Below are positions 1-64,000 of a stretch of DNA of 64,000 bases, piece by piece; positions within the stretch are counted from its first letter, which is position 1, and the number at the start of each line of letters is the position of its first letter. A program made the translations under genes and the position numbers. Where the stretch lies: the IMG/VR virus record IMGVR_UViG_2061766007_001638; one strand, written 5' to 3'. The notes beneath the pieces were generated by a model, which worked only from the letters and a program-made list of their open reading frames with translations, did not search any database and had not been told where the DNA came from. This DNA comes from an uncultured virus (IMG/VR IMGVR_UViG_2061766007_001638) (Duplodnaviria > Heunggongvirae > Uroviricota > Caudoviricetes).

Positions 1-2927
1 CCCCGTCTCGGAACCCAGCCCCCTCATTTAAGGCACCTGGGTCACACCACCCAGGTGTGCCATTTTGACACACCTGGTACAACTGGGTTCATGTGGGTTT
101 ATCTGACAGACCTGGGTCATCTCATGCATGGAGGGGGGTTGTGTCCAAGGCAAGGGGGGTTGTCCAATGCCGNNNNNNNNNNNNNNNNNNNNNNNNNNNN
201 NNNNNNNGCTTCATTTGACTTGACAGCGGGGTGGCCTTTTGGTATAATTGAAGGCGGATTCTTTCGGAAATTATACCATATCCGCACCAGTTTGTCAAGT
301 CAAATACCCTTTCAATTGACTTGACAACGTATAGTCCTTTTGATATAATTGAGGCATGAAGAAAACAAGCAATGAAAAGTCCCCCTCATCCGTCAGGCTC
401 TTTCTGATGGGCGTCAAGGTCGTGTTATCCCGTCTGTACAGGCTTTTGTTTGGTATGCCGACAATTGACTTGACAGACTGAGAGCAATCTGGTATAATTG
501 AGGCGTAAAGCGAAAGGAGAAACGCCATGAAATGCCAGTTCAAAGTCACCATGAAAAGCAGCGGTTCAACAATCGTCCGTCTCATAAACACGTTCTCGGC
601 CTTTTCGGCTAGGTGCATAGCAAAGTACATCTATCCTGAATGTGAAATCGTCTCGGTGGAATAGCATTTGACTTGACAGACCACTCGCGTTATGGTATAA
701 TGGAAGCATGAAAGGAAACAATGAAATGAAAACCAGTTTCCACATAGTCTACCACTGGTCGGACGAATACGGCTCTTACGATGAATGGACGGAAGAGCGT
801 TCCGCTGAAAGTCTGGAATCGGTGAAAGCGGACATAGAAGATTATCTGAAAAGAGAACATAACGAAGTCGGGTTGCATTGTGACGGCATAACCATAGACG
901 TATATGTTAAATATACGCGGGTTGCCTGTGGGAAATATGAAGATGAGGAAACCGAATGGCTATCAGAAGACCGTTGGTAAATTGACTTGACAAAAGAAAA
1001 ACCATTTGGTATAATAGAAGCATGAAAGGAAAACAACCCATGAACAGAATGATGATTATCTCGGCTTATCTCTCCGCCCTTGCCGCTGAAAGCAAGCCCA
1101 CGAAGTCATGGACTGCCGTATATCTTCCACTTATTGTTGGAGAGACGGGGAAAATTGAGATTACCATTTACGCGGACACCTACGAAGAGGCGCATCGCAT
1201 CATGTGGAAGCACAAGCCAGAGCACTACTATCTTTCCTATCTTGGCAAGAATTGACTTGACAAGAGCGAAACAGTTTGGTATAATAGAGACATGAAAGGA
1301 AACAAAGAAATGAAAAACTGGATGGTGTTCTTCACTGTGAACTATCTCAACTACCATGCGAAGATTCGCGCGGCAAGCGCAGAGCAGGCGAAGTTTTTGG
1401 TGAAGGGGATGTATCCCACGGCAAAGCGCGTGCGGGCGAAACCCGCGCTCCTCTAATGACTTGACAGGCCTGGACAGGCTTGGTATAATGCGAAGCCCGC
1501 TGGACAGCGGGCTGGTTTTCGGAAATTATAGCGGAACGGGCGTTTCTCGTCAAGTCATTTCCCTAGGTTATTTGATTTGACTGGAGTGTCCCGTTTTGAT
1601 ATAATTGAGGCATGAAAGGAAATCAACCCATGAAAACCGAGAAGAATGTTCAAGTCAAGTTTCATTTTCTCAATAATCCCAGCATTGAGAATACAATAAG
1701 CGATACGGCTCTTCGTGAACTTCTCAGGGCGTTTGCGTCTGTACCGCTTGTGCCGTCTGGTCTTTACTATATTGAACTGTCGTTTAACACTCCTCGTGGA
1801 ATGAAAGCAATTCGTAAATATGCCGATTATAATCTTTATATGGAATTGAAACGCGCTTGCGCCCGTGCGGTAATGATTACCCGTTTGGCGGAACCCTAAA
1901 ACAAAAAAGCGAGCATGGGGGCTCGCTTTAATTTTCGGAAAATTATATCGTTTTCCAGTTTAACTGTCAAGTCATTTCCAGCCGTTGTTTAATTTGACAA
2001 CACATTCTATTTTTGGTATAATTGAGGCATAAAGGAAAGGAGTCCGACATGGCAAAGTTCCAGTATGCGCGAGAACTTGAAGAGTACGAAGCGGAAATTG
2101 AGTACGCGGAGTGGCAGGNNNNNNNNNNNNNNNNAAATGGAAGATTACTTCAGAGACAGGGATTTATTTGATTTGACAGATGGCGGGAACTTTGGTATAA
2201 TGGAGGCATGAAAGGAAACGAACCCATGAAAGCAATCTCCAATAAGCAGACCTTCATCCTCAAACTTGAACTCGGTAAAATCGCGTACGGAAATCCCCGC
2301 TATCGGGCGAACGCGGCAGAGGTCAATGTCGGCTTCCGTTACTTTGAGGCAAACGGGGAAAGTTATTTTACCGTGACGGGCGACATTTGGAATCGCACAC
2401 ATACGGATATTCTGAGCGGGGGTTGCATGACGCAAGAGACGATTTTGGAATATCTGCCCGAAAATGCGCTCTTGAAGAAGGTTTGCGAACTTGCAAAAAA
2501 GTATCATCTGAAGTATTTTTCTTCACTTAAAAGGAATGAGAAAAAAGAGATTTTTGAAGTCATGGACATGATTATGGCAGACTGGAGGAAATGAAAATGA
2601 AAATTGACGCCATTACACGCGAGAAAATTGTAATTGCAATGGATTTATACGGATGGGAACAGGACGGAAAAGGGCCGACATTCGTCAATGTGAAGTGTGA
2701 CGGGGAGCGTAAAACCTTCAAAAACTGGAACGAGGTGTTGGATTTTGTGGTTATGGTTGCCAAAAGTTGAAAAACGGGGCGTGGACAAGGGGGGCCACGC
2801 CTTTTTTGATTTTTGCCGAAAATTATACCAGAACTGGGGCGGTTTGTCAAGTTATTTCCAAGGGTAATTGATTTGACAAACTCATTGTCTTTTGGTATAA
2901 TTGAGGCGTAAAGGAAAGGAAAAAGAA

Positions 2928-3020
2928 ATGGTAAAGATGACAAACGGATTCCGCGTGATTTGGGTTGCCGAAGATGACGTGTATGACGCAAAGAAGGACG
3001 GGTTTTGGGTGTGTCGCTGA
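2928..3020 (+). CDS. 30-aa peptide MVKMTNGFRVIWVAEDDVYDAKKDGFWVCR (paralog of 7651..7743)
   Basis: Own promoter and AAGGA SD; near-identical second copy with mostly conservative changes. Confidence 0.75.
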   Translation: MVKMTNGFRVIWVAEDDVYDAKKDGFWVCR

Positions 3021-5408
3021 CACGCCCGCCGAATTGACTTGACAAAGAGAAAACCATTTGGTATAATGGAGCCATGAAAGGAAAACAACCCATGAAAAAG
3101 ATTACGATGTCCGAGTTCAACGCATATCCCGAGTTCATGCACAATGGCGTGTTGTCCATTGAAATCGGGGGAAAGATTTATTCAAAGCAGGGCGTTTACA
3201 ACCTTCTCGTGGCCATGGGGATGATTGTGGATTAAACTTGACAGAAGGAAAACGGTTTGGTATAATATAGGCACAACGAAACAAAAGGAAAAAGAAAATG
3301 AAAGAGACGTTCAAGTACAAGTTTTTTGGGGATTGCGGCTTCATTGACGATTTCTACAATGATTCCATTCCAGTTGAGCGCATTACTAAACTGGAAATCA
3401 AAAACGAAAACATGGCGATTTCCGTCAATTTGACCGATTCCGAGGTGAAGGAAACCGTTTCAAAACTTCTCACGAACTTTTCGCCCGATGAGGTAATTGA
3501 CATTCTTGCCGACATTATCCACGAAAAGAAACAGAATGGCTAATGGCGAGGGGCGAAAGCCCCGCGCCGACTTTCGGAAATTATAGCAACGCTGGCGATT
3601 TCCGTCAAGTTATTTCCAATGGTAATTGATTTGACAAACGACTTGTCTTTTGGTATAATTGAGGCATGAAAGGAAAACAAGCCATGCGCGAAAACTGGAT
3701 TCTTGAGACGATAGAGAACATGAAAAAGACTGCGGAACGGGACAACTCCATGCCGTCCGAGTTCAAGGCGGGATATATCCAGGCATTGAAGAACATCCTT
3801 TTTGTGGCGACCGAGAAGTAATTGGCTTGACAAGTCTCCCGAAGTATGGTATAATAGAGGCATAAGGAGAAACCCATGAGAATCAAACACTTCGCTGGTT
3901 ATGGTTGCGTGAACGCAAAGAAGGTAAAGAGAACGGATGATACACTTGTCGTCCATGTGTGGGGAAACCATGAACGCGGAATATATCGGAATGACTATTA
4001 CGATATTTTCAACTGGCTCGTCAAGCGGTTTGACAAAACGCGTAATGACTATTTTCNNNNNNNNNNNNNNNNNNNNNNNNNNGGAGTATTGGGAAGACGG
4101 CAAGCCATGCGGAACCGACCACTGTATCTACACCATAACTTTCAGAAACTAACAGGAAATAAGCAAAAAAGCGAAAAACAGGCTGGCCCCCTATGGGGGC
4201 CACGCCTTTTTGTTTTCGNNNNNNNNNNNNNNNNNNNNNNNNNNNAAGTTATTTCCTTCTGTCTTTTAATTTGACCGAAGCCTTGTCTTTTGGCATGAAA
4301 GGAAACAAACCCATGATTACGATGTCAGATGGAAACAATACGATTCAAGTCACGCCCGCGCAGGCGTATCAGGCGATTCTTGACGGATACCTCCCCGTGT
4401 GAATTGTCTTGACAAGAGCGAAACGGTTTGGTATAATAGAGGCATAAAGGAAAACGAGAAAGGAAAAACCCATGAACGAACCCACCACCTACACCTATCT
4501 CCTCAAAATCAAAATTGACGGGGGAGCCGCATTTCAGAAAACCCGCGTAATGAGCATCCGCGCCCGTGGGTACGAGTATGCGGTGGATGAGGCATTTGAA
4601 AAACTGTACAACGAGTTTTCGGGAGTTGTCGCCTTCTTCAATGTGGTAGACTGGAAGCGCATCTAATCGGGAATTGAANNNNNNNNNNCACAGGCACAGG
4701 CAGGAATGATTCAACCGCGCATCGGTCGCTACGGCATCTGCGGATATGATGTAATTGTCAAGGGTCTTGAATGTATCCTCTTTCGCACGAAGAGGTTGGC
4801 GCGTAGGTGGATGGAAGCGCATGGATATGAAATCGTAGGGGAATGAAAGGAGAAACAGGAAATGGAAAAAATCATCATCAGTTTAATTTTCGCGTGGGCA
4901 ATCCTCTTTATCGTGGACAAGAAGTGATTGACTTGACAGGCCGACAGAAGTCTGGTATAATAGAGGCATGAAAGGAAATCAACCCATGATAAATCCCGCG
5001 ATGAAAACTCGGCTTCAAGAAGTAAGCGAACTTTCCGTACTTAGCAAAAGCATAATTGCGGATTTACTGGTCGAACTGGAAACGCTTTCCAAAATGTCGG
5101 CCCCCGCCAGAATAGACTTTGAAAGCAAGTTTTACTTTGCCCTTGAAAAGTACGTCCAGTACAGCATAGAGGCATTTGACTTGACAAACAGGAAGTAATC
5201 TGGTATAATAGAGGCATAAAGGAAAACGAGAAAGGAAAAACCCATGAACGNNNNNNNNNNCTGGTATAATTGGAGGGGGGCACAGGTTTTCTGTTTCGGA
5301 AAATTATATCGAATCGGGGGAGTTTTGTCAAGTCAATTCATTGTCGGCATTTGATTTGACAAGATGATTGCCTTTTGGTATAATTGAGGCATGAAAGGAA
5401 ATCAAACA

Positions 5409-5693
5409 ATGAACACGAACACCGCAAGCCGTCCCCTTCACTCCATCGCGTCCGAGGCAATCATGGACATGGAATCAATCGCCCGTGGCAAGGGAAAGTA
5501 TTGGAGGAATGTCTTTCCGTATCTCGCGCCCTACGCGGACGCCATGCTTTCGCTCAATTCCACAAGCGACAATTACGGTTTTGACAGTGGATATGAAATC
5601 GTCTGCCGTTTCATCAGCAACGCGGCAACATGGAAGGGCGAGACCGCAAAGCGCGTAAAGGCGGAATTGAGGAAAATGGTCGGGTTGAAGTAA
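5409..5693 (+). CDS. Conserved phage hypothetical protein
   Basis: Motif PYxDAMxxL...D.YG.DS...FxSNAxxWKG..AK.VK.EL resembles a widespread small phage family; SD-led ATG. Confidence 0.65.
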   Translation: MNTNTASRPLHSIASEAIMDMESIARGKGKYWRNVFPYLAPYADAMLSLNSTSDNYGFDSGYEIVCRFISNAATWKGETAKRVKAELRKMVGLK

Positions 5694-6548
5694 TTGACTT
5701 GACACGAACGAAACAATCTGGTATAATAGACACGTAAACGAAAAACAAAAGGAGAAAAACCATGAACAAGTCCATCACCACAGTCACCCTCACCACGAAG
5801 AGTCTTGAAGCCCGCGAGGCGTGCGCCATCCTCCACCAGTACGAAGGCCAGCGCGTCCGCTGCACCTTCATCACGAAGAAGGTTCAGCCTGACGGCTCGC
5901 ACGTCCGCATCATGGATTTCGTGCCGCACTTCCAGTACAACGCCACGCTCGGCATCATCTCCACCCCCCAGGGAAAGCGCATGGTCGCCACGAAGGCGCA
6001 CCGCGACATGATTACCGTCATGGAAATTGACGGTGAGACGGTCAAGCCCCGTACCGTGAATCTTTCCAAGGTCGTTTCAATCGTGCCGATTGCCGCCTAG
6101 CGGANNNNNNNNNNNNNNNNNNNNNNNNNNNNNNNNNNNNNNNNNNNNNNNNNNNNNNNNNNNNNNCAAGTCAAATCCCTTCCGCGCCAGTCTGCGGAAT
6201 TGACTTGACGGCTCAATGGTTTTTTGGTATAATTGCATGGGGGCCACGGATTTTCGCTTTCGGAAAATTATACCGTTCGGCCTGCATTTTGTCAAGTCAA
6301 TTCATCGGGTCTGGAATTGATTTGACACGCTCATTACTTTTTGGTATAATTGAGGCATGAAAGGAACGCTTCAAATGGACATCCGCAAACACCGCTTTGT
6401 GCCGCAATTCTCCACCGCCACGCGCGTAATCGTGGACAAAAGGCGGAAACAGAAAAACCGCAGGTTTTTGAACAATCCCAAAAACTGGAATTGATTTGAC
6501 AAGAGCGAAACCATTTGGTATAATAGAGGCATGAAAGGAAAAAAACCC

Positions 6549-7223
6549 ATGAACACCCACAACCGCGAGAAGTTTCAGACCATTGAATCATTCAAAAAAG
6601 AGTATGGCGTGCACATTTGCACAAGCCACACGGGAAAGATGACGGGCTTCGCGTCTCTCTCCACTTCGCCCATGGTGAACACATTTTGCCAAAATCGCGC
6701 AAAATGCAAGGGGACAATCTGCGCCATGTGCTACTCCATGCGTATGCAGAAAATGTACAGCGCGTTGGATAAGGCGTTGGTGAAGAACCACGAGGTTTTG
6801 ACAAGTCAGATTATCCCTGTTGAGAAAATGCCGCTTCTGAATTACCTCATGTTCCGCTTTGAGAGTTTTGGCGACATTCAGAACGAGATTCAAGTTATCA
6901 ACTATTTCAATATGTGCAAGCGCAATCCCCGCGTGCAGTTTACAATCTGGACGAAAAACTACGCGATTTTTGACAAACTGCTCCGTGAAGGATATGAGGG
7001 CGTGAAGTACGAAAAGCCGAAAAACCTCATTCTGATTATCTCCTCCCCCGTTGTGAACCAGCCAGTCAAAATTGAAAGTTTCCCGTTCGCGGACAAGGTT
7101 TTCACGGTCTACAGTAAAGAATATGCCGCTCTGAACGGGGTCAAGATAAACTGTGGCGCGCTTTCGTGCATGACCTGTCAGAAATGCTANNNNNNNNNNN
7201 NNNNNNNNNNAACGAACTTCTGA
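6549..7223 (+). CDS. Gp88-like (radical-SAM-like, Cys-rich) phage protein; 3' end in gap
   Basis: TGKM..S.S..C...C.MCY, FRFESFGD, FTIWTK and C-terminal C..C..C motifs match the GP88 family as I recall it. Confidence 0.65.
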   Translation: MNTHNREKFQTIESFKKEYGVHICTSHTGKMTGFASLSTSPMVNTFCQNRAKCKGTICAMCYSMRMQKMYSALDKALVKNHEVLTSQIIPVEKMPLLNYLMFRFESFGDIQNEIQVINYFNMCKRNPRVQFTIWTKNYAIFDKLLREGYEGVKYEKPKNLILIISSPVVNQPVKIESFPFADKVFTVYSKEYAALNGVKINCGALSCMTCQKCXXXXXXXXTNF

Positions 7224-7650
7224 AATAGGCAACGCGCTTAGAAAAAAGAGGCTGGACGGCGAACGCCGCCCAGCCCTGTATTTTTTCCGAAGGGGGCCGA
7301 GGATTTTTCCGAAAATTATACCAGATTTCCGCCGCGTTGTCAAGTTATTTCCACCTGTATTCTGTCGGGAATTGATTTGACGGGCCCCGCATTTTTTGGT
7401 ATAATTGAGGCATGAAAGGAAAACTGGAAATGAGATACACGTTGATTCTGAATGGGGAAATCCACAAAAAGTTTCAATCTCTGCGCGACCTCGCGGTCTA
7501 CATTTTCTGCTCTGACCTGATGGAGAAGAAATACCGCTCAATCTGTTTCAGCGGAAACACCTGCGAAATACTCGCTTGCGACAAATAACTTGACAGGCCT
7601 GGGATTTTTGGTATAATAGAACCGTAAACGAAAAACGAAGGAGTAAAACA

Positions 7651-7743
7651 ATGGTAAAGATGACTGACGGCTTCCGCGTGATATGGGTATCTGAAGATGA
7701 CGTCTATGACGCTAAAAAGGACGGGTTTTGGATTTGTCGGTGA
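7651..7743 (+). CDS. 30-aa peptide, paralog of 2928..3020
   Basis: MVKMTDGFRVIWVSEDDVYDAKKDGFWICR after promoter and AAGGAG. Confidence 0.75.
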   Translation: MVKMTDGFRVIWVSEDDVYDAKKDGFWICR

Positions 7744-8822
7744 CAAACCAATAAACTTGACAAGGTGAAATCAATTTGGTATAATACAAGCACAAGCAAC
7801 AAAACAAACAACACAAACAAAAACACAAGGAGTAAAACAATGTCTTACATCTCTCTCGGCTACACTCTCGCCCGCAAGATTCTCGCAAACCTCGACAAGG
7901 CCAGCGCGAACGGCAACGGAAACGTTGTCTACTCCCCGTGGGGCGTGTTCCGTATGTACAAGTCTAACAAGCGGGGACGTTTCTACTCAATCAGCAAGAG
8001 CACGGTGTTCCACAATGGCGGCTCTTNNNNNNNNNNNNNNNNNNNNNNNNNNNNTGCCTGTTGCTTGAGTGAAGAGGCCCCGCCCGAAAGGGTGGGGCCT
8101 CGCTTTTTGGCATTTTCCGAAAATTATACCAAAACGCGGCGCGCCTGTCAAGTTATTTCCAGCGGTAATTGATTTGACAGCCCCCGTATTTTTTGGTATA
8201 ATTGAGGCATGAAAGGAAACGAACCCATGAACAGAATAAGCCTAGTGAAAAAGCAGGGATTTTGGTATGTCTACGGAGACGGAGACCCAAAAGTTTTTCC
8301 TACCGAGAAATCTGCCCTTGAACACTGTTATGTCATGGGGTGGGTATGTGTGGACAAAACCGATTGCGGTGATTTCGCCATGTACTCTATGATTCAGGAT
8401 TGACTTGACAGAGGCCCAGGTTTTTGGTATAATGGAGGCATAAGAGGAAAACCCATGAAAACCTACATCTTCACCTATTCCAAAAAGACACGCGCTGGAT
8501 ACTGGCGGGNNNNNNNNNNNNNNNNNNNNNNNNNNNNNNNNNNNNNNNNNNNNNNNNNNTTAGGGACATTTTCATTTCTGCCGTTGAAGTGGTGAAAAGC
8601 GAAGTTTGCGGGTACAGGTTCGTAGAGGTTCATGGGGGAGAATACTATCACCATGACTACAAGAAAAACGCCATAGTTCGCAAAAAGCAGAATTGGGAAC
8701 CCGTTTATTACGATTATAAACTAAAGAAGTGGTGGGTTTGCGGGAAGAGGAACTGCTTGGAGAAATAACTTGACAACTGTCCGAGAGAATGATATAATAG
8801 AGGCATGAAAGGAACGGAACCC

Positions 8823-9080
8823 ATGAATGAGAAAAAAGAAATCTGCGAGAAAATCTTTGCCATGCACATGATTATGAAAAATCTAAATGACGAGGATATT
8901 CTCATGGCGTGGCTTTCGGAAGGCGTACCAGACGGCACGGAAACGCTTGGGGATGTGCTCGACCTGTACGAATATACGGAATTGATTGAATTGGAAGAGG
9001 AATACAAAAACCTTCAATTCGTGTTCGGCAGACTTGTGCGCTGGGCGACAAGTGACGGATGTTGCAACTGGCTTTGCTAG
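8823..9080 (+). CDS. Hypothetical protein ending in TAG, in frame with the next ORF
   Basis: SD-led ATG; TAG overlaps the SD (TAGGAGG) of 9084..9281. Confidence 0.7.
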   Translation: MNEKKEICEKIFAMHMIMKNLNDEDILMAWLSEGVPDGTETLGDVLDLYEYTELIELEEEYKNLQFVFGRLVRWATSDGCCNWLC

Positions 9081-9337
9081 GAGGTGGATATGGACGAAAA
9101 GACAAAGTTTATTCCCGAAACGGTTGGAGAACTGGCGGAGTTTCTGAAGGGATTTCCGCCCGAGACTAAACTGGATGTGCAGATGCAGTACCCGACAGAC
9201 TTTGGCATGGACGAAAACTCGTCAAACAAGGTCAGGGTAGAACACGAGAGCGGCTGGCTCTGCCTTACGATTCTGTTCTAATAACTTGACAATACCAAAA
9301 CGATTTGGTATAATAGAGGCATGAAAGGAAACAGAAA

Positions 9338-9682
9338 ATGAAAGCGACCGAATCTTTTGAGTACGAATCCAAGTACGGCACGAAGTACACCGTGAGTTTC
9401 GCCAAGGGGCGTTACGGTAACGGGAACCTCGCCCTTGAAATGATGGGGGCGGCAGGAACGGAATACGAAGGAGAGCCGATTGTCCGCGTGACAGTCAATC
9501 CCGACATCCCGCTCCCCGATACGCAGATTGCGATAAAGGACTATTCTGAAAACGAGGGAATGGCGGATTTCTGCAAAAAAATCGGAATCATCGGTAAGTT
9601 GGTTCGCACGATTCCTTCGGGATGGGTTCAGATTCCAGTCTATGAACTGACGGACAAGGGACTGGAGATTTTCAAGGACTAG
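9338..9682 (+). CDS. DUF4313-like phage protein
   Basis: Y.NG.LA...GEP....TVN...L....IKDYSENEGM motif. Confidence 0.6.
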   Translation: MKATESFEYESKYGTKYTVSFAKGRYGNGNLALEMMGAAGTEYEGEPIVRVTVNPDIPLPDTQIAIKDYSENEGMADFCKKIGIIGKLVRTIPSGWVQIPVYELTDKGLEIFKD

Positions 9683-11170
9683 GGCGTAGGATTTCATGGG
9701 TGGCTGGCCCCGACCTTTCACGGGGCCAGCCTTTTTCGTTTTCGGAAAATTATAGCGGAACTTCCCATTCCCGTCAAGTTATTTCCACCCATGAATTGAC
9801 TTGACAGGGCTTGGATTTTTTGGTATAATTGGGGCATGAAAGGAAATCCCATGAACATCGCTGAAAAACTGGAAAACCTCGCCATGACGCCCGATGACTG
9901 GGGAGTGTACAATTCACTTGTTGATTCCGACACTTACAGGAAAACCGTGAATCTCTACCAAAAGCGCGAGTTTGCCAAACTTCCACAGTGCAATGTCGCT
10001 TTCGGCATCTGCATCTACTATTGCGGAGGACACTGCACGAGAAAGAAGGAATGGTGCAGGCATCAGTCGGGGAATTGACTTGACAACCAAGCAACCATTT
10101 GGTATAATAGAAGCATGAAAGGAAACAAGCCCATGACGATGAAAGACCTCTGTGCGGAAATCAGCGGATTCGCGGGAATCGCATCCAGTATTTCCAAGAA
10201 ATACGATGTGAACATATACTTGAAGGACATCCGTGACGAGGACGAGAACCCAATTGCCCCGAATATCGTAATCGGATATTCGGGAACGGACGAAAAGAAA
10301 AATACGGATTTCAACTGGGCGTTTGAGGACTTGCAGAAAATCCTCGTCCTCAACGGATTTGTCATGTACTACGAGTGCTCTGGTGACGGGGACAACGAAA
10401 TCCTAATGTCATACAGGGTCAGTTGAATTGACTTGACAGGGGTCTGTGATTTTGGTATAATGGAAGCATGAAAGGAAAACCCATGAACGCAAGAACGATT
10501 GTTTTTGAAGGCAAGGAATATCCCGCGAGGGAAGTGGAAGTCAAGGGCTTTGGAGCGGTTATCGTATCCGTCACTAGTCTGAACACAAAGTTGGTGGACA
10601 TGAACGGAATCCCGATTTCCCAAGAAGCGGAAAATATAGACGATGGCATCTTTTTCTTCTTGGAAGACTCTGAAATTGTCCTTTCAGACGAGGAAATAGA
10701 AAAGATTATCCTTGAAAACATTTGATTTGACAGGGGTCTGTGATTTTGGTATAATGGAGGCACAAGGAGAAAAACCCATGAAAGTAAGCGAAGTCGGATT
10801 TGTCTATTCTGAGCATTACAGGCGCGATGACCTCGGGCGCGAAGCCGCGATTCGTTCCATTGGAGGTGACGGCACGAATGTGATTGCGAAGTTCTACTGG
10901 GACAAGGGTCACGCGGCAGGAGCGGAGTGGCATTGGGTCACGGACAACGGAATCATCATCGTGACGAATGTCAACAAGAATGGCGGGAAACTGGTCTGCA
11001 CGAAACTCATCGCACGCCCACAACAACTTTTGAGGTACACCCAAATGGGAATCCCCAACGAACTGGACGAAAAGACGAAGCGCATGAGGAACTGGATTAT
11101 GCCGCAGCGCCTAGTGGGTTTGGCGAGGGTTCACCAGTCAAAGGGTCTGAATCTTTCGTAAACGATTTAC

Positions 11171-11267
11171 GCACAGAGCCGCACCTTTCGTATTAGTGGT
11201 CAGTACGCTCCCCGACAGGGGGAGAGAGGTTGGTTCAAGTCCAACAAGGTCAAAGTCGGTTCTGTGC
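11171..11267 (+). ncRNA. tRNA-like RNA with extended acceptor stem
   Basis: D-arm GTATTAGTGGTCAGTAC, stem CTCCC/GGGAG, T-arm GTTGG-TTCAAGT-CCAAC, closed by GCACAGAGCCG/CGGTTCTGTGC; no CCA. Confidence 0.6.
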
Positions 11268-11338
11268 AACTCGTTGGGATGAATTGGGACGTCACCCGTT
11301 GTCTAAAAGCCGCCCCATCCCCTTCGGGGGTCTGATTT

Positions 11339-11438
11339 TTCCTCCTTCCTGGTTGAGGGTTCACCACGGGAATTAGCGCTACCCGTGGGGCGAGATTACG
11401 CTGATTGAGAATGCGGGTTCGACTCCCGTTGGGAGGAA
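11339..11438 (+). ncRNA. tRNA-like structured RNA
   Basis: TTCCTCC/GGAGGAA terminal stem, CCACGGG/CCCGTGG hairpin, T-arm GCGGG-TTCGACT-CCCGT. Confidence 0.5.
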
Positions 11439-13067
11439 TGCTCTTTCATGGGTGGCGAGGCCCTGACCTTTCACGGGGCCTCGCTTTTTCGNNNNNNNNN
11501 NAGGCCGTCAAGTTATTTCCCTTGGCAATTGATTTGACAGGGCTTGTATTTTTTGGTATAATTAAGGCATAACGGACGGGGAAGACTCGTAGGTGTGGAT
11601 TTCGCCNNNNNNNNNNCCTCTGCAAGAACCTGTCCCGAAACCTCTGGATATGATGCTTCGGGGATAATTGAAAGTACATCGCGCAACAGGCATTGGCGGT
11701 GATATTGCGACTAAAGCCCGTGGGCGGGAAATGCGCAATCCCAAAACCCGACCCCTCTACGAAACGAGGGGGAAACCCTTTAACTTGACAACTTCCAGCC
11801 TTTTGGTATAATGGAAGCATGAAAGGAACGAACCCATGAAGAAACAGGCGAAAATCATTTTCTACGCGACAGACCAAAGCACCACTTGCGTTGACGAACA
11901 GACAGGTGACAATCCCTTTCAGAACCTTGTGGAAGAGGAACGCAAGGGAGGAAACTACTACGGGATTGGCACTTACACATACAGGAAACTGCTTGAAGAT
12001 AACGGCTACGAATGGTTGGAAATCCACCATAACGGAGATTATGGCACGAACTATGTCGCAAAAAGCGAGAATTACGAGTTCAACGGATGGGACGCGAAGC
12101 ATGGAATTGAAATCGGGGACACGACTTTTTGGAACGGTCGCATAGAGAAGAAAAAGAAATAACTTGACTGTTGTCTGAAACTTTGGTATAATAGAGGCAT
12201 GAAAGGAAACGAACTAATGAAAGCAACCGAACAGAAGATTCTCTGTATGCTCGTCATCATGTCCACTATACAGGACATTCTCAAAAAGTGGACAACCGAC
12301 CCCGAGGCGCTGACGGATGCGGAACTGACCGAAATCTTCAATAACACCTCGTTCACTTGCAACGCTGACACGTTGGATTTCTTGGACAACCTTGAGACGA
12401 TTTACTCGAAGGTTGTGGTCATGGCAGCACAGAAGGGCCACGAGATTGCCATCAAATAACTTGACAGTCCTTTTTGAGTTTGGTATAATTGGGGCACGAA
12501 AGGAAACGGATAATGACAATCTCATTCTTCAAGTATGTCTATCCAAACCGATTCTTCGGTCGGGAACTGGAGCGCACGGAGACATTCACGAACATGGACG
12601 ACGCGGTGGCGTCCTTCAAAGACTGCTTCAAGCACCACCTCGGACGGAAACCGACTGTCGGACAGGTTGACAAGATGAAGGCGTTTTCCGTTGTCACCGT
12701 GAAGAAAGGACAACTGGAATACGAGTTCTCGTTCTCCTTCGTGAAATGACTTGACAGAACCAAAGCAGTTTGGTATAATGGAGGCATGAAAGGAAACGAA
12801 CCCATGAGCAACGAATTGATGGAAAAACTCATGTCAATCTACTGGAAGTCCGTGGTGGGCATGAGAGACGAGATAAAGGCAAAACTCGTCAGCGGGAACT
12901 GCTCCGCCACGATGAAGAATTACTACGATGGATTTCTCAGGGGAATTGAACATTCCATTGAGTTGTCAAAAGCCTGTTTCTCTGACTTGCTCCCATCGGG
13001 GCATTTGACTTGACAGAGAAGAAACCATTTGGTATAATAAAAGCACAAGCAAACGAAAGGAAAAACA

Positions 13068-13514
13068 ATGAGAATCAACAAGACAACCACCGAGTACATC
13101 AAGGGTCTCGTCCGCGCCAAGGCGCAGCCCAAGGTTGACGCGCTAAACGCCACTCTTGAAAAGGTCAAGGCGAAGGACACCTCTCTCCGTGCCGCCTTCA
13201 AGGCCGAGATTGACAAGTTGAAGGAGAAGGCGACTGCCGATGCAATCCGTCTCGCAAAGAAGTTCAAGATTGACGTTTTCCACTACACGAACTGGCGAAA
13301 CGAGTTGGACGAGAGGAAAGTCAGCGTGGACTTCAGCGACTTCACGGAGGATAGCACCTTCACACCGAACAAGACCGAAATTGAGAAAATCGAGTCTCAG
13401 ATTGAGGAACTTGACAAAAAAATCGAGAAGAAGTGCACCGAGGTAATCGCACGCCTTTCCCTTGGCGGGACTGCCGCAGACCTTGACCGCCTCATCGCGG
13501 AACTCAAGTTCTAA
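13068..13514 (+). CDS. Coiled-coil hypothetical protein
   Basis: SD-led ORF with biased codon usage, followed by a hairpin. Confidence 0.75.
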   Translation: MRINKTTTEYIKGLVRAKAQPKVDALNATLEKVKAKDTSLRAAFKAEIDKLKEKATADAIRLAKKFKIDVFHYTNWRNELDERKVSVDFSDFTEDSTFTPNKTEIEKIESQIEELDKKIEKKCTEVIARLSLGGTAADLDRLIAELKF

Positions 13515-13627
13515 TCTCCCTCGCGGGCGGGAGGGAAGTCCTCCCGTCCGCGTTATGCAAGAGCGGGGATTTGACTTGACTGGGGTCTGGGTTTTTGGTA
13601 TAATGGAGCCATGAAAGGAAAACAACA

Positions 13628-13870
13628 ATGAAGTGGCGCGTGTATGGCATTGAGTGGGACAAGCATCCCGACACCTTGACCCTTGGGCGAGAGCCTAAGT
13701 ACAAGTTCAGCGAACTGCCGAAGGAAACCGTGGTGGAAACTGGGGACTTCAACGGCTTCTACGAGACGGACATGGAGCGCAGACAGGAGATGATTGACGA
13801 AATTGCCGAGGAACTGATTGACGCATGGGAGTGGAACCCAGACACGTTCTGCTTCAAAGAATTGGCTTGA
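13628..13870 (+). CDS. Small phage protein, paralog family with 21886 and 22218
   Basis: Shared IxW...LPKxVxV...IxD/ExL....xF pattern. Confidence 0.65.
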   Translation: MKWRVYGIEWDKHPDTLTLGREPKYKFSELPKETVVETGDFNGFYETDMERRQEMIDEIAEELIDAWEWNPDTFCFKELA

Positions 13871-15909
13871 CCGAACAGGAAGTTTTTGGTATAATATTGG
13901 CATGAAAGGAAACAACCCATGAACGGACGATACGAACTTAGAAAAGGCAAGGGAGACTGGTCTAACATGAGATACGGAAACTGGGAAGTCGCCCACTTTT
14001 GGGAGGACGGAATGACGATACAGGTAAAGTACTTCAAGACCCGCAAGGCCGCGCAGAAGTACCTTGACGAAAAGACTGGAACGTTTGACCTGTGCCTTGA
14101 CGAAAACGGATTCCCGATGATTTAGGAGGTTTACATGACGGAAGAGGAATACTGGACGGAGTACGAAATCATCCACGCGAACAGGGGAAAGACCAAGCGC
14201 GAGATTGAGAGGATTCTAAAGGACTTTGAAAAGAGAAACAGGGGGAAATGACCCATGCACTGGCTAATACCACTAGCCGCGATAGCGGTTGTCGCAATCA
14301 TCGTCCCAGTCTTCATGGTTTCCATGCAGTTGTTCAGCGAAATCATGGACTGCATATTTGACGATGATGATGAAGATGATGACANNNNNNNNNNNNNNNN
14401 NACAACCTCCTTTCATGCGGGGCATCCGTTCTGCGGGCGCACACTTCCTTTCATGTGCGCCCGCTTTTTTCGGAAAATTATAGCGAACATCCGCCATCCT
14501 GTCAAGCCATTTCAATTGACTTGACAACATGGAAGCGATTTGGTATAATAGAGGCATGAAAGGAAAAAACGAAATGAACTTGGACGAACTGAAAGAGAAG
14601 TTTTTGGAATACGCGAAGTCCCATCCGACATTTGACGTTGTGGACGACTTCGATAACGACATCCTGTTTGACGCGGACGGCAACCCGCTCTTTGACGTTG
14701 ACAGAGTAATCTGTAAGAACAACGGAAAGACCACGTTCTCCTTGAAGAAGTTGTACATCGTCTCGGAGGACGAGGAGAACGAACTGGATTCCTGGATGCA
14801 GGGGTTCCTCGGATATGCGGGAATCGTCAGCGCGACTCCCCTCCACCATTCTGTCTTGAACGATTGCGGTGCTGACTACGATGTTGAAATCCACTGCATA
14901 CTGGAACTTGATAAGGAGATTCAATGATGAACATGGAAAAGACGAAACCCGCTAGAAACGGAAATGCGAAGAAGATGAAAGAGGTAATCCTCATGGCGAT
15001 TGAGAGCGGAAACTCCACGCCCGTTCGCATGGCGAGGGTAGTGGAGAACTACACGAAGGACGCCTTGCGCGATTTCGTGGAGGACTGGGCGGAGGAATAT
15101 AATACGTACATGGACGAGGACGAAATCAATGAAATCGTCAATGGTCTGTGGAATGACGGAGACAAGTGGTGGTGGGACGAGGCGTGGTGCATACAGGCGT
15201 ACAGGGACTAAACTTTCATGGGCGTCCAGCCCCTATTCATGGGAGGGGCTGGACTTTTTCGGAAAATTATACAGGAAACGGAGCTTCCTGTCAAGTTATT
15301 TCCCTTGGCAATTGATTTGACAGAGTAGTTGCCTTTTGGTATAATTGAGGAGTGAAAGGAGATGTGGAAATGAGTTTCATAAACATCGCAATAGCACATG
15401 ACGCTACCTGTAAAAGGGGTGACGAGTGGTTATTTCACGGATTTGAGGCAAACAAGGGAGGATTGGACGATGGCGGGGAAGGAAATGATGACGGGTCGTC
15501 CGTGGGTTGTGGTTGTGTAGTCGCAATCATTCTTGTCGCAATAATTGGAATTATAGTGTGGGCTTGCAACTGAGGGATGGAACATGACGCAAGACGAAGC
15601 GATAGAGAAGGTTCGTCCGCTACTGGACGGAAAGGTTCTTGAGGATGTTCAAAAGGAACATTTAAAGGACGAATCGTCATACAACTGGAACTTTTATCGT
15701 TTGTCTGACGGGACGAAAATCCATGTAAAGACTGACGAGTTCTACGAAACTGACGAAATATACCTAGTTGACGGCAAGAATGAAATCTATGTCGGGTATT
15801 GTACTTGCTTCAATGAAATAGTGATAACGAAATGGTTTCCGACTTGAGGAAATAACTTGACCATTGTCTGAAACTTTGGTATAATAGAGGCATGAAAGGA
15901 AACGAACCC

Positions 15910-16626
15910 ATGAACGAAGAAATCAACAACATCGTAGTCCGTCTCAACACCATTCAGAAGAAGGTGTTTAACTACTCCCTCACCTCCGCTGACAGAAAAG
16001 AGTTCAAGGAACTCACGCGCAAACTGGTGACTCTCGGCTACAAGGCAAGCAAGCGGAAGGTGCGCGACACGTTCGGGCGTCTCATCGCGGTGGTGTGGAG
16101 CGCGAAAACCATTAAGCAGTCCCGCAAGGAGGGACGTAACACGGAGTGCGAGTTCATCTTCACGGACGTCCGCCCGAAGGACAGGAGAACCTTGAAGGGC
16201 GATTGCACCACGAGGGCTATGGCGTACTGCCTCAACGGAGTCATGACCTATGACGAGATTGAAAGTCGGCAGTACCTCCTCGCGGCAAAGAAGCACACGC
16301 GGAGGAACACGAACGGAACATGGGACATCATCCTCACGGAGCATGACTACGCGAAACTCAAACTCACCCGCTCCGTGAAGCGTTCAGTTCTCGCCCGAAT
16401 CATCGCCAACGCAATCACGAAGCCAGTTGTCTCCCATTCAAGCGGTCATGTCGCGGTGATAGACAAAGACGGAGTCCATGACACTTGGGACAGCCGTGGA
16501 GGGCGTTGCCTGTCAATCTACGTCTACAAGACCGACTTGGTTCAGGTTCGTGAGACGCTTGAACTGCGCGGGATAGGGACTGTGTTTTCCACGGTCTGCC
16601 TTCCCAAGCAGGGTCTGGGTTTTTGA
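15910..16626 (+). CDS. Putative papain-like (C39-related) peptidase-fold phage protein
   Basis: GDCTTRAMAY ... SGHVAVI..G.HDTWDS gives a Cys-His-Asp spacing. Confidence 0.5.
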   Translation: MNEEINNIVVRLNTIQKKVFNYSLTSADRKEFKELTRKLVTLGYKASKRKVRDTFGRLIAVVWSAKTIKQSRKEGRNTECEFIFTDVRPKDRRTLKGDCTTRAMAYCLNGVMTYDEIESRQYLLAAKKHTRRNTNGTWDIILTEHDYAKLKLTRSVKRSVLARIIANAITKPVVSHSSGHVAVIDKDGVHDTWDSRGGRCLSIYVYKTDLVQVRETLELRGIGTVFSTVCLPKQGLGF

Positions 16627-19600
16627 GTGAACAAGGAGAAGCGAAACATGAAGCAGACATTCAAGGGCTGGACTCTCGGCCTAATCCATACAAAAGGGTA
16701 CAAATTGTTTCTCGGAAGGTACAAGACATCAGAGGACGTGTGGTACGCCACGACATATAGCAACCCATGCGAATACTATGTATACAGAAATCTTTTCAAC
16801 ACGCCAGAGGAGGCACTGGATTTTTGGAAGGTCTGCTATTATGAGCCATACGAGGGCAAGGACGTCTTTACCCCGATTCCAGTCGAGATTGAACTGACCG
16901 TTGACGTGAAGGGCCTCGGCTTTGACTGGAACGGATTGACTTGACGGGGTCTGCGGTTTTTGGTATAATGGAGTCACGAAAGGAAACTGGAAATGAACTT
17001 CTTTGAACTCAACGATGACCAAAGGCTTGAACTCAAGCAGAACATCCTCTCCCAAAGGTATGACGCACGGGGGGAGTCTCCTTCATACGGAGAACTCGCA
17101 ATGGCGGACGAACTCGTCTCTGACGAGGACTTGGAGGACTGGTACGGGGACACGGTTTTCAGCGAGGACGATTTCATCTGCTCTGCGGGGAAATGACTTG
17201 ACTGGGCCAACGGTTTTTGGTATAATGGAGACATGAAAATGAAGTACGTCATTAACGTTGTGGAGACATACTCCAAGGAATACAAGGTAGAGGCAGACAG
17301 CGAGGAAGAGGCAATCGACCTTGCGGACGCCCTTGCGGCAAGGGACGATACCATCTGCCTTCCCGACAACATGAGCGACAGGCGGCTTGAAGTCATTGAA
17401 CGCATCGTGAAGAACTCGGTTACGAGGAATTGACTTGACTGGCCCGTGAGGTTTTGGTATAATGGTGGCATGGAAGGGAAAGAAACCATGAAACACCTAA
17501 GCAATGAGAAGATTGAAACCTACAGGAACGCGCTTCTCGGGGCGGAACGTTCCATTGAAGCCGCGCTTCAGACGATGAGCGGACTGGAACTGGATGACGA
17601 TGTTGGGATGTTGTGGACAGACTTGAACCATGCATACGCCTTGGTTCGGACTGGTCTTAGGAAAGACCACCTTCTGAGGGACTGGGGAGACAGATGACCA
17701 TAAACGGGACAGAGTTTGACGACCCGAGGGAGTCTCCCTTCCCCAAGAGGGACTACAGGGAGTTCTCCCAAGGGGTGCGTACCTCCGTGAAGGAGATGTG
17801 GGTATGCTCCTATGAGAAATGCGGGAACGGAACCTGCATGGTTCGCTACCCGATTACCATGACCAACAGGGGCGCGTGTACATTTGACGGCGTTCCAGTT
17901 CGAGACGAAGGAGAAAAGAAACTGATAGCGGACTTGTTCGCCACAGTAAAGCCCGTATAATATTCCAAGGAGAAATCAGATGTATTTTGACTTGGATGAA
18001 CTTGCGGAAATGAACGAGGACTTGGTTTTCATCGGGGATGAACCCAAGCAGTACGAAGGGGCTATAATCGGTCTGACATACGATTCCAACCACGTAGTCT
18101 ACTCTTACGAGAGATTGCAGGAGATTATGATGAAGGAGAATGGATGGAGCGAGGAAGAGGCCGACGAGTGGATTTCGTACAACACCGCGAGGGCGATTGA
18201 CTACATGGGGGAGTGCAAGCCAATCCTAATCAACGAGTTTCAGCGCTGACGATTTTCGGAAAATTATAGCAAACACTGACAAGGCCGTCAAGTCAAAATA
18301 TATAACTTGACGGCCTTGTCTTCTTTTGGTATAATTGACGCAGAAAGGAAACGAAACATGGTTAAGATTAAATGCGAGGTCAATGCGAAGGCAGACACCT
18401 TTGAGGACGCGCTCTTGGAAGTGCAAAAGAAACTCAGGCTTCTCTACGAAACCTCACATGACGATGCGCTCAAGGACGATTACCATTACTGGGACAAGGA
18501 GAACTGCGGTGACGTTGACTGGTATCCGTTCACACTCACCACCTCTAGGTCTCGTTCCGTGTTTCATGTGATGAACGCGTTATGAAGACCGAATACATAT
18601 TCCCCACGATAATGATTGGGCTGAACATCGCTTCCGCAATCTGCTATTTCCACCAGTCAAACTGGAGAATGGCGGTTTACTGGATTGCGGCGGCGACGCT
18701 CACCTCGTGCGTCACTTACGGGAAATAACTTGACAATACTGCAACCATTTGGTATAATAGAGGCATGAAAGGAACGATTATGAAAAACCAAGTGTTCGTC
18801 CGCGAATCATCCACCCTCGGCTCGGTTGAGTACGAAATAACCGCCAACTACAAAGGAAGCGCGACAGAGACAGTCCTCGCCCGTTGTTGGGACTACCTTC
18901 TCGCAGAGAAGATTCGTGACGCGGTGGAGGACTACATGAAGTCCAACTACAAGGTCAATTCCGAATTGGTTTGACAATACGGAAACAATTTGGTATAATG
19001 GTGGCGTAAGCGAACGAAAGGAAAACGAAAATGAACGCAGACAAGATTGAGCAGATTGAAAATGCCGCGCTTGAACTGGAGCGCATCGTAAACGCGATGG
19101 GCACGGATGAGGCAACCGACCTCCTCGTTGACAAGTTGACCTATATGCACAGAACTCTCGTACAGTCCTTCACCTCCAAAATCGTAATCAAGTTCATCTT
19201 GAAGTTGGCCGAGAACTACGAGAACGGACGATACGACCTCCGCAACGAAGCCGCCTGCAAGGCTTGCAAGACGATGAAGGACGCAATCATCAAGGCGTAC
19301 AACCTTGACGAGGACTTCATCAAGAAGTACGGATTCAACCTCCCGCTCATCTGAAAGGAGACGAAATGGACATCTACATCGTCACCCTAATCGGTGTCGG
19401 GACGGACACTAGGGCATGGGCGTTCAAGTCATACGATGACGCGAAAAGGCAGATGGAACTTCTGACCAGTTATCAGCACGGGTATGACATCCGCCAGTAC
19501 GAGGAAATGTGCCATGACTGCATAAAGGGATATTCGTGTGGCGCGGAATGTGACGTTGAAATACAGATTCACAAGGAGAAATTGACTTGACTGGGGTCTG

Positions 19601-21885
19601 GGTTTTTGGTATAATATTAATATCACCTAAAAGAGAAACTGAAGCGGAGGGGGATTGTCTGCCCCTTCCGCTTCTTTTTTATAACTTGACAGTTAACGGT
19701 TTGTTTGGTATAATAGGGGCACAAGCGAACGAAAGGAAAAGGAAATGAACCGCAATCTTGTAGGCAATCAGAAGTTCACATACGAGGAACTGGAGTCCGC
19801 ATGGGAAAAATTGAAGGGGAAGGTGGATTTCGGCTACATATATGACATCCGCAACGGATATTCCATTACGGAGTCTAGGGACTGCAACGAAAACGAATGG
19901 TATGCCGAATGGAACTTTGAGTCTCTGTGCAAGGCGGTTGAGTCTGCGAAGGGCGTAATCACATTCGGTGACTTGGAAGTGTACTGGAACCACCACGGAG
20001 AAGCCGACTCAGACGGACACGGGATATTCATCGTTGACGGATTGATTGACAGGGTATATTGATTTTACTTGACTGGAAACGTACCATTTGGTATAATAGT
20101 CGCGTAAACGAAAGGAAAAAGAAATGGACTACAAGACTAGCATCACCATCCCGAAGAAGGAACTCATGCTTTGGAACGACAGGCTTCGCTCTCCAGGAGA
20201 CCTTGACTACAATGAACTGGACTTCCCGAAGTATTCTACGGTCATGAAGTGGACTGCGACATTCCCGAACGGGACGGAAGTTGACCTCAAGGTAAACACG
20301 AACACGCCCGAGGACGGGGACGTGTGGGCGGAAGCCGTGCTCTTTGACGAGAACGGATGCCAAATGGCCTACACCGAACCCGAGTATGACGAACTTGACG
20401 GGACTTGGTATCTCTATGACGGAGACGATACCTACACCCTCGCGGTGTATTGGGGAGAGTGAAATGAAGTACGATTACAAGACTGGAAGGTTTGACCTGT
20501 CCAATACGAAGGCCGAGAAGACATACGATTTCTCGCTGAAGAACACGCTTTGTGGCGGTGGATGGATTATAAACGCAATAGAAGGTGAACTTCGTGCGTT
20601 CTGTTCCATGAACAGGTTGCGAATTGAGGTCTACAAGAGCGGATGGATTTACAAGAGTCTTACTTTCGTGATAAAGGGAGAAGGTACGAAAAGTTATGTA
20701 AACTCGCTCAAGGACAAACTCATGACTATGCTGAATAGTTATACATAATAACTTGACGATTACCAGACCTTTTGGTATAATAGAGGCACGAAAGGAACGA
20801 ACGAAATGGAAATCAAACCGAAAGACATCTGCAAGGGATTCGTGCAACTCCACATCAACGGAATCTCAAACACTAGCCTTCAAGGGCAGAACATCCACGT
20901 TTACGGATATAGACTGTATTCATGTGGCGAAATCATGTGCGTGTATTCTAGCGGAAAGTTCTACATCAACATGGACGATAACAAGAAGGGGACTTTCAAG
21001 AAGCACAGAGTCCACATGGTCAAGGCGGTAAACGATGAAAATCCATATCTTATCGTGTACTGCCACAATGAAGAAGAACTAAAGTCCATGCTCAAGAACA
21101 ACGCTGACATGGTTTCCGCAAAGCGGAGGGATATAGCGAACATCCTGTTTCCCATGCTTGAGAACTGCGTGTCCTCTTCCTACGCGCAGAATATATTTGA
21201 CGAGATAATCGACCAAGTGGTGGATGACGTGAACGAAACAGCAGACCCAGTTGAATGGAACGATGACGATGTACGCCTTGCCTGTGGACGGGTCTTGATG
21301 AACAGGCTTGAATACGATTGACTTGACAACAGTCGTACTGTTTGGTATAATAGAGGCATAAAGGAAAGGAAAATGAAATGGACACGCCTAACATCTTCAC
21401 CGAGGACACAGACCTCAACATCGTAAAGTCTTGGCTCTGCAACGCAACGGACGGGCAGACCTATTCAATCTGCGACCGTTTCCTCCCCCGAATTAAGATT
21501 CCCGAAGAACTGTCATGGGACTTCTGCGGGATTGAGACAGAGTGGGACGAAATCATCGGGTGGAAGCACGACTACAAGGTGGACGACCCCGAAATGGAGA
21601 AGAGGGCCGAGAAGGTACTGACCGACATCAACGCCTTCATTGACAAGGTGAACGCGAAGCCGCAGGATTACTTCAGCCCTGTGCGTGACCCGCTGAAGGA
21701 GCAGGAGACGAAACTTCAGAAAGCCGAGCAGGTTCTGATTGACAACGGGATTGACGCAAGCAAAGCGAAGGCCGTCCTACAGGTAATCGGCTATGCCCTC
21801 TTTAACAAGGAACTCTACCCGAACGGGATTTGACTTGACGCGCATCGGGCCTTTTGGTATAATGGAGACACGAAAGGAAAAGAAA

Positions 21886-22158
21886 ATGACAGTCAACGTG
21901 ACGAACATCAAGTGGAGAAAAACGGACAACGATGGAAATCCAGTCCCGAGGAAAGTTCTCAAGAAACTCCCGAAGGAGGTTGACGTTGAACTTGACGATG
22001 GAATCCACATGGACTTGGACGATGAAATCACCGACTTTCTAAGGGACACATACGAGTGCGAACTGGAGTCTTTCTCCTATACGTATGACAAGGAAATTGA
22101 CTACGGCTTTGATTATTTCGGGGAGTACGTCAATTCCGTTGAAGCGATAGTTTCATAA
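21886..22158 (+). CDS. Small phage protein (paralog of 22218..22580)
   Basis: MTVNVTNIKW..D..GNP.P.K..K.LPKEVDVE vs MTIQVTDIEW..D..GNPPPKK....LPKAVDVE. Confidence 0.75.
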   Translation: MTVNVTNIKWRKTDNDGNPVPRKVLKKLPKEVDVELDDGIHMDLDDEITDFLRDTYECELESFSYTYDKEIDYGFDYFGEYVNSVEAIVS

Positions 22159-22217
22159 ATAACTTGACAACGCGTAACCATTTGGTATAATAGAGGCGTA
22201 AACGAAAGGAAAACAAA

Positions 22218-22580
22218 ATGACAATTCAAGTGACAGACATTGAATGGGACTTGACGGATGAGGGTGGAAACCCCCCTCCCAAGAAGGAAATCAAGGAACT
22301 CAATCTTCCGAAGGCGGTGGACGTGGAAGTTGAAGATGACGGAAGAGACCTTGACGAGCAGGTTGCCGACATTCTCAGCGATAAGTACGGGTTCTGCGTA
22401 AACTCCTTCACCTATGAACTTCCCGATGGGCCGACAGAGGACGAAGCGCTCGTTGAGGTGTTCAACGCCTGCATGGCGGGAGACGGAATCGGTGCGGCTT
22501 CAATGGGAGAGGGATGCGTGTTCATTGACTTCAACGGGACAACGTTCCGCGTGACGGTTGAGAAGTGCGAGGATAACTGA
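22218..22580 (+). CDS. Small phage protein (paralog of 21886..22158)
   Basis: Direct sequence similarity; own promoter. Confidence 0.75.
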   Translation: MTIQVTDIEWDLTDEGGNPPPKKEIKELNLPKAVDVEVEDDGRDLDEQVADILSDKYGFCVNSFTYELPDGPTEDEALVEVFNACMAGDGIGAASMGEGCVFIDFNGTTFRVTVEKCEDN

Positions 22581-22793
22581 AATGAAGAAGAAGTTTAGGG
22601 TTTGCTGGAACGAGACGTTCGTCTGCTCAAAGGTAGTTGAAGCCGAGAGCGAGCATGAAGCACTGGAAATGTGCCATGACATTGACAATCCCGACACGCG
22701 GGAGTTTGAGTCATACCATGACTGGAGCGTGATTGAGGAGGGGCAACTGAACCCCCAAGAGGATTTGTAGGGAACTCGCGATTCCCGAAAGGT

Positions 22794-22862
22794 GTGTGGA
22801 TAGTTTAATGGTAGAACTTTCGGCTACTCCCGAATGTGCGGGTTCGACCCCCGCTCCACACT
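22794..22862 (+). ncRNA. tRNA-like RNA with 6-nt anticodon loop (CTACTC), no CCA
   Basis: GTGTGGA/TCCACAC acceptor, D-arm GTTTAATGGTAGAAC, TTCGG/CCGAA stem, T-arm GCGGG-TTCGACC-CCCGC. Confidence 0.7.
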
Positions 22863-23410
22863 AGCGGACACGGNNNNNNNNNNNNNNNNNTTGAAAAACC
22901 GAACCGCCTATTGGTTCGGTTCTTTTTTTCGGAAAATTATACCAAACCACCACATTTCCGTCAAGTTATTTCCGTTGGCTATTTAATTTGACAGAGCGGT
23001 TGCCTTTTGGTATAATTGACCCGTAAGCGAACGAAAGGAAAACGAATGAAACCCTACACAGACGCAAAGCACTTCAAACTTGAAGCCTACCGACAGAATG
23101 ACGAGGGGTTGAAGTCCACCATCATCTACTACGATGTGTACTGCGACCTAAGCGAAGCCGCCCGAATCATGACGGACGTTGTTCTCCGCGAATTGCATGA
23201 CGGAGACGGGGAGAACGGGGGAAGCGGCTCTCTCAAGAACTGCTACGGGGAAATCTTCAACTCCTTCATGGAAGGACACGGCTACGCCTACGCGGACTGC
23301 CAGTTCTTCATCACTCCAGTCCACGGCATTGACGAGTACTTCACGAAATAACTTGACAGTGAAGAGGGGATTTGGTATAATAAAGGCACAACGAACGAAA
23401 GGAAACGAAC

Positions 23411-24109
23411 ATGACGAAAGCAGAGAAAACCAACATTGACAACCTCCTCCGTAACGCGAAGTCCATGCAGGAACTCTCGCAGTCCTTTGACGGGGAGTAC
23501 CGAGACGAGAAGATTTACGCCTACGCCAACGCGGCAGTCAATGAGTACAACGAACTCAAGAACTTCATCTTGAAGAAAATCCGAGAGAACATCGGTGTGT
23601 TCTTCAACCTCAAGGGCATGAACATCGGGAGTTTTTGGCAACCTCTGTCCATCAGCGGGTGGCCGCGCGAGGACGAGACCTATTCCGACCAAATCGGGAT
23701 GCTGAACATCACTTTCAAGGTGAACAACGACTACATCACGAACATCAGCAGGAGTAATTGCAGTTCAAACGCAAGGGTGTACACCTTCTCGTCCCCCAAG
23801 GCGATAACAGTCATTGACGTGTGGGCGCATACGAGCGACACGGACAAGCCCGAATACAGGGTGTGCTCTGCATGGAGTCTCGTCCGCCACGGAGAGCGCG
23901 ACCTTGAGAAACTCTACAACGCGAAGGGATGGCGGGAAATCTATTGCCTTGCAACATGGACGAGGGAGCAGACGAAACTTCTCCTCGCTACCTTTGAGAA
24001 GGCATTGGAAAGTCTAACGGCTGGCTTCAAGGCAAATGCCCTTGACAAGGAGGAGACCGCCAAGAAGAACGCGAGTGTCGGGCAGTACGTCTCCGTGAGG
24101 GGTCTGTGA
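23411..24109 (+). CDS. Hypothetical protein
   Basis: 232-aa SD-led ORF after a promoter. Confidence 0.75.
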   Translation: MTKAEKTNIDNLLRNAKSMQELSQSFDGEYRDEKIYAYANAAVNEYNELKNFILKKIRENIGVFFNLKGMNIGSFWQPLSISGWPREDETYSDQIGMLNITFKVNNDYITNISRSNCSSNARVYTFSSPKAITVIDVWAHTSDTDKPEYRVCSAWSLVRHGERDLEKLYNAKGWREIYCLATWTREQTKLLLATFEKALESLTAGFKANALDKEETAKKNASVGQYVSVRGL

Positions 24110-27020
24110 AAAAGGAGGTGTGAAATGGACGCGGAAACGATAAATGCAATCCAGTATTTCAGACTTGAGTGTACTGTGCCGAGAGCGGTTGAAAAGGCGG
24201 AAATCCTAATCAAGGCTCTGCAAAAGGCTGAATGGAACGCGGTTGAAACCGCATGGAGTTTCGTGGATAGCCAAGGGAAATAACTTGACGGGCGCAAGGT
24301 TTTTTGGTATAATAGAGGCATAACGGAAAGGAAAACGAAAATGACGAAGAAAGAAATTGAAACGCGAATCAAGCAAGAAGAGAACAGGGCAAAACGGCTT
24401 GAGGGAAAACTCGCTGACATCCAGTTTGACATTGACGCAACGAAGAAGGCGGTTGAGTTTTGGAAAGAGCAACTTAAAAAGGCGGAGGACTGAACATGAA
24501 GCACATGATTTACGACAGCGATACCGACACGGAAGGGTTCACCTTCACTGGTGAGAGAGCGAACCTCGCAACGAAGAATACGAAGCGAGACATCATCGTC
24601 ATCGCAGACCTCGGCCTGTGGGACGGACGCCACATGGGATACAAGGTTCTTTCTGAGGGAAGCCTGTCAAAGATTCTGTCCGTGTCACAGGGGGACTCCT
24701 TCAAACTGTACTACGATGACGAGACGGACAACGTGGTCATGGAGGACTCTCACCATGACGGGACGAACGTCTACACGTTCCGCGAAGCGAGGGCGAAGGT
24801 TGACTATGACGGACTCCTTGACCTAATCTACTTTGAGAAGGCCACGGACGAGGACATTGACAAGTACACAACTTCGTTGGGGAAGTACGTCCGCAAGATT
24901 TACGGATGGAAGGAAGCCGCCTGAAATAACTTGACGGGGCCAAAGGTTTTTGGTATAATGGTGGCGTAACGGAAAGGAAAAGGAAATGAACGTCTACATG
25001 ATTAACACGAAGGTCTACGTCTGCGTGAAGGAGACGGAAGATTTTGGAAAGGAAGTCGTGCACGTTTTCTCGAACAAGGACAAGGCGTGGGACTGGGTTC
25101 GCGATTCGTTCGTTAAGTTCACGGAGGAGCGTCCCGACATATTGAAAGAGACTTTCAACTGGACGAACACCGAAACGGAGCACTCCTGCTGGTGCGACTA
25201 CCTCTCCTACGGATGGTACGTCTACGAAATGACAGTCAAGAATTGAGGTGCGAAATGAAATACTACATCGTTGTGACGGAGTGGCTCTATCCAACGGAGA
25301 GCGGTCGTGACGTGTTCAACGACTTTGACACGAAGGAGGAAGCCCTTGAAATGTGCGCTGAACTTACAAGAACCGAGAAGTACAACTTCGCAGATGCCTG
25401 CAAGTTCGACCCGTCACCCGCCAACGCGGTGACGAAGAACGGGAAGACCGCAGGTTTCCTAATCACCGACAAAAACGGGAACGAGGAATGGTGGTACTGC
25501 GCCAAGGTTGTTGAGGTTGAATACGGCCTGGAGCAGATGGATTGACTTGACACGGACTTCACTTTTTGGTATAATGTTGCCATAGAAAGGAACTTGAAAA
25601 TGGTCAAAAAGACATTAAAGAGCCTGTACAATGGCATGAATGACGATGAGCGGAAAACCTACCTTGAAGCATTGAGGGTGGGCGTTGAGAACTGGACTTC
25701 CACGTTGTTTGACATATTCCAAGACAAAATCATGTTCAACGCGCTGAAGGGGAAAGGCGTGGAAACAAGAGAAATGAAAAACGCCATTTCAGAACTCCGC
25801 ACGGCAATCCAGTTCGTGAGCGGAAACGTGGACAGGCTTTCCACGTGGAAACAACTTATGGGAATTAAATGACATTTCCTTCCGTAACGCCAAGACGCGG
25901 CCACAAAGGCCGCGTTTTTTTCGGAAAATTATACCAAATGCACGCAGCCCTGTCAAGTCAATTGAAATAACTTGACGGCAACCCAGTTCTTTGGTATAAT
26001 TGAACACGAAGGAGAGCGAGATGATTACCTACAAGATGGTTATATTCAACACATACGGCATTGACAAGACCGTGTACATGACCTGCGAGAACTTCCACGA
26101 AGCGGTTTCACAGGTAAAGGCAAAGTACGGAAAGGACTGGTATGTCCGCTCATGTGAAATCGTTTCAGCGAAATAACTTGACAACGAAACAACCATTTTG
26201 TATAATAGAGGCACAACGAACGAAAGGAAAACAAATGAAGAACTTAAAGGAAATCTATGTCGTCTCTTGGGCGGACTATGACAGGGACGCAAGCATAATG
26301 ACTAGCGGAACCTTCACCGACATCTACTCCACATACGAGAAGGCGAGGGCTATGGTTGAAAGCATGATTGACCAGACCATCGCGGATGATATGTACGCCT
26401 TTGACGAAAGCGAGTACGAGAACGTGTACGGCACGAAGGACAAGTCTGAAATCAAGCGGAAGTTCATTTGCAGGGACACGCGCGATTTCATCATCGTCCA
26501 CAACCCGAATACCGACTACGAGAACCAGTACACCATCACGAAGTATTCGTTGGATTACGTGAAATAACTTGACAACACCGAAACGATTTGGTATAATAGA
26601 GGCATAAAGGAAAGGAAACAAAATGGGCTACAGAGCGCACATTCAGACGAAGCACATCGTTGAGTACGGAAGTTCAGAGAGGTTCAACTGGCAGAGCGAC
26701 AACCTCCATGACTGGTTCACGGCACACGGAGTTGACATAATCAACGGTGGCGAGTGCGGTGAATCCCCAGAATGGGAACTTGACCGAGAGCAGGTTGAAG
26801 CATTGACCGAAGAGGACTTCAACGACATCGGTGACTATCACATTGACGAAGGGGAATTGCGGGACTTCATCACGGAAATGAAGTCAACCAAGACTGGGAA
26901 TTCAATCTTCGTATCGTGGTTCTGACGGAAATAACTTGACAGTACCGAAACGATTTGGTATAATAGAGGCATAAAGCGAACAACTTAACAAAAACAAAAC
27001 AACCGAAAGGAAAAAACAAA

Positions 27021-27878
27021 ATGAGCACAAGCATGATGAAGAACAAGCAGTGGTTTGACGAGAACGTGACGGACGCGGAGTTCATCACCGCGCATGAGGA
27101 CTTGACCTCCCGTGGTCGGTTCCACGCCCCGATTTCGTCTGCCGAAATCCTCGGCAAGTTCCGCGCCAAGGCACAGGAACTCGGCCTCCGTCTCGTGAAC
27201 GAGAAGGGCGCGCTGAAGCGTGACGGGACGCGGTTCATGTACCTCGCGGACGTGCAGGATGACGTCCATCCCGACTACGCCCTGTCCGTTGGCTTCCGCA
27301 ACAACTCCGACCAGTCCCTCGCGTTCAGCGGTATGTGCGGCACGCACATCTTCGTCTGCTCCAACGGGTGCTGCTCGTCCATCGTGAAGCCGTCCAAGAT
27401 GCGCCACACCATCGGGAACGTCCAGCGCAACGTGGGCTTCATTGACGCGAAGATTGACACCATCTTCGAGCGGTTCCTTGAGGACAAGGACGCAATCGTT
27501 GGCCAGATTGAGACGATGCGGGCGACTCCCCTCACGGACGCAATCATCGGTCGCTTCGTCCGCGCCTTGAACGGAGAGTGGAAGGGCGAGTGCGAGAGCC
27601 GCAAATTCGTGAAGAACCCGCTCATCGGTTCGTCCAACCTCATGCAGATTCTCGCTGAACTGGACAATCCGACCCTCAACGCCAAGCAGGACGATTCGGT
27701 GTTCCGCCTGCACAACGCGGCAACCTACGTCACCACGCATAAGATGGCCCAGCGGAATCCCGCACAGGCCCTGATGGCGAGCCGCTCGCTCAACAACCTC
27801 ATCCTCGGTCTCATCAAGCCCGACTTCACGCCCCTCGGGGATGCGGTTGAGGTTGAGGCCGAAGTGGTGGAGGGCTGA
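27021..27878 (+). CDS. DUF932/DUF945-family protein
   Basis: H.PI..., FRNNSDQS.AF......FVCSNG, K.RHT and late FRLHNA.T motifs. Confidence 0.75.
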   Translation: MSTSMMKNKQWFDENVTDAEFITAHEDLTSRGRFHAPISSAEILGKFRAKAQELGLRLVNEKGALKRDGTRFMYLADVQDDVHPDYALSVGFRNNSDQSLAFSGMCGTHIFVCSNGCCSSIVKPSKMRHTIGNVQRNVGFIDAKIDTIFERFLEDKDAIVGQIETMRATPLTDAIIGRFVRALNGEWKGECESRKFVKNPLIGSSNLMQILAELDNPTLNAKQDDSVFRLHNAATYVTTHKMAQRNPAQALMASRSLNNLILGLIKPDFTPLGDAVEVEAEVVEG

Positions 27879-28978
27879 ACCAAGAGGGGGTCTGGGATTT
27901 CGGGAGACCGAGACCCAGACCTCCAAAAGGGGGATTGAGTTGACAGGGTCTGGATTTTCTGGTATAATAGAGGCGTAAACGGAAGGAAACGAAGATGAAG
28001 TGCAAGACGAAATACATGGTCATCTGCCGACTGGTGGACTGCGAAAACGACTTCGGCCTGTTCCCTTTGCTCACGGACATGAAGAAAGAGGACGGGGACA
28101 TAGCGGTGTTTGACACCGTAACGGAAGCGCGAAAGGCGATGAAAGCCGACTACAAGTTCTTTGCAGAGTCCTATGATGCGGAACAGAGCATTGACGGGAA
28201 AGACCACTGCGAACGCGCAATCGGCAAGGACTTCATTGAAATCAAGGTTCCTATTTGGGATGGGGAGAACGAGAAGGATTCTTGGATTGTGGCGAAGTGG
28301 GCGGTTGTGGGGCTTTAACTTGACAGGGTCTGGATTTTCTGGTATAATAGAGGCATGAAAGGAACGATGCAGATGAAACGAGAGAAGACAACTGTGTTCG
28401 TGGTGAGCGAGTCCCACGGCTACGATTATGACAACAGATACGAGTCCGTGTCAGATGGCGGAGTCGCCAAGAGCATGAGGTCGGCCATGAGGCTGTTCAG
28501 GTCGTTCGTCAGGCTTGCCGTTGAGAGTTACTACGAGGGCGCAGACCTTGAGCAGGACAAGATTGACGAAATCATAGAGTCCATAGTCAAGAGTCCGTAC
28601 AGAAGGGGCAAGACGAAGGGCAAGGTGTTCAAGCGGTTCTCTTGGGAAAGCGGAAACGACACCTACGAGTGGCTTATCGCGGAAAAGGAAATCTAAAGAA
28701 AGGAAAACGAAATGAGATACCATGTTTCAATGAGGGTTGACGGACGCATTTCCGTTGAGGTGGATGCCGCAAGCGCACAAGACGCATTTGACAAGGCAAT
28801 CAAGCGGTGGGAGACTGGCGATTTCGATTTCAACAAGATGGAGATTGTTGACTCCTATCCAGTGAACGCGGAGGACGAGGACGGAAACCTCACGGATTCC
28901 AACTATTGATTTGACAGGGCCAAAGTTTTTTGGTATAATAGAAGCATAAAGAAAACAACAACAGAAAGGAAAACAACA

Positions 28979-29467
28979 ATGAGCACACGTTCAAGAATTG
29001 GTATGGTTACGGACAATGGAAAAGTTATTTCCATATATTGTCATTGGGACGGATATCCGCAGAACAACGGACGCATCCTCCTTAAGTCCTACACCGACCC
29101 CGAGAAGGTCAAGGCACTAATCTCCCTTGGAGACATCTCCGTTCTTGAGGCGGAGGTTGAGCCGAAGGCCGAGTTCGCCCAGTCCCGCCACGCGGGCAGG
29201 AACGGGAAGAAGAAGATTGTCAAGCACTCGTTTGACACCCCGCAGGAGGGCGTGGTCGTTGCCTACGGTCGCGACCGTGGGGAAGACCCCGACATCATCA
29301 AGCCCCGCATTGACGAGTCCGTGGACAAGTTCACGAAGAGCGATGTGGAGGAATGGGGCTATCTCTTCAAGGACGGCAAGTGGTTCGTGATTGACGGACA
29401 CGTTGGCACGGACAACCAGACCCTCGTACCGCTCACGAAAAAGTACATCGCCAAGAGCAAAGGCTGA
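28979..29467 (+). CDS. Conserved phage protein (MSTRSRIG...YCHWDGYP family)
   Basis: Signature SIYCHWDGYP..NG..L...Y, AYGRDRGE, EWGYLF. Confidence 0.75.
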   Translation: MSTRSRIGMVTDNGKVISIYCHWDGYPQNNGRILLKSYTDPEKVKALISLGDISVLEAEVEPKAEFAQSRHAGRNGKKKIVKHSFDTPQEGVVVAYGRDRGEDPDIIKPRIDESVDKFTKSDVEEWGYLFKDGKWFVIDGHVGTDNQTLVPLTKKYIAKSKG

Positions 29468-32277
29468 TTTAGTTCGTACCTAATCATGCAAACCCTCTGC
29501 TGGAAACGGCAGAGGGTGATTTTTTCCGAAAAATTAACTTGACGGGCACGGGGCTTTTTGGTATAATTGAGTCACAGCGAACGAAAGGAAAACGAAATGG
29601 AAAAGAAAATCGTAGACTTGGAGACCCTTACAGACAAGGAACTCCTCAACGAACTGGCCGACAGGATTCTCGCATACGAGGAGTCTGGCCTTGAGATGTG
29701 GAAGTGGCGGAACGAGCGCGGATACTCCGAGGAGGACTGCGAGGAGAGTTCCGAGTGGCAGGAGTGGGATGACCTCAAGACGGAGCATGACGATGACTGG
29801 TGTCGCATCCGCGAGTGCGTCCGCTTCATCAAGGATGACGACACCTTGATGGCGTGCTAGGAAATAACTTGACAGTACCGAAACGATTTGGTATAATAGA
29901 GGCGTAAACGAAAGGAAACGAAATGAAGAAGAAAGCGAAGAAGCCCATGCGGAGCGACACGGAGATTCTGAAAGACCTCATTGACGCGGTCATGGAGTAC
30001 AACTCCCTCCGCGATGACGAATGGGACTTCAACGACAATCACGGCAATCCATATATGTGGAGCGATGAGGAAGACGATGAGCACGAGGAACTTCTTGCCG
30101 ACATCCTCAAAAAGCGCAGAGAGGTGAGGAACCTCATCGTTGAGGCGACTGGTGACGAAAACCTTTCATTCTAAGGAGACGCCATGAGAGTAGCGAGACA
30201 GCCAAAGTATTCGGTGACGTTCGGGTTCATCTGCGAGTCCAACGGAATGACTGGCCAGTCCCCGACACGGAACATGAGCCATCCAGACCTGGAGTTCGCC
30301 CTTGCGATGGTTGACCCGTTCAACCACGAGAAGTGGATGTCGCAGATTGCCCAACTCCGCAGAAGGGGAGACCACATCGTGATAACGATGACAAGTGCGT
30401 CAGACAACTACGGAAACGTGGGACGGGCGATTAAAGTGACGAAGAACTGAAAGGAATTGGAAATGAAGTTCACCAACAAGGACATGGAGACCCTGCTGAA
30501 AATCTACGGAGGGGACAAGAAAATCCTGGGAGAAGACCTCCCCCAGATGGAACAGGCCGCTGACGTGACAACATACACGTTCGGCAAGAGAAGCGATGGA
30601 ACGGACGAGCGGAAAATCACCCGTCTTGGGGCTATAAGGAAAATCGGGAGACAGGCGTGGATTAGCGGACTGGCGCGTTCGGCTTTCCATGTGACCGCGA
30701 TAAGGTACGTTGACGACAGCGATGAGGGCAAGGGGTTCGTCTACTTCGATTCCCGCGAGATTTTCAGATGATTGACTTGACAGGGCCAAAGGTTTTTGGT
30801 ATAATAGTTTCGTAAACGAAAGGAAAATCAAATGACGATTATGACCGAGAACTACTGCGATGAATGCAATGAAGTCGTACACGCAGTATTTGACGAAGAG
30901 GATTTCCGCAACCACAAGGTAGGGACGATAAAGTGTCCAGTTTGCGGTGAGACGATTTTTCCCTGCAACGAGTGCGAAGACCAATCAGCCTGCTCCAGTT
31001 GCCCGTGGTTCCAGACTCCATCGACCGAGGCGATGAGTGATGAGGCGTATGTCAGGTATGAACGTTCCGAGAACCCGAAGTTCTTTGAGATGTGCCTGAA
31101 CGGAGACCTTGGGCCGACCTACCAAATGGTCGCTCTCGCGATTGAGAAAAGGGAAAAGGCGAATTGACTTGACAACACCGAAACCATTTGGTATAATAGA
31201 AGCACGAAAACGAAAGGAAAACAAACAATGGAAATCTACGTAATCAGATGGCTCTCCCGCATTGACGGTGAAGAGGAGTGCGGCAACTTCGAAGTCTGCT
31301 ACACGGACAAGGAGAAGGCGCGAAAGGCGATGCTGGATGACGTGAAGAACACGAAGGCCGACTGGGAATCCGACTTCAAGGACTACCTCGGAAGCATTGG
31401 CGAGAAGGTGAAGTCCCGCTTCGAGGGGCCTGGCAGAAACGGAAAGAAGAACTGCGACTACGCGGGAATCTGGATTGAGGACGGAAACGGGGACGGAACC
31501 TACGACTACCACGACTGGTGGATTGACACTCTTGACGTTGCGTGAAAGGAGAAAAAGATGGAAGGAACATTCAATGGAAACGCGGAGGCGATACTGAACG
31601 AGGCGTACGCATTGTCCTGCACACGCCTTGAGGAACTCGGAATCAAATACGATTCCATGACCGACAACGTGATATTCTTCAGCGACACGGACGCCAAGAA
31701 GACCTACGTCTTCAGAATGGAACTTGCCGAGTGCGAGGAATACGAAGGCGACTGAATGACTTGACAGGGTCTGGATTTTCTGGTATAATAAAGGCGTAAA
31801 CGAAAGGAAAAGCAAATGATTCACTATGACGAATACGGGAACCCCACCCACGAGCACGAGATGCTCTGCCTCAAGTCCCTTGAGGTGGCGAACGAAGTCT
31901 TGAAGAAAGGTTATCTCTCCAAGGTGACGGTGCAGTATGGTGAGGGACACAAGGGAGCGAACGTCACGGCTGTGTTCTTCGGGAAGAAGGCCAGGAGAAA
32001 GGGCCAGACGATTCTGAAGATTTGGCCGATAGACCACATGGACAAGAAGAACGAGGAACTGGTGGACTACGCGGTTGACGAGATTGAACTCGAACTCGCC
32101 CGCCAGCACCTCGGATGGGACAAGGTCACAATCACACACACGAACGTTGAGAAATCCGAGAACATCATGGTCATCTCGTTCTCGGTTGCGAACAAATGAC
32201 TTGACAGGGCCAAGGTTTTTTGGTATAATAGAAGCGTAAACGAAAAACAAACAAACAACACCGAAAGGAAAAACAAA

Positions 32278-32847
32278 ATGGGACAGTATTACTTAATCGC
32301 GGTCAAGGAAGAGGACAAGCCCGTGGCCGTCTACAAGCCGAAGACGGACAAAGACCAGTGGGTCGGCCTGAAACTCCTTGAGCACGGCTATCTCTGCACG
32401 AACGTGTGCAAGGCCGTGGGGAAACTCCTCTCTGGACGGCCCGTCCAAATCGCGTGGTGCGGTGACTACTCTGACGGGGAGGGCGACTACGACTGCGCGA
32501 ACGGAGACCTCAAGTACGACATGGTCTGGGGGGAGGACGTCATCGAGCGAATCCTCAAGTCCGCCCGCTTCGGGTGGAAGGGCAAGTACCTCGTCAACGT
32601 CACGAAGAAAGAGTACATCTCCTTCGACAAGTACTTCAAGAACTGCGAGAAGGCTGGGGAGGAGAAGGGATGGGAAATCTGCCCGTTCACGGTTCTCACA
32701 GCAATCGGCAACGGACGCGGTGGCGGTGACTACTCTGGAGTCAACGAGGAACTCGCTGGGACTTGGGCGTGGGACGCAATCTGCATCAGCAACAAAAAGC
32801 CCACGGACTGCAAGGAACTGGACATCTACTTCAAAGAGGGATTCTGA
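32278..32847 (+). CDS. Conserved phage protein (MGQYY family)
   Basis: MGQYY, GLKLLEHGY, W.GDY, YLVN.TKKEY, GNGRGGGDY, G.WA.D.I motifs. Confidence 0.75.
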   Translation: MGQYYLIAVKEEDKPVAVYKPKTDKDQWVGLKLLEHGYLCTNVCKAVGKLLSGRPVQIAWCGDYSDGEGDYDCANGDLKYDMVWGEDVIERILKSARFGWKGKYLVNVTKKEYISFDKYFKNCEKAGEEKGWEICPFTVLTAIGNGRGGGDYSGVNEELAGTWAWDAICISNKKPTDCKELDIYFKEGF

Positions 32848-32927
32848 TAACTTGACAAGGGCCAAGGATTTTGGTATAATAGTGCCATAACGAAAACAAC
32901 AAAACAAACAACGAAAGGAAAAACAAA

Positions 32928-33542
32928 ATGGGTCTCGATATGTACATCAACCGCAAGGTTCACGGCTACCGCAAGAGTGACGGAACCTTGTCCCAGAGCA
33001 TGGAGGACTACAAGTCTGACGAGTTCGGGTGCGGCAACGGGGAAACCGTTGAGACGGAAGTCGCCTACTGGCGGAAGGCCAACGCAATCCACAAGTGGTT
33101 CGTTGACAACGTGCAGGACGGTGAGGACAATTGCCAGGAGTCGGACATCGACATCAATACGCTCAAGCGTCTCCGCGACACCTGCCTTGAGGTGTTCAAG
33201 CGAATGAAGGGCCAGGTGCTCCGCGTCCCCAAGAAGGATGTCGAGAAGTTCAAGGAGTTCTATGGTGGCAAAAAGGAGTTCAAGCAGAGAATCACCATCG
33301 ACCCAGACAGGCTTGATGAAATCGAGAATGTGACCGACTACCATGTGGTTGCCGATGACAGTGTCTGCGAGGAACTTCTGCCTACGCAGGAAGGGTTCTT
33401 CTTCGGAAGCACCTCCTACAACGGTGGCTACTTCTACGACCTGTACAAGACAATCAGGATGATGGACAGAATCATCAAGCAGGACGAGGAAGACAGGAAG
33501 AACGGAATCTACCCCGACTACACCTATCAGGCTTCTTGGTAA
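32928..33542 (+). CDS. Conserved phage protein (MGLDMY...YWRKAN family)
   Basis: MGLDMY, EVAYWRKANAIHKWF, LLPT.EGFFFGS..Y, YQASW. Confidence 0.8.
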   Translation: MGLDMYINRKVHGYRKSDGTLSQSMEDYKSDEFGCGNGETVETEVAYWRKANAIHKWFVDNVQDGEDNCQESDIDINTLKRLRDTCLEVFKRMKGQVLRVPKKDVEKFKEFYGGKKEFKQRITIDPDRLDEIENVTDYHVVADDSVCEELLPTQEGFFFGSTSYNGGYFYDLYKTIRMMDRIIKQDEEDRKNGIYPDYTYQASW

Positions 33543-34293
33543 GGGTCTGCATTAAACCAAAACAATCGGGGGTCTGGGATTTCCCAGCCCCCGCAAGAAA
33601 GGAAACGAAATGGATAACGAAACCTACAGGGCAAACGTCAAGTACGAAATCGAGCGCGTGTTCGATGTCAACGACACATACAGTGATTCCGACTTCTTCA
33701 ACAGCATCTCGGAAATGACGGAGGAATACTTCTCGAACCGAGAAGATTATGAAAAACCGTCCATCCTTGCCGACAGCATCCATCTCTGGATATCCGATGT
33801 AGAGAACGGGGAAATGACGGAAGCTGGATTCGTTGCGAGCATACACGAATTCCTAGAAGGAGACGATTAGCGATGTTCGGCAACAAGAGCAGCTGGTTCC
33901 CCCTGAAGAAATTCACGAAGGCTGGATGCCACTTCGACTGGATGATGGGGGTGACGAAGTTCGCTGGGGTGAAAGACTTCCTCTTTCCAGCGAAGACGAT
34001 AGTGAAGAACGAGACGGTTCTCTGGAACAGGACGCTCAACGCGAACATATCGCTCGAGTCCTACAGGGAAGTGCAGGAGACGAAGGACCCTGACCTCGTG
34101 AAGAAGTGCGAGGAAGTGGGGCTCCCCCTCGATGTGAGGGTCTAGGATTTCTGGAAGGGACTACTCCTTTCACCCTTCCCAATAGCGGGCACGCGGACTT
34201 TTCACTTTCACCGCGTGCCCGTTCCTTTTGCAAAACAAGAAGACGCTGGAAATATCTCCAGCGTCTTTCTTTTTCTTCTCTGGGGCCTGGTTT

Positions 34294-34914
34294 TTATTGG
34301 GCGGGCTCTTCTGCCGACGGCTCCTTCTCCTTGAGGGAGACTTTTATGAACGAGATGTTATATCCATTGATGAATCCCTGAAGGTCGGAAAGCTCAATCT
34401 TGCTTTCGTCGTCCTGGAAAAGACAGCGTTTCACCGTGTCGATAATCTTCTTCTTGAGTTCCGTCCCAGTGGCGGTCGTCTCGGNNNNNNNNNNNNNNNN
34501 NNNNTCGTCCTTGTCTTTTCCCTCTTCGCCGTTCTCCTCTGGGGCCTGTTCTTTTTCACCCTCTGGCTTTTCCTCTTCGGGTTTCTGTTCTTCTGGTTTC
34601 TGCTCGGAGTTTTCCTCTGGAGAAGTCGTCTCTTCTGGGGCTTTCTGGGCGTTGTCGTCTACTTCTGGCGACTGTTCCTCTTCTCCGCCCTGCTCTGGCT
34701 GGGCCTGTATTGGCTCCGCGAACCTTATCACCATGTCTGCGTCGTCGAGGAACTTGGCGTTGTAGGCTTTCTTCACCGCTTCCTTGAACTTCGAGCCGAC
34801 CTTGTCTGCCTCCACGACTTCGAACTTGATTTTGTCTTGAAGGTGGGCTTCCTTGAATCCCGTTGCAAGGGCCTGAAACACAAGCCCTCTGTCTCCATAT
34901 AGATTTACCAGCAT
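34294..34914 (-). CDS. Acidic low-complexity hypothetical protein
   Basis: AAAGGA SD and upstream GTAAATA motif on the minus strand; E/K/P-rich linker. Confidence 0.7.
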   Translation of the reverse strand: MLVNLYGDRGLVFQALATGFKEAHLQDKIKFEVVEADKVGSKFKEAVKKAYNAKFLDDADMVIRFAEPIQAQPEQGGEEEQSPEVDDNAQKAPEETTSPEENSEQKPEEQKPEEEKPEGEKEQAPEENGEEGKDKDXXXXXXXXETTATGTELKKKIIDTVKRCLFQDDESKIELSDLQGFINGYNISFIKVSLKEKEPSAEEPAQ

Positions 34915-34952
34915 TTTTATTTCCTTTGAAACTGTTTCTCTTATTTACAGTT

Positions 34953-35246
34953 TCAGCGGTATTCCCAATGTCCAGGGACGTACGTCTGGAACGGACGACC
35001 GTAGGAGTCGTAGCTCGTGACGTAATATCCAGGAATCCAGACCCTGCGGGGGACGACTACGGGGGCTGGGTTCACGACACTTCCGAGCAGAAGTCCAGCC
35101 CCGAACGCCAGCGAAGGCGCTACGTAGCCGTGATGGTGGTGATGTGGATACGGACGGTAGTNNNNNNNNNNNNNNNNNNNNNNNNNNNNNNNNNNNNNNN
35201 NNNNNNNNNNNNNNNNNNNNNNNNNNNNNNNNNNNNNNTTTTTCAT
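34953..35246 (-). CDS. Small exported-type protein with Pro/Val-rich and WIPG/YVPGHW repeats (partly in gap)
   Basis: AGGAG SD; HHHHHG-GAGLLLG-PAPVVVP-VWIPGYY-YVPGHW. Confidence 0.6.
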   Translation of the reverse strand: MKXXXXXXXXXXXXXXXXXXXXXXXXXXXYRPYPHHHHHGYVAPSLAFGAGLLLGSVVNPAPVVVPRRVWIPGYYVTSYDSYGRPFQTYVPGHWEYR

Positions 35247-36060
35247 GTGTCGTTTCTCCTGCTCTATATTATATTAGGAAAACAGCGAAAGCGTTCCTGA
35301 CTTTTTCGGAGAAATTGACTTGACAAGCCCACGGGACTTTGTTATAATTGAAAGCCAGAATTAACTTGACAAACGTGAAAAATTTTGGTATAATTTAAAG
35401 TTTATGTACATATAAGGACAATTGACTTGACAATTCCACGTAGATTTGGTATAATGGACGCAGAAAGGAAAACGAAATGAAAGTGCTAATAATAGACTTC
35501 TCCATGTTCAACGGGGTAAACATGATGTACGCAACGCACTACTACGTTGACGGAAGGCGGGTTTCCAAGAACTCGTTCTACCAGCTGGACACGTGGATTC
35601 ACCATAACTACGTCCACGACCATACGAGGCAGTGGCACGACAAGAACAAGAACGGGGTGGACAGGGAATACACCGAGATAATCTACAAGGAAAAGGATAA
35701 ACTTGACAGGACGTTCTGATTCTGGTATAATTGAACCGCAAAAAGGAAAGGAAACGAAGATGATTCACAGAGGAAAAGACGCGTGGAACAGGCTTTGCTC
35801 CATGTGCGATGACGTATCGGTGGGAAAATGCAGGGTTCTCATGGCCGATATCGCGGTCGAGGGCAAGCAGGAAGAGTTCAACAAGTTCTTCAATAGGGAG
35901 CATAGCGGAATCGTTGACGACTTCTCGTTCTGGAAGTTCATCAACAGGGACTCCGACATCAGGAAGGCACTCGGACTCTCTCGGCACGGCTATTGATTTG
36001 ACAGACCAGACCGATTCTGGTATAATAGAGGCATCAACAGCAAAGAAAGGAAAAAACGAA

Positions 36061-36528
36061 ATGGCTAATGACTGCTCATTCGACATGAAGGTTGTCGCGA
36101 AGGACAAGGAGACCATAGACAGGCTCCTCTCCATCATGAAATACGAGGACAAGGAGTTCTACATCTACAGGGTTAGGGACGTTGACGTCCTCTATCCAGC
36201 CGAAAAGGAGGGAGACAACTACTCTGCGGTGTTCGAGGGGGACGTTGCATGGGGCGCGACTCCGTGGGTAAGAGGGATACCCGACCCGAATTCCAAGAGC
36301 GAGACTGGGGCTTCCTACACGAACCTAGTGGAAATCTGCAAAGCCCTCGGCATCCAGATTGAAATCTGGACTTCCGAGCCTGGAATGGGTTTTCAGGAAT
36401 ACATTCTAATCAACGACAACGGAGAGTTCGACTACCAGACCGAGGACTGGCAACTGGAATGGGGCGAAAATGACGATGACCCCAAGGAGTCTGGCGGCTT
36501 TGACGACTACGGCTCGTGGAGCATCTGA
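36061..36528 (+). CDS. YubB/DUF1281-like ferredoxin-fold phage protein
   Basis: MANDC..., F...VAW, EPGMGFQ motifs. Confidence 0.5.
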   Translation: MANDCSFDMKVVAKDKETIDRLLSIMKYEDKEFYIYRVRDVDVLYPAEKEGDNYSAVFEGDVAWGATPWVRGIPDPNSKSETGASYTNLVEICKALGIQIEIWTSEPGMGFQEYILINDNGEFDYQTEDWQLEWGENDDDPKESGGFDDYGSWSI

Positions 36529-37735
36529 ACCGTATGATATGGACATCAAAAAGAAAAAGGAGAACAAAATGGAAGACAACAAGGAATTGACTGACGAGGA
36601 AATGGACAGGATTGACCATGTCCAGCAACTGACCTACGAGTACATCAACAAGATGCTTCCTGGCGGGAAGGAGGTCGAGTACGACCTCGACATGATTGAC
36701 GATGTAATCGAGGCGGTGTGGGGAGCAATCAAGGACAGGGAAATCTGCACCGAGATGGAGTTCTATCCGTACAGGGAGTCTGGCGGGGAGGGGCCCGTGG
36801 AGGGCGATGACGTCCCAGATGGATGGGAAGACCCGTCTGTCGACTGCACGGACTTCTACTGGGCGGACGCGGCCCTCGCGGAAGACCATCCAGTCTGCTG
36901 CAGAATGTGCGGCAACTTCAACGAGGACACTGGAAAGTGCGGACTCGGGATAGGGGCCTGATTTTTCTGGAGGGTAAATAAGCGAAATGGAAAACGGAAA
37001 GACAGAAAATAGAAGCGTTACCATAGGGAACAGCTGGCTTGGCACGATACTCACCGTCGCGATTGTCGCGACAAGGGCGTTCCAGCCTGGTTCCGAACCA
37101 ATGAGTTCGTGGTCTTTCACGTCATGGCTCTGGATGACGCTTCCGCTGACGTGGCCAATATTGCTGTTCACCGCATGGGGAGCGGCATGGGCGCTCGTCT
37201 CAATCGCGTCGTGTCTCTTCAAAAGGCGAAGATGAAAAGAGGGCCAATGGAAGGCGATGTACAACAACGGATGCATAATGGTCCTGCTCTCGTCGGTCAA
37301 GCGCATCCAGGCGGACATTGAGAAGTCTAAGGAACGGATGGAATCCGCAGATTACGCGGACGCCAAGAGGGAACTCGACTCCATGGAACGCTTCCTCCAG
37401 TCGATGCTGGACGGGAAGAGGGCCTGACGTTTTTCATTCCGTATAATATCAGCAAACCAAAAACAAAGGAACAAAATGACAATCACCAGTCTTGAAGACA
37501 AGGTCGAGGAACTGATTTCCGACCTTGACGAACTTACCTGGGTCCCCCAGGAGACAATCACCGACATCAGGAATAAGCTCGAGGACGCTTCCGACCTGCT
37601 CTGCGACGCGGAGGCGGAATTCGGAGACGAACCAGTGGAAGAGAGCGACGAACTCGAAGACGACGAGTGAGGGCCAGGAATTTTCAAAACCGTATAATAT
37701 CACACAGACACATAAAGTCAAAAAGGCAAATCAAA

Positions 37736-38440
37736 ATGAACACAGTCATCAGCAAGGTCATTGACGAAGACACGAACGAGTTCCTCGGTTACGACATGGA
37801 CGACTACCTCATGGAGCAGGTCGTCGCGTCCATCGCAAAGAACAACGCGTTCGCCCCGAACGTCGACCGAGTCATCTACAACACCAAGACGACCGACGAG
37901 GTCGCCAAGAAGGACGGCGACGGCAATCCAGTCCTCGACGACAAGGGCCGCGTCGTAAAGGAGACTGTCAAGCTCGAGCGTCCCGTGCTCGTCACGGTCG
38001 TCTACTTCAAGGACGGCACGAAGGTTACGGTCAAGAACAGCGCCAAGGACGGAATCACGCTCGTTGACAAGAAGGTGAAGCTTTCCGACGGCAGCGAGAA
38101 GACCGTCACGACCGCCAGCGACGAGTCGAAGGAAATCGGCCTCGTCTACGCAATCGTCAAGCGCATTATCTGCGACTACGACGACAACGGAACCGTCAAG
38201 AACGCTGGCTTCGCCCGTTTCCTCCACGATGCCGTCAACAAGGCTTTCGTGCAGGACGTGGAGGAGGTCAAGCTCGCTGGAGAGCGGAAGATTCTCAAGA
38301 GCCGCCCCAAGCCCGAGAAGAAGGAGAAGGGGGCCAAGGAAAACCGCAGCCTCGGTGCCGTGGTTAGCGCTCTCTCCAAGACGGTCGAGGGCCTGAAGTC
38401 CATCGTCGAGAATCTTGCAACGACGAAATGCGGTGAGTGA
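37736..38440 (+). CDS. Hypothetical phage protein
   Basis: Strong codon bias; TVVYFKDGTKVTVK...D.KEIGL..AI.K motif. Confidence 0.7.
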   Translation: MNTVISKVIDEDTNEFLGYDMDDYLMEQVVASIAKNNAFAPNVDRVIYNTKTTDEVAKKDGDGNPVLDDKGRVVKETVKLERPVLVTVVYFKDGTKVTVKNSAKDGITLVDKKVKLSDGSEKTVTTASDESKEIGLVYAIVKRIICDYDDNGTVKNAGFARFLHDAVNKAFVQDVEEVKLAGERKILKSRPKPEKKEKGAKENRSLGAVVSALSKTVEGLKSIVENLATTKCGE

Positions 38441-39134
38441 GGAAGTCGTTCTCGCCAACTCCGCGTGCGTGACCGACGGAGACAGGATTGGGATAGTCCT
38501 CAGCCTGTACGTCAGGAACGAAAACGGAAAGTCCTCCTTCAGGGGGGCCTGTGCAAAATGGGACTCTTCTGAAGGATGGGCATGGACGGTTCGGGGCCTG
38601 CAGAATCTGGAGCCAGCTGGAAAGTTCAACCTTTCCTCGCTTGGAATGGAAAACGGATTTTCAGGACTGGCGGTAGTTGACAAGGGAACGACGCTCCTGA
38701 ACTTCAACGCGGCGAAGTATTTCGACAGGCTCCTCAAGAGGGCCAAGCCCCTGGAGGAATTCGAGAAGAGGAACGAGACGCTGAGCGGAAGCTTCAGGTT
38801 CGAGCTCGACTTCGAAGGAAGGGGCCTGTCGGAAATCCCAGGCGGATGGAACGTGTCGCAGGTGAAGAAGAGGCCCAGGGCCAAGAAAAAAATCATATAC
38901 TGAGGGCCTGGTTTTCCTGGAAAAAAGAGCCCGAGAAAGTTTTCTGTAAATAGGAAATGACATCATGAGAAACAATTCAAAAGAGCAACTTAGACCAGCC
39001 AGCATAGCTACACGCTGTGTACTGGACGGCTTTGCGCCTTCGAGTTGATTCTCCAATGCCGTCCATGGAAACTTTTAAGGAATCGACCAGGAATTAACTT
39101 GACGGGTCGGTTCCTTTTTGGTATAATATTGGAC

Positions 39135-39570
39135 ATGAAGCTCCAGTGCTGGGTCTGGAGGGTAAAATGAAAACCCGTAGCTCTTTGACAATTGAACTGA
39201 TTTGGAAACTGCGGATGCACATTGGTCCGCGAGTCGTCACGGCGACTATAAACAGGTATCAGGCCGTGAGCGGCGACCTGGCAAAGGGGTCTGTGGAAAA
39301 AGGGCCTCAGACCAGGTGCGCGTTACGCTTTGGGCGGACGGGAAGATGGGAGACAAAACCATACCTGAAACACTGCCGAAATGGAATAACTGAAGAAAGA
39401 ACAGACGTGGCAAGGTCCGCGTGGCCAGCAGTGGTTCCAGTCGGTGCCCGTACCGTCACCGAAAATGCTTGTGGGTGAGGGTTCCTTTAGACGTAAAGTT
39501 GAACCTGGCATGGGGATATACGCCTCGGGTCCTCTAGAAGGATATGGCTCCCCGAAATTAACCCTCGCGC
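39135..39570 (+). ncRNA. Candidate large structured ncRNA heading the tRNA operon
   Basis: Sigma70 promoter 39099-39127, no SD-led ORF, many hairpins, long-range pairing GTGAGGGTT/AACCCTCGC. Confidence 0.5.
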
Positions 39571-39576
39571 TTTAAT

Positions 39577-39656
39577 GGGGCCGTGGCTCGAGTGTGGTAA
39601 AGGCATCTGCTTTGCAAGCAGACAAATAGTGGGTTCGACTCCCATCGGTTCCACCA
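39577..39656 (+). tRNA. tRNA-Ala(UGC)
   Basis: TCTGC-TTTGCAA-GCAGA, G3:U70, ACCA. Confidence 0.92.
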
Positions 39657-39744
39657 TTGCATCAAATGGAGTTCTCCAGCTCTCTCCCTCCTTTCCCCAG
39701 GACTTTTCCTTTCTTCCTGGGTTTCAAAGAGCTGTTCGATTTAT

Positions 39745-39830
39745 TGCGGGATAGAGTAGAGGTCAAACTCAGGAGGCCCATAACCTCCCGTCGAAAGACA
39801 CGTTGGGTTCAATTCCCACTCCCGCTACCA
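39745..39830 (+). tRNA. tRNA-Met(CAU), initiator-like, long variable arm
   Basis: GGAGG-CCCATAA-CCTCC, 1:72 mismatch, ACCA. Confidence 0.85.
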
Positions 39831-39915
39831 TTTTTGGAGACCACAACGCGGCATTGAATTGCCGTTCATCGGATTGTCCTGAGGGACGTAAAAGAGCTGT
39901 ACCGCTGGAAATAAT

Positions 39916-39991
39916 AGGAGAGTAGCTCAGCGGTGAGAGCAGCATCCTTATAAGTTGTTGGTCGTGGGTTCAATTCCCACCTCTCCTACCA
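39916..39991 (+). tRNA. tRNA-Ile(UAU)
   Basis: Loop CTTATAA, AGGAGAG/CTCTCCT acceptor, ACCA. Confidence 0.85.
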
Positions 39992-39999
39992 CTTTGTGA

Positions 40000-40076
40000 T
40001 GGAAGCGTGGCCGAAAGGTTTAGGCACCATCCTTTTAAGATGGGACATGCGCGTTCGATTCGCGTCGCTTCTACCA
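40000..40076 (+). tRNA. tRNA-Lys(UUU)
   Basis: CCATC-CTTTTAA-GATGG, ACCA. Confidence 0.88.
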
Positions 40077-40089
40077 TCTTTTATAATTT

Positions 40090-40165
40090 ACGGTCTTGGT
40101 ATTCGTGGCGAGTGCCTCGGACTCCAAATCCGAAGAGGGAAGTTCGACTCTTCCAGACCGTGCCA
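40090..40165 (+). tRNA. tRNA-Trp(CCA)
   Basis: TCGGA-CTCCAAA-TCCGA, GCCA. Confidence 0.92.
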
Positions 40166-40279
40166 GTCGCACCTCGCAGAACAAAGCGGTTCTCGCCGAC
40201 GCCATACGAAACTCATTCTCGTGTTGCCCAGAGACGGATAGGGGTTGGCAAAGGTTCCGTGCGATGGCCCGACTTTCAT

Positions 40280-40353
40280 TGGGGCTTCGCATAAAAGCAG
40301 TGCACTGGCCTTTGAAGCCAAGGGAGATGGAGCGTTACCATCAGCCCCAACCA
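40280..40353 (+). tRNA. tRNA-Gln(UUG), atypical T-loop AGCGTTA
   Basis: TGGC-CTTTGAA-GCCA, TGGGGCT/AGCCCCA, ACCA. Confidence 0.85.
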
Positions 40354-40389
40354 AGGGGCCTGGCATTTTGGGGCCTGGAATTTCCAGAA

Positions 40390-40466
40390 TCCATCGTGGC
40401 GCAACTGGCAGTCGCGGAAAGCTCAAACCTTTCATGTTGTGGGTTCGAATCCCGCCGATGGAACCA
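40390..40466 (+). tRNA. tRNA-Leu(CAA), short variable loop
   Basis: GAAAG-CTCAAAC-CTTTC, ACCA. Confidence 0.88.
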
Positions 40467-40544
40467 CCCCAAGTAGCCCAATTGGCAGCAGGCAGGGGAC
40501 TTAAAATCCCCAAAGTGTGGGTCCGAATCCCATCTTGGGGACCA
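40467..40544 (+). tRNA. tRNA-Leu(UAA), short variable loop
   Basis: GGGGA-CTTAAAA-TCCCC, ACCA. Confidence 0.88.
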
Positions 40545-40546
40545 AT

Positions 40547-40621
40547 GCTGGCGTGGCAGAACGGCTATGCACCGACCTCGTAAGTCGGAGGATGAGGTCT
40601 CGGAATCCTCCGCCAGCTCCA
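40547..40621 (+). tRNA. tRNA-Thr(CGU)
   Basis: CCGAC-CTCGTAA-GTCGG, TCCA. Confidence 0.85.
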
Positions 40622-40630
40622 AAAACATCT

Positions 40631-40729
40631 TTGCCAATGGTGAAAAGCTGGATATACACACCCTCATTGGGGAGGGCGCAGGAGGCGAGAGCCCTGCAGT
40701 GCGGTGGTTGCATCCCGCTTGGCAGACCA
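40631..40729 (+). ncRNA. tRNA-like RNA, 6-nt anticodon loop, long variable arm, ACCA end
   Basis: TTGCCAA/TTGGCAG, CCCTC-ATTGGG-GAGGG, GCAGG/CCTGC arm. Confidence 0.65.
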
Positions 40730-40733
40730 ATAT

Positions 40734-40820
40734 GGGAGAAGAACCTGGTTCGAATCCAGGCTTGGGCGAATCCTGAAATACGGTGATGTGCCTGGTCGTC
40801 TATTAGGCAGGACGTCTCCC
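40734..40820 (+). ncRNA. Circularly permuted tRNA-like RNA (YrlA-type topology)
   Basis: Order GGGAGA, T-arm CCTGG-TTCGAAT-CCAGG, looped acceptor, D-arm GTC-TATTAGGCAG-GAC, TCTCCC. Confidence 0.7.
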
Positions 40821-40827
40821 TTTAAAT

Positions 40828-40902
40828 ATTCCCATAGCTCAACGGAAGAGCGCATGGCTACGAACCATGAGGCTGGGGGTTCGAGTCCCTCTGGGAATGC
40901 CA
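40828..40902 (+). tRNA. tRNA-Arg(ACG)
   Basis: CATGG-CTACGAA-CCATG, GCCA. Confidence 0.92.
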
Positions 40903-40934
40903 AAGATGTTTTATTCGACTTTATTTTGATTTAT

Positions 40935-41062
40935 TCGGGCGTGGCGAAATGGTAGCCGCAGGGGACTGTCGGTCTATAGTTAAATGGTAGAATGCAATCA
41001 TGAGAATGGCTGCGATTCTGGTTCAATTCCAGATAGACCGTCCATAATCCCCCGCCGCAAGG
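40935..41062 (+). tRNA. Interrupted tRNA-Asn(GUU) with nested tRNA-like insert at 40970-41044; 3' end lost at N gap
   Basis: GGGGA-CTGT[75-nt insert]TAA-TCCCC restores CTGTTAA. Confidence 0.7.
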
Positions 41063-41104
41063 NNNNNNNNNNNGTGGATTCGAATTTGGTAAATATTAAC
41101 AGTT

Positions 41105-41914
41105 ATGAAACACTTTATTATCTATCAAATTCGAAACAAATTAAACGGAATGATATATGTTGGAAAACATATGACCGAGGACCTAGATGACGGATATATG
41201 GGTTCTGGATTAAGAATACGAAGAGCCATTGAGAAATATGGGATTGATAACTTCGAAAAAACAGTCCTACATGAATGTGCGTCTGAGCAGGAAATGGACG
41301 ATATGGAGGCTGTAATAGTAAACGAGGATTTCATTTCCAGAGATGATGTCTACAATATTATTCCTGGTGGTCTTGGTGGATTTTAGCATGTGAATGAATC
41401 TGGATTGAACATATATCCGAATTGGATTTCGATAGACAAGAGAAATAAAGACCTATTTGAGAAAACTGGAAAATATCCATCTTCTGGATGGCAATCTAGA
41501 ATGAGAGACAAAAACCCAGAAAAATATGAAAAATTTAGAAAAAATCTCTCTAATTCAATAAAACAGCACATCAAGGAGTATGGCTCGGTTTGGTCTGGGA
41601 GAAAACATTCAGATGAAACGAAACGAAAAATGCGAGATATGCATAAAAAGAACCATTATCAGGCTGGAAACAGAAATTCCCAATACGGAACCGTATGCAT
41701 GTTCAACGAAACCATTCGAAAAACGAGACGTGTGAAACCAGACGAAATCTAGAAGTATTTGGAAAGTGGATGGAAGAAGGGAGCGGTATACAACTGGGAT
41801 AGATTCTTTTCAAGACAAAAAGAATCCAAAAATTTTAAAAGGAATGACGACGTGAAGAATCCCATTGGGGTCGCAACTGTACTGGACCGATGGCCGTCGC
41901 AAGACGGTGCATAA
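41105..41914 (+). CDS. GIY-YIG homing endonuclease with NUMOD3-like motif; two in-frame TAG
   Basis: IYQIRN..NG.IYVGKH...DGYMGSG, YN...GG.GG, KHSDETKRKM; frame stays open across TAG 41384 and 41750 to TAA 41912. Confidence 0.85.
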
Positions 41915-42068
41915 AGCTCATGATGCTGAAGGTACGGGTGTTCCTGTTTTTTACGCCTGGCATCGGGCGTCCGTGGAAAGCGTACGGTCCACGGTTAAGG
42001 AAACTGATACGGACTATGTCCCACTAGATAACGAAGGGGGACTGGGGTTCGATTCCCCACTGGTTTCA
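41867..42068 (+). ncRNA. Possible short tmRNA-like / tRNA-like RNA
   Basis: 5' GGGGTCG...CTGGAC and 3' GGAC-TGGGG-TTCGATT-CCCCA-CTGGTTTCA resemble a tmRNA tRNA-like domain. Confidence 0.35.
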
Positions 42069-42084
42069 GATGCACGTTTTCATC

Positions 42085-42159
42085 GCTGGCTTGGCACAGA
42101 GGTTCTGCACCTTCCTTGTAAGAAGGATTACGGGGGTTCGAATCCCTCAGCCAGCTCCA
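42085..42159 (+). tRNA. tRNA-Thr(UGU)
   Basis: CCTTC-CTTGTAA-GAAGG, TCCA. Confidence 0.92.
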
Positions 42160-42164
42160 TTTTT

Positions 42165-42240
42165 CAGGCCATGGTATATCAGCTATGCACGATAGTTTTG
42201 GGAACTATAGGTCCTGGGGCAGCACCAGGTGGCCTGACCA
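42165..42240 (+). tRNA. tRNA-Pro(UGG), atypical T-loop
   Basis: ATAGT-TTTGGGA-ACTAT, CAGGCCA/TGGCCTG, ACCA. Confidence 0.85.
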
Positions 42241-42279
42241 GATTTAGCTTAAAGGTAATGCATTCGGTAAATATATAAC

Positions 42280-43209
42280 ATGAAAAATTATCAATGTGTA
42301 TGCGGGAAATCTTTCTCTAATGGCCGTTCTTTACAGAGTCATGAAAGATGTTGCAAAGAATACAAGAAATCAAAAGAATTAAAACAGCTTGAACTTTTAC
42401 GGGAAAGAGAATCAAAACGTCTTCCAAATGGGATGTTTGTCTGTGAAAATCCAAGATGCAAGAAAGAACATGATGGAAGTTACGGGTCTGGTAGATTTTG
42501 TTCGGATTCGTGTAGGAGGTCTTTTAACGCTCAGCAAAACAATTTTGAGCATATTCGTATCAAAAGAATCGAATATATAAATAAAAATCCTTCTGCAAGA
42601 AGTCCGCATGGAACCTGGAAATGCAAAAATTGTGATTTAATTTTTAATACAAGACAGGAACTTTTTGCTCATAACAAAGAGATTCATCCACACAAAGGAA
42701 CTTCTTGGAACAAAGGACTGACAAAGTATACAGACAAACGTGTTGCCGAAAACGCAAAGAATGTTTCAAAATCAATGAAAGAACGAAGTAAACTTGGATT
42801 ATTAAACAAATGGTTTAGTAAAGATGGATGGACCGATGAAATGAGAAAAAGATTCTCTGATATGAAAAAGAAATTATATATGGAACATCCAGAAAAACAT
42901 CCAAATAGAAAATTGGCAAATAACAAGCACAAAATGACATATCCAGAAAAAGTTGCCTTTGAATGGTTAACAGAACATAACATAAAATTTGTTAATCAAT
43001 ATAAATTAGTCTTAGAGGGAAATGCACGTTATGTTGATTTTCTTGTTAACAATAACATAATAATAGAAATAGACGGTGAGTTTTGGCATCCAATTGGAAA
43101 CAAAAATGATTTTTGCAAGGATGAACTAGCTAAAAAACATGGATATGTAACATACAGAATAAGGGCATCAGAACGAATAATTGATAAATTACAAGAAATT
43201 TTTGGATAA
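42280..43209 (+). CDS. Zinc-finger + DUF559/Vsr-like endonuclease (free-standing homing-type)
   Basis: CxC/CxxC fingers, HDGSYGSGRFCS, WNKGLTK, TYPEK...YVDF...IEIDGEFWH; AT-rich relative to flanks. Confidence 0.8.
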   Translation: MKNYQCVCGKSFSNGRSLQSHERCCKEYKKSKELKQLELLRERESKRLPNGMFVCENPRCKKEHDGSYGSGRFCSDSCRRSFNAQQNNFEHIRIKRIEYINKNPSARSPHGTWKCKNCDLIFNTRQELFAHNKEIHPHKGTSWNKGLTKYTDKRVAENAKNVSKSMKERSKLGLLNKWFSKDGWTDEMRKRFSDMKKKLYMEHPEKHPNRKLANNKHKMTYPEKVAFEWLTEHNIKFVNQYKLVLEGNARYVDFLVNNNIIIEIDGEFWHPIGNKNDFCKDELAKKHGYVTYRIRASERIIDKLQEIFG

Positions 43210-43218
43210 TCTTTTGTT

Positions 43219-43310
43219 GGGCTTGTGGCGAAATTGGCAGCACGCGACAGTTTGAGGGACTGTTGGGAAGTCACAGTACCGTGGAGGTTCGAGTCCTCTC
43301 AGGCCCACCA
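43219..43310 (+). tRNA. tRNA-Leu(GAG)
   Basis: ACAGT-TTGAGGG-ACTGT, long variable region, ACCA. Confidence 0.88.
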
Positions 43311-43445
43311 ACCTTGGCAAGGGACACTTGGACGCGCACGGTAGGGTTGGCGCGTCTTTACCTGGACAGCATGGTCCAGCCTGGACTAATAACCATATTC
43401 CACGACGTGTTTCTGGAATAGGTGGTCCGAAAAACCGCATCTTTT

Positions 43446-43524
43446 GGCATCGTACCCAATGCTGGAACAGGGACTGGTCTGCAAAACCAGTTTAACGTGG
43501 GTTCAATTCCCTCCGATGTCTCCA
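43446..43524 (+). tRNA. tRNA-Cys(GCA)
   Basis: CTGGT-CTGCAAA-ACCAG, TCCA. Confidence 0.92.
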
Positions 43525-43525
43525 T

Positions 43526-43602
43526 GCTCGCGTAGTCCAATTGGCAGAGTCGACACGTTCAGGTCGTGTAAAGTGTGGGTTCGAATCCCTCCGCGAGTAC
43601 CA
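43526..43602 (+). tRNA. tRNA-Leu(CAG), short variable loop
   Basis: ACACG-TTCAGGT-CGTGT, ACCA. Confidence 0.88.
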
Positions 43603-43679
43603 CCCCTCTTGTCGCAACTGGCAGTCGAGGCAGATTTAGATTCTGTTTGTTGGGGGTTCGAATCCCTCAGAGGGGACCA
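43603..43679 (+). tRNA. tRNA-Leu(UAG), short variable loop
   Basis: GCAGA-TTTAGAT-TCTGT, ACCA. Confidence 0.88.
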
Positions 43680-44418
43680 TTTTCCTTTCGAGATACCTTT
43701 TCTCGAAAAGGGCCACCACTTCGGGCTCTGGTCTGTAAGTATGCAATTTACCCATTGCGTCTGTTTGGTCGAAGCAGCATATCCGCCTTGGTGCACTACC
43801 TCTCGTCTTGTTCGAAATTATGGTCGAAGGAACTATCCTGACTCCGTTCGAATGGACTATGCAGGAATAAAGGCAGTCGTCGTTGTATGTATTGACTATC
43901 TCGTCTGTCAGGAACCACTCGTATCCACGGAACATCCATCTTGCGACTAACGACCCTGGAGCGAAACACCTGATTCTCTAACCCAGGACAAGCCCCTTGG
44001 AAATATGGCTCTTCGCGGTTCCAGATGTTATGGCGCATTTCCTGCCATATGCGTCATATTCGATTATCCTGCACTTCAGGAGGTCCGAGGGAATAAGCTG
44101 GTCGTCGTCTATGAAAAGGATTACGTCGTCGTCATCCAAAAGAGGGAGAATCGGGAATATCTTCTTCATGCTCTTCGTGTTCGGTCCTGGAACCCAGTTG
44201 ATTCTGAAATTCTTGTATTTTCTGGTCATTTCCAGAAGTTCCTTCGGAAGCTCGTCTTCCTTCTTTGGAAATTCCTCTTCTGAGAGATTCAGGAACATGA
44301 CGTCTGGTTTCTCGAATCCCTTAAAAACCGCGTTTACCACCGTGGCGCAGTTGTCTATCCTTTTTGTCCACGACGTCATCGTCACGACCTTTTTTCCGAT
44401 TTTTCTCATTATGGACAT
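43636..44418 (-). CDS. GT-A fold glycosyltransferase-like protein; one in-frame TAG
   Basis: VVTMTSW..RI...KPD...LNLS..EF, KSMKK.FP, IDDD, later NDD; ORFs 43978..44418 and 43636..43935 share a frame across TAG 43978-43980. Confidence 0.75.
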
Positions 44419-44438
44419 ATTTACGGTGATTTTTTTAT

Positions 44439-44516
44439 GCTTCTGTAGACAAACTGGTTACAGTCACCTCCCTCTCAAGGAGGAATTTGTGGGTTCAAGT
44501 CCCTCCAGAAGCGCCA
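44439..44516 (+). tRNA. tRNA-Glu(CUC)
   Basis: CCTCC-CTCTCAA-GGAGG, GCCA. Confidence 0.92.
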
Positions 44517-44522
44517 TTTTAT

Positions 44523-44609
44523 GGAGAGTTGTGCGGAATGGTAACGCACCGCATTGGAAGTGCGGCTCCTTAACTGGAATTGTCCGTTCGAGTCGGACAC
44601 TCTCCGCCA
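44523..44609 (+). tRNA. tRNA-Ser(GGA)
   Basis: CCGCA-TTGGAAG-TGCGG, long arm, GCCA. Confidence 0.92.
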
Positions 44610-44610
44610 G

Positions 44611-44698
44611 GGATGGATTCTCCTAAACGGTAAAGGTCCCGCCTCGAAAGCGGGTGGGCCAAAAGCCCGTGCAGGTTCAAGTCCTGCTCCATCCGCCA
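44611..44698 (+). tRNA. tRNA-Ser(CGA)
   Basis: CCCGC-CTCGAAA-GCGGG, long arm, GCCA. Confidence 0.92.
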
Positions 44699-44702
44699 TC
44701 TT

Positions 44703-44766
44703 GGAGAGGTGCGATAATGGTATTCGAGCGGCTTNNNNNNNNNNNNNNNNNNNNNNNNNNNNNNNN
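44703..44766 (+). tRNA. Partial tRNA, probably Ser (anticodon in gap)
   Basis: GGAGAGG 5' strand and D-arm like the neighbouring Ser tRNAs. Confidence 0.55.
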
Positions 44767-44768
44767 TT

Positions 44769-44856
44769 GGAAGAATGTGATAATGGTAGTCAGACGGTCT
44801 TGAAAACCGTTGGGGTCTAAAAGCCCTTGGGGGTTCGAGTCCCTCTTCTTCCGCCA
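44769..44856 (+). tRNA. tRNA-Ser(UGA)
   Basis: ACGGT-CTTGAAA-ACCGT, long arm, GCCA. Confidence 0.92.
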
Positions 44857-44860
44857 TAAT

Positions 44861-44938
44861 GCCCCTGTAGACAAACTGGTTACAGTCGCCAGGTTTTCAT
44901 CCTGGAGCTTGAGGGTTCGACTCCCTCCTGGGGTGCCA
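44861..44938 (+). tRNA. tRNA-Glu(UUC)
   Basis: CCAGG-TTTTCAT-CCTGG, GCCA. Confidence 0.92.
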
Positions 44939-44970
44939 TTTCGAGGAAAGTTCTTTCCGTATAATATTTC

Positions 44971-45191
44971 AGATGCAGATGGAAGTTCCTATGCTAAATT
45001 CATGGATTATGAAAACGTATACTTCCCGCATCTCCATTTGACGCAGACGACGTTCCTATCAATTGGTATAAGTTTTGGGCCAAAAGCCCAAAATGAAACG
45101 GTCCGAATCCGTATATACGTCCCGCGTCTTTCCCTTTCTGGGCAAAGGATGTTCCTATTATTCCTACGACGAAACAATATACATCCCGCCC
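44971..45191 (+). ncRNA. Three tandem small RNAs sharing a conserved bulged helix (Y-RNA-stem-like)
   Basis: Units 44971-45033, 45040-45128, 45140-45191: GC-A(N)2-3-NGANGT-TCC-TAT...(A/G)TA-T-ACNTCC-C-GC with compensatory changes; same stem closes 50603-50729. Confidence 0.7.
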
Positions 45192-45197
45192 TATTTT

Positions 45198-45273
45198 GGG
45201 GTGTTGGTAGAACGGCTTCATATTTCTCACTGTCTATGAGAAGAAACGGGTTCAACTCCCGTACACCCCGCCA
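45198..45273 (+). tRNA. tRNA-Asp(GUC)
   Basis: TCTCA-CTGTCTA-TGAGA, GCCA. Confidence 0.9.
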
Positions 45274-46543
45274 ACTTTCCAGGTTATCAGAATCACAGGA
45301 TGTGCCTCGACTATTTCCTGGAATAAGATTTGACGTTTCCTCATGGAAACATTTTTTGAAAAATGTGACATTTTGACACNNNNNNNNNNNNNNNNNNNNN
45401 NNNNNNNNNNNNNNNNNNNNNGAATTTATTCAATTTTTATTTCGTATAATATTCATGAGAGCGGGACTAAGTAGTAAAAAACAAACAAAAAAGAAAAAAC
45501 GCGGAGCTAAAATCCACAAAAAGCCAAATNNNNNNNNNNNNNNNNNNNNNNNNNNNNNNNNNNNNNNNNNNNNNNNNNNNNNNNNNNNNNNNNNNNNNNN
45601 NNNNNNNNNNNNNNNNNNNNNNNNNNNNNNNATTTCCCGCTCAAAAAAGCACTTTTAAAGTAAAAAACAAGTCCCCTCCAAGAATTCGACCAGTTTTCGT
45701 CTTTCCCGTGGAATTGACTTGACGGAGGTTCCTCTGTTTGGTATAATATATGGCACAAAGGAAAAACAAAAAGGAGAAGAGAAAATGGACTGGTATGGAA
45801 ACAACGGCTTCAGGTGCGTGAATCTCCACGAGAACGAATACGGGGAAGAGGTCTGCAGGTACACGGACTGTCCGTGCGGCTGTTTCTCAAGGAGGGAATG
45901 CTCCTTCTCGGACTGCTTCGACGGGATTCCTGGGGAGTTTGACTGAAAGACGGACTTGGAAGAAAGAAAGAGAGAAATTAAAATGGAAGAAAACGGAAAA
46001 GGGATGGAAAAGCGGATTGAGTTCGCGGGGAAATGCGAGGAGCTCGCGGAGTTGGGGAGGGAAGTCCCGAGCGGGGGATGGGACGTCCCGATGAACTTCA
46101 TCGTGGACTCTCTCAGGAACTGGGCGAAGTGCTATCGGATGCCGCCCAGGAACATTGGATGAGGGAGAGGGAAGCGCATGGAAAGGGATTTGGAGAAAAA
46201 GAGATTCGAAATGGCGTCGATGCTTGGGTGGGCGCTGTTCGTGAAGTTCCTCAAGTTCCTGGCGGCGGCTGGGGCGGTGTTCCTCCTGANNNNNNNNNNN
46301 NNNNNNNNNNNNNNGCTGGAAATTCCGTCCAGGGGGTCAGGATTTCCCCCTCGGACTTCAGGTGAAGGAGGAGGGGAACGTGGATATGGAACTAGTCCTT
46401 TCCCGCGAAAGGATGGAGGCTTATGGGGCGTCCTGGTGACTGAATATGGTTTTCTTCTGGATTTGACTTGACTGGTCTTCGGACCTTTGGTATAATATTG
46501 GCACATTTTGGTTCTTTGGCAATTGAGGTTTTTCTTAAAAGGA

Positions 46544-46689
46544 GTTCCCGTAGCTCAAAGGAAGAGCAGGAGCCTTCGTCGGGGTCGTTCAAGCAGGACG
46601 TCCAGCACTATCTGGAAAATCCGAGTTCGAGTCTCGGACCTGGCACCGTAAGCTTCTGGTTGGAGGTTCGAGTCCTCTCGGGAATGCCA
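46544..46689 (+). tRNA. Interrupted tRNA-Arg (UCU, or UCG with a 1-nt shifted junction) with nested tRNA-like insert at 46578-46648
   Basis: GTTCCCG/CGGGAAT-GCCA, GGAGC-CTTC[71 nt]TAA-GCTTC, complete outer D and T arms. Confidence 0.85.
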
Positions 46690-46698
46690 ATTTGCGAT

Positions 46699-46773
46699 TG
46701 GTCCATGGTGAAACAGACATCACGGAATCCTCCTAAGATTCAATTTCGGGTGCGATTCCCGATGGACCAACCA
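46699..46773 (+). tRNA. tRNA-Arg(CCU)
   Basis: GAATC-CTCCTAA-GATTC, TGGTCCA/TGGACCA, ACCA. Confidence 0.88.
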
Positions 46774-46874
46774 TAGTCCGAACTCATGGTTCCACCCAAC
46801 AGATTCGGACTTTTATCTTTGGTAAATAATTCAGGACGTTAGTGGAATAACGTCTTGAAAATAAAGGTAAAAAT

Positions 46875-47747
46875 ATGAAATGCGAAGAGTGTGGAAATGA
46901 ACACGACGGCTCGTATGGAAGNNNNNNNNNNNNNNNNNNNNNNNNNNNNNNNNNNNAAGAGATAAAAATTGGAAATCCCCTTTCTCTAATCCAAAAAATA
47001 AGAGAAACAAAAAAGCACCGTTTGGGACATGGAAATGTGAAGTTTGTGATTTTATAGCAGAAACAAAAAACGAAAAATATGTTCATATACGAAAATATCA
47101 TCCAGAAACATTGATAAGACATGCGTGGAACAAAGGTTTAACAAAATACACGGATAAAAGAGTAAATCAAGGTTGTGAGTCAAAAAGAAAAAAATATGAA
47201 AATGGAGNNNNNNNNNNNNNNNNNNNNNCAGGAAACAAAGGAAAAATTATCGAGAGCACAAAGAAGTCTTTCTGTCAGAAGAAAATGCAAAAAGACTGTT
47301 CCATATATAAGAAAAGATGGAAGTGTAGTTCTCGTAGATTCTTCATACGAGATAAAACTTGCAAAAATTCTTGATGAAAATAATATAGAATGGATAAGAC
47401 CAGACCCGATTCCGTGGCTGGATGTAAAAGGAAAGACACATTTCTATTTTCCAGATTTTTATTTGACAGACTATGACATTTATCTCGACCCAAAGAACGA
47501 TTACTGTTTTGTTCAACAATCTGAAAAGATATCGTATTTTACAAAAAATTACAAAAATATCTTCTTTTTAAGAAAAGAACAATTAACAAAAGAACACGTA
47601 AATTCATTAATTGGACGGTATATCAGCTGGTTAGATAGTCGCTCTGATAAAGCGAAGGTCGTGGGTTCGAGTCCCACCCGTCCAACCAAAGGAACAAAGG
47701 AACAATGGAAGACAATCGGATGGAGAAGATACGCGAGGTATTGGTGA
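46875..47747 (+). CDS. Zinc-finger + PD-(D/E)xK endonuclease; N-terminus paralogous to 42280; frame broken by N gaps
   Basis: CEECG.EHDGSYG, GTWKC..C, WNKGLTKYTDKRV, then DSSYE..LA..LD..NI.W...YFPDFYL...IYLDPK. Confidence 0.75.
47612..47688 (+). tRNA. tRNA-Ile(GAU)
   Basis: TCGCT-CTGATAA-AGCGA, ACCA. Confidence 0.92.
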
Positions 47748-48106
47748 AGGCCAGGAAGGCCATATGCCACCATGCCGAGCATGTATGCCAAAGCTTGGCG
47801 TGGGAGAACAGCACAATAAATGCGAACTGCGGCGACGTGTTGTGCGCCCACAGGGATTTGTGCGAGGCGAAGACGGCAATCGACGAAGCCCTTTCCTTGC
47901 CGCGCCGCAACTGCGATGTCGGGACTGCGGACGAGCAGGCGGAGAGATTCGAGCGGTTCTGTGCGGAACACCACGAAGAGTGGAAAAATGGAAAGCCACT
48001 TATGGCGTGGACTTGTGATTGCCCATGCTACCAGACAAGTAAAAATTCGTGCAATTATTTTGTGTGGGCACAGATGCCATACTCGGAGGAAGGAGATGTG
48101 AAATGA
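47705..48106 (+). CDS. Cys-rich hypothetical protein
   Basis: SD-led ORF with RRNCDVGTADEQAERF..FC...C.C....WAQMPY. Confidence 0.7.
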   Translation: MEDNRMEKIREVLVKARKAICHHAEHVCQSLAWENSTINANCGDVLCAHRDLCEAKTAIDEALSLPRRNCDVGTADEQAERFERFCAEHHEEWKNGKPLMAWTCDCPCYQTSKNSCNYFVWAQMPYSEEGDVK

Positions 48107-48350
48107 GGACGGCGGATTTCATAAAGGAGCACTGCATTGGGACTTTCTGCCCAGACTTCGACTTCGAGCGTGGATGCGGGGCGTTCGACGGCGAGGAGTG
48201 CGACGAGGCGTTCTACCACCCAGAGTGGAGAGGAATGAGGATGGCCGACAGGGTCACGCGCCTCTGCGAAAGGCGGTCTCGAGAGAAGGGGACTTCCGTA
48301 TAATATGTTTGTTGATTTGATTGTTCTTTGAAAATTGAAAAATAATTTTT

Positions 48351-48425
48351 GGCCGCTTCGTATAGTGGTTATTATCGCAGACTCTTAATCTNNNNNNNNN
48401 NNNNNNNNNNNNNNNNNNNNNNNNN
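48351..48425 (+). tRNA. tRNA-Lys(CUU), 3' half in gap
   Basis: GCAGA-CTCTTAA-TCT. Confidence 0.75.
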
Positions 48426-48509
48426 NNNNNNNNNNNNNNNNNNNNNNNNNNNACGGCTGGGGAGGTTCGAGTCCTCCGCTGGGATTCCATGTATAATATT
48501 AAAAGCAAG

Positions 48510-48648
48510 GCAAGATTGGCAGAGAAGTTATGCGCCACCCTTCCCGTGGAATAGTTCAAGCAGAACGCCACAAAGGAAATCTTGGTTCAAGTCCAAGTTC
48601 CGCGACCAAAGGTGGTTTACGCCGATGCGAGTTCGGCATCTTGCTCCA
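48510..48648 (+). tRNA. Interrupted tRNA-Gly(UCC) with nested tRNA-like insert at 48545-48608
   Basis: GCAAGAT/ATCTTGC-TCCA, CCACC-CTTCC[64 nt ending ACCA]AA-GGTGG. Confidence 0.88.
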
Positions 48649-48765
48649 TTTCTACCCTGAACTCATGGTTGCCGCCAACAGATTCAGGGTGATTATTTCG
48701 TATAATTGTAAATAGATGTGTGAACGTGTTACGGCAATAACACACTAATAACGGGAAAAATAATT

Positions 48766-49369
48766 ATGAAGAAGCATTACTTGGTTTACAAAACCACTTG
48801 CCTATTGAATGGCAAGATTTACATTGGTCAACATTAGACTTATGACCTCAACGATAGCTACGTTGGAAGCGGTAGGGATTTGAAAGAGGATATTCGTAAA
48901 TTCGGGTCTGAAAATTNNNNNNNNNNNNNNNNNNNNNNNNNNNNNNNNNNNNNNNNNNNNNNNNNNNNNNNNNNNNNNNNNNNNNNNNNNNNNNNNNNNN
49001 NNNNNNNNNNNNNNNNNNNNNNNNNNACTGGGAGGATTAAAAGTTGCTATGCGATGTAAGACTGACCCAGAATACAATAGAAGGTTGTTAGACAAAAAAC
49101 GAATGGTTATGCGAATGGAGTGGAAAACCAACCCTGAAAGATTTAGAAATTGTTGTTGTTTTAATCCTTCGTTTAGAAAGACTTTTTTGGGAAAACACCA
49201 TACCGAAGAAACGAAACAAAAGATGCGAGAAAAAGCTCATCTTCGCACAGGAAAAAAGAATAGTTCTTTTGGNNNNNNNNNNNNNNNNNNNCAAGAAGGT
49301 GAAGAAAGAAGAAGCAGAAACCTTCTTGAACCAAGGCTGGAAACTCGGAAGAAAAATGAGTTTCAATAA
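48766..49369 (+). CDS. GIY-YIG homing endonuclease with NUMOD3-like motif; in-frame TAG; gapped
   Basis: YLVYKTT...NGKIYIGQH*TYDLND.YVGSG (TAG 48835), KHHTEETKQKM. Confidence 0.8.
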
Positions 49370-49380
49370 ATGATTTTAAT

Positions 49381-49455
49381 GCGAACGTGGTACATCAGCA
49401 GTACACCAATCTGCCAGATTGGNNNNNNNNNNNNNNNNNNNNNNNNNNNNNNNNN
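49381..49455 (+). tRNA. tRNA-Gly(GCC), 3' half in gap
   Basis: CCAAT-CTGCCAG-ATTGG. Confidence 0.75.
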
Positions 49456-49693
49456 NGCAGTCCAGAACCTTTTATGCCGTTTCCAACTGGAAAGGTGACT
49501 GCGTCTAAAAATGAAACGGGCTCTGCCGCCACGAGATTGGTGATAGTTTGTTGGCCGTTGCCTACAAGAAAACGGCTTGGAAAGCGTCCAACCCTCAGAG
49601 TACTGGGTTCCATTCCTTCAATCACCAAGGAAAAGGACGCACGTTTTAAGGTAAATACGATATCTAACAATAGAAACTGAAAGAAGACGAAAA

Positions 49694-50290
49694 ATGAAGA
49701 AAATAGTTGCACTTGCCGCTTCGGCAATCCTCTNNNNNNNNNNNNGCGTTCGAATTTGTGAACAGCGCGGACGGATACAGCTATGTACAGATTAACCAGG
49801 ACTTGGAGTCGTTCTCGTTCACTCCAGACTGGCACTCCCTCGGGAACGCTGGAAGGGTTGGATACGTGGTATACTCCGCAGATATGGGAGATAGAGAGAG
49901 GGCCGCATACATGGAGGCCAACGCGAACAACCCCCAGTTTGGAAAGCATGTTAATGGTGGAACGGTGAACCTTGGTTCATTGAATGCGGGTGACAAGGTT
50001 GGATTTTACGAGAGCCGCCCCAATGGCGGTGTTTACACCCATACTTCCTTTGAGGACTGGAAGGGTGGAACATGGCTGGCGTTTGACAAGAATGGCGGTC
50101 ATGGCAANNNNNNNNNNNNNNNNNNNNNNNNNNNNNNNNNNNNNNNNNNNNNNNNNNNNNNNNNAGTGGCGGTGGTTCTGGTGGAGGAACAGGTGCGCCA
50201 AACGGAGCTCCGCTTCCAGGTGCGTTGGCCGTGATTCTCGTCGGCGCAGTTGGTGCTGGAGCATGGAAGGCTGGAAAGAAGAAAGCCTGA
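49694..50290 (+). CDS. Exported protein with PEP-CTERM-like sorting signal (gapped)
   Basis: Signal peptide MKKIVALAASAIL; Gly-rich linker then GAPLPG-hydrophobic TM-KKK. Confidence 0.7.
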
Positions 50291-50298
50291 AGAAGATT

Positions 50299-50394
50299 TC
50301 GGACGTAGGGGAGTATCGCAAACCCAGCCTCGTGAGGGAGGCCAGCCAGGACAATCAATGGCTTTCGAAGGTGAAATTCCTTCCGTTCGGACCA
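50299..50394 (+). ncRNA. tRNA-like RNA, 6-nt anticodon loop, long variable arm, ACCA
   Basis: TCGGACG/CGTTCGG, GCCTC-GTGAGG-GAGGC, GAAGG-TGAAATT-CCTTC. Confidence 0.65.
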
Positions 50395-50602
50395 AGTCTC
50401 TTTTATCCTAGTTTCCGACCGAGAGAGTAAACGGGGAGGCAAGACGGATTGCCTGAAGCCGAAAACGTGCCAGCTGGAGGGAGAAAACACGCGTCTCCGT
50501 AAAACCTGGCCAGGAAGTTGCCAGTCACCACAAGTAGGCTCCGAGTCCATGTCGTCCAAGGTTCATGACCCTGCGAAACAGGAACTCCGTATGATATTTT
50601 CT

Positions 50603-50729
50603 GGGCATAGAAGGTTCCTATTATTTCGACGACCAATCTCTGGGTTGCGGGTTCGAGTCCCGTCGCTGACGCACAACGCGTCCGTGTAGCTCAACTGGCA
50701 GAGCAAGAGACAGAATATACCTTCCGCCC
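50603..50729 (+). ncRNA. YrlA-like Y RNA (permuted tRNA domain on a long bulged terminal stem)
   Basis: GGGC..GAAGGT/ACCTTC.GCCC stem; TCTCT, T-arm GCGGG-TTCGAGT-CCCGT, closed acceptor GACGC-ACAAC-GCGTC, D-arm GCTC-AACTGGCA-GAGC, AGAGA. Confidence 0.8.
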
Positions 50730-50734
50730 TTTAT

Positions 50735-50819
50735 TGCCAGGTGCCAGATAAGATAATGGGGCGGGCTGTAAACCCGCTGTCTTCGGACTTAGGTGGAGCG
50801 TTACCACCCCTGGCAACCA
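50735..50819 (+). tRNA. tRNA-Tyr(GUA), atypical T-loop AGCGTTA
   Basis: GCGGG-CTGTAAA-CCCGC, variable arm, ACCA. Confidence 0.88.
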
Positions 50820-51108
50820 TTCTCCATCAAATGACCGTCGAGCTCGAGAAAGACGGTCTAGGATGGAAGAAAACTAAAGTAGGCGCTGGTCTCTGGTGGT
50901 CCAGCCAGCGTTGACAACGGGAAGAAACGGACAAGGCGAAATCCTGTTCGGACAGTTCGGATTGGGTCTTCGAGCGGAGTGACCACCCGTGGCGAAGACA
51001 TATCCGTGGAGTCGATGGCGAGAGATTGNNNNNNNNNNCAGCGTATGCGCACGAATGCTGGACAATCGCAAGTGCTGGTTTAAATCCGTTGACAGCGCGT
51101 TTCCTTTT

Positions 51109-51185
51109 GGTCGAGTAGCTCAGCTGGTTGGAGCGTCTCGTTGACATCGAGAAGGTCGGCAGTTCGAATCTGCCCCCGACCACCA
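51109..51185 (+). tRNA. tRNA-Val(GAC)
   Basis: TCTCG-TTGACAT-CGAGA, ACCA. Confidence 0.92.
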
Positions 51186-51720
51186 CTTCCAAGTTTTACG
51201 GACACGCGAGATGGGTTCGATTCCCACTCCGAAGGCTGTTCGAATCCGCCTCGGGCCTGGTGGCATACGTCTGGAACAGGCGGGNNNNNNNNNNNNNNNN
51301 NNNNNNNNNNNNNNNNNNNNNNNNNNNNNNNNNNNNNNNNNNNNNNNNNNNNGAGGGGACCGACGGTTCGAGTCCGTCCAAACCTACCAAGATTAACTTG
51401 ACAAATGATTGATGTATGGTATAATATACCACAGTCAGGAGAAAACAAAATGAGAGATTTCTGGTTAGGAGTGTTCGCTGGTGCGTGCTTCACTTTGATT
51501 ATTGTTCTTGCGATAATGTCGATAGTCAATACAGAGGATGGATACAGGGACAAGATGACGATAGAGTACATCTGTCCAGACAAGGAATACGAGAGGAAGA
51601 TGTTCCTTGACATGGTGAACGGAAGCGGAATCGAGACAAATTTCATATACAAGGATTACCATTACGGAAAACATTCCATAAAGTACATCCTGAAAAATCC
51701 AAAGTGACTTAAAACCAAAT

Positions 51721-51838
51721 GGCTTGATACTCAGGTAACTGGTCCTGGCCCGTGGTGAAACGGGTTCCCTGACATTGATGGGCTTGTCGACCGCCCGTCG
51801 GGGAGACAGCGGAGTCGATATCCGCAAGACAGCCACCA
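51721..51838 (+). ncRNA. tRNA-like RNA, 6-nt loop, very long variable arm, ACCA
   Basis: CCCGT-GGTGAA-ACGGG, TCCCTGAC/GTCGGGGA arm, GCGGA-GTCGATA-TCCGC. Confidence 0.55.
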
Positions 51839-51985
51839 ATTNNNNNNNNNNNNNNNTGATAATGTCTTCAGTTTATTGCAATAGACAAAAAGACATTGGA
51901 AGATGGCCAACAGAACACCTTCTATGAATCCATGGTTAGTAGAGGGAGACCCGTGGTTCGATTCCACGATGACCCGACCATTTAC

Positions 51986-52060
51986 GGGCCGATAATTCAA
52001 CGGTAGAATACTTCACTGGCAGTGAAGATATGCAGGTNNNNNNNNNNNNNNNNNNNNNNN
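51986..52060 (+). tRNA. tRNA-Ala(GGC), 3' end in gap
   Basis: CTTCA-CTGGCAG-TGAAG. Confidence 0.75.
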
Positions 52061-52227
52061 NNNNNNNNNNNNNNNNNNNTAATCCCAGAAGGGCGTAGCA
52101 AGGCTTGAATTCACCTTCCGCTTGAAACATGGGACGTGGCTTGCAGAATCTAGATATGCAAGTTATACGAGCGCGGCAGCATGGAGCTGCTAGTTCCGTG
52201 AGAATCGGATGTCGTCGCCAATTTAGA

Positions 52228-52301
52228 GGGCCGCTAGTTCAATAGTAGAACACCTCGTTCGCAACGAGGAGACTTCGGAGCGTTACCGAACGTGTCCACC
52301 A
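52228..52301 (+). tRNA. tRNA-Ala(CGC), imperfect acceptor, atypical T-loop
   Basis: CCTCG-TTCGCAA-CGAGG, G3:U70, ACCA. Confidence 0.75.
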
Positions 52302-52347
52302 TTTCCTGGCTTTTAGATAGTTGTCTAATGATATTCATGCACAAAAT

Positions 52348-52422
52348 GGCCAAGTAGCTCAGGAGTAGAGCGGTTGCCTGAAGAGCAACGCGTCGGTGGT
52401 GCGAAACCATCCTTGGCCACCA
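52348..52422 (+). tRNA. tRNA-Phe(GAA)
   Basis: GTTGC-CTGAAGA-GCAAC, ACCA. Confidence 0.9.
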
Positions 52423-52448
52423 ATTTATGATGTTATTGTTTTAGCCAT

Positions 52449-52522
52449 GGACGGGTCGTAGAACGGTAATACTCCTGATTGAAGCTCAGGCATTGTTGGT
52501 TCGACTCCAACCTCGTCCACCA
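52449..52522 (+). tRNA. tRNA-Phe(GAA), second divergent copy
   Basis: CCTGA-TTGAAGC-TCAGG, ACCA. Confidence 0.85.
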
Positions 52523-52531
52523 ATTTCAGAT

Positions 52532-52606
52532 GGCGGCACTGGTGTAGCGGAAACACGGAAGAATGTGAATCTTCAATTCTGGGTTCAACTCCCAGGTGCC
52601 TCCCCA
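52532..52606 (+). tRNA. tRNA-His(GUG)
   Basis: GAAGA-ATGTGAA-TCTTC, G-1 and C73. Confidence 0.9.
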
Positions 52607-52670
52607 AATTTGACTTGACATGTCGTTCGGTTTCTGGTATAATATGACCAGACAACAAAAAGGAAAAGAA

Positions 52671-52859
52671 ATGAAGAAAGCATTCACGTCTATTGAATTG
52701 ATGGTAGTCATTGCGATTATGGCTATCTTTTGCGCGATTATATCTGCAAGGGTTTCTGCATACAAGAAAGAGCGCGATAAGGAAAAATCAGTCAAAGTGG
52801 AAAACACAAAGACGAATAACGCAAAAAGCACGACGATATACACAATCGTATCGGAATAA
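52671..52859 (+). CDS. Small protein with prepilin-type N-terminal cleavage/methylation motif
   Basis: MKKAF-TSIELMVVIAIMAIFCAII; own sigma70 promoter and SD. Confidence 0.75.
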   Translation: MKKAFTSIELMVVIAIMAIFCAIISARVSAYKKERDKEKSVKVENTKTNNAKSTTIYTIVSE

Positions 52860-53149
52860 AAAGGTATAATATAGTCATTGGATGAAGGACAATGACAGAA
52901 GAGGAAAACATGACCAAGAACGAAGAGAACGTAATCCAGTGGGCGTTCAACCTGGCAATCTCAATTGTCGCTGGGGACTACCACCTTCCCAAACCGATGA
53001 ACGTCGCAATAAACAATCTTCAGGACGCAGTTTGGGACTTGGCAAAAGAGCGTGGGATGTCCGTGGAGGACGGATGCACTGCCGAGTTCGGGAAGTTCAA
53101 GGACGAGTTCTGGAAAGACATCGAGGAAAAACTCAAAAATTCCAATTAA

Positions 53150-53224
53150 TGCCGATTCGCCTAACGGTATGGCACCTGTCTCTGAAACAGGCTAAAGTTG
53201 GTTCAACTCCAACATCGGCAGNNN
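53150..53224 (+). tRNA. tRNA-Gln(CUG)
   Basis: CCTGT-CTCTGAA-ACAGG, TGCCGAT/ATCGGCA. Confidence 0.9.
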
Positions 53225-53409
53225 NNNNNNNNNNNNNNNNNNNNNNNNNNNNNNNNNNNNNNNNNNNNNGGAGGGAGACGCTGGAGGGATGCAATCTGCG
53301 CAGCTCTGTCCCAGGAACCCAGCTGGAATGCCGCGTGTTTTTTTTGACTTGACGTCCTTTCGGACATCTGGTATAATATGCACATCAACAAACAACAAAA
53401 GGAAAAGAA

Positions 53410-53936
53410 ATGAAAGCAGCATTAATCACGTTGTCGTCAATCGTCGGAATCGCCCTCATCGGGCTCTGCATGGTCATGTCGAGCAAGAACGGGGCGATAA
53501 GCCTGGAGGAGCAAGTAAACGCGGCCAGGTCTGGAATCGACGTCCAGCTCTCAAACCGATTCAACAAGCTCCACGAGCTCGCTGGCTGCGTGAAGAAGTA
53601 CGACGAGCACGAGTACAACACTCTCGTGAAGGTAATCGAGTCGCGCGGAAAGAACATGAACGGAACCGAGGCCAAGCAGTGCATCGCCGCATTCTCGCGC
53701 GTTGAGGAGCGCTATCCAGACCTCAAGTCGCAGAAGAACTACCAGAACCTCATGAACGACATCGCAATCACAGAGAATACGCTCGCACAGCACAAGAAGG
53801 CGTACAACGAGTACGNNNNNNNNNNAAGTTCCCGACTTCGTTTTTCCTCTCGCTCACTGGATACATAGCCAAGACATACGACATGTACGAGGCCGAGTCC
53901 CAGCAGAAGGACACGAAGCCGCTCGAACTGTTCTAA
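53410..53936 (+). CDS. lemA: LemA family protein (frame broken by small gap)
   Basis: N-terminal TM, LEEQV....S.IDVQL..R, VKKYDEHE, E.YPDLKSQKNYQ.LM, TEN....K.YN, KFP. Confidence 0.85.
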
Positions 53937-54209
53937 TCTGGAATCATTCAGACATGAAACTTGAAAGCATAGACCCAGAGCTCTTCTCGCTTGAACTCTA
54001 CAACCCGAACGGACTCCACGAGCTGGACGTGGCCCTTTGCATAGCGGCATCAATCGGATACTGCGACGCGTCCCGCCTACTCGTCCGCCCGAAAGAGGGG
54101 GAAGTTGCGCTGATGATTGAATGGGAGGACGGGTCGAAGTACTGGTGCCACGCGAACATGGACATTCTCGATTCAATCAGGGAATGGCTTGCGAGAAGGA
54201 GGTCGTGAC

Positions 54210-55052
54210 ATGGGATACACTTTCAGGAGAACCAGCGGAAACTCGTGGGACACGCATTCCCCGAGCTACGGGAAGAATACGGAAAGGAAGGTCCTTTTCG
54301 ACGGAATAACCTGGGAGATAACCCTCAGGGAGGTCATGTTCTCCATCCTTATTCTCGGGATGTTCGCGTTTTTGGGATTCCTCGTCCATTCTGCGATAGA
54401 CAAGAAAGTTGACGATTCCACCCTCAAGTACAGACAGGCCGTCTCGATACAGGACGAAGGCGAGTTCCGACACGCGATGGACACCGACGTGGGGAACGCT
54501 TTCGTAAGGGGTAAGGTCGAGGCGGTAACTCCAGTCAAGACGAAACTGGTGAAGGGCGAATATCTCAGGATTCACGTTGACCACCAGAAGTACAGGATGC
54601 ACACGAGGGTGGTGACGTACACGACTTACGACTCGAAGGGCCGTCCCCACGTCCACCACAGGACGGTCACGTATTGGTCGTGGGACACCGTGAATTCGTT
54701 CACAACGAACTCCCAGGAGGTCGTGTTCTGCGGCTCGAAGTTCAAGTACGACAAGTTCGAATATTCCTGTGCGAATACGGACGAGACGATAGTCGGAGGG
54801 GGAACGTTTAATAACGAAAGAGACGTCGTGTATACCACGAAGGACGGGTTCACTGGAACGATTTTCGCGGACCTTCGGAACGGAAGCGTGACTGGAAGAC
54901 CGACGATGGTCGGAAGAGGGATAGAGAAGTACAGGGAAAGCCTAGAGAAGTGCACCTGGCCGTACGTCCTTTTCTGGATACTGTGGATTGTGCTGACTGT
55001 TGTCGCGATAGTACTGTTCTACATAATAGACAACAGATGGCTGGAAGGATGA
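54210..55052 (+). CDS. Two-TM membrane protein downstream of LemA
   Basis: EITLRE..FSI TM, Y..HTRVVTY....G....TVTYWSWD, C-terminal TM FY.IDNRWLE. Confidence 0.75.
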   Translation: MGYTFRRTSGNSWDTHSPSYGKNTERKVLFDGITWEITLREVMFSILILGMFAFLGFLVHSAIDKKVDDSTLKYRQAVSIQDEGEFRHAMDTDVGNAFVRGKVEAVTPVKTKLVKGEYLRIHVDHQKYRMHTRVVTYTTYDSKGRPHVHHRTVTYWSWDTVNSFTTNSQEVVFCGSKFKYDKFEYSCANTDETIVGGGTFNNERDVVYTTKDGFTGTIFADLRNGSVTGRPTMVGRGIEKYRESLEKCTWPYVLFWILWIVLTVVAIVLFYIIDNRWLEG

Positions 55053-56446
55053 CGAACATGAAAAAGCCACTTCACATAGAGGAAATCGACCCAGAGCTAT
55101 TCACTTGGGACAAATATGAATCGGATTACGGCGGNNNNNNNNNNNNNNNNNNNNNNNNNNNNNNNNNATCTCCATGAAAGTGATGGAACGTGAAATCAAG
55201 AAACGCTGTGTCGGATATTGCGAGGGTTCTCGTCTCCGCGTCAGGCCAAAGTCGGACATGTACGCCATCATGATAGAGGACGACGATTTCGAGAAGTTCT
55301 GGTTTCACTTTCCAAAGGTATGCATTGACATGGTGATGGACGGAATCGACTGTTCCGCGATTGACAGTTGATATTTATATGAGAAGAATGATTCCCATGA
55401 GTTCCTTCAACTGTAGTAAAAAGAAAGAGAACTAAAACAATGAAACTGATTATGCCAATAGTGGGCATCCTGCTCATTGTGTCTGGGGTTGTGTTTGCGT
55501 TATGCTATTCCCCCACCCAATTACGGTCTGATTATTCCACCAAGATTTCTGTTGACAAGCCAGACAAGATTGAGAACGCCATTTCAAATGTTGTGTCTGA
55601 TTTAAGGAAAAGGGATTTCGTTCCAGTCAATCTTAATGTGAATTGGCATCCAGCAAGCAAAACCTATGTGGTCTACGCAAGGGGAATTGACAGAACCAAA
55701 CTCGAAAGTATGAGCCGTAAGGGAGAACTGAAATGACGAAGACGATATACGTATGCGACTGCTGTGGGATGGAGGTTTCCCTTGAACATCTGCACAAGTG
55801 CTACAAGGAAATCCGCGATTGGAACGGCTACAAGAACATTGTCAAGACCTGGGAGCTTTGCGAGAACTGTATTGACCGCCTTGAGGCTGCGATGGAAGCG
55901 GAAGCTGCCAAGTTGAAGGGAATGTGCGTACCTTCACAGTGCGCATACTCAAATGGAGGTGGCGAATGACCTCTGAAGAGTGCATAGACAAGATAACCAA
56001 CAAGGACGACATTTATCACGACGTAATCGTGGAAGTATGGAACGATGGCCGTCAGACTGGCAGTGACACGTATTTCAAATGGGATGACTGACAATGTTAT
56101 ATGACATGCTACATACGCTGGAAATCGAAGATATCTCAAAGTTGGATGCCTTTTCTGGGCTTCGTCTGTCCGTCATACGTTTAGAGTTCCAGATGCCGAG
56201 ACAATGCACTAGAACCACGTTCTTTCTTCCGTCAGAAACCGAAAAGGCTGTTTCTTTTCTGGAAGAAATTTCAAAGGACAAGACGATTGACCATGCGTTC
56301 ACGCTGACGATGAACACAAAAGAAGTCGAGGTTGTTGACGGATACATGTTCTATATCGTAGATTCCAGTGGAAAGGAATCCAACATCACGATAGAAATCA
56401 TCGACGCGATTAAGAGGCTTGGCGAGAAGTTAAGGTGAGGTTGAAA

Positions 56447-56842
56447 ATGATTTTAAGCAAGATAAAAAATTTCTTCAGGCGGATTTCTGAAAAGCACAAT
56501 AGAAAATGGAGGGAATACGTCAAGGGAATTTCCGAATCCCTCAAGCCATGCCCAATCTGCGGGAAGAAAGCCGCTTTGATTGAAATGATTGACATCGGAG
56601 GAAACTACAGGACGTGGTGGCATGTCGAGTGCGAGGACTTCGACGACCACGGCGGATGGACCCTTCCGATAAGGTGCAACTTCAACGGAGCTGGATACTG
56701 GATGGACGGNNNNNNNNNNNNNNNNNNNNNNNNNNNNGAGGTCGTGGTTCCGACGGCAATAAGGACAAAAGAGGCGATTGAGCGCGTGAAGAAATACGAC
56801 GAACGGAAAAAACAAAACGATGAGGCAAACGGAGAGAAATAA
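56447..56842 (+). CDS. Lar-like zinc-ribbon protein
   Basis: LKPCPICG...W.VEC motif. Confidence 0.5.
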   Translation: MILSKIKNFFRRISEKHNRKWREYVKGISESLKPCPICGKKAALIEMIDIGGNYRTWWHVECEDFDDHGGWTLPIRCNFNGAGYWMDXXXXXXXXXXEVVVPTAIRTKEAIERVKKYDERKKQNDEANGEK

Positions 56843-57796
56843 GATGACACAAGAAGAATTGAAGAAACGCAATGAGTTTGCGGACAAGTGCGAAGAACTC
56901 TCTAAGTTGGGCGAGACCGTTCCTAGCGGAGGGTGGGATACCCCGATGAAGTACATCGTACATTCCCTTCGAGAGTGGGCAAAGCAGTATAGGCATCCCA
57001 TTCACAGTATAATATGACCATTCAAAAAGATGATATGATAAGGCGATTTAGATGGGCAAAAAACCAATGAACACCGTAGCGGGATATCCGCTCACAGAGC
57101 ACGAGGAATCATGCATCCGCTCGTTGAAGCGGCTTGCGAGGAAGTGGTACAAGAAAACGAACAGGCTTTGGCTGTTCTCTGCAAGCGGACATCTTTTTGC
57201 GATGCTTTCGGAAGGGAACGGGAATAAGGAGTCAGACTATACGCCTGGTGGTGGAGTTGGAGGAGGAAGAGTCAATAAGAACAACGCCGTTTGCGAGATA
57301 GACATTCCGAACGACGGCGGAGACTGGTAAGACACAGAGGAACACACATGAGCGTAATGACATTGAGCCTTTACAGGAAAAACTATCCGTTCATCGCATA
57401 CGGAGACGAATACAAAAGGTGGAAAGAAGCAAAGAAGTGGTATGAGTGGTTGTTCGACAGGCTTCATACCGAAGGACCGACAGAATACACATGCCACGAA
57501 TGGCGTGGGCTGCATCCCAAGTTCGAGTGCCACGTTAAAAGATTCAACGAGGCTTTCAAGGCACTTCCAAAACCGACAAAGGAGCAGTACAACAGTGAAT
57601 GCGACCCGTTCATGGTGGGAAAGTGGCCAGAGGACGCGATTGACCTGATAGAAAAGTTCATATTGCAGGACACGTATTGCAGGGAAGACGCAAAGAACGC
57701 CGCAGCAATCCTGACCAAGAACGACTACCAAGTGAACGTACTCAAGATGAAGCAGTATGAGTCGAACAAAGTGAAATACGGAAAGAAAAAGATGAA

Positions 57797-58237
57797 ATGA
57801 CAACGAGAGAAAAGGCAATTGTGTCTGCATGGACGGGATTTTTAATGTGTGACATGTCGGAGATGCTGAAGTACATGTCTGAAAAGCTCGGTTGGACAAT
57901 AAGCGAACAGGAACTACTGAGCCGACATTGCGACTACGAGTTTGAGGACGAACTTGCCGAGAAAATCCGCCCAGATTTTCTTGCGTTATGCGACACTCTG
58001 ACAACAAGAGAAAAGGCTATTGTGTCAGCGTGGGCCCATGTCTCGATGTGTAGCATGGAAGACATGCTAAAGTATCTGTCCGAAAAGTTTGGTAAGACAA
58101 TAACAAAGTCAGACTTGGATAAAATCCTGTCTTATGGTGCTCTGCGACAAAAGTATGACGCCGCCGTACTTCCAGATTGGCTTTCCTTGTGCGAGGGTGA
58201 CGCCGAGTCCAAAGACAAGGCGTCCTGGTGGAGATGA
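57797..58237 (+). CDS. Hypothetical protein with internal tandem repeat
   Basis: TTREKAIVSAW...MC.M..MLKY.SEK.G.TI occurs twice. Confidence 0.75.
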   Translation: MTTREKAIVSAWTGFLMCDMSEMLKYMSEKLGWTISEQELLSRHCDYEFEDELAEKIRPDFLALCDTLTTREKAIVSAWAHVSMCSMEDMLKYLSEKFGKTITKSDLDKILSYGALRQKYDAAVLPDWLSLCEGDAESKDKASWWR

Positions 58238-58267
58238 ATTGCAATAGATATTGAGGAAAACAATCAA

Positions 58268-58540
58268 ATGAGCACATACAAATATTACCAAAAGGTAGAA
58301 AATAAAGTTGACGTATCTCCTTGTCCGTGCTGTGGACACGAAGACCTCAATTTCTACGATTACAACAGAGATGAGTCGATGCACGGGGCTGGAGCTTATG
58401 TGAAATGCAAGAATTGCGGACACGAGGTCTTCGTAGACGGAAATAAAATACAAAGCGACAGCGGAAGAATATGCCAGCTTCGCGTCATCGACGAGTGGAA
58501 CAGCCAGTATAANNNNNNNNNNTGCCAAAGTAAAAGATGA
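58268..58540 (+). CDS. Lar (restriction-alleviation)-like zinc-ribbon protein
   Basis: PCPCCG...YVKCKNCG...IDEWN. Confidence 0.6.
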   Translation: MSTYKYYQKVENKVDVSPCPCCGHEDLNFYDYNRDESMHGAGAYVKCKNCGHEVFVDGNKIQSDSGRICQLRVIDEWNSQYXXXXCQSKR

Positions 58541-60224
58541 AAACAATGTCTTGAAAACTGTGATGCTGATGGAGAATTTCAACTCGACATACAGCATATC
58601 CATCGACGAACCAGAGAAAGTTGAATTGTATAGCAGATTCTCAAAAATAATGAGAGAGTTCAAAAACTCGTGCGGGATTGGAATAAAATGATATACCAGG
58701 CAAAATGCTTAANNNNNNNNNNAGCTTTCAGAAGTACGGCACGAAAACAATATCTTGAAGTCTGTCATATTTTTGAACAGAATCAATATAACCGATTACT
58801 TTAATCCATGGGATTCAAAGGAAAAAATGGAATTATATGACGAATTCGCGGAAATCATGAAGAAATTCAAAAATTCGTGCGGAGGAATTCAAAAATGATA
58901 TACCAGGCAAAATGCTTCAACGAAAACGGAACGGTTAATCACGACGAACTAAAAAAGCTTCTCGATAAAGTCGTAAATGAACTCGAAAGAAGATATGATA
59001 TAAGGAAGCACGACGAGTTCGAGTATGACGTTCAGGTTCTTTCCTTGGCTTGCTCGAAACTGTGGAGCGAGAAGGAAAGATGGAGAGAGGAATACATGAA
59101 GCTTGCCGACAGGTACATCAACCATCTCGACAAGTTGAATGAAGATTTGAGGAAAATNNNNNNNNNNNNNNNNNNNNNNNNNNNNNNNNNNNNNNNNNNN
59201 NNNNNNNNNNNNNNNNNNNNNNNNNNNNNNNNNNNNNNNNNNNNNNNNNNNNNNNNNNNNNNNNNNNNNNNNNNNNNNNNNNNNNNNNNNNNNNNNNNNN
59301 NNNNNNNNNNNNNNNNNNNNNNNNNNNNNNNNNNNNNNNNNNNNNNNNNNNNNNNNNNNNNNNNNNNNNNNNNNNNNNNNNNNNNNNNNNNNNNNNNNNN
59401 NNNNNNNNNNNNNNNNNNNNNNNNNNNNNNNNNNNNNNNNNNNNNNNNNNNNNNNNNNNNNNNNNNNNNNNNNNNNNNNNNNNNNNNNNNNNNNNNNNNN
59501 NNNNNNNNNNNNNNNNNNNNNNNNNNNNNNNNNNNNNNNNNNNNNNNNNNNNNNNNNNNNNNNNNNNNNNNNNNNNNNNNNNNNNNNNNNNNNNNNNNNN
59601 NNNNNNNNNNNNNNNNNNNNNNNNNNNNNNNNNNNNNNNNNNNNNNNNNNNNNNNNNNNNNNNNNNNNNNNNNNNNNNNNNNNNNNNNNNNNNNNNNNNN
59701 NNNNNNNNNNNNNNGAACGTTCAAGGCAATCGTGAAGGAACTCGACAAGGACCACGTCCTGTACTACCATCCTTGGTATTAACGAAGCAACAAATGGAAA
59801 AACCGCAGGAATTCTACATAATCTATTTCGTCGACAAGGACTGCGACGTAAACGGAATCCACCTTGAAAGGGGCTATTACAGGTTCAACTACGACCTGAC
59901 TGGGGTCGAGTTCACAGACCCGTGCAAGTATTCGAAGGACAGGTACGAATGGTCCGCTTGCGGTCTGTTCAAGGACCTCGGAAAGTTCCAGGAGTTCTTC
60001 AACTCGTTCGACGTCAAGCCGATGAAGATGGAGCGCGAGGAATACATCGAGACGATAACGTACAGGGGAGTTTCCGTTCCAATATTCTGCGACGACTACG
60101 GACAATGCTTCTACTGCATATTGAACAATGAGGTTATTTCGTTCGGCTCTTTTCAGGCAGAGTACGAAGAAGAGGTCAAGGCTTTGATTGACTACAAGAT
60201 TGACAAAATCGTAAAGGAGAGAAC

Positions 60225-60608
60225 ATGAAAGTTGAGAAATTCAAGGAAAAGTACGAAGCACTTCAGAAAGAAGGAAACGACATCTACGTCCAGATTAAGC
60301 CCCTTCTCAAGCGGCTTAAGTCCTTGACTAGGAAATGCAACAATCTTGGAAACAAGGCCGATGGAGACCCAAACTTGTACGAGAGAATAGTCGTAACAAG
60401 GAAAGACGACAGGGGGTACGAAGGACCAAACAAGATTTCAATTACGAAGGGTTGGGACGAAAGCGTCCTTTTCAGGCTTTGGGACATGGACGTTCTTGTA
60501 ACCGAGCCGAACGTGATAGATTGCATAGACAATGTTCTGTACAATATTACGCATACAAAGTTTGAGAAGAAAACTCAAAGAAGAAAAAATAACGAAATGG
60601 CTGGATAG
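60225..60608 (+). CDS. Hypothetical protein
   Basis: AAGGAG SD-led ORF; its end overlaps a tRNA. Confidence 0.7.
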   Translation: MKVEKFKEKYEALQKEGNDIYVQIKPLLKRLKSLTRKCNNLGNKADGDPNLYERIVVTRKDDRGYEGPNKISITKGWDESVLFRLWDMDVLVTEPNVIDCIDNVLYNITHTKFEKKTQRRKNNEMAG

Positions 60609-60673
60609 GCTAAGTAGTAGACCACGGCCCTCATAAGGCCAGGATGGAGATGCAAACGCTCCTCCAGCCACCA
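60599..60673 (+). tRNA. tRNA with CAU anticodon (Met or Ile2)
   Basis: GGCC-CTCATAA-GGCC, GGCTGGA/TCCAGCC, ACCA. Confidence 0.8.
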
Positions 60674-61118
60674 AAAAGAAAGNNNNNNNNNNCAGGAAAC
60701 ACGACGAGTTCGAATATGACGTTCAGGTTCTTGCCTTGGCTTGTTCCACACTGTGGAGCGAAAAGGAGGGATGGAGGGAGAAATACATGAATCTCGCTGA
60801 CAGGTACATCAACCATCTCGACAAGTTGAATGAAGATTTGAGGAAAATGCTTTAATAAACTTGACACGTCAAGGAAAATCCTGTATAATATCACCATATC
60901 AAAACCTCATAAAAGAAGTAAGCATGACTATAGCAGAATTGAAACAAAAAATCGACGAAGCAACCAATAACACAAGGTCTTCGGACTCCCAGATTACAAT
61001 TATTGCAAAAAATTGCTATGCTATGGTTTCACTCAGTGATATCAAGGTAAACTTCAATCCAACAAACAACACTCTTGAATTTGTCGAGGAATAAGATTAA
61101 CAACAGAAGGAAAAAGAA

Positions 61119-61571
61119 ATGGGATTAGACCAGTACATCTACAGAACCACCAAGAAGAGGTGGAAGGCACATCTTGAATTCCAGAAGATTTGCAAAGAAT
61201 ACGACATTCTCGTGGAGAAGCTTTTGTCTGAGAAAAAGTGGAATGATTTCATGATTTCTCTCCCGAAGAAGGAATACGGCGGATATGACTGGGACAAGTT
61301 CACCAATGAACAGAAGAAGGGGATTTCCAGATACAAGAGGGAATGCAGGAAAATCGCAAAAGGTCTCGGTTTGAAGCTGGACAAGAATTTACGCGCACAG
61401 TTCGAGGACGAGAAATACGGATTGAATGCAGAAAGCGACCCAGTGGAAGAAATCATGTACTGGCGTAAGAACTGGGATTTGCACAAGTACATCGTTGACA
61501 ACTTCTGGAAAGACAAGGAAAACGACAACCTCGTAAACATTCCTCTCAGGAAGTGCGACATCAAGAAGATG
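61119..61571 (+). CDS. MGLDxY...YWRKN family protein (paralog of 32928), runs into gap
   Basis: MGLDQYIY...EIMYWRKNWDLHKY. Confidence 0.7.
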
Positions 61572-62952
61572 NNNNNNNNNNNNNNNNNNNNNNNNNNNNN
61601 NNNNNNNNNNNNNNNNNNNNNNNNNNNNNNNNNNNNNNNNNNNNNNNNNNNNNNNNNNNNNNNNNNNNNNNNNNNNNNNNNNNNNNNNNNNNNNNNNNNN
61701 NNNNNNNNNNNNNNNNNNNNNNNNNNNNNNNNNNNNNNNNNNNNNNNNNNNNNNNNNNNNNNNNNNNNNNNNNNNNNNNNNNNNNNNNNNNNNNNNNNNN
61801 NNNNNNNNNNNNNNNNNNNNNNNNNNNNNNNNNNNNNNNNNNNNNNNNNNNNNNNNNNNNNNNNNNNNNNNNNNNNNNNNNNNNNNNNNNNNNNNNNNNN
61901 NNNNNNNNNNNNNNNNNNNNNNNNNNNNNNNNNNNNNNNNNNNNNNNNNNNNNNNNNNNNNNNNNNNNNNNNNNNNNNNNNNNNNNNNNNNNNNNNNNNN
62001 NNNNNNNNNNNNNNNNNNNNNNNNNNNNNNNNNNNNNNNNNNNNNNNNNNNNNNNNNNNNNNNNNNNNNNNNNNNNNNNNNNNNNNNNNNNNNNNNNNNN
62101 NNNNNNNNNNNNNNNNNNNNNNNNNNNNNNNNNNNNNNNNNNNNNNNNNNNNNNNNNNNNNNNNNNNNNNNNNNNNNNNNNNNNNNNNNNNNNNNNNNNN
62201 NNNNNNNNNNNNNNNNNNNNNNNNNNNNNNNNNNNNNNNNNNNNNNNNNNNNNNNNNNNNNNNNNNNNNNNNNNNNNNNNNNNNNNNNNNNNNNNNNNNN
62301 NNNNNNNNNNNNNNNNNNNNNNNNNNNNNNNNNNNNNNNNNNNNNNNNNNNNNNNNNNNNNNNNNNNNNNNNNNNNNNNNNNNNNNNNNNNNNNNNNNNN
62401 NNNNNNNNNNNNNNNNNNNNNNNNNNNNNNNNNNNNNNNNNNNNNNNNNNNNNNNNNNNNNNNNNNNNNNNNNNNNNNNNNNNNNNNNNNNNNNNNNNNN
62501 NNNNNNNNNNNNNNNNNNNNNNNNNNNNNNNNNNCAAGATTCAGAAACCAGAGGAACAATCAGACCACTACGAACTTTTCGTAGAAGGAGACTGGAACGA
62601 CGCAGACTACGTAAGAAAAAAAACCTCTGTAAATAAGAAAGAGTTTGAAAACGACGACTTTCTCCTGTATTTCATCTCGTACATCTCGACATGGGCTGGA
62701 CGTCGTGTAGATGGGTATTTCAACGAGACGGAGGACTGGATGGAGTTCTTTGATGACGACGACATCCAGTATGAATATCTTCCAAGCGGGTATAATGCCA
62801 ATATCCACACGATAACCGAGGTGAAGCTCGAGTACGTGTCTGGAACGAAAAGATATCCAGTCAGCATACCGAGCTGGGGTTGTCTCTTCAAGGACAAAGC
62901 CGAGAAAAAGGCAAAGGTCATCGAGGCAAAGAACAGGGAATAATAAACACAC

Positions 62953-63027
62953 GGTCGGTTAGCTCAGAGGAAGAGCGTCTGCTTTACACGCAGGATGTCG
63001 GGATTTCGAAATTCTCACCGACCACCA
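62953..63027 (+). tRNA. tRNA-Val(UAC)
   Basis: TCTGC-TTTACAC-GCAGG, ACCA. Confidence 0.9.
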
Positions 63028-63375
63028 GAAACGCCATGACGAACAAATTAAAGGAAATCCTGAAGCTCCTCCAAGAGAGGTGCGGAATAACCTATCACTC
63101 GTATGCAAACAACATCGGAAAACATACCGTCGGCCTTAAAAAGGGACATGTTCCTTACAATCCGATGTTCATTGGACTAGACTTTTACCCTCATTCCTGG
63201 ACGGAAAAAAAGGAAATCTCTGGAGTGTATACGGAATTCTCGGACGACACGGAGGGGTCCCTGTGGAAAATCCTCTCCAACGGGATGGCAATGAACATGG
63301 CGTTCAACCTTCCAGCGGTGACGTCCGTCCAGGAGCTCAGGATGTTTCTCGACATAGCTGGAAGATAACATTAAC

Positions 63376-63730
63376 GGGCCCGAACTAGTATCGATTGGCG
63401 GATGTTAGGATGGTGTTATGTATGCAGAAGTTGGTCAAATGGCTTCTTTAAAAATTGACCGAAATTCAAATGAGGCAGATTATGCTCTCGCTGCTTGATT
63501 GAAACATATCAGTAAGACAGCAGTCATACGCGAAAGGTCGTGTGCAAGTAACGCGTCTGGCTTAATATACAAGCACAACAATCTCGGAGTGTGGGAACGT
63601 CCGAAGATTGCCATTTCCACAAAATCATCCAGGAGTAATTGTCCTGTCTGTACTGGATGAAAACAAGACGGACATAAGCATATGACCAAGCAACGTTTAA
63701 ACCCGAGNNNNNNNNNNNNNNNNNNNNNNN
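63376..63730 (+). ncRNA. ssrA: tmRNA (3' end in gap)
   Basis: 5' GGGCCCG-AACTAGTATCGA, pseudoknot 1 (AGAAG/CTTCT, GGTCAA/TTGACC), tag frame GAG GCA GAT TAT GCT CTC GCT GCT TGA = EADYALAA. Confidence 0.88.
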
Positions 63731-64000
63731 NNNNNNNNNNNNNNNNNNNNNNNNNNNNNNNNNNNNNNNNNNNNNNNNNNNNNNNNNNNNNNNNNNNNNN
63801 NNNNNNNNNNNNNNNNNNNNNNNNNNNNNNNNNNNNNNNNNNNNNNNNNNNNNNNAAAGTCTAAATATGAATATATGGGTTAGGTACTTGAAAAGATGAA
63901 GGGCGCTAATGAAAAAGTCATAAGAATGGTAATATCTGGACTTAAAATAGAGCCTGGAAGGGACAAATGGATACCATTACATAAATGGGAAGAAGACGTA

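Follow-up and report, generated by a model that had tools for sequence, protein, structure and literature searches.

tRNA-shaped inserts in the anticodon loops of three tRNA genes of a cattle-gut phage

In a large phage from the cattle gut, three genes of the tRNA cluster carry an insert inside the anticodon loop. These genes lie within a stretch of 64,000 nucleotides (the window), and their exons and inserts, like the endonuclease genes 1, 3 and 4 described below, are on the plus strand. Each insert is a complete tRNA-shaped unit that extends from position +1 of its acceptor stem to a 3′ CCA (CCG in one case), and is placed between bases 35 and 36 in the Asn and Arg genes and between bases 36 and 37 in the Gly gene. 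An initial annotation of this DNA described nested tRNAs at all three loci. Loci 2 and 3 are indeed whole, and at locus 1 the insert and the 5′ half of the outer gene hold up.

The 5′ half of outer tRNA 1 (positions 40935–40969) provides an acceptor strand, the D-arm, the 5′ strand of the anticodon stem and the loop bases CTGT, and is closest to the Leu genes among the tRNAs of the window. The remainder (41045–41087) begins with the loop bases TAA, the anticodon stem 3′ strand TCCCC and the start of a variable-arm hairpin, followed by a mask (41063–41073) and then GTGGA-TTCGAAT, such that the body has a long, class-II-like variable arm. Exact removal of the insert yields a 7-nt loop, CTGTTAA, within a 15-nt anticodon stem-loop core, GGGACTGTTAATCCC. 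The initial annotation called this outer gene ‘otherwise normal’, but past the mask only the T-loop is present, with neither the 3′ strand of the T-stem nor that of the acceptor stem. Positions 41045–43300 contain nothing complementary to the 5′ acceptor strand in T-arm context, and three loose regex matches there all lie outside such a context. Instead, from about position 41088 the sequence matches a promoter, TTTGGTAAATAT, that also precedes other endonuclease genes, and outer tRNA 1 is followed directly by this promoter of the GIY-YIG endonuclease gene. This unusual long-arm tRNA-Asn(GTT) is truncated after the T-loop, where the homing-endonuclease cassette begins, and thus at least one nested locus cannot yield a working tRNA.

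Outer tRNA 2 is a tRNA-Arg(TCT) whose 5′ exon (46544–46577) ends after anticodon base C35 and whose 3′ exon (46649–46689) carries TAA, the 3′ strand of the anticodon stem, the T-arm, the acceptor strand, G and CCA. Both exons are closest to a paralog, the tRNA-Arg(ACG) gene at 40828. With introns allowed, ARAGORN reports a tRNA-Arg(tct) whose 71-nt intron occupies exactly 46578–46648 (‘ccttc-Intron-taagc’), and the Rfam tRNA model spans 46544–46686 with 45.2 bits. The nested double cloverleaf has a folding energy of -45.8 kcal/mol, 6.4 kcal/mol above the computed minimum, a point against the excision reading given below.

Outer tRNA 3 is a tRNA-Gly(TCC) with a 5′ exon (48510–48544) that ends after C36 and a 3′ exon (48609–48648) composed of AA, GGTGG (the anticodon stem 3′ strand), the T-arm with an unusual T-loop (TGCGAGT), the acceptor strand, T and CCA. 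ARAGORN, again with introns allowed, calls positions 48510–48648 as a tRNA of 139 nt that includes a 64-nt intron, cut 2 nt upstream of the boundaries 48545–48608 and consequently with anticodon TCA rather than TCC; it is the boundaries giving TCC that match a joint found in DNA contigs. At minimum energy, the full 139 nt fold into one cloverleaf nested within another. This outer gene carries G1:C72, C2:G71 and U73, which we take to be Gly identity elements, and outer tRNA 2 is an Arg(ACG) paralog; the restored anticodons therefore fit the outer bodies. When the insert is left out, two of the three outer genes, Arg(TCT) and Gly(TCC), are flawless cloverleaves. Together with the loop and core restored at locus 1, which recur in a related phage, these results support the earlier reading, in that precise removal gives sensible tRNAs. 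Also as annotated, the 34–35 ARAGORN calls in the window include no second gene for Asn(GTT), Arg(TCT) or Gly(TCC), although 43 masked runs could conceal genes of these isoacceptors.

Considered alone, the three inserts resemble tRNAs to differing degrees. Insert 1 (40970–41044, 75 nt) has a 7-bp acceptor stem, a D-arm with GG and the T-arm TCTGG/TTCAATT/CCAGA; its ‘anticodon’ loop is 8 nt long and it ends in TCCA. ARAGORN reports it as tRNA-?(gaga), and it matches the Rfam tRNA model with 41.6 bits. Insert 2 (46578–46648, 71 nt, in the Arg gene) forms six of seven acceptor pairs, a 5-bp ‘anticodon’ stem capped by a 6-nt loop and the T-arm CCGAG/TTCGAGT/CTCGG, and ends in ACCG; its minimum-energy fold is a cloverleaf that retains the 6-nt loop, and its match to the tRNA model (positions 1–71, 26.9 bits) is just below the 29-bit cut-off. 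Insert 3 (48545–48608, 64 nt, in the Gly gene) has a 7-bp acceptor stem, the D-arm GTTC/AAGCA/GAAC, the T-arm CTTGG/TTCAAGT/CCAAG, a vestigial 2-bp ‘anticodon’ arm and the end ACCA, and matches the whole model with 39.9 bits. The E-values against this model (5e-6 for insert 1 in a 16-kb search; 2.5e-4 and 5.9e-8 for inserts 2 and 3 in single-stretch searches) establish that the tRNA likeness is more than chance.

Folds, ARAGORN and the Rfam model agree with the initial description of these inserts as having an acceptor stem, a canonical T-arm and a degenerate anticodon arm. Acceptor pairing is 7/7, 6/7 and 7/7 for inserts 1, 2 and 3, all T-stems are 5/5, all T-loops read TTCRAnT and RCC follows the stem; the disabled part is the anticodon arm only, with 8-nt, 6-nt and vestigial loops. 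Searches against Rfam return matches to tRNA and to no other family, which, along with the length of 64–75 nt, rules out group I and group II introns; bulge-helix-bulge introns are ruled out by the absence of that geometry. To the initial annotation, too, the inserts had looked like neither.

The same annotation stated that no description of such an arrangement was known. A precedent exists: Devoto et al. 2019 (PMC6784885) described tRNA introns in Lak megaphages, and predicted that one of these introns contains a tRNA. The phage studied here belongs to a different lineage, and its inserts consist of the tRNA unit alone, from +1 to CCA. The nested loci are a cleaner form of these unexplained ‘tRNA introns’, reported once before, and their exact boundaries show where excision would have to cut.

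A chimeric join of tRNA genes during assembly might be suspected in metagenome DNA with many tRNA genes that resemble one another, particularly because insert 3, at 48561, is covered by no exact X1 contig and draws its depth from a variant contig alone. However, locus 2 is spanned by an exact 2577-nt X1 contig and, over 46488–46830, by an X4 contig from another study with five substitutions, whereas the variant X1 contig (depth 23.6) covers the whole of locus 3. An artefact is thus scarcely credible, and the junctions, for which the initial annotation proposed a check, are supported in DNA by an exact contig at locus 2 and by the variant contig only at locus 3. The Arg arrangement is present in independent contigs from other cattle-gut studies. 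No RNA run is among the runs that hold the stretch.

The variant copy of locus 3 differs by ten substitutions and one gap in 143 nt (about 7% diverged) and retains the whole arrangement. Four of the six listed differences fall at unpaired insert positions and none breaks an insert helix; one turns a U.G pair of the insert 3 acceptor stem into U-A. A G>A change at 48614 in the outer anticodon stem, which may or may not be compensated, counts against a functional outer tRNA.

Free-standing homing-endonuclease genes adjoin all three loci, and as DNA the inserts are likely to spread or be maintained together with them. Gene 1 (41105–41914; Pfam GIY-YIG and NUMOD3; phrog_314, E 9.8e-36; two in-frame TAG codons) starts 60 nt after insert 1. 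Gene 4 (48766–49370; SegE_GIY-YIG and NUMOD3; one in-frame TAG; partly masked) starts 117 nt after outer tRNA 3. The homing-endonuclease-like gene 3 (46875–47612; zinc finger plus nuclease; two masked stretches), by eye a paralog of the gene at 42280–43209, begins 185 nt past outer tRNA 2, from which a tRNA-Arg(CCT) separates it.

This neighbourhood also suits a reading in which the inserts are never spliced, and are DNA-level insertions that arose as selfish passengers of the adjoining endonucleases or as products of break repair. Phage tRNA genes are generally dispensable, and their interruption would perhaps shield the endonuclease's own genome from cutting at the site; the recent age of the insertions would be the sole reason why the outer genes still look intact. 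The truncation of outer gene 1 by an endonuclease cassette is consistent with this view, as are several observations of related DNA. Each of three IMG/VR loci from related phages, which represent two distinct arrays, carries an uninterrupted tRNA-Asn(GTT) gene of 87–88 nt with the same build as outer tRNA 1. The nested arrangement, which the initial annotation suggested seeking in relatives, is found at none of them, indicating that it arose recently and is limited to a sub-lineage. Polymorphism at the DNA level occurs exactly at the boundaries of insert 3: positions 48544 and 48609 are joined, at an unambiguous position, in contigs of two DNA runs from different studies, a joint marked ‘between: not known’, so that the 64 nt may be replaced rather than absent. 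In run X5, depth is 0 over the endonuclease-3 region and a contig leaves the window exactly at 46577.

Nevertheless, we consider the unspliced reading, although a strong rival, somewhat unlikely. Three independent insertions start exactly at +1, end exactly at CCA or CCG and restore a 7-nt loop, and repair scars would not be so exact. Decay is uneven, in that the acceptor stem and T-arm are intact and the anticodon loop alone is disabled, and the diverged variant keeps the whole arrangement. Furthermore, three different tRNA sequences would not be recognisable by one endonuclease. The endonuclease link is itself weakened by the relative G001, a complete 434-kb phage in which a homolog of endonuclease 3 follows Arg(CCT), yet no nested Arg(TCT) is present.

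The anatomy, its occurrence in independent assemblies, the DNA polymorphism exactly at the insert boundaries and the uninterrupted Asn genes of relatives also fit a reading in which the inserts are real intervening elements, placed in anticodon loops of phage tRNA genes that already existed, and are removed by an RNase P cut at the 5′ side and a second endonuclease after CCA, with sealing by an Rnl1-type ligase. We assign a probability of roughly 0.4 to this reading. What we infer, in line with the excision, 3′ nuclease and ligation of the initial annotation, is that the insert would fold as a tRNA mimic within the precursor RNA, and that host RNase P would cut its 5′ edge to leave a 5′ exon with a 3′-OH. 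The second endonuclease would cut just past CCA to leave a 3′ exon with a 5′-phosphate; the 3′ ends of the phage's own CCA-encoding tRNA genes, some of which directly abut, are formed at this same position. The acceptor and anticodon stems of the outer tRNA would keep the two halves together, and an ATP-dependent Rnl1-type ligase would seal the nick in the anticodon loop. That this hides anticodons from nucleases, as also suggested initially, is pure speculation.

What RNase P needs is a canonical T-arm with a 7-bp acceptor stem stacked on it, followed by RCC, and the stack and RCC of the inserts indicate that the parts read by this enzyme are retained. CCA is encoded by 32 of the 34 tRNA genes called in the window and the spacer is 0 nt at two junctions; a cut directly after CCA is thus routine in this array. 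If RNase Z were to cut, after the discriminator base, three surplus bases would remain in the loop. The CCG at the end of insert 2 counts against a precise cut after CCA.

A search for RNA ligases, as the initial annotation proposed, revealed none among the scanned frames of the window, in which ligase, RNase and CCA-enzyme families are absent (55 frames with Pfam, 51 with PHROGs). The relative G001 encodes a T4 Rnl1-type RNA ligase (PF09511, 58.3 bits, 396-aa frame), of which no homolog was found in the window, and has no RtcB, a protein present in 10 of 14 control genomes. This combination fits 3′-OH/5′-phosphate chemistry. G001 has an uninterrupted 88-nt tRNA-Asn(GTT), whose GGGACTGTTAATCCC core is identical to that of restored outer tRNA 1, and no nested tRNAs, and therefore its ligase proves nothing about splicing.

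A different chemistry, with cuts by a dedicated phage endonuclease or with 2′,3′-cyclic phosphate and 5′-OH ends joined by an RtcB-type ligase, would leave the tRNA shape as a folding or recognition module only. RtcB occurs in many hosts, judging by the control genomes, and a Pistol self-cleaving ribozyme, which makes cyclic-phosphate and 5′-OH ends, lies just upstream of the array (39232–39295, 37.9 bits, cut-off 34.5). We judge this route very improbable, because ribozyme families are unmatched inside or beside the inserts, G001 has Rnl1 and lacks RtcB, and what the inserts keep, namely RCC and the acceptor/T-arm stack, specifically matches RNase P.

Alternatively, the insert rather than the outer tRNA might be the product, a small non-decoding tRNA mimic that acts as a decoy or regulator for tRNA-binding host enzymes or defences. 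In that case the outer tRNA would be a stable scaffold for expression and processing, and rejoining of its halves would be secondary. This proposal is decidedly unlikely, since it explains neither why the anticodon loop is always the site chosen nor why removal restores a 7-nt loop. The three inserts also align poorly (mean column identity 64%) and have little in common beyond generic tRNA features, so a common specific target is not evident. Their CCA ends do resemble those of mature tRNAs, and the phage seems to use tRNA mimicry elsewhere, as indicated by two further elements. One is a YrlA-like tRNA-mimic core at 50639–50711, which at 31.6 bits is below the cut-off of the YrlA family. The other is a free-standing tRNA-shaped element among early genes (22794–22862), without CCA and with a 6-nt ‘anticodon’ loop, which ARAGORN reports as tRNA-?(ac) and the Rfam tRNA model matches with 51 bits. 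This element is a disabled tRNA of the kind seen in the inserts, and insert 1 has its best local match here.

Three tRNA genes in the window are interrupted in the anticodon loop by inserts that are themselves shaped like tRNAs. With introns allowed, ARAGORN calls locus 2 (46544–46689) as a tRNA-Arg(TCT) with a 71-nucleotide intron, which falls at exactly the positions assigned to this insert in the initial annotation (46578–46648). The Rfam tRNA model likewise spans 46544–46686 in a single match (45.2 bits) that accommodates a large insertion. The same ARAGORN setting calls locus 3 as a 139-nucleotide tRNA at 48510–48648 with a 64-nucleotide intron (insert 3, 48545–48608), and the outer tRNA-Asn(GTT) of locus 1, which begins at 40935, carries a 75-nucleotide insert at 40970–41044. 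When compared alone with the tRNA model, inserts 1, 2 and 3 each match from the first to the last model position, with scores of 41.6, 26.9 (slightly below the 29-bit cut-off) and 39.9 bits, respectively. Inserts 2 and 3 each form a cloverleaf when folded alone, and the minimum-energy fold of all 139 nucleotides of locus 3 is a cloverleaf within a cloverleaf. The nested fold of locus 2 has a predicted energy of −45.8 kcal/mol, 6.4 kcal/mol above a minimum in which its two similar T-arms pair together. Each outer gene is the sole copy of its isoacceptor in view. The nested arrangement is real, non-random and rare.

Each insert consists of a single tRNA unit running from position +1 to CCA (CCG in insert 2) with nothing extra, and is located inside or just after the anticodon. 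The acceptor stem has 7 base pairs (bp) in every insert, with one G.A in insert 2 at the seventh pair, and all three carry a D-arm and a canonical T-arm with a 5-bp stem and a canonical loop. The 3′ ends read TCCA, ACCG and ACCA in inserts 1, 2 and 3, such that both C nucleotides are kept throughout. Degeneration of the anticodon arm, which had been proposed from the outset, is apparent in the predicted folds of all three inserts as an 8-nucleotide loop, a 6-nucleotide loop and a 2-bp stub, respectively. The inserts have no hairpin stalk and no decoding-competent anticodon loop.

The 5′ half of the outer tRNA at locus 1 has a D-arm like that of long-arm (class II) tRNAs and most resembles Leu genes, which initially seemed at odds with its Asn anticodon. 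However, uninterrupted tRNA-Asn(GTT) genes of 87–88 nucleotides with a long, hairpin-forming variable arm reside in the related complete IMG/VR phage G001 (locus L059, 3115–3202, reverse strand), in its near-twin L070 (7394–7481, reverse strand) and in a third phage, L069 (7761–7847). The 15-nucleotide anticodon stem-loop core of the G001 gene, GGGACTGTTAATCCC, is the exact product of joining the two exon pieces of the window. Because of these uninterrupted genes and this identity, the Asn reading and the boundaries first given for locus 1 are right, even though a class-II-like build is not expected in an Asn tRNA. The outer gene itself, which had been taken for an otherwise normal tRNA, is broken. 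Past a mask at 41063–41073 it reads GTGGA-TTCGAAT and then runs straight into TTTGGTAAATAT, a promoter that also precedes other endonuclease genes, and neither a 3′ T-stem strand nor an acceptor complement was found downstream.

Contigs from four metagenome DNA runs (X1, X3, X4 and X5) were placed on the window at a minimum of 85% identity. An exact 2,577-nucleotide contig of X1 spans locus 2, and a 504-nucleotide contig of X4, from another study, covers 46488–46830 with five substitutions and four gaps. The whole nested locus 3 recurs as a variant with ten substitutions and one gap in a 313-nucleotide X1 contig of higher depth (23.6). Six of these differences are listed: four lie at unpaired insert positions and one converts U3.G of the insert acceptor stem to U-A, while 48614 G>A affects the anticodon stem of the outer tRNA and may or may not be compensated at its pairing partner. 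Contigs of X3, X4 or X5 leave parts of the stretch uncovered.

Other contigs break precisely at the inserts. Position 48544 is joined to 48609 in one X1 and one X4 contig, which skips exactly the 64-nucleotide insert with no positional ambiguity and with intervening letters possible. A contig of X5 departs from the window exactly at 46577, and one of X4 departs exactly at 40969, carries 338 dissimilar bases and rejoins the window at 43219. Given these exact edges, the inserts behave as discrete units whose boundaries are those of the tRNA-shaped fold. Insert-less alleles also exist in relatives, with an uninterrupted Asn(GTT) gene in all three IMG/VR relative loci. The joint between 48544 and 48609 supports the anticodon TCC for locus 3, as proposed initially, over the TCA called by ARAGORN. 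Genes of the window often end in TGA, which also speaks for TCC and against a role of locus 3 as a UGA suppressor, as the TCA call would imply. Recoding of TGA was considered because some frames stay open for longer when TGA is read as sense, and was rejected because genes lie on the plus strand and most of the listed frames end in TGA or TAA.

To our knowledge, bacterial-type tRNA genes are thought to bear self-splicing introns only. Searches with intron families returned no match at E ≤ 1 in 38000–54000, at E ≤ 10 inside inserts 2 and 3 or at the gathering score over the whole window, and no self-cleaving ribozyme family matched in or beside the inserts. Covariance models thus reveal no group I or group II ribozyme core, and the inserts are only 64–75 nucleotides long. 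In the predicted folds, the outer anticodon stem and the 7-bp acceptor stem of the insert are separated by an internal loop of 4–5 nucleotides on the 5′ strand and 6–7 on the 3′ strand, and both junctions fall within this loop. Bulge-helix-bulge introns instead have their splice sites in 3-nucleotide bulges on either side of a 4-bp helix, which is lacking here. These observations sustain the original view that the inserts belong to neither class. According to Hausner, Hafez and Edgell (2014, PMC3984707), every phage intron described up to that year was located in a protein-coding gene. Bacterial group I introns in tRNA genes resemble the present case in interrupting the anticodon loop of a bacterial-type tRNA with homing endonucleases nearby. 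These introns, however, are self-splicing ribozymes with a conserved core and several times the insert size, whereas the inserts match no intron family.

The arrangement was at first thought to be undescribed, but Devoto et al. (2019, Nat Microbiol, PMC6784885) already report introns in the tRNAs of Lak megaphages. These are termed enigmatic there, and the paper says of the intron in tRNA-Thr(TGT) that it ‘itself may encode a tRNA’. The Lak introns are short anticodon-loop inserts of 79–141 nucleotides that are not group I or II, Gly TCC is among the interrupted genes, and related genomes have intron-less alleles. One insert gave an Rfam tRNA match, and as read by eye from Table S6 of that paper, the others hold a T-arm and an acceptor-like stem. 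By the same reading, a short hairpin opens each Lak insert, an A/T spacer and a mini-tRNA follow, and the insert stops 1–2 nucleotides past the mini-tRNA acceptor stem with no CCA; Lak tRNA genes do not encode CCA either.

In both phages a tRNA anticodon loop is split by a short, non-ribozyme insert with a tRNA-like fold, and insert-less alleles occur in relatives (here the three Asn(GTT) genes and the contig joint, which may hold intervening letters). The Lak type differs in its hairpin, spacer and CCA-less mini-tRNA, whereas the inserts described here start at +1 and end in NCCA or ACCG. The phages are set apart by composition (48% G+C in the window versus about 26% in Lak) as well as by build. 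The window therefore presents a Lak-like idea in an unrelated rumen phage and in its barest form, with the insert reduced to the tRNA unit. We found no later literature on Lak-type tRNA introns after 2019; the inserts add a new, minimal form to a phenomenon that had been noticed only once before and has stayed without explanation. In both phages, the 3′ edge of the insert appears to coincide with the position at which the 3′ ends of that phage's own tRNAs are formed, which we regard as the best indication that the cuts are set by enzymes of tRNA end processing.

We estimate a probability of roughly 40% that the inserts are excised by tRNA-processing enzymes and the exons ligated. Specifically, RNase P would recognize the stacked acceptor stem and T-arm of the insert together with the RCC sequence and cut at insert position +1, leaving the 5′ exon with a 3′-OH. 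A second endonuclease would cut directly after the CCA or CCG of the insert, leaving a 5′-phosphate on the 3′ exon, and an Rnl1-type ligase would then close the anticodon loop at a nick with the geometry of those repaired by T4 Rnl1. Consistent with recognition by RNase P, in the predicted folds of all three inserts the 7-bp acceptor stem stacks coaxially on the 5-bp stem of a T-arm with a canonical loop, and the 3′ ends (TCCA, ACCG and ACCA) keep the two C nucleotides of the RCC(A) motif. A 3′ RCC(A) following the acceptor stem pairs with the P15 loop of the RNase P ribozyme, and cutting after an encoded CCA is possible for Thermotoga RNase Z-family enzymes and for E. coli RNase BN. The G001 genome carries an Rnl1-type ligase gene (RNA_lig_T4_1, PF09511, 58.3 bits). 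Matches to PF09414, RtcB, Lactamase_B_2 (RNase Z family), PolyA_pol (CCA enzyme) and PNK3P were not found in G001, and no ligase gene was found in the window. The splicing reading is weakened by its reliance on a postulated 3′ nuclease, by the CCG end of insert 2 and by the dead outer gene 1, and the ligase argument by the fact that G001 has no nested tRNAs and the window no ligase.

A more specific version, which we consider rather unlikely, is that these loci represent splicing of bacterial-type tRNAs by protein and ribozyme together, with a disabled tRNA as the intron, the 5′ cut left to RNase P, the cut after CCA to a tRNA 3′-end endonuclease and the sealing to a phage Rnl1-type enzyme, such that tRNA repair enzymes would act as a splicing machine. 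This model makes base-exact predictions: RNase P should cut at 46577/46578 and 48544/48545, the second cut should follow CCG or CCA, and the resulting 3′-OH and 5′-phosphate ends should be sealed by Rnl1. If confirmed, it would constitute a third tRNA splicing route and assign a new role to RNase P as well as to the RNA-repair ligases of phages. It would also explain the Lak introns likewise, with the boundary there after the discriminator base, given phage tRNA genes without CCA.

When the anticodon nuclease PrrC cuts a tRNA in its anticodon loop, T4 Rnl1 repairs the nick together with Pnkp. Here too the substrate would be a stem-held tRNA with an anticodon-loop nick and 3′-OH/5′-phosphate ends, and G001 encodes a member of this ligase family. 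However, the T4 enzyme repairs host-nuclease damage rather than removing an encoded insert, and the window has no such gene. Similarly, tRNA-like processing signals are found in mascRNA at the MALAT1 3′ end and in the mitochondrial ‘tRNA punctuation’ model, wherein a non-decoding tRNA fold guides RNase P and a 3′ tRNA endonuclease to exact cuts. Those systems are eukaryotic or organellar and their flanks stay apart, whereas the flanks here are tRNA halves that would need ligation. Since the ends of each insert are exactly those of a mature tRNA, the inserts may even have originated at the RNA level, if a ligase joined a free tRNA into an anticodon loop that a nuclease had opened.

Homing endonuclease genes start 60, 185 and 117 nucleotides downstream of loci 1, 2 and 3, and thus one adjoins each interrupted gene, as in collaborative homing. 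A fourth endonuclease gene follows a tRNA-Thr(TGT). An immediate endonuclease neighbour at two of the three loci has p of about 0.03, a rough, post hoc value based on 4 endonuclease genes and about 35 tRNA genes. Phage T4 mobE/I-TevIII, a free-standing homing endonuclease paired with an endonuclease-less intron, is reportedly an example of such ‘collaborative homing’, and cyanophage psbA is a further case. As in those systems, a free-standing endonuclease gene adjoins a gene in which a small insert would split a likely target site, and the presence of insert and endonuclease varies among strains; contig cover over the endonuclease genes differs among runs. In contrast, three different tRNAs are involved here, the insert is no known self-splicing intron, and G001 has a homolog of endonuclease 3 (46875–47612) without a nested Arg(TCT), which speaks against a strict link between endonuclease and insert. 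The adjacency is therefore only suggestive of such a link. If splicing is refuted, the loci still show mobile inserts and homing endonucleases reshaping a phage tRNA array.

Three otherwise open, homolog-like frames contain four in-frame TAG codons: two in GIY-YIG gene 1 (41105–41914, plus strand), one at a conserved position in GIY-YIG gene 4 (48766–49370, plus strand) and one in a 260-amino-acid frame (43639–44418, minus strand). Amber read-through, or TAG recoding limited to certain genes, may account for these codons; the unmasked sequence of the window shows no tRNA with a CTA anticodon. A pair of plus-strand hairpins (46776–46812 and 48653–48690), each located between a tRNA and an endonuclease gene, shares the conserved 21-nucleotide loop CTCATGGTTsCvCCCAACAGA, and their 6–7-bp stems differ by compensating changes (TCCGAA/TTCGGA versus CCCTGAA/TTCAGGG). 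The hairpin pattern has no matches in IMG/VR. The region 41840–42084, which is conserved in X3, has no significant structure (z −1.28).

From its sequence we infer that the window is part of a very large rumen phage related to G001, which is 433,895 bp long with terminal repeats. The best-conserved protein (54210–55051) has a 72% identical homolog in G001 and distant homologs (25–27% identity) in Enterococcus and Lysinibacillus phages, and the two tRNA arrays have common stretches at 70–100% identity. The stretch occurs in cattle-gut metagenome runs of several studies, and there are no RNA runs among those listed as containing it. All convincing genes lie on the plus strand, mostly as small frames each preceded by the promoter motif GGTATAAT, which occurs 86 times on this strand versus 7 times on the other. 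Several frames match phage protein families with no assigned function, and four others are homing endonucleases. The strand bias of GGTATAAT, together with the PHROG matches and the Enterococcus and Lysinibacillus phage homologs, indicates a bacterial context, whereas the EndA-type endonuclease that splices bulge-helix-bulge introns belongs to archaea and eukaryotes. In what appears to be an early-gene region (1–39000, plus strand), dozens of small genes with near-identical N termini (MKGN/K.PM...) each have their own GGTATAAT promoter in an unusually regular arrangement.

Nested tRNAs were sought more widely. The initial annotation had pointed to related phages as a place where tRNA halves flanking tRNA-like inserts might be found, but G001, L069 and L070 have no nested tRNA, and their similarity to the inserts and to outer tRNAs 2 and 3 does not go beyond T-arm-level matches. 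The 401 nucleotides surrounding locus 2 (46400–46800) gave no blastn match in a GenBank phage collection. A pattern for the D-arm to T-arm region common to inserts 2 and 3 gave chance matches only: one in IMG/VR, in a tape-measure-like coding region without a tRNA, and 17 in bacterial genomes, six of which were scanned and had no tRNA. A 133-amino-acid neighbour protein has no IMG/VR relative, and tRNAs were absent from all seven metagenome loci that encode it. Two human-faecal phage records in GenBank, related via a 280-amino-acid protein, have two and zero tRNAs, none of them nested.

The tRNA array spans 39.5–53.2 kb and contains about 33 genes by ARAGORN and Rfam. CCA is encoded by 32 of the 34 called tRNA genes in the window, and two gene pairs abut with no spacer. 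When ARAGORN is run with forced or long introns, many calls just fuse adjacent tRNAs, and a weak Thr(agt) call at 51739–51980 was rejected, its 165-nucleotide ‘intron’ being non-tRNA. Some tRNAs with non-canonical T-loops escape the default settings. The loop AGCGTTA is present in Gln(TTG) (40280–40353), Tyr(GTA) (50735–50819) and a tRNA-like element (52229–52301), TGCGAGT in the 3′ portion of outer Gly(TCC) (48609–48648), and GGCAGCA in Gly(GCC) of G001 (L059, 12715–12790, reverse strand). Clustered T-arm-like pieces and tRNA 3′ ends without 5′ halves, partly beside masks, at 51186–51284 and 51900–51990 on the plus strand may be further broken or rearranged tRNA genes.

Other structured RNAs accompany the array. 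A Pistol self-cleaving ribozyme (39232–39295, plus strand; 37.9 bits versus an Rfam cut-off of 34.5) lies about 110 nucleotides past a GGTATAAT promoter and about 280 nucleotides before the first array tRNA, and because of this location it may serve to shorten the leader of the transcript that carries the array. At 50639–50711 on the plus strand, with flanks at about 50610–50730, a Y RNA-like tRNA-mimic core matches positions 23–88 of the YrlA model at 31.6 bits (E 1.6e-5 locally), which is under the 69-bit cut-off. The order of its parts is permuted (T-arm, then closed acceptor-like hairpin, then D-arm); judged by eye, a long stem could form between the flanks, and no gene for Ro/Rsr was noticed in the window. 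Finally, a free-standing tRNA-shaped element (22794–22862, plus strand; 51 bits) with a 6-nucleotide anticodon loop and no CCA resides among early genes far from the array, where it may serve as a processing signal or decoy.

Follow-up and report, generated by a model that had tools for sequence, protein, structure and literature searches.

Three tRNA genes of this uncultured rumen phage are split within the anticodon loop by short inserts that are themselves shaped like tRNAs, and in every case the exact limits of the inserted DNA are the opening base of an acceptor stem and the final base of an N-CCA tail (N-CCG once). Alleles that lack the insert were found for two of the three loci (Asn and Gly). 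Together with four inserts of 44-85 nt found in other viral records, the three inserts of 64-75 nt in the window (the whole 64,000-nt stretch of DNA analysed here) make seven inserts in four phage lineages. Our preferred, though tentative, reading of these data is that the inserts belong to one family of small mobile elements built like the upper half of a tRNA, which would act as introns in the anticodon loops of phage tRNA genes.

The first of the split genes is a tRNA-Asn(GUU) gene at 40935-41062 on the + strand, as are all loci of the window described below unless stated otherwise, and its anticodon loop is interrupted by a 75-nt tRNA look-alike at 40970-41044. The 5' exon (40935-40969, nt 1-35 of the tRNA) contains the acceptor strand TCGGGCG from 40935, the D arm, the anticodon stem GGGGA and the start of the loop, CTGT, and ends with anticodon bases G34 and U35. 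The 3' exon resumes at U36, and its visible 18 nt (41045-41062) read TAA-TCCCC-CGCCGCAAGG before a run of 11 N. Insert 1, which was recognised by ARAGORN, by the Rfam tRNA model and by its absence from relatives, begins and ends CGGTCTA...TAGACCG-T-CCA and consists of a 71-nt body, U73 and CCA, the U-CCA tail being counted within the 75 nt. ARAGORN reads its 75 bases as a perfect 7-bp acceptor stem, a 5-bp T arm with the loop TTCAATT, and a defective anticodon arm that has an A.C mismatch in the stem, an 8-nt loop and a four-base 'anticodon', gaga. Against Rfam tRNA (RF00005) it scores 41.6 bits (gathering score 29; E 7e-8, 221 bases searched), with model position 1 at 40970, position 71 at the discriminator, 41041, and the CCA at 41042-41044. 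The arm of a functional decoder, with its 5-bp anticodon stem, 7-nt loop, U33 and 3-nt anticodon, is not found in insert 1, and 'mimic', the label that the first-pass annotation had given this element, is a fair one since its anticodon arm is unable to decode normally. The same annotation had described a nested tRNA-Asn(GUU) with a 75-nt mimic, as well as an inner element with a perfect 7-bp acceptor stem and T arm but a malformed anticodon arm; on the nesting the sequence, ARAGORN, Rfam and independent contigs all agree, and ARAGORN draws the inner arms in the same way.

The limits of insert 1 can be read from related phages. A 19-mer from the Asn 5' exon was used to find relatives in metagenome contigs and retrieved four loci, L160-L163, one of which (L161) is unrelated while the other three are syntenic tRNA arrays of related phages. 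All three arrays contain an uninterrupted 84-nt tRNA-Asn(GUU) gene (L160 2985-3068, L162 1827-1910, L163 1148-1231) with the loop CTGTTAA, called Asn(gtt) by ARAGORN, and the exons of the window are identical to these genes at 35/35 and 18/18 bases. Because the relatives' gene without an insert has identical exons, insert 1 is exactly 40970-41044; it sits between anticodon bases 35 and 36, with no target duplication. An Asp(GUC) parse of the outer gene had been weighed against Asn(GUU) in the earlier reading, and it falls away because the relatives' intact gene reads Asn, so that the preferred identity stands. The Asn(GUU) gene of this phage group is unusual for Asn in its length of 84 nt and its 13-nt variable arm.

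Nested tRNA genes could in principle be created during assembly, when tRNA genes with words in common are joined into a chimera. The scaffold of the window is interrupted by 43 N runs of 10-963 nt, including one at 41063-41073, and tRNA T arms do cause cross-joins in read laying, where they are seen as short-sided joints. We nevertheless consider an artefact of this kind highly improbable. The region is present in two runs from one bovine gut sample (X1 and X2), probably its source, and in part in other studies, none of the runs that contain it being an RNA run; independent Logan contigs from both runs reproduce the nesting over 40300-41062 with 0 differences, and a 188-nt contig from another study (X4) extends over 40800-40987, across the exon/insert junction, with 7 differences. 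Clean empty-site alleles exist, and the same architecture occurs in unrelated IMG/VR contigs, both of which argue against a chimeric origin.

Two further split tRNA genes, Arg(UCU) and Gly(UCC), lie in the window beyond the one noted earlier and were found with Rfam and with ARAGORN allowing introns. The tRNA-Arg(UCU) gene is made up of a 5' exon at 46544-46577, insert 2, a 71-nt tRNA-shaped element, at 46578-46648, and a 3' exon with encoded CCA at 46649-46689, and the Rfam tRNA model scores 45.2 bits over the locus 46544-46689, across insert 2. The insert, delimited from Rfam and its fold, pairs at six of seven acceptor positions, has a 6-nt 'anticodon' loop and ends in the tail A-CCG; on its own it scores 26.9 bits, which is under the gathering score of 29. 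A promoter-like TTTGGTATAAT is found at 46486-46496, about 50 nt upstream of this gene. In the tRNA-Gly(UCC) gene, the 5' exon (48510-48544) and the 3' exon with encoded CCA (48609-48648), both supported by ARAGORN and by a contig join, flank insert 3, a 64-nt tRNA-shaped element at 48545-48608 (CGTGGAA...TTCCGCG-A-CCA) with 7/7 acceptor pairs, no anticodon arm and the tail A-CCA, which alone reaches 39.9 bits and is above the gathering score. The outer Gly gene has an odd T loop, TGCGAGT. The minimum free energy fold of the whole Gly locus is a cloverleaf within a cloverleaf, and without their inserts the Arg and Gly exons give clean cloverleaves. Inserts 2 and 3 have a D-arm-like GTTCAAGCAGRAC in common and canonical T loops, and on all three inserts the Rfam tRNA model places position 1 on the first inserted base and position 71 three before the last.

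The Gly insert is also defined by DNA without it, as one contig each in X1 and X2 joins 48544 directly to 48609 and skips exactly these 64 nt, which start with CG and end with CA; the cut position is unambiguous (both = 0, side 35). ARAGORN calls the gene at 48510-48648 SeC(tca) with a 64-nt intron, a candidate that we rejected because the loop without the insert reads CTTCCAA, which makes the gene tRNA-Gly(UCC) and not a UGA reader. The Gly insert is retained in a related strain of higher depth, which differs over 143 nt at 10 positions and by one gap; among the five strain changes listed, 48602 G>A converts an acceptor-stem U.G pair of insert 3 to U-A. The X4 study contains 46600-46750, within the Arg locus and beyond, with 1 difference. 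The split Arg, Gly and Asn loci are real and persist across strains.

The end of the outer Asn gene falls into the scaffold gap at 41063-41073, an N run without strand that the first-pass annotation had suspected of being under-sized. In both X1 and X2 the contig over 40300-41062 has 12 extra letters past 41062 and the contig over 41074-44575 has 44 extra letters ahead of 41074; the flanking contigs thus run into the gap from both sides, and because of these overhangs the true gap is larger than 11 nt, as suspected. Provided that the contig ends overlap by under one assembly word, which we take to be 31 for Logan, the gap measures at least about 26 nt, and its size leaves space for the 31 nt of the Asn gene that are missing here and that it is expected to hide. 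In the relatives, the gene continues with TTTGGTGGTTCGAGTCCACTCGCCCGAGCCA, through the 13-nt variable arm and a normal T arm to its 3' end (GGTGG-TTCGAGT-CCACT-CGCCCGA-G-CCA), the missing part being 31 nt long, and the outer end CGCCCGA-G-CCA that had been predicted for this gene is found in them exactly. The 12-letter overhang stops exactly 30 nt beyond the CCA|TAA junction, from which we infer a break of the word graph at a point where another variant shares the 3' exon without the insert. The sequence after the gap, GTGGATTCG before AATTTGG, differs from the relatives' CGCCCGAGCC before AATTTGG, and it is therefore possible that the Asn gene of this strain was truncated, and its 3' acceptor strand lost, at the insertion of the endonuclease gene that follows.

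All three split genes belong to a dense + strand tRNA array at 39.5-53.3 kb, in which ARAGORN finds 32 genes by default and 35 with introns allowed. The array holds more tRNAs than counted because pieces of tRNAs abut N gaps: the T arm and 3' end of a further tRNA lie at 48453-48500, after the N gap at 48392-48452, and the 5' half of another, with the loop CTGGCAG, at 51986-52037, before the gap at 52038. We set aside, as an apparent false call spanning a gap, the 'Thr(agt)' with a 165-nt intron that ARAGORN places at 51739-51980. Rfam found tRNAs at 40280-40350, 52229-52298 and the outer Gly gene, 48510-48648, that default ARAGORN missed; the T loops AGCGTTA and TGCGAGT of these Rfam-only tRNAs and their D loops without GG may represent a covarying D-loop/T-loop variant. 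Far from the array, a free-standing tRNA-like gene at 22794-22862 (+) has the 6-nt anticodon loop CTACTC and no encoded CCA, which makes it a non-decoding tRNA mimic of the sort seen in the inserts. Upstream of the array's first tRNA (39577), and downstream of a promoter-like TTTGGTATAAT at 39117, Rfam matches a Pistol ribozyme at 39232-39295 (+; 37.9 bits against a gathering score of 34.5, E 5e-4); this ribozyme may trim the 5' end of the tRNA precursor. The extended -10-like word TTTGGTATAAT occurs in 97 copies at no more than one mismatch against 0.57 expected, almost all on the + strand and mostly within 1-36000, at roughly one per small gene. For 91 of the 94 + strand window ORFs scanned, no Pfam family was matched. 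An alternative code with TGA as a sense codon was considered and rejected: it opens many frames, of which the long ones are antisense without Pfam matches, and the + strand reads well in table 11.

The same rule is found in other viral lineages. We searched IMG/VR with a pattern made of a T loop, 11 nt, CCA, 13-26 nt and a second T loop, which matched at least 123 loci, and applied a deletion test to these loci in which each of 45,500 brute-force deletions was scored with ARAGORN; both controls from the window were recovered. At three loci among the matches listed, a deletion from base 1 of an acceptor stem with 7/7 pairs to the end of N-CCA restores a canonical tRNA with a 7-nt loop. These inserts are 44 nt in a tRNA-Ile(UAU) gene (L170, record G003), 45 nt in a tRNA-Gln(UUG) gene (L184, record G002, with the same element on a second contig as L304, record G004) and 85 nt in another tRNA-Gln(UUG) gene that ARAGORN had named Glu(UUC) (L272, record G001). 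The 155.7-kb record that holds L272 has a second split gene, in which a 59-nt insert at 2701-2759 interrupts a tRNA-Ile(UAU) that ARAGORN names SeC; the T-like hairpin of this insert is non-canonical. The T loop and the CCA of L170, L184 and L272 were demanded by the search pattern, and the acceptor pairing, the flush ends and the 7-nt outer loops were not.

What all seven inserts have in common is only an acceptor stem, with 7/7 pairs in six of them and 6/7 in one, an adjoining hairpin, and the N-CCA tail (CCG once). Their D and anticodon arms are degenerate or absent, the anticodon loops being of 8 nt, of 6 nt or missing, and the inserts of 44 and 45 nt (L170, L184) consist of the acceptor stem, a linker, the T arm and N-CCA only, with no D or anticodon arm. 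The decoding half of the tRNA is dispensable in the inserts, and the top half and the tail are conserved. An acceptor stem with a T-arm-like hairpin and a 3' NCCA tail is the minimal substrate of bacterial RNase P, and all seven inserts have the anatomy of such a minihelix as predicted from their sequences and folds.

Most pattern matches are of another kind. In 101 of the 123 matches listed, the tRNA called by ARAGORN ends at the CCA of the pattern and an orphan T-arm element stands 13-26 nt beyond it; removing the called tRNA gives a spanning outer gene in two of these 101 (L165 and L210), with irregular anticodon loops and boundaries that are not flush. Among the 123 matches listed (L164-L286), 41 T-arm elements carry a CCA where the 3' end of a tRNA would place it, and in 25 an acceptor-like stem is contained within the element itself, 10 of the latter ending in CCA. 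We rejected these elements as nested genes: they do not repeat the 3' end of the tRNA before them, and no acceptor partner occurs upstream of that tRNA above control level. Searches with the motif GTTCAAGCAGRACGYC of inserts 2 and 3 gave 119 loci with a tRNA in none, and GTTCAAGCAGRACGYC combined with a T loop gave 40 loci with no nested case. AAAGGAA followed by a T loop and CCA gave 31 loci, mostly class II tRNAs and apparent tmRNA ends, and the only nested genes among them are L304 and L289, the latter sharing a contig with L184. IMG/VR gave 0 matches to exact words of the Asn locus and no relatives of the protein that flanks the tRNA array (54117-55052). In GenBank phages, blastn with the Asn region matched only neighbouring tRNA-Arg and endonuclease genes, and blastn with the Arg and Gly loci gave no match. 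Hairpin-only inserts of 22 nt were seen in the anticodon loops of tRNA-Thr genes, at 9712-9808 in G002 (L326) and at 3187-3283 and 13476-13573 (L329) in G004.

In order to explain how a split gene could yield a tRNA, we tentatively favour the view that the insert is a mobile intron which would be excised as though it were a tRNA, with the outer halves religated afterwards, a proposal to which we assign not quite an even chance. The insert would fold independently within the precursor RNA and be treated as a tRNA, RNase P would cut at its 5' end and leave the 5' exon with a 3'-OH, and an endonuclease that depends on the host would cut directly after CCA and release the 3' exon. Enzymes that cut right after CCA are known in Thermotoga-type RNase Z and E. 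coli RNase BN. The outer halves would stay paired through the outer acceptor, D, anticodon and T stems, and an RNA ligase acting on 3'-OH and 5'-phosphate ends, which are the ends joined by ligases of the T4 Rnl1 kind, would seal them into tRNA-Asn, tRNA-Arg and tRNA-Gly with normal 7-nt loops. In favour of this view we count the exact limits of the Asn and Gly inserts, the end-to-end alignment of the Rfam tRNA model, the 7-nt outer loops restored in the other lineages, the shared top half, the nested fold and the stem-preserving change at the Gly locus, the lack of a second gene called for the same anticodon in the window, G001, G002 and G003, and the promoter-like word upstream of the split Arg gene. 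More speculatively, free-standing homing endonucleases encoded nearby might aid spread at the DNA level, with the insert interrupting their target. The tail of insert 2, CCG instead of CCA, counts against excision by end processing, as do the odd T loop of the outer Gly gene and the gap over the 3' end of the outer Asn gene. A Pfam search of 102 window ORFs (table 11) gave only endonuclease and DUF matches and no RNA ligase or tRNA-processing gene, 20 further window frames in table 4, judged antisense, had no Pfam match, and G001-G004, all of them incomplete records, gave nothing for PF09414, PF09511 or PF01139, the PF09511 control being silent.

The limits of the inserts, from base 1 to CCA, are also the ends of a mature RNA, as retro-insertion would give. 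The split tRNAs might accordingly be dead genes, inactivated and never spliced, in which the inserts are scars of an accident at the RNA level or of another insertion process; a mature CCA-ended tRNA-like RNA would have been ligated into a nicked anticodon loop, reverse-copied and recombined into the phage. T-arm elements after phage tRNAs, including the 25 with their own stem and the 10 that end in CCA among the 123 matches listed, are a possible source pool for such RNAs, intron-less alleles circulate within the same community, the CCG tail of insert 2 could be decay, and no ligase or splicing gene was found among the window ORFs or in G001-G004. We regard this explanation as unlikely, although it deserves to be taken seriously. 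The Asn exons are identical to the intact orthologues at 53/53 bases and the Arg and Gly exons form clean cloverleaves, which speaks against inactivated genes, and the Gly insert has persisted through divergence with a change that preserves its stem. On the DNA examined (window, G001, G002 and G003) no second gene was called for the anticodon of a split gene, although N gaps in the window do conceal pieces of further tRNAs. No reverse transcriptase was seen in the window with Pfam, and standalone copies of inserts 1-3 are absent from the window and from the relatives.

The inserts could, on the other hand, be true introns that are removed by a dedicated endonuclease and ligase, of phage or host, which recognise the outer tRNA body or the junction and in which RNase P has no part; the tRNA shape might then serve to insulate the folding of the insert, to protect from a homing endonuclease or to act as a decoy RNA. 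This we think rather doubtful. It leaves unexplained why the limits of seven out of seven inserts match acceptor base 1 and a CCA-type end to the base, and a candidate enzyme was not found in the window or in G001-G004. Homing endonuclease genes do adjoin split genes in the window, G002 and G003, yet such genes are common in phage tRNA clusters anyway. Inserts of other designs speak for it and against excision by end processing: the 22-nt hairpins of G002 and G004 and the Lak megaphage introns, which have a 5' hairpin and no CCA, occupy this loop too, and RNase P alone could not set their limits, so that other machinery may remove all inserts.

The closest known precedent for the inserts is found in the Lak megaphages. 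In the literature searched, the sole relevant account, apart from its own preprint, is Devoto et al. 2019 (PMC6784885), which reports 'enigmatic' introns in the tRNAs of Lak phages and remarks that one 'may encode a tRNA'. Like the inserts of this study, the Lak introns are short anticodon-loop inserts that include a mini-tRNA or a part similar to a tRNA, vary in presence among related genomes, and belong to no known Rfam intron class (PMC6784885). They differ in construction, as judged from Table S6: a small 5' hairpin and an A-rich linker precede the mini-tRNA, whereas the inserts here have no leader; and in a comparison by eye they end ...acceptor-C-A without CCA, whereas the inserts here end in N-CCA or CCG. 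By the same source the Lak inserts lie after positions 36-40, compared with 34|35, 35|36 or 36|37 in our genes, and the G+C content of the phages is 26% for Lak against 46% here. Since our inserts start at acceptor base 1 and end in N-CCA or N-CCG, we rejected an identity with the Lak type, which has a 5' hairpin, a linker and no CCA. The Asn locus is one of three in the window and falls within a broader, so far undescribed variant of phage tRNA insert that obeys a simple rule.

A possible means of spread is suggested by the neighbourhood of the Asn gene. About 60 nt downstream of it lies a free-standing homing endonuclease gene (41105-41752), in which a GIY-YIG part at 41105-41386 (PF01541, 26.5 bits against a cut-off of 22.6) is followed by a NUMOD3 part at 41390-41752 (20.7 bits), and blastn matches it to phage homing endonucleases. 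An in-frame TAG at 41384-41386 separates the two parts and may point to a broken gene or to read-through. The records G001 and G002 contain tRNA(CUA) genes, labelled 'Pyl' by ARAGORN. Insert 1 and the GIY-YIG gene are both in the window and both missing from L160, L162 and L163; a further relative, X3, stops precisely at 40969 and is hardly covered over the endonuclease gene, and in X4 the Asn junction is present at low depth with the endonuclease uncovered. Elsewhere, the split gene of G002 is followed after 58 nt by the start of a weak HNH-like ORF (E 0.0047, below cut-off), and that of G003 is preceded, at a distance of about 280 nt, by a clear GIY-YIG gene. The idea that the insert interrupts the endonuclease target and was co-converted with the endonuclease gene is a lead only. 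In phage T4 the SegB endonuclease sits in a tRNA cluster, and 'collaborative homing' pairs an intron with a free-standing endonuclease; a GIY-YIG gene in a tRNA array adjoining a split Asn gene resembles both, although the Arg and Gly split genes have no neighbour that Pfam recognises as an endonuclease. A second endonuclease-like ORF of the array (42280-43209, +), with weak zinc-finger and DUF559 matches below cut-offs, is present in X3 at about 98% identity.

Other classes of intron and of embedded tRNA share single features with the inserts. Group I introns in bacterial and phage tRNAs are similar in their anticodon-loop location, patchy distribution and association with homing endonucleases, but they are over 200 nt long with a conserved catalytic fold, compared with 44-85 nt here, and we rejected this class since the window inserts are of 64-75 nt and match only the tRNA model in Rfam, with no group I match at E up to 10. 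Archaeal and eukaryal tRNA introns are likewise short anticodon-loop inserts, and their removal depends on protein and is followed by ligation; they rely on a bulge-helix-bulge motif, a splicing endonuclease and an RtcB-type ligase. In place of that motif, with its two 3-nt bulges and 4-bp helix, the junction between the outer anticodon stem and the acceptor stem of the insert is an asymmetric internal loop of 4-5 x 6-7 nt, which led us to discard this candidate also. Extended -10 promoters and encoded CCA tails give the setting here a bacterial character. A tRNA fold within a longer transcript is cut out by RNase P and a 3' endonuclease in mitochondrial tRNA punctuation and in the mascRNA of MALAT1. 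There, however, the flanks stay unjoined, whereas a usable product here needs religation in the anticodon loop.

To our knowledge, the introns of bacterial and phage tRNAs are thought to be self-splicing group I introns, and the short introns of Lak megaphages have been without explanation since 2019. Standard tRNA finders miss split genes of the present kind or misname them, turning Gly(UCC) into SeC(UCA) and Gln(UUG) into Glu(UUC), and such misnaming distorts inventories of phage tRNAs as well as inferences about suppressor tRNAs and recoding. The rule from acceptor base 1 to N-CCA, checked on natural empty sites, names candidate enzymes and exact cut sites. With some reserve, we raise the possibility that the inserts represent a third route of tRNA splicing, in which a mobile intron with a minihelix as its handle would borrow the universal end-trimming enzymes of tRNAs, and an RNA ligase to close the anticodon loop, and would spread with free-standing homing endonucleases or through an RNA intermediate joined into nicks in anticodon loops.

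Follow-up and report, generated by a model that had tools for sequence, protein, structure and literature searches.

The stretch of DNA analysed here (64,000 nt; hereafter the window) is phage-like in organization: its genes are small, lie on the + strand, and are each located downstream of a repeated promoter of the form TTGACT...TGGTATAATAT. The sequencing runs that carry the stretch are bovine-gut metagenomes, and the phage is termed a rumen phage. Its host is predicted to be bacterial, because the promoter is of the sigma-70 type. The real genes are on the + strand and follow translation table 11; when TAG was read as Q, long minus-strand frames without a family match appeared, and these were rejected as mirror images of the repeated promoter. 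An array of approximately 35 tRNA genes extends from 39.5 to 53.2 kb, and the window contains many short masked stretches. Two genes of the array, a tRNA-Arg and a tRNA-Gly, are interrupted in the anticodon loop by tRNA-shaped inserts, and nuclease genes adjoin both loci (Table 1).

Table 1. Features of the two interrupted tRNA loci and their neighbours, in window coordinates
Feature	Coordinates	Strand	Description
Sigma-70-type promoter	46468..46496	+	TTGACT, 17 nt, TATAAT, TG before -10; 48 nt upstream of tRNA-Arg
tRNA-Arg 5' exon	46544..46577	+	Acceptor strand, D arm, 5' strand of anticodon stem, loop bases CTTC
tRNA-shaped insert, 71 nt, in tRNA-Arg	46578..46648	+	Acceptor GTCGGGG/ACCTGGC, D arm, stem with 6-nt loop, T arm, A73, CCG
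tRNA-Arg 3' exon	46649..46689	+	TAA (loop), 3' strand of anticodon stem, variable loop, T arm, acceptor strand, G73, CCA
tRNA-Arg(CCU)	46699..46773	+	50.9 bits; 9 nt downstream of nested gene
Conserved-loop hairpin, copy 1	46775..46811	+	21-nt loop CTCATGGTT..AACAGA; 2 nt after CCA of tRNA-Arg(CCU)
Nuclease gene, partly masked	46875..47600 (end about)	+	Paralogue of ORF 42280-43209
tRNA-Gly(UCC) 5' exon	48510..48544	+	
tRNA-shaped insert, 64 nt, in tRNA-Gly	48545..48608	+	7-bp acceptor stem, D arm as in Arg insert, T arm, A73, CCA
tRNA-Gly(UCC) 3' exon	48609..48648	+	U73, CCA
Conserved-loop hairpin, copy 2	48654..48690	+	5 nt after CCA of nested Gly gene
GIY-YIG/NUMOD3-type nuclease gene	about 48767-49369	+	3' of hairpin copy 2

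The nested tRNA-Arg gene (46544-46689) is gap-free, with zero N in its sequence. The Rfam tRNA model (RF00005) matches 46544-46686 with 45.2 bits (cut-off 29; E-value 2e-6 over the whole window) and is covered at full length (model positions 1-71), with 75 nt inserted at the anticodon loop in the alignment. Default ARAGORN made no call for this gene; with introns permitted it reported a tRNA-Arg(tct) with i(35,71) at 46544-46689, and after removal of 46578-46648 it called a tRNA-Arg(tct) of 75 nt, canonical in shape, with seven bases in the anticodon loop and a CCA end. The first-pass annotation had described a tRNA-Arg nested around a 71-nt tRNA mimic, directly behind its own sigma-70 promoter. 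The nested arrangement was borne out by the score of the outer gene and by a tRNA-like score for the inner element (see below), and the promoter stands as a consensus match, agreeing at 11 of 12 positions; the 607-nt region contains two such sites, against a mean of 0.5 in shuffles. The nested gene and the tRNA-Arg(CCU) gene that follows it are probably on one transcript.

In the unmasked part of the window, no Arg-UCU or Gly gene was seen besides the two nested ones, and GGA is the commonest Gly codon, accounting for 36% of the Gly codons in 37 window ORFs. The best match to the Arg exons is the tRNA-Arg(ACG) of the window itself (60/75), and none of the tRNAs of three other phage records (G001, G004, and G005) is close to the outer tRNAs (43-54 of 75 positions identical).

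Taken alone, the inner element of the Arg gene (46578-46645) aligns to the whole of RF00005 with 26.9 bits, just below the cut-off of 29. Its acceptor strands pair at six of seven positions, its D stem has 4 bp and its D loop 5 nt, and the place of the anticodon arm is taken by a 5-bp stem with a 6-nt loop, CACTAT. The T stem has 5 bp with the loop TTCGAGT, followed by A73 and CCG. ARAGORN called no tRNA in this element or in that of the Gly gene when either was submitted alone. Because of the sub-cut-off score, the 6-nt loop, and the lack of an ARAGORN call, the Arg insert is considered a tRNA mimic that cannot decode. We read this locus as a putative tRNA-Arg(UCU) gene in which an anticodon-defective mini-tRNA, and nothing else, separates anticodon positions 35 and 36.

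The Gly insert scores higher on RF00005 (39.9 bits), with only a remnant of an anticodon arm (2 bp and 5 nt). Without 48545-48608, the Gly gene becomes a canonical 75-nt tRNA ending in CCA (ARAGORN); the intron mode of the same program gave a UCA anticodon at this locus, which corresponds to a junction shifted by one base and is not supported by the insert-less DNA allele described below.

The D arms of the two inserts are alike at 12 of 13 bases, as the first-pass annotation had noticed, and the inserts also have in common the base after the D arm and an AAAT linker. A pattern made of the D arm and the T loop occurs in only these two places in the window, and none of 100 shuffles contained any match. 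In contrast, the acceptor and T stems differ in sequence between the inserts yet pair in both: 31 of 32 stem cells are paired, and in 6 of the 16 pairs both partners differ, values that are reached in 8 of 500 shuffles. Sliding the partners by one column lowers the pairing from 96.9% to 44-50%. As the stems covary, the fold, and not the sequence alone, has been kept since the copies diverged; the covariation is a comparison of two sequences, and we regard it as modest evidence for maintenance of the fold. A covariance model built from both inserts (R1), of the kind that the first-pass annotation had proposed as a check, matched nothing else in the window. The common origin that had been suggested for the Arg and Gly inserts is supported by their shared D arm and covarying stems.

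The unconstrained minimum-energy fold of the Gly precursor is a cloverleaf within the anticodon loop of a cloverleaf (-43.1 kcal/mol). For the Arg precursor, the nested fold (-45.8 kcal/mol) lies 6.4 kcal/mol from a more stable alternative (-52.2 kcal/mol), in which two similar T arms pair together; this speaks against the processing route proposed below. Both inserts possess features of an RNase P substrate, namely a 7-bp acceptor stem (6 of 7 positions paired in Arg) and a 5-bp T stem followed by A-C-C.

The limits of the inserts were examined in DNA contigs from four other runs (X3-X6, belonging to four studies), aligned over 46315-48700. The Arg insert is present in contigs of all four runs. 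An X3 contig is identical over 46520-46789, insert included; an X5 contig spanning 46488-46830 carries the insert with five differences and four gap positions; an X6 contig spanning 46571-46823 carries it with seven differences and one extra T in the outer variable loop; and in X4 it is present in two pieces. Insert-less alleles were also found. In one X6 contig, 46577 is joined to 46649 by an exact skip of 71 nt, giving the loop CTTC|TAA (Arg-UCU), and in one X5 contig, 48544 is joined to 48609 by an exact skip of 64 nt, giving the loop CTTCC|AA (Gly-UCC). The placement of both joints is unambiguous because no letters fit on either side. The insert-less alleles are represented by one contig each, both with shallow coverage (depths of 2.1 and 4.4), and the shorter flank of the Arg joint measures only 25 letters, at 80% likeness; joints of this type can come from other organisms. 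Another X5 contig has 46569-46658 replaced by 19 letters, with a different anticodon stem and again the loop CTTCTAA, as an uninterrupted Arg gene.

With these reservations, because the insert-less contigs skip exactly 71 and 64 nt, each insert appears to run from the +1 position of the mimic to its CCG (Arg) or CCA (Gly) end, and one junction is defined for each gene. The insertion sites are 35/36 (Arg) and 36/37 (Gly), inside the anticodon region. We propose that, from one related phage population to another, the inserts come and go as DNA with exact boundaries. For annotation, the anticodons are fixed as Arg-UCU and Gly-UCC, both genes having been missed or mislabelled by default tRNA finders.

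To our knowledge, protein-dependent tRNA splicing is regarded as an archaeal and eukaryal trait, and the tRNA introns known from bacteria and phages are self-splicing group I introns. The inserts of the rumen phage share with group I introns of bacterial and phage tRNAs the anticodon-loop site, the presence/absence polymorphism, and the association with nucleases. A group I intron was rejected, as 64-71 nt is far too small for the core and no Rfam match to one was found in 46400-46850. A small ribozyme was likewise rejected: with Rfam matches accepted at E-values up to 1, the same region yielded two tRNAs and two chance matches far below threshold. With archaeal and eukaryal tRNA introns, the inserts have in common that they are short, lie in the anticodon loop, and would be spliced by proteins from exons that are held by the tRNA body. 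Those introns are defined by a bulge-helix-bulge, are cut by a splicing endonuclease, and are joined by RtcB or Trl1, whereas the inserts of the rumen phage have no bulge-helix-bulge. Between the junctions lies a helix of 7 bp, with 4 and 7 bases unpaired, and the two 3-nt bulges placed 4 bp apart are absent from both the minimum-energy and the nested folds, and this type of intron was rejected as well.

The closest precedent is in the Lak megaphages, for which the portions of Devoto et al. (2019; PMC6784885) considered here describe "enigmatic" introns in tRNAs and state that, to the authors' knowledge, phage tRNAs had not been reported to contain introns before. According to the same portions, one Lak intron "may encode a tRNA", and genomes with and without the intron fix its limits; the inserts in Table S6 are 79-141 nt long, AT-rich, and placed after position 37, and in each of them a hairpin and a linker are followed by a mini-tRNA that lacks CCA (PMC6784885). 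As far as those portions go, the likeness consists of a short anticodon-loop insert in phage tRNA genes (Gly-UCC included) that holds or ends with a small tRNA-like fold, varies in presence between related genomes with exact limits, and belongs to no Rfam intron class. The differences, drawn from the same material, are that the present insert is the mini-tRNA alone, from +1 to CCA or CCG and with no 5' hairpin or linker, and that the present sites lie inside the anticodon (35/36 and 36/37) rather than after position 37. Furthermore, the rumen phage has approximately 50% G+C and sigma-70-type promoters, and blastn of the locus against GenBank phages revealed no sequence similarity. The present inserts are a minimal variant, in an unrelated phage, of the Lak-type tRNA-shaped insert. 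They are the simplest form so far, as the insert is only a mini-tRNA and its ends are fixed by insert-less alleles, and these exact limits make the splicing route directly testable as a question of three enzymes. A full-text literature search, which left most subscription journals outside its scope, found no later paper on the mechanism of tRNA-shaped phage inserts.

Because both ends of each insert are the ends of a mature tRNA, ordinary tRNA end-processing enzymes are suggested. RNase P needs only stacked acceptor and T arms and a purine-C-C tail. The precursor, which would start at the gene's own promoter and also include tRNA-Arg(CCU), would fold as a cloverleaf within a cloverleaf; RNase P would read the inner acceptor/T-arm stack and the ACC tail and would cut 5' of the inner G+1 (46577/46578), so that the 5' exon ends in a 3'-OH. 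The second cut, after inner position 76 (46648/46649), would be made by an endonuclease able to gauge where the mimic ends, and would leave a 5'-phosphate on the 3' exon; candidates are a tRNase Z with A76-cutting specificity and an enzyme of the phage. The body of the outer tRNA would hold the exon halves in place while an ATP-dependent, T4 Rnl1-like RNA ligase seals the nick in the anticodon loop, and the route is predicted to yield tRNA-Arg(UCU) of 75 nt and to release the mini-tRNA of 71 nt. The tRNA-Gly(UCC) gene (48510-48648) would be processed by the same route. We consider the full sequence of RNase P, a cut after the CCA-type end, and an Rnl1-type ligase a tentative proposal, to which we give somewhat less than an even chance on the basis of the sequence.

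Cleavage by RNase P or tRNase Z yields a 3'-OH and a 5'-phosphate, and Rnl1-type ligases seal such ends without end healing. The ends expected for the rumen phage from these two nucleases therefore differ from those of archaeal and eukaryal introns, which are a cyclic phosphate and a 5'-OH. Two points stand against the route: a cut after position 76 is unusual for bacterial tRNase Z, and the end of the Arg mimic is CCG in place of CCA, although this change leaves both C residues intact. In the portions of the published study of Thermotoga maritima tRNase Z considered here, CCA-bearing precursors are cut precisely after A76 (PMC1540738).

With regard to the enzymes, no RNA ligase, RtcB, RNase, or CCA-adding/nucleotidyltransferase family was found by Pfam among 126 window ORFs (an initial 95, two of which had matches, and 31 further). 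One complete 414-kb phage record (G004) encodes a ligase of the T4 Rnl1 family (PF09511, 59.2 bits), and RtcB was not found in it. G004 has several non-tRNA segments of the array in common with the window (75-96% identity), plus the hairpin cassette; neither of two tested window proteins was found in G004, and it contains no insert of the Arg/Gly type. For these last two reasons, the support that the ligase lends to the route is weak.

Individual steps of this route have counterparts in well-known systems. Certain tRNA-like modules are cut by RNase P and tRNase Z, including the mascRNA of MALAT1, plant mitochondrial t-elements, and the tRNAs that punctuate mitochondrial transcripts. As in these cases, a tRNA-shaped module within a longer transcript would set two exact cuts; unlike them, where the flanks stay apart, the flanks here are tRNA halves that would need ligation. 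T4 Rnl1 and Pnkp repair tRNA whose anticodon loop has been cut by an anticodon nuclease of the host. The proposed last step resembles this repair in the sealing of a 3'-OH/5'-phosphate nick in the anticodon loop, which is the natural reaction of the ligase, but in T4 the nick is damage, whereas in the rumen phage it would belong to the normal maturation programme.

In a broader and more speculative reading, which we consider possible but doubtful, the rumen phage would represent a third, protein-based route of tRNA splicing in bacteria and phages, one that dispenses with a splicing endonuclease and whose intron is itself a mini-tRNA that is released and perhaps acts as a decoy. The limits of the insert would also record its origin: mature mini-tRNAs may have been ligated into anticodon loops cut by host nucleases and then copied back into DNA, with neighbouring nucleases helping such introns to spread. 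If this is true, the exact limits from +1 to CCA would preserve the way in which mini-tRNA introns arose. If the route is true, the released mini-tRNA, stable, CCA-ended, and without an anticodon, may serve as a decoy.

The strongest competitor is that the insert is not spliced out at all and is a selfish or domesticated piece of DNA derived from a tRNA, the mini-tRNA, released or still embedded, being the product (for example, a decoy against tRNA-targeting defences) and the outer halves a landing site or scaffold, or else that the gene is dead. We rate this as unlikely, with a smaller probability than the enzymatic route given above. It would agree with the variable presence of the insert among related populations, with the nuclease genes at both loci, and with further tRNA-like genes without a usable anticodon in the window (22794-22862 and 40970-41044). 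It sits poorly with the finding that both outer genes become perfect cloverleaves with 7-nt loops after removal of the insert, and with exons that are intact in contigs of several studies. Moreover, the abandoned genes would be the sole Arg-UCU and Gly genes of the unmasked array, in a phage in which GGA is the commonest Gly codon.

A true intron removed by dedicated machinery is, in our judgement, more doubtful still. Here a phage endonuclease would dock on the mini-tRNA (in Lak, also on the 5' hairpin), and a ligase would follow. The case for such machinery comes partly from Lak, where a hairpin and linker lie 5' of the mini-tRNA, so that the 5' splice site is no target for RNase P; and because the Lak 5' hairpin would survive RNase P alone, one mechanism common to the Lak and present inserts may be something other than the route preferred here. 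It is also consistent with the CCG end of the Arg mimic, and with the conservation of the D arm and AAAT linker in sequence while the other stems covary, as would be expected of a protein recognition element. Against it, the window ORFs that were scanned include no candidate enzyme, and both ends of the inserts are mature tRNA ends, which standard enzymes explain without further assumptions.

The first-pass annotation had also regarded the junction as ambiguous and had raised the idea that excision could slip by one nucleotide at both ends, so that one gene would yield both tRNA-Arg(UCU) and tRNA-Arg(UCG). The arithmetic is correct: the two registers give the loops CTTCTAA and CTTCGAA, and either product would be a canonical tRNA-Arg. 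A second isoacceptor might also be of use, as no CGG-reading Arg tRNA was seen in the array and CGG makes up 12% of the Arg codons. The ambiguity is nevertheless not supported by comparison with the other populations, as the insert-less X6 contig joins CTTC to TAA without any freedom of placement, the limits of the Gly insert follow the same register (+1 to CCA), and the uninterrupted Arg gene of X5 has the loop CTTCTAA. A shifted cut would, in addition, fall inside the first base pair of the acceptor stem of the mimic. We consider dual anticodons highly improbable.

That the nested appearance is a product of chance or assembly has a negligible probability and no supporting point was found for it, given the E-value of the outer gene, the homologous insert at a second locus, and the recovery of the Arg insert in contigs of the four other runs, which excludes an assembly artefact.

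Relatives of the inserts were sought by pattern, model, and protein. The combined D arm and T loop pattern gave up to two loci in viral contigs and 23 in metagenome contigs, all of them chance matches in coding sequence, and 18 in genome contigs; of the latter, six were inspected and none was tRNA-like, and the other 12 represent a recurring Burkholderiaceae gene, as judged by titles and identical match length. Model R1 found no insert in five virus records, and neither of two window proteins was found in any of five records (G001 and G004-G007). Blastn of the nested locus and of 50400-52330, and tblastn of a DUF932 protein, gave no match among GenBank phages. A search for related loci with the protein at 54117-55049 gave no match; with the protein at 43639-44418 it returned three distant loci, with no tRNA within 10 kb on either side. 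A scan for mini-tRNAs inside anticodon loops (336 kb, both strands counted) gave 12 matches, comprising the two known loci, one candidate (40970-41044), and nine that resemble chance; 20 shuffles gave 0-4 matches.

The surroundings of the two interrupted genes also have elements in common. The two hairpins that follow them have a conserved 21-nt loop and covarying 8-bp stems, and no further copy was found in the window. In IMG/VR, the loop pattern matched 31 loci, four of which have complementary flanks (6-8 of 8 positions), and all four of these hairpins lie directly 3' of an apparent tRNA or tRNA-like end, recognized by eye in three loci (L052, L062, and L070) and called as a tRNA by ARAGORN only in the fourth (L071). 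In L070 and L071, the hairpin is followed by a second hairpin, a ribosome-binding site, and the start of an ORF that resembles the one at 46875. The nuclease encoded from that position has 53% identity over 51 aa to its paralogue (E-value 2e-16), and its C-terminal part (47229-47597) matches PHROG 15137, "endonuclease" (E-value 9e-12). The nucleases adjoining both loci may help the inserts to spread. As free-standing nucleases beside an interrupted target gene, they are reminiscent of collaborative homing.

A hairpin with a conserved loop is present in two copies in the window (see table) and at four IMG/VR loci that match this loop (L052, L062, L070, and L071). The loop, of 21 nt, reads CTCATGGTT....C.AACAGA, and the stems covary. 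The hairpin is located immediately 3' of tRNA ends and upstream of free-standing nuclease genes, and no Rfam family matches it at the gathering threshold; it may serve as a terminator or delimit a mobile nuclease cassette on the 5' side. At locus L080 of the complete 414-kb phage record G004 (reverse strand, ~4200-4470), the hairpin follows the 3' end of a tRNA, comprising the T arm, the acceptor strand, and CCA; upstream of that end lie ~250 nt that are not resolved by ARAGORN. The arrangement may reflect a tRNA gene interrupted by a large intron, perhaps of group I.

In addition to the nested tRNA-Arg(UCU) and tRNA-Gly(UCC) genes, a possible third nested tRNA is suggested by the sequence of 40938-41062. 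Within it, a tRNA-like element with an 8-nt anticodon loop and the 3' end TCCA lies between the sequences GGGGA-ctgt and taa-TCCCC. These two flanks could pair as an anticodon stem, and a D-arm-like hairpin lies upstream of the flanked element. The outer T arm and acceptor were not found because the 3' continuation is masked (41063-41073). Short tRNA inserts of a different kind were identified in the distantly linked virus record G001 (locus L028), where four of 36 tRNA genes carry inserts of 24-45 nt adjoining the anticodon. These are not tRNA-shaped, and the His and Glu inserts have the motif ACAGCAATT in common.

G001 also encodes two suppressor tRNAs (CUA anticodon). In the window, TAG codons occur in frame in two nuclease ORFs of the GIY-YIG/NUMOD3 type: the one at 41105-41914 has two, and the one at ~48767-49369 has one or more. 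With TAG translated as Q, the former becomes a continuous protein of 269 aa. Table 11 gives good reading frames for the remaining + strand genes of the window. The two nuclease genes either have TAG recoded or are broken.

Features identified in the window and in locus L028 of G001
Feature	Position	Remarks
Conserved-loop hairpin	46775-46811	
Conserved-loop hairpin	48654-48690	
GIY-YIG/NUMOD3 ORF	41105-41914	
GIY-YIG/NUMOD3 ORF	~48767-49369	
tRNA-Lys(CUU) with insert	L028 2890-2997	
tRNA-Glu(UUC) with insert	L028 4731-4855	
tRNA-His(GUG) with insert	L028 4860-4981	
tRNA-Sup(CUA) with insert	L028 7873-7974	
tRNA-like element, 75 nt	40970-41044	RF00005 41.6 bits
tRNA, T loop AGCGTTA	40280-40350	
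tRNA, T loop AGCGTTA	50735-50819	
tRNA, T loop AGCGTTA	52229-52298	
tRNA-like gene	22794-22862	RF00005 51 bits; 6-nt 'anticodon' loop; no encoded CCA
tRNA-like gene	60599-60673	CAT anticodon loop; aberrant T arm; CCA encoded
Pistol ribozyme match	39232-39295	37.9 bits; gathering score 34.5
YrlA (bacterial Y RNA-like) tRNA-like module, weak match	50639-50711	31.6 bits; below cut-off 69
Non-tRNA array segment	51718-51841	
Non-tRNA array segment	50437-50592	
Non-tRNA array segment	52080-52224	
Non-tRNA array segment	49373-49422	

The Pistol ribozyme match, which scores above the gathering threshold, precedes the first array tRNA by ~280 nt. Within the array, the YrlA-like match has a T arm followed by an acceptor-like segment and a D-arm-like segment, an order that looks like that of a permuted tRNA. 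The four non-tRNA segments, which recur in the tRNA arrays of G004 and another virus record, G005, at 74-96% identity and have no Rfam match, may be structured RNAs of a new kind. An ARAGORN prediction, 'tRNA-Thr i(33,165)' (51739-51980), overlaps the segment beginning at 51718 and crosses a masked stretch.

Two tRNA-like genes are free-standing and outside the array. An unusual T loop, AGCGTTA, replaces TTCRANT in three tRNA genes of the window, including Gln-UUG (as read from the loop) and Tyr-GUA; two of the three escape ARAGORN at default settings.

Follow-up and report, generated by a model that had tools for sequence, protein, structure and literature searches.

The phage tRNA-Gly(UCC) gene at 48510–48648 carries a second, smaller cloverleaf within its anticodon loop. 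Its 5′ exon (48510–48544, + strand) provides the acceptor 5′ strand, the D arm, the 5′ strand of the anticodon stem and the loop residues C-U-U-C-C (positions 32–36). There follows a 64-nt tRNA-shaped insert (48545–48608, + strand; insert or intron A), with a 7-bp acceptor stem, the D arm GTTC-AAGCA-GAAC, a stub of 2 bp and 5 nts, a canonical T arm, discriminator A and CCA. The 3′ exon (48609–48648, + strand) resumes with A37 and A38 and supplies the 3′ strand of the anticodon stem, the variable loop, the T arm (its loop, TGCGAGT, is unusual), the acceptor 3′ strand, U73 and CCA. A sequence check found each element that an earlier, sequence-only reading had listed, both those of the outer gene (GCAAGAT/ATCTTGC-T-CCA and the anticodon stem CCACC/GGTGG) and those of the inner one (CGTGGAA/TTCCGCG-A-CCA, the D arm just given, CC-ACAAA-GG and CTTGG-TTCAAGT-CCAAG). 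The description of the locus as gap-free also held, as 48510–48648 has no N and the closest masked run is 48392–48452.

Folded without constraint, the 139 nts have as their structure of minimum free energy a cloverleaf nested in the anticodon loop of an outer cloverleaf (−43.1 kcal/mol, z −2.2; 3 of 200 shuffled sequences did as well), and the 64-nt insert on its own folds the same way (−16.2 kcal/mol, z −2.1; 8 of 200). The Rfam tRNA family (RF00005) matches 48545–48605 at 39.9 bits, the gathering score being 29. With introns allowed, ARAGORN reports 48510–48648 as a tRNA with a 64-nt intron. None of 200 shuffles of the outer halves gave such an intron call, and in five shuffled versions of the whole window the program called no tRNA at all. 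The nested double cloverleaf is confirmed. When 48545–48608 is removed, the joined exons are called as a 75-nt tRNA-Gly(tcc). The insert itself cannot decode, since CC-ACAAA-GG offers a 2-bp stem and a 5-nt loop where 5 bp and 7 nts are needed. ARAGORN set the intron one base to the left, which would make the outer anticodon UCA (opal or selenocysteine). This was ruled out by uninterrupted natural alleles, described below, which read CTTCC/AAGG (the slash marks the joint): the site is between positions 36 and 37 and the anticodon is UCC, as the sequence-only reading had proposed.

The window (the whole 64-kb stretch that was analysed) is phage DNA of about 40–53% GC. Its sequence occurs in bovine gut metagenome runs, and the phage is from the rumen. 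It is masked at 43 stretches, and the gene searches cover the visible remainder. The ORFs with family support (Pfam: GP88, DUF932, LemA, Lar and DUF7736) are all on the + strand and all read in the standard code, and the PHROGs matches include homing endonucleases and a virion protein. A protein-based search with window 54117–55049 gave no close relative among viral contigs, and the GenBank phage collection holds no match to the nested tRNA-Gly locus or to the nested tRNA-Arg locus considered next. A tRNA array extends over about 39.5–53.2 kb; ARAGORN finds 32 tRNA genes in the window, 30 of them within the array, and Rfam gives 30 tRNA matches and one Pistol ribozyme (39232–39295, + strand; 37.9 bits, gathering 34.5), which is some 280 nts upstream of the first tRNA of the array. 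All tRNA genes of the array encode CCA. Two tRNA-Leu pairs abut with zero spacer (40390–40466/40467–40544 and 43526–43602/43603–43679), and there RNase P, by cutting once at the 5′ end of the downstream gene, would free the CCA end of the upstream one as well. Non-canonical T loops (AGCGTTA or TGCGAGT, not TTCRANY) are present at 50735–50819, 40280–40353 and 52229–52301 as well as in the outer tRNA-Gly (48620–48636). By ARAGORN the interrupted tRNA-Gly is the sole tRNA-Gly visible in the window, and GGA is the commonest glycine codon (54 of 157 across 13 family-supported ORFs). Together these lend weak support to the view that the phage needs this gene.

The nested tRNA-Arg locus

A second tRNA gene is interrupted at locus B (46544–46689). 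The 5′ exon of a tRNA-Arg(UCU) (46544–46577, + strand; ARAGORN and Rfam) is followed by a 71-nt insert (46578–46648, + strand; insert or intron B) between anticodon positions 35 and 36, and then by the 3′ exon with its CCA (46649–46689, + strand; ARAGORN). Insert B has the D arm GTTC-AAGCA-GGAC, a T arm, discriminator A and CCG; where an anticodon arm would stand it has a 5-bp stem and a 6-nt loop. The ARAGORN intron call is i(35,71), and on removal of the insert the program calls a 75-nt tRNA-Arg(tct). Upstream of this operon is a sigma-70-like promoter (46468–46496, + strand), TTGACT-17-TATAAT with a TG extension, recognized by consensus match only (11 of 12 positions).

The two inserts have in common the D arm GTTCAAGCAG(A/G)AC, an exact motif found at only these two sites in the window, together with an AAAT spacer, a canonical T arm, discriminator A and a CC(A/G) tail. 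Their pairwise score is 15.5, and insert A reaches up to 14 against ordinary tRNAs, so the family link rests on the 13-nt D arm and the overall layout rather than on overall identity. One end rule applies to both: each insert runs from its first acceptor base to the third base past its discriminator, and each excision restores a 7-nt anticodon loop C-U-NNN-A-A. The insertion sites differ, being 36/37 in the glycine and 35/36 in the arginine gene, yet each is set by the insert's own ends. This fits cuts that would be measured from the shape of the inner tRNA and not of the outer.

Natural alleles and relatives of the inserts

Contigs of four other rumen or gut runs (X3–X6) were compared with the window over 46315–48916, as DNA only. 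One X4 contig skips exactly 48545–48608, the ambiguity of the joint being 0. An X5 contig matches 46386–46577 and resumes at 46649, so that exactly the 71-nt insert B is absent, again with ambiguity 0 and with flanks that otherwise match. Scanning IMG/VR for the joined junction gave an uninterrupted tRNA-Gly, identical to the joined exons at 75 of 75 positions, in two places: in G001 (locus L053), a complete phage of 251,769 bp which has the gene at 196164–196238, and in contig L055. These empty alleles remove the doubt over the sequence between the X4 matches at the joint. By blastn 48609–48649 is 100% identical to G001. The 5′-exon motif of the tRNA-Gly led to no contigs beyond L053 and L055, and the intron-less tRNA-Arg junction motif had no match in viral contigs. 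Nested alleles also recur. Nested A is retained, with differences, in a 5,426-nt X6 contig from another study, nested B is spanned whole by one X4 contig (46488–46830), and both edges of B are in X3. The proposal made from the sequence alone, that the insert boundaries are exact, is sustained by the natural alleles without exactly 48545–48608 and by locus B, which obeys the same end rule. The insert is shown to be a discrete unit that is precisely present or absent in natural phage populations, and its boundaries and intron-like nature are strongly supported.

Neither insert has a target-site duplication, as expected of introns and unlike transposons. A transposon or MITE was rejected on this ground: there is no joint ambiguity at either empty site, and the flanks, CTTCC and AAGG at A, CTTC and TAAG at B, share no repeat. 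The inverted repeat at the insert ends is the acceptor stem, and is explained by the tRNA fold.

The X6 allele bears on the fold. It has at least six changes within 48510–48648, and 101 differences beyond those listed over the whole stretch compared. Among those listed, one is in the outer D loop (48529) and three are at unpaired positions of the insert (48561, 48567 and 48572); the other two, T to C at 48582 and A to G at 48596, fall on T-stem partners of the insert (38:52) and turn U-A into C-G. The changes listed are thus four unpaired ones and one compensatory pair, and no helix is broken among them. At the level of sequence, the compensatory change shows that the insert fold is maintained.

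The uninterrupted tRNA-Gly of G001 has flanks unrelated to those in the window, and with four real protein matches among the 164 window ORFs this phage is a distant relative. The proteins common to the two are only 37–81% identical, yet the tRNA-Gly exons are 100% identical, which suggests that the tRNA-Gly(UCC) gene was exchanged recently between rumen jumbo phages.

A pattern scan of metagenome contigs for further members of the insert family gave five loci, of which one (L005) is a chance match. The other four (L003, L004, L006 and L007), from rumen metagenomes, each carry a tRNA-like gene that stands on its own. It shares with insert A the D arm and 19 of the first 22 bases, and in its acceptor and T stems it covaries with both inserts; its overall similarity to them is only modestly above the tRNA background. 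Homology of these look-alikes to the inserts is likely, as judged by sequence and covariation. A covariance model, R1, built from the two inserts and the four look-alikes, scores insert A at 72.8 bits and insert B at 69 bits, ordinary tRNAs reaching at most 30.5, and it detects no further copy in the visible window. The insert-family pattern had two chance matches in viral contigs, in a coding region, and none in genome contigs; a relaxed pattern gave none in viral contigs. A looser pattern gave 44 loci with R1 scores of at most 39.2 bits, which are either ordinary tRNAs (among them His and Tyr) whose D arm resembles that of the inserts, or tRNA-like sequences of an unrelated, GC-rich group.

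The look-alikes sit between genes of rumen phage tRNA arrays, in an RNA region of some 300 nts that is conserved and structured (L003 777–1077, L004 74–375, L006 5902–6195 and L007 255–549 on the − strand). It consists of an upstream 9-bp hairpin, the tRNA-like element and then a domain of about 135 nts with covarying helices. The region matches no Rfam family, and that of L003 has no match in GenBank phages. At the end of the G001 array there is another free-standing tRNA-like gene (L053 4491–4566, which is G001:196678–196753; R1 36.8 bits). It ends in ACCA, and a 6-bp stem with a 6-nt loop replaces its anticodon arm. The window has three free-standing tRNA-shaped genes: 22794–22862 has an aberrant, 6-nt anticodon loop, 40970–41044 an 8-nt one (ARAGORN gives a 4-base anticodon, GAGA), and 50299–50394 is a 96-nt element of several hairpins that ends in ACCA.

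A few intron calls lie outside this family. A tRNA-Thr with a 165-nt intron is called by ARAGORN at 51739–51980, a call that spans the masked run 51842–51856. The ARAGORN intron call at L006 2041–2198 was discarded as a nested case, as no nested fold was seen. In a 221,842-bp viral contig (L056), a tRNA-Ile(GAT) at 3946–4075 on the − strand has a 56-nt AT-rich insert of two hairpins at loop position 32/33. This insert was rejected as one of the same kind, being of a different, hairpin type. The array of L056 also contains two tRNA(UUA) genes.

Proposed excision and ligation, and other readings

The reading favoured here is that of an ORF-less, tRNA-shaped intron which would be excised by the nucleases that process tRNA ends and whose exons would be sealed by an RNA ligase. 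On present sequence evidence this is quite possible, if still a little short of probable. RNase P would cut at 48544/48545, the 5′ end of the insert, as it does at any tRNA 5′ end. A 3′-end nuclease acting just after encoded CCA, for example an RNase Z with this specificity, would cut at 48608/48609. The exons would stay paired through the outer acceptor (7 bp) and anticodon (5 bp) stems, with 3′-OH and 5′-phosphate ends, and an ATP-dependent RNA ligase, of the kind with which phages repair tRNAs, would then join them into the 75-nt tRNA-Gly. A second product may be the freed mini-tRNA itself, which ends in CCA.

As a proposal this pathway is plausible. The insert keeps its acceptor stem, T arm and A-C-C tail, so that a 5′ cut by RNase P and a 3′ cut after CCA are the natural reading, and the fold, in which the anticodon arm is reduced to a 2-bp stub, fits the initial suggestion that the parts recognized by processing enzymes were kept and the decoding arm lost. 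A73-C74-C75, retained by both inserts, is bound by bacterial RNase P. Archaeal RNase Z enzymes are described as cutting just after encoded CCA and as tolerating armless pre-tRNAs (PMC7479834). G001 has two ligase genes, one for an RNA ligase of PF09414 (88.5 bits) and one for RtcB (357 bits). However, none of its 37 tRNA genes has an intron and it is only distantly related, so its ligases say little about the phage of the window. PF09511 (T4 Rnl1) had no match in G001, and its control also matched in no genome. Pfam and PHROGs searches gave no gene for RNA ligase, RtcB or Pnkp in the visible part of the 64-kb window, of which many stretches are masked.

Several features count against the pathway. 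The RNase Z usual in bacteria cleaves on the 3′ side of the discriminator, and CCA inhibits it, a habit that would leave CCA on the 3′ exon. The tail of insert B is CCG rather than CCA. The bases at −1/+1 of the 5′ junction of A are C/C, which is not a preferred combination for RNase P (it prefers U/G). The identity of the exons to the intact allele could reflect a very recent insertion into a now dead gene.

This last point leads to the strongest rival, which is considered rather unlikely, if worth serious weight: that the insert is a selfish, tRNA-derived mobile gene residing in anticodon loops. The outer tRNA-Gly would be a fresh pseudogene, and only the inner mini-tRNA would be released, by RNase P and 3′ trimming, as a non-decoding RNA, for instance a decoy for tRNA-targeting defence nucleases. 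The presence/absence polymorphism at the DNA level would be expected of such an element, as would the conservation of the insert fold itself, and tRNA-like genes with aberrant anticodon arms do stand free, in the window (22794, 40970 and 50299), in G001 and at L003, L004, L006 and L007. In X6 the exons, with one change in 75 nts among those listed, are no better conserved than the flanks, with about 3 in 287. However, two different tRNAs are interrupted, and both would regain on excision a perfect loop of 7 nts, U33 and A37 included. Neither outer gene has decayed, that of A being identical to the intact allele at 75 of 75 positions. Insertion would kill the sole visible tRNA-Gly, which serves the commonest glycine codon of the phage, and yet the nested allele persists across samples of several studies.

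The insert could instead be a true intron removed by other chemistry, with a phage or host endonuclease leaving a 2′,3′-cyclic phosphate and a 5′-OH at the junctions of the 5×6-nt internal loop and RtcB joining the ends; the tRNA shape would then serve for enzyme recognition or have some other role. In favour are the RtcB gene of G001, which shares the identical tRNA-Gly, and the lack of fit of any known bacterial tRNA-processing nuclease to the 3′ junction. Introns of the Lak type, so far as Table S6 of PMC6784885 presents them, also bear extra 5′ modules beyond what RNase P alone would account for. Nevertheless this chemistry is improbable. No candidate endonuclease was found, and G001 is itself without tRNA introns. 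A bulge-helix-bulge (BHB) intron (two 3-nt bulges with a 4-bp helix between them) was rejected because the motif cannot form: the two junctions lie opposite one another in a single internal loop, of 5×6 nts in A and 4×7 nts in B, which separates the outer anticodon stem from the inner acceptor stem. By inspection, CUUC cannot form the 4-bp pairing with the 3′ end of insert A.

Finally, a split tRNA functioning without ligation, its halves held together after two cuts by the 7 + 5 bp, or a product of chance or assembly, is very improbable, since a nick in the anticodon loop stops a tRNA from decoding, the shuffle controls yielded no such calls, and independent assemblies (variants of nested A in X6, nested B in the X4 contig at 46488–46830 and parts of B in X3) exclude an artefact.

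The only tRNA introns generally credited to bacteria and their phages are self-splicing ones (group I or II). Group I introns occupy the anticodon loops of bacterial and phage tRNAs, and in T4-type phages an ORF-less intron can home with a free-standing endonuclease. The inserts resemble these in their anticodon-loop site, in their precise presence or absence without duplication and in having free-standing genes of GIY-YIG type nearby. However, self-splicing is not expected, and a group I intron was rejected: 64 nts cannot hold the P1–P9 core, which is usually >200 nts, and there is no Intron_gpI match. Rfam searched over 48480–48700 with E values up to 10 gave tRNA only, besides two chance miRNA matches. 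Archaeal BHB introns of tRNAs, which are protein-dependent, sometimes in non-canonical positions and ligated by RtcB, differ in that no such motif can form here; the promoters here are, by consensus match, bacterial in type.

The final step of the favoured pathway has a counterpart in T4 tRNA repair, where the cut of PrrC is healed by Pnkp and Rnl1 seals the nick. There too a phage ligase joins 3′-OH and 5′-phosphate ends within an anticodon loop, but it mends damaged host tRNA-Lys and no intron is involved, and Rnl1 was not found here. The proposed first steps have theirs in mascRNA, freed from MALAT1 by RNase P and RNase Z, and in the punctuation model for mitochondrial tRNAs. In these also a tRNA shape within a longer transcript directs the two cuts. 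However, they are eukaryotic or organellar and their flanks are not re-ligated, whereas the flanks here are the halves of another tRNA.

The closest known kind is in Lak megaphages, whose tRNAs carry ‘enigmatic introns’, one of which ‘may encode a tRNA’, with alleles with and without them (Devoto et al. 2019, PMC6784885). They too split phage tRNA genes in the anticodon loop, and the present insert agrees with this class in that its removal gives a normal tRNA and in that it holds a tRNA-like cloverleaf. As at the present loci, the alleles with and without fix precise boundaries by alignment, and one Lak intron interrupts a tRNA whose loop reads CTTCCA (Gly UCC). However, by eye from Table S6 they are of 79–141 nts and AT-rich, and consist of a mini-tRNA that lacks a CCA end, preceded by a small hairpin and a linker. 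The inserts described here lack the 5′ hairpin and linker and are a mini-tRNA alone, of 64–71 nts, which ends in ACCA or ACCG, so that both junctions are tRNA-type ends. The Lak phages are of 26% GC as against about 40–53% for this phage, and by eye there is no similarity between the insert and the Lak intron sequences. The Lak introns were left without an explanation in 2019, and no mechanism for them was found in the full-text literature searched.

The present locus is therefore not unprecedented, the Lak introns preceding it, but it is minimal and the simplest form seen so far. Both candidate splice sites are tRNA-type ends known to the exact base from the intron-less alleles, which would make the favoured pathway testable on a 139-nt transcript with three standard enzymes. 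If that pathway is true, tRNA-processing enzymes and a repair ligase can serve as a splicing machine; the locus would then be a natural instance of ‘punctuation’ of one tRNA by another and would offer an excision module that is compact and programmable. The wider proposition is more tentative. It would add a third tRNA-splicing route in phage-infected bacteria, with the intron's own ends as splice sites, RNase P and a CCA-end nuclease to cut, a repair ligase to join, a mini-tRNA that might act as decoy or competitor, and spread with neighbouring homing endonucleases.

Neighbouring endonuclease-like genes and hairpins

A free-standing ORF with endonuclease features follows each nested locus. 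That after locus B (46875–47603, + strand) has a C2H2 finger and, towards its C terminus, a match to phrog_15137 ‘endonuclease’; masked runs interrupt its frame. That after locus A (48766–49365, + strand), also with masked runs, is a Seg-like GIY-YIG/NUMOD3 homing-endonuclease ORF: SegE_GIY-YIG gives 22.3 bits, below the cut-off of 25, and NUMOD3 20.7 against a cut-off of 20.4. An in-frame TAG at 48835–48837 of the latter points to a decayed endonuclease gene or to local TAG read-through. The X6 contig has intron A together with the beginning of the ORF downstream of it, and has 186 letters in place of the stretch with locus B and the ORF that follows B. As a DNA element, the intron probably spreads or persists with the free-standing homing-endonuclease genes directly downstream of both loci, an ORF-less intron being carried along by its neighbour. 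Endonuclease genes are common in the array, so this association, as read from gene order, is anecdotal.

Each nested-tRNA operon is also followed immediately by a hairpin with a conserved loop (CTCATGGTTNCNNCCAACAGA), of which these are the only two copies in the window. The copy after the tRNA-Arg operon (46776–46810, + strand) has the 21-nt loop CTCATGGTTCCACCCAACAGA and then a T run. The second (48655–48689, + strand), directly 3′ of the nested tRNA-Gly, has the loop CTCATGGTTGCCGCCAACAGA and a stem that is different in sequence but paired. The X6 change of A to G at 48686 falls in this hairpin and keeps the pair as a G-U wobble. The hairpin may be a terminator or a protein site.
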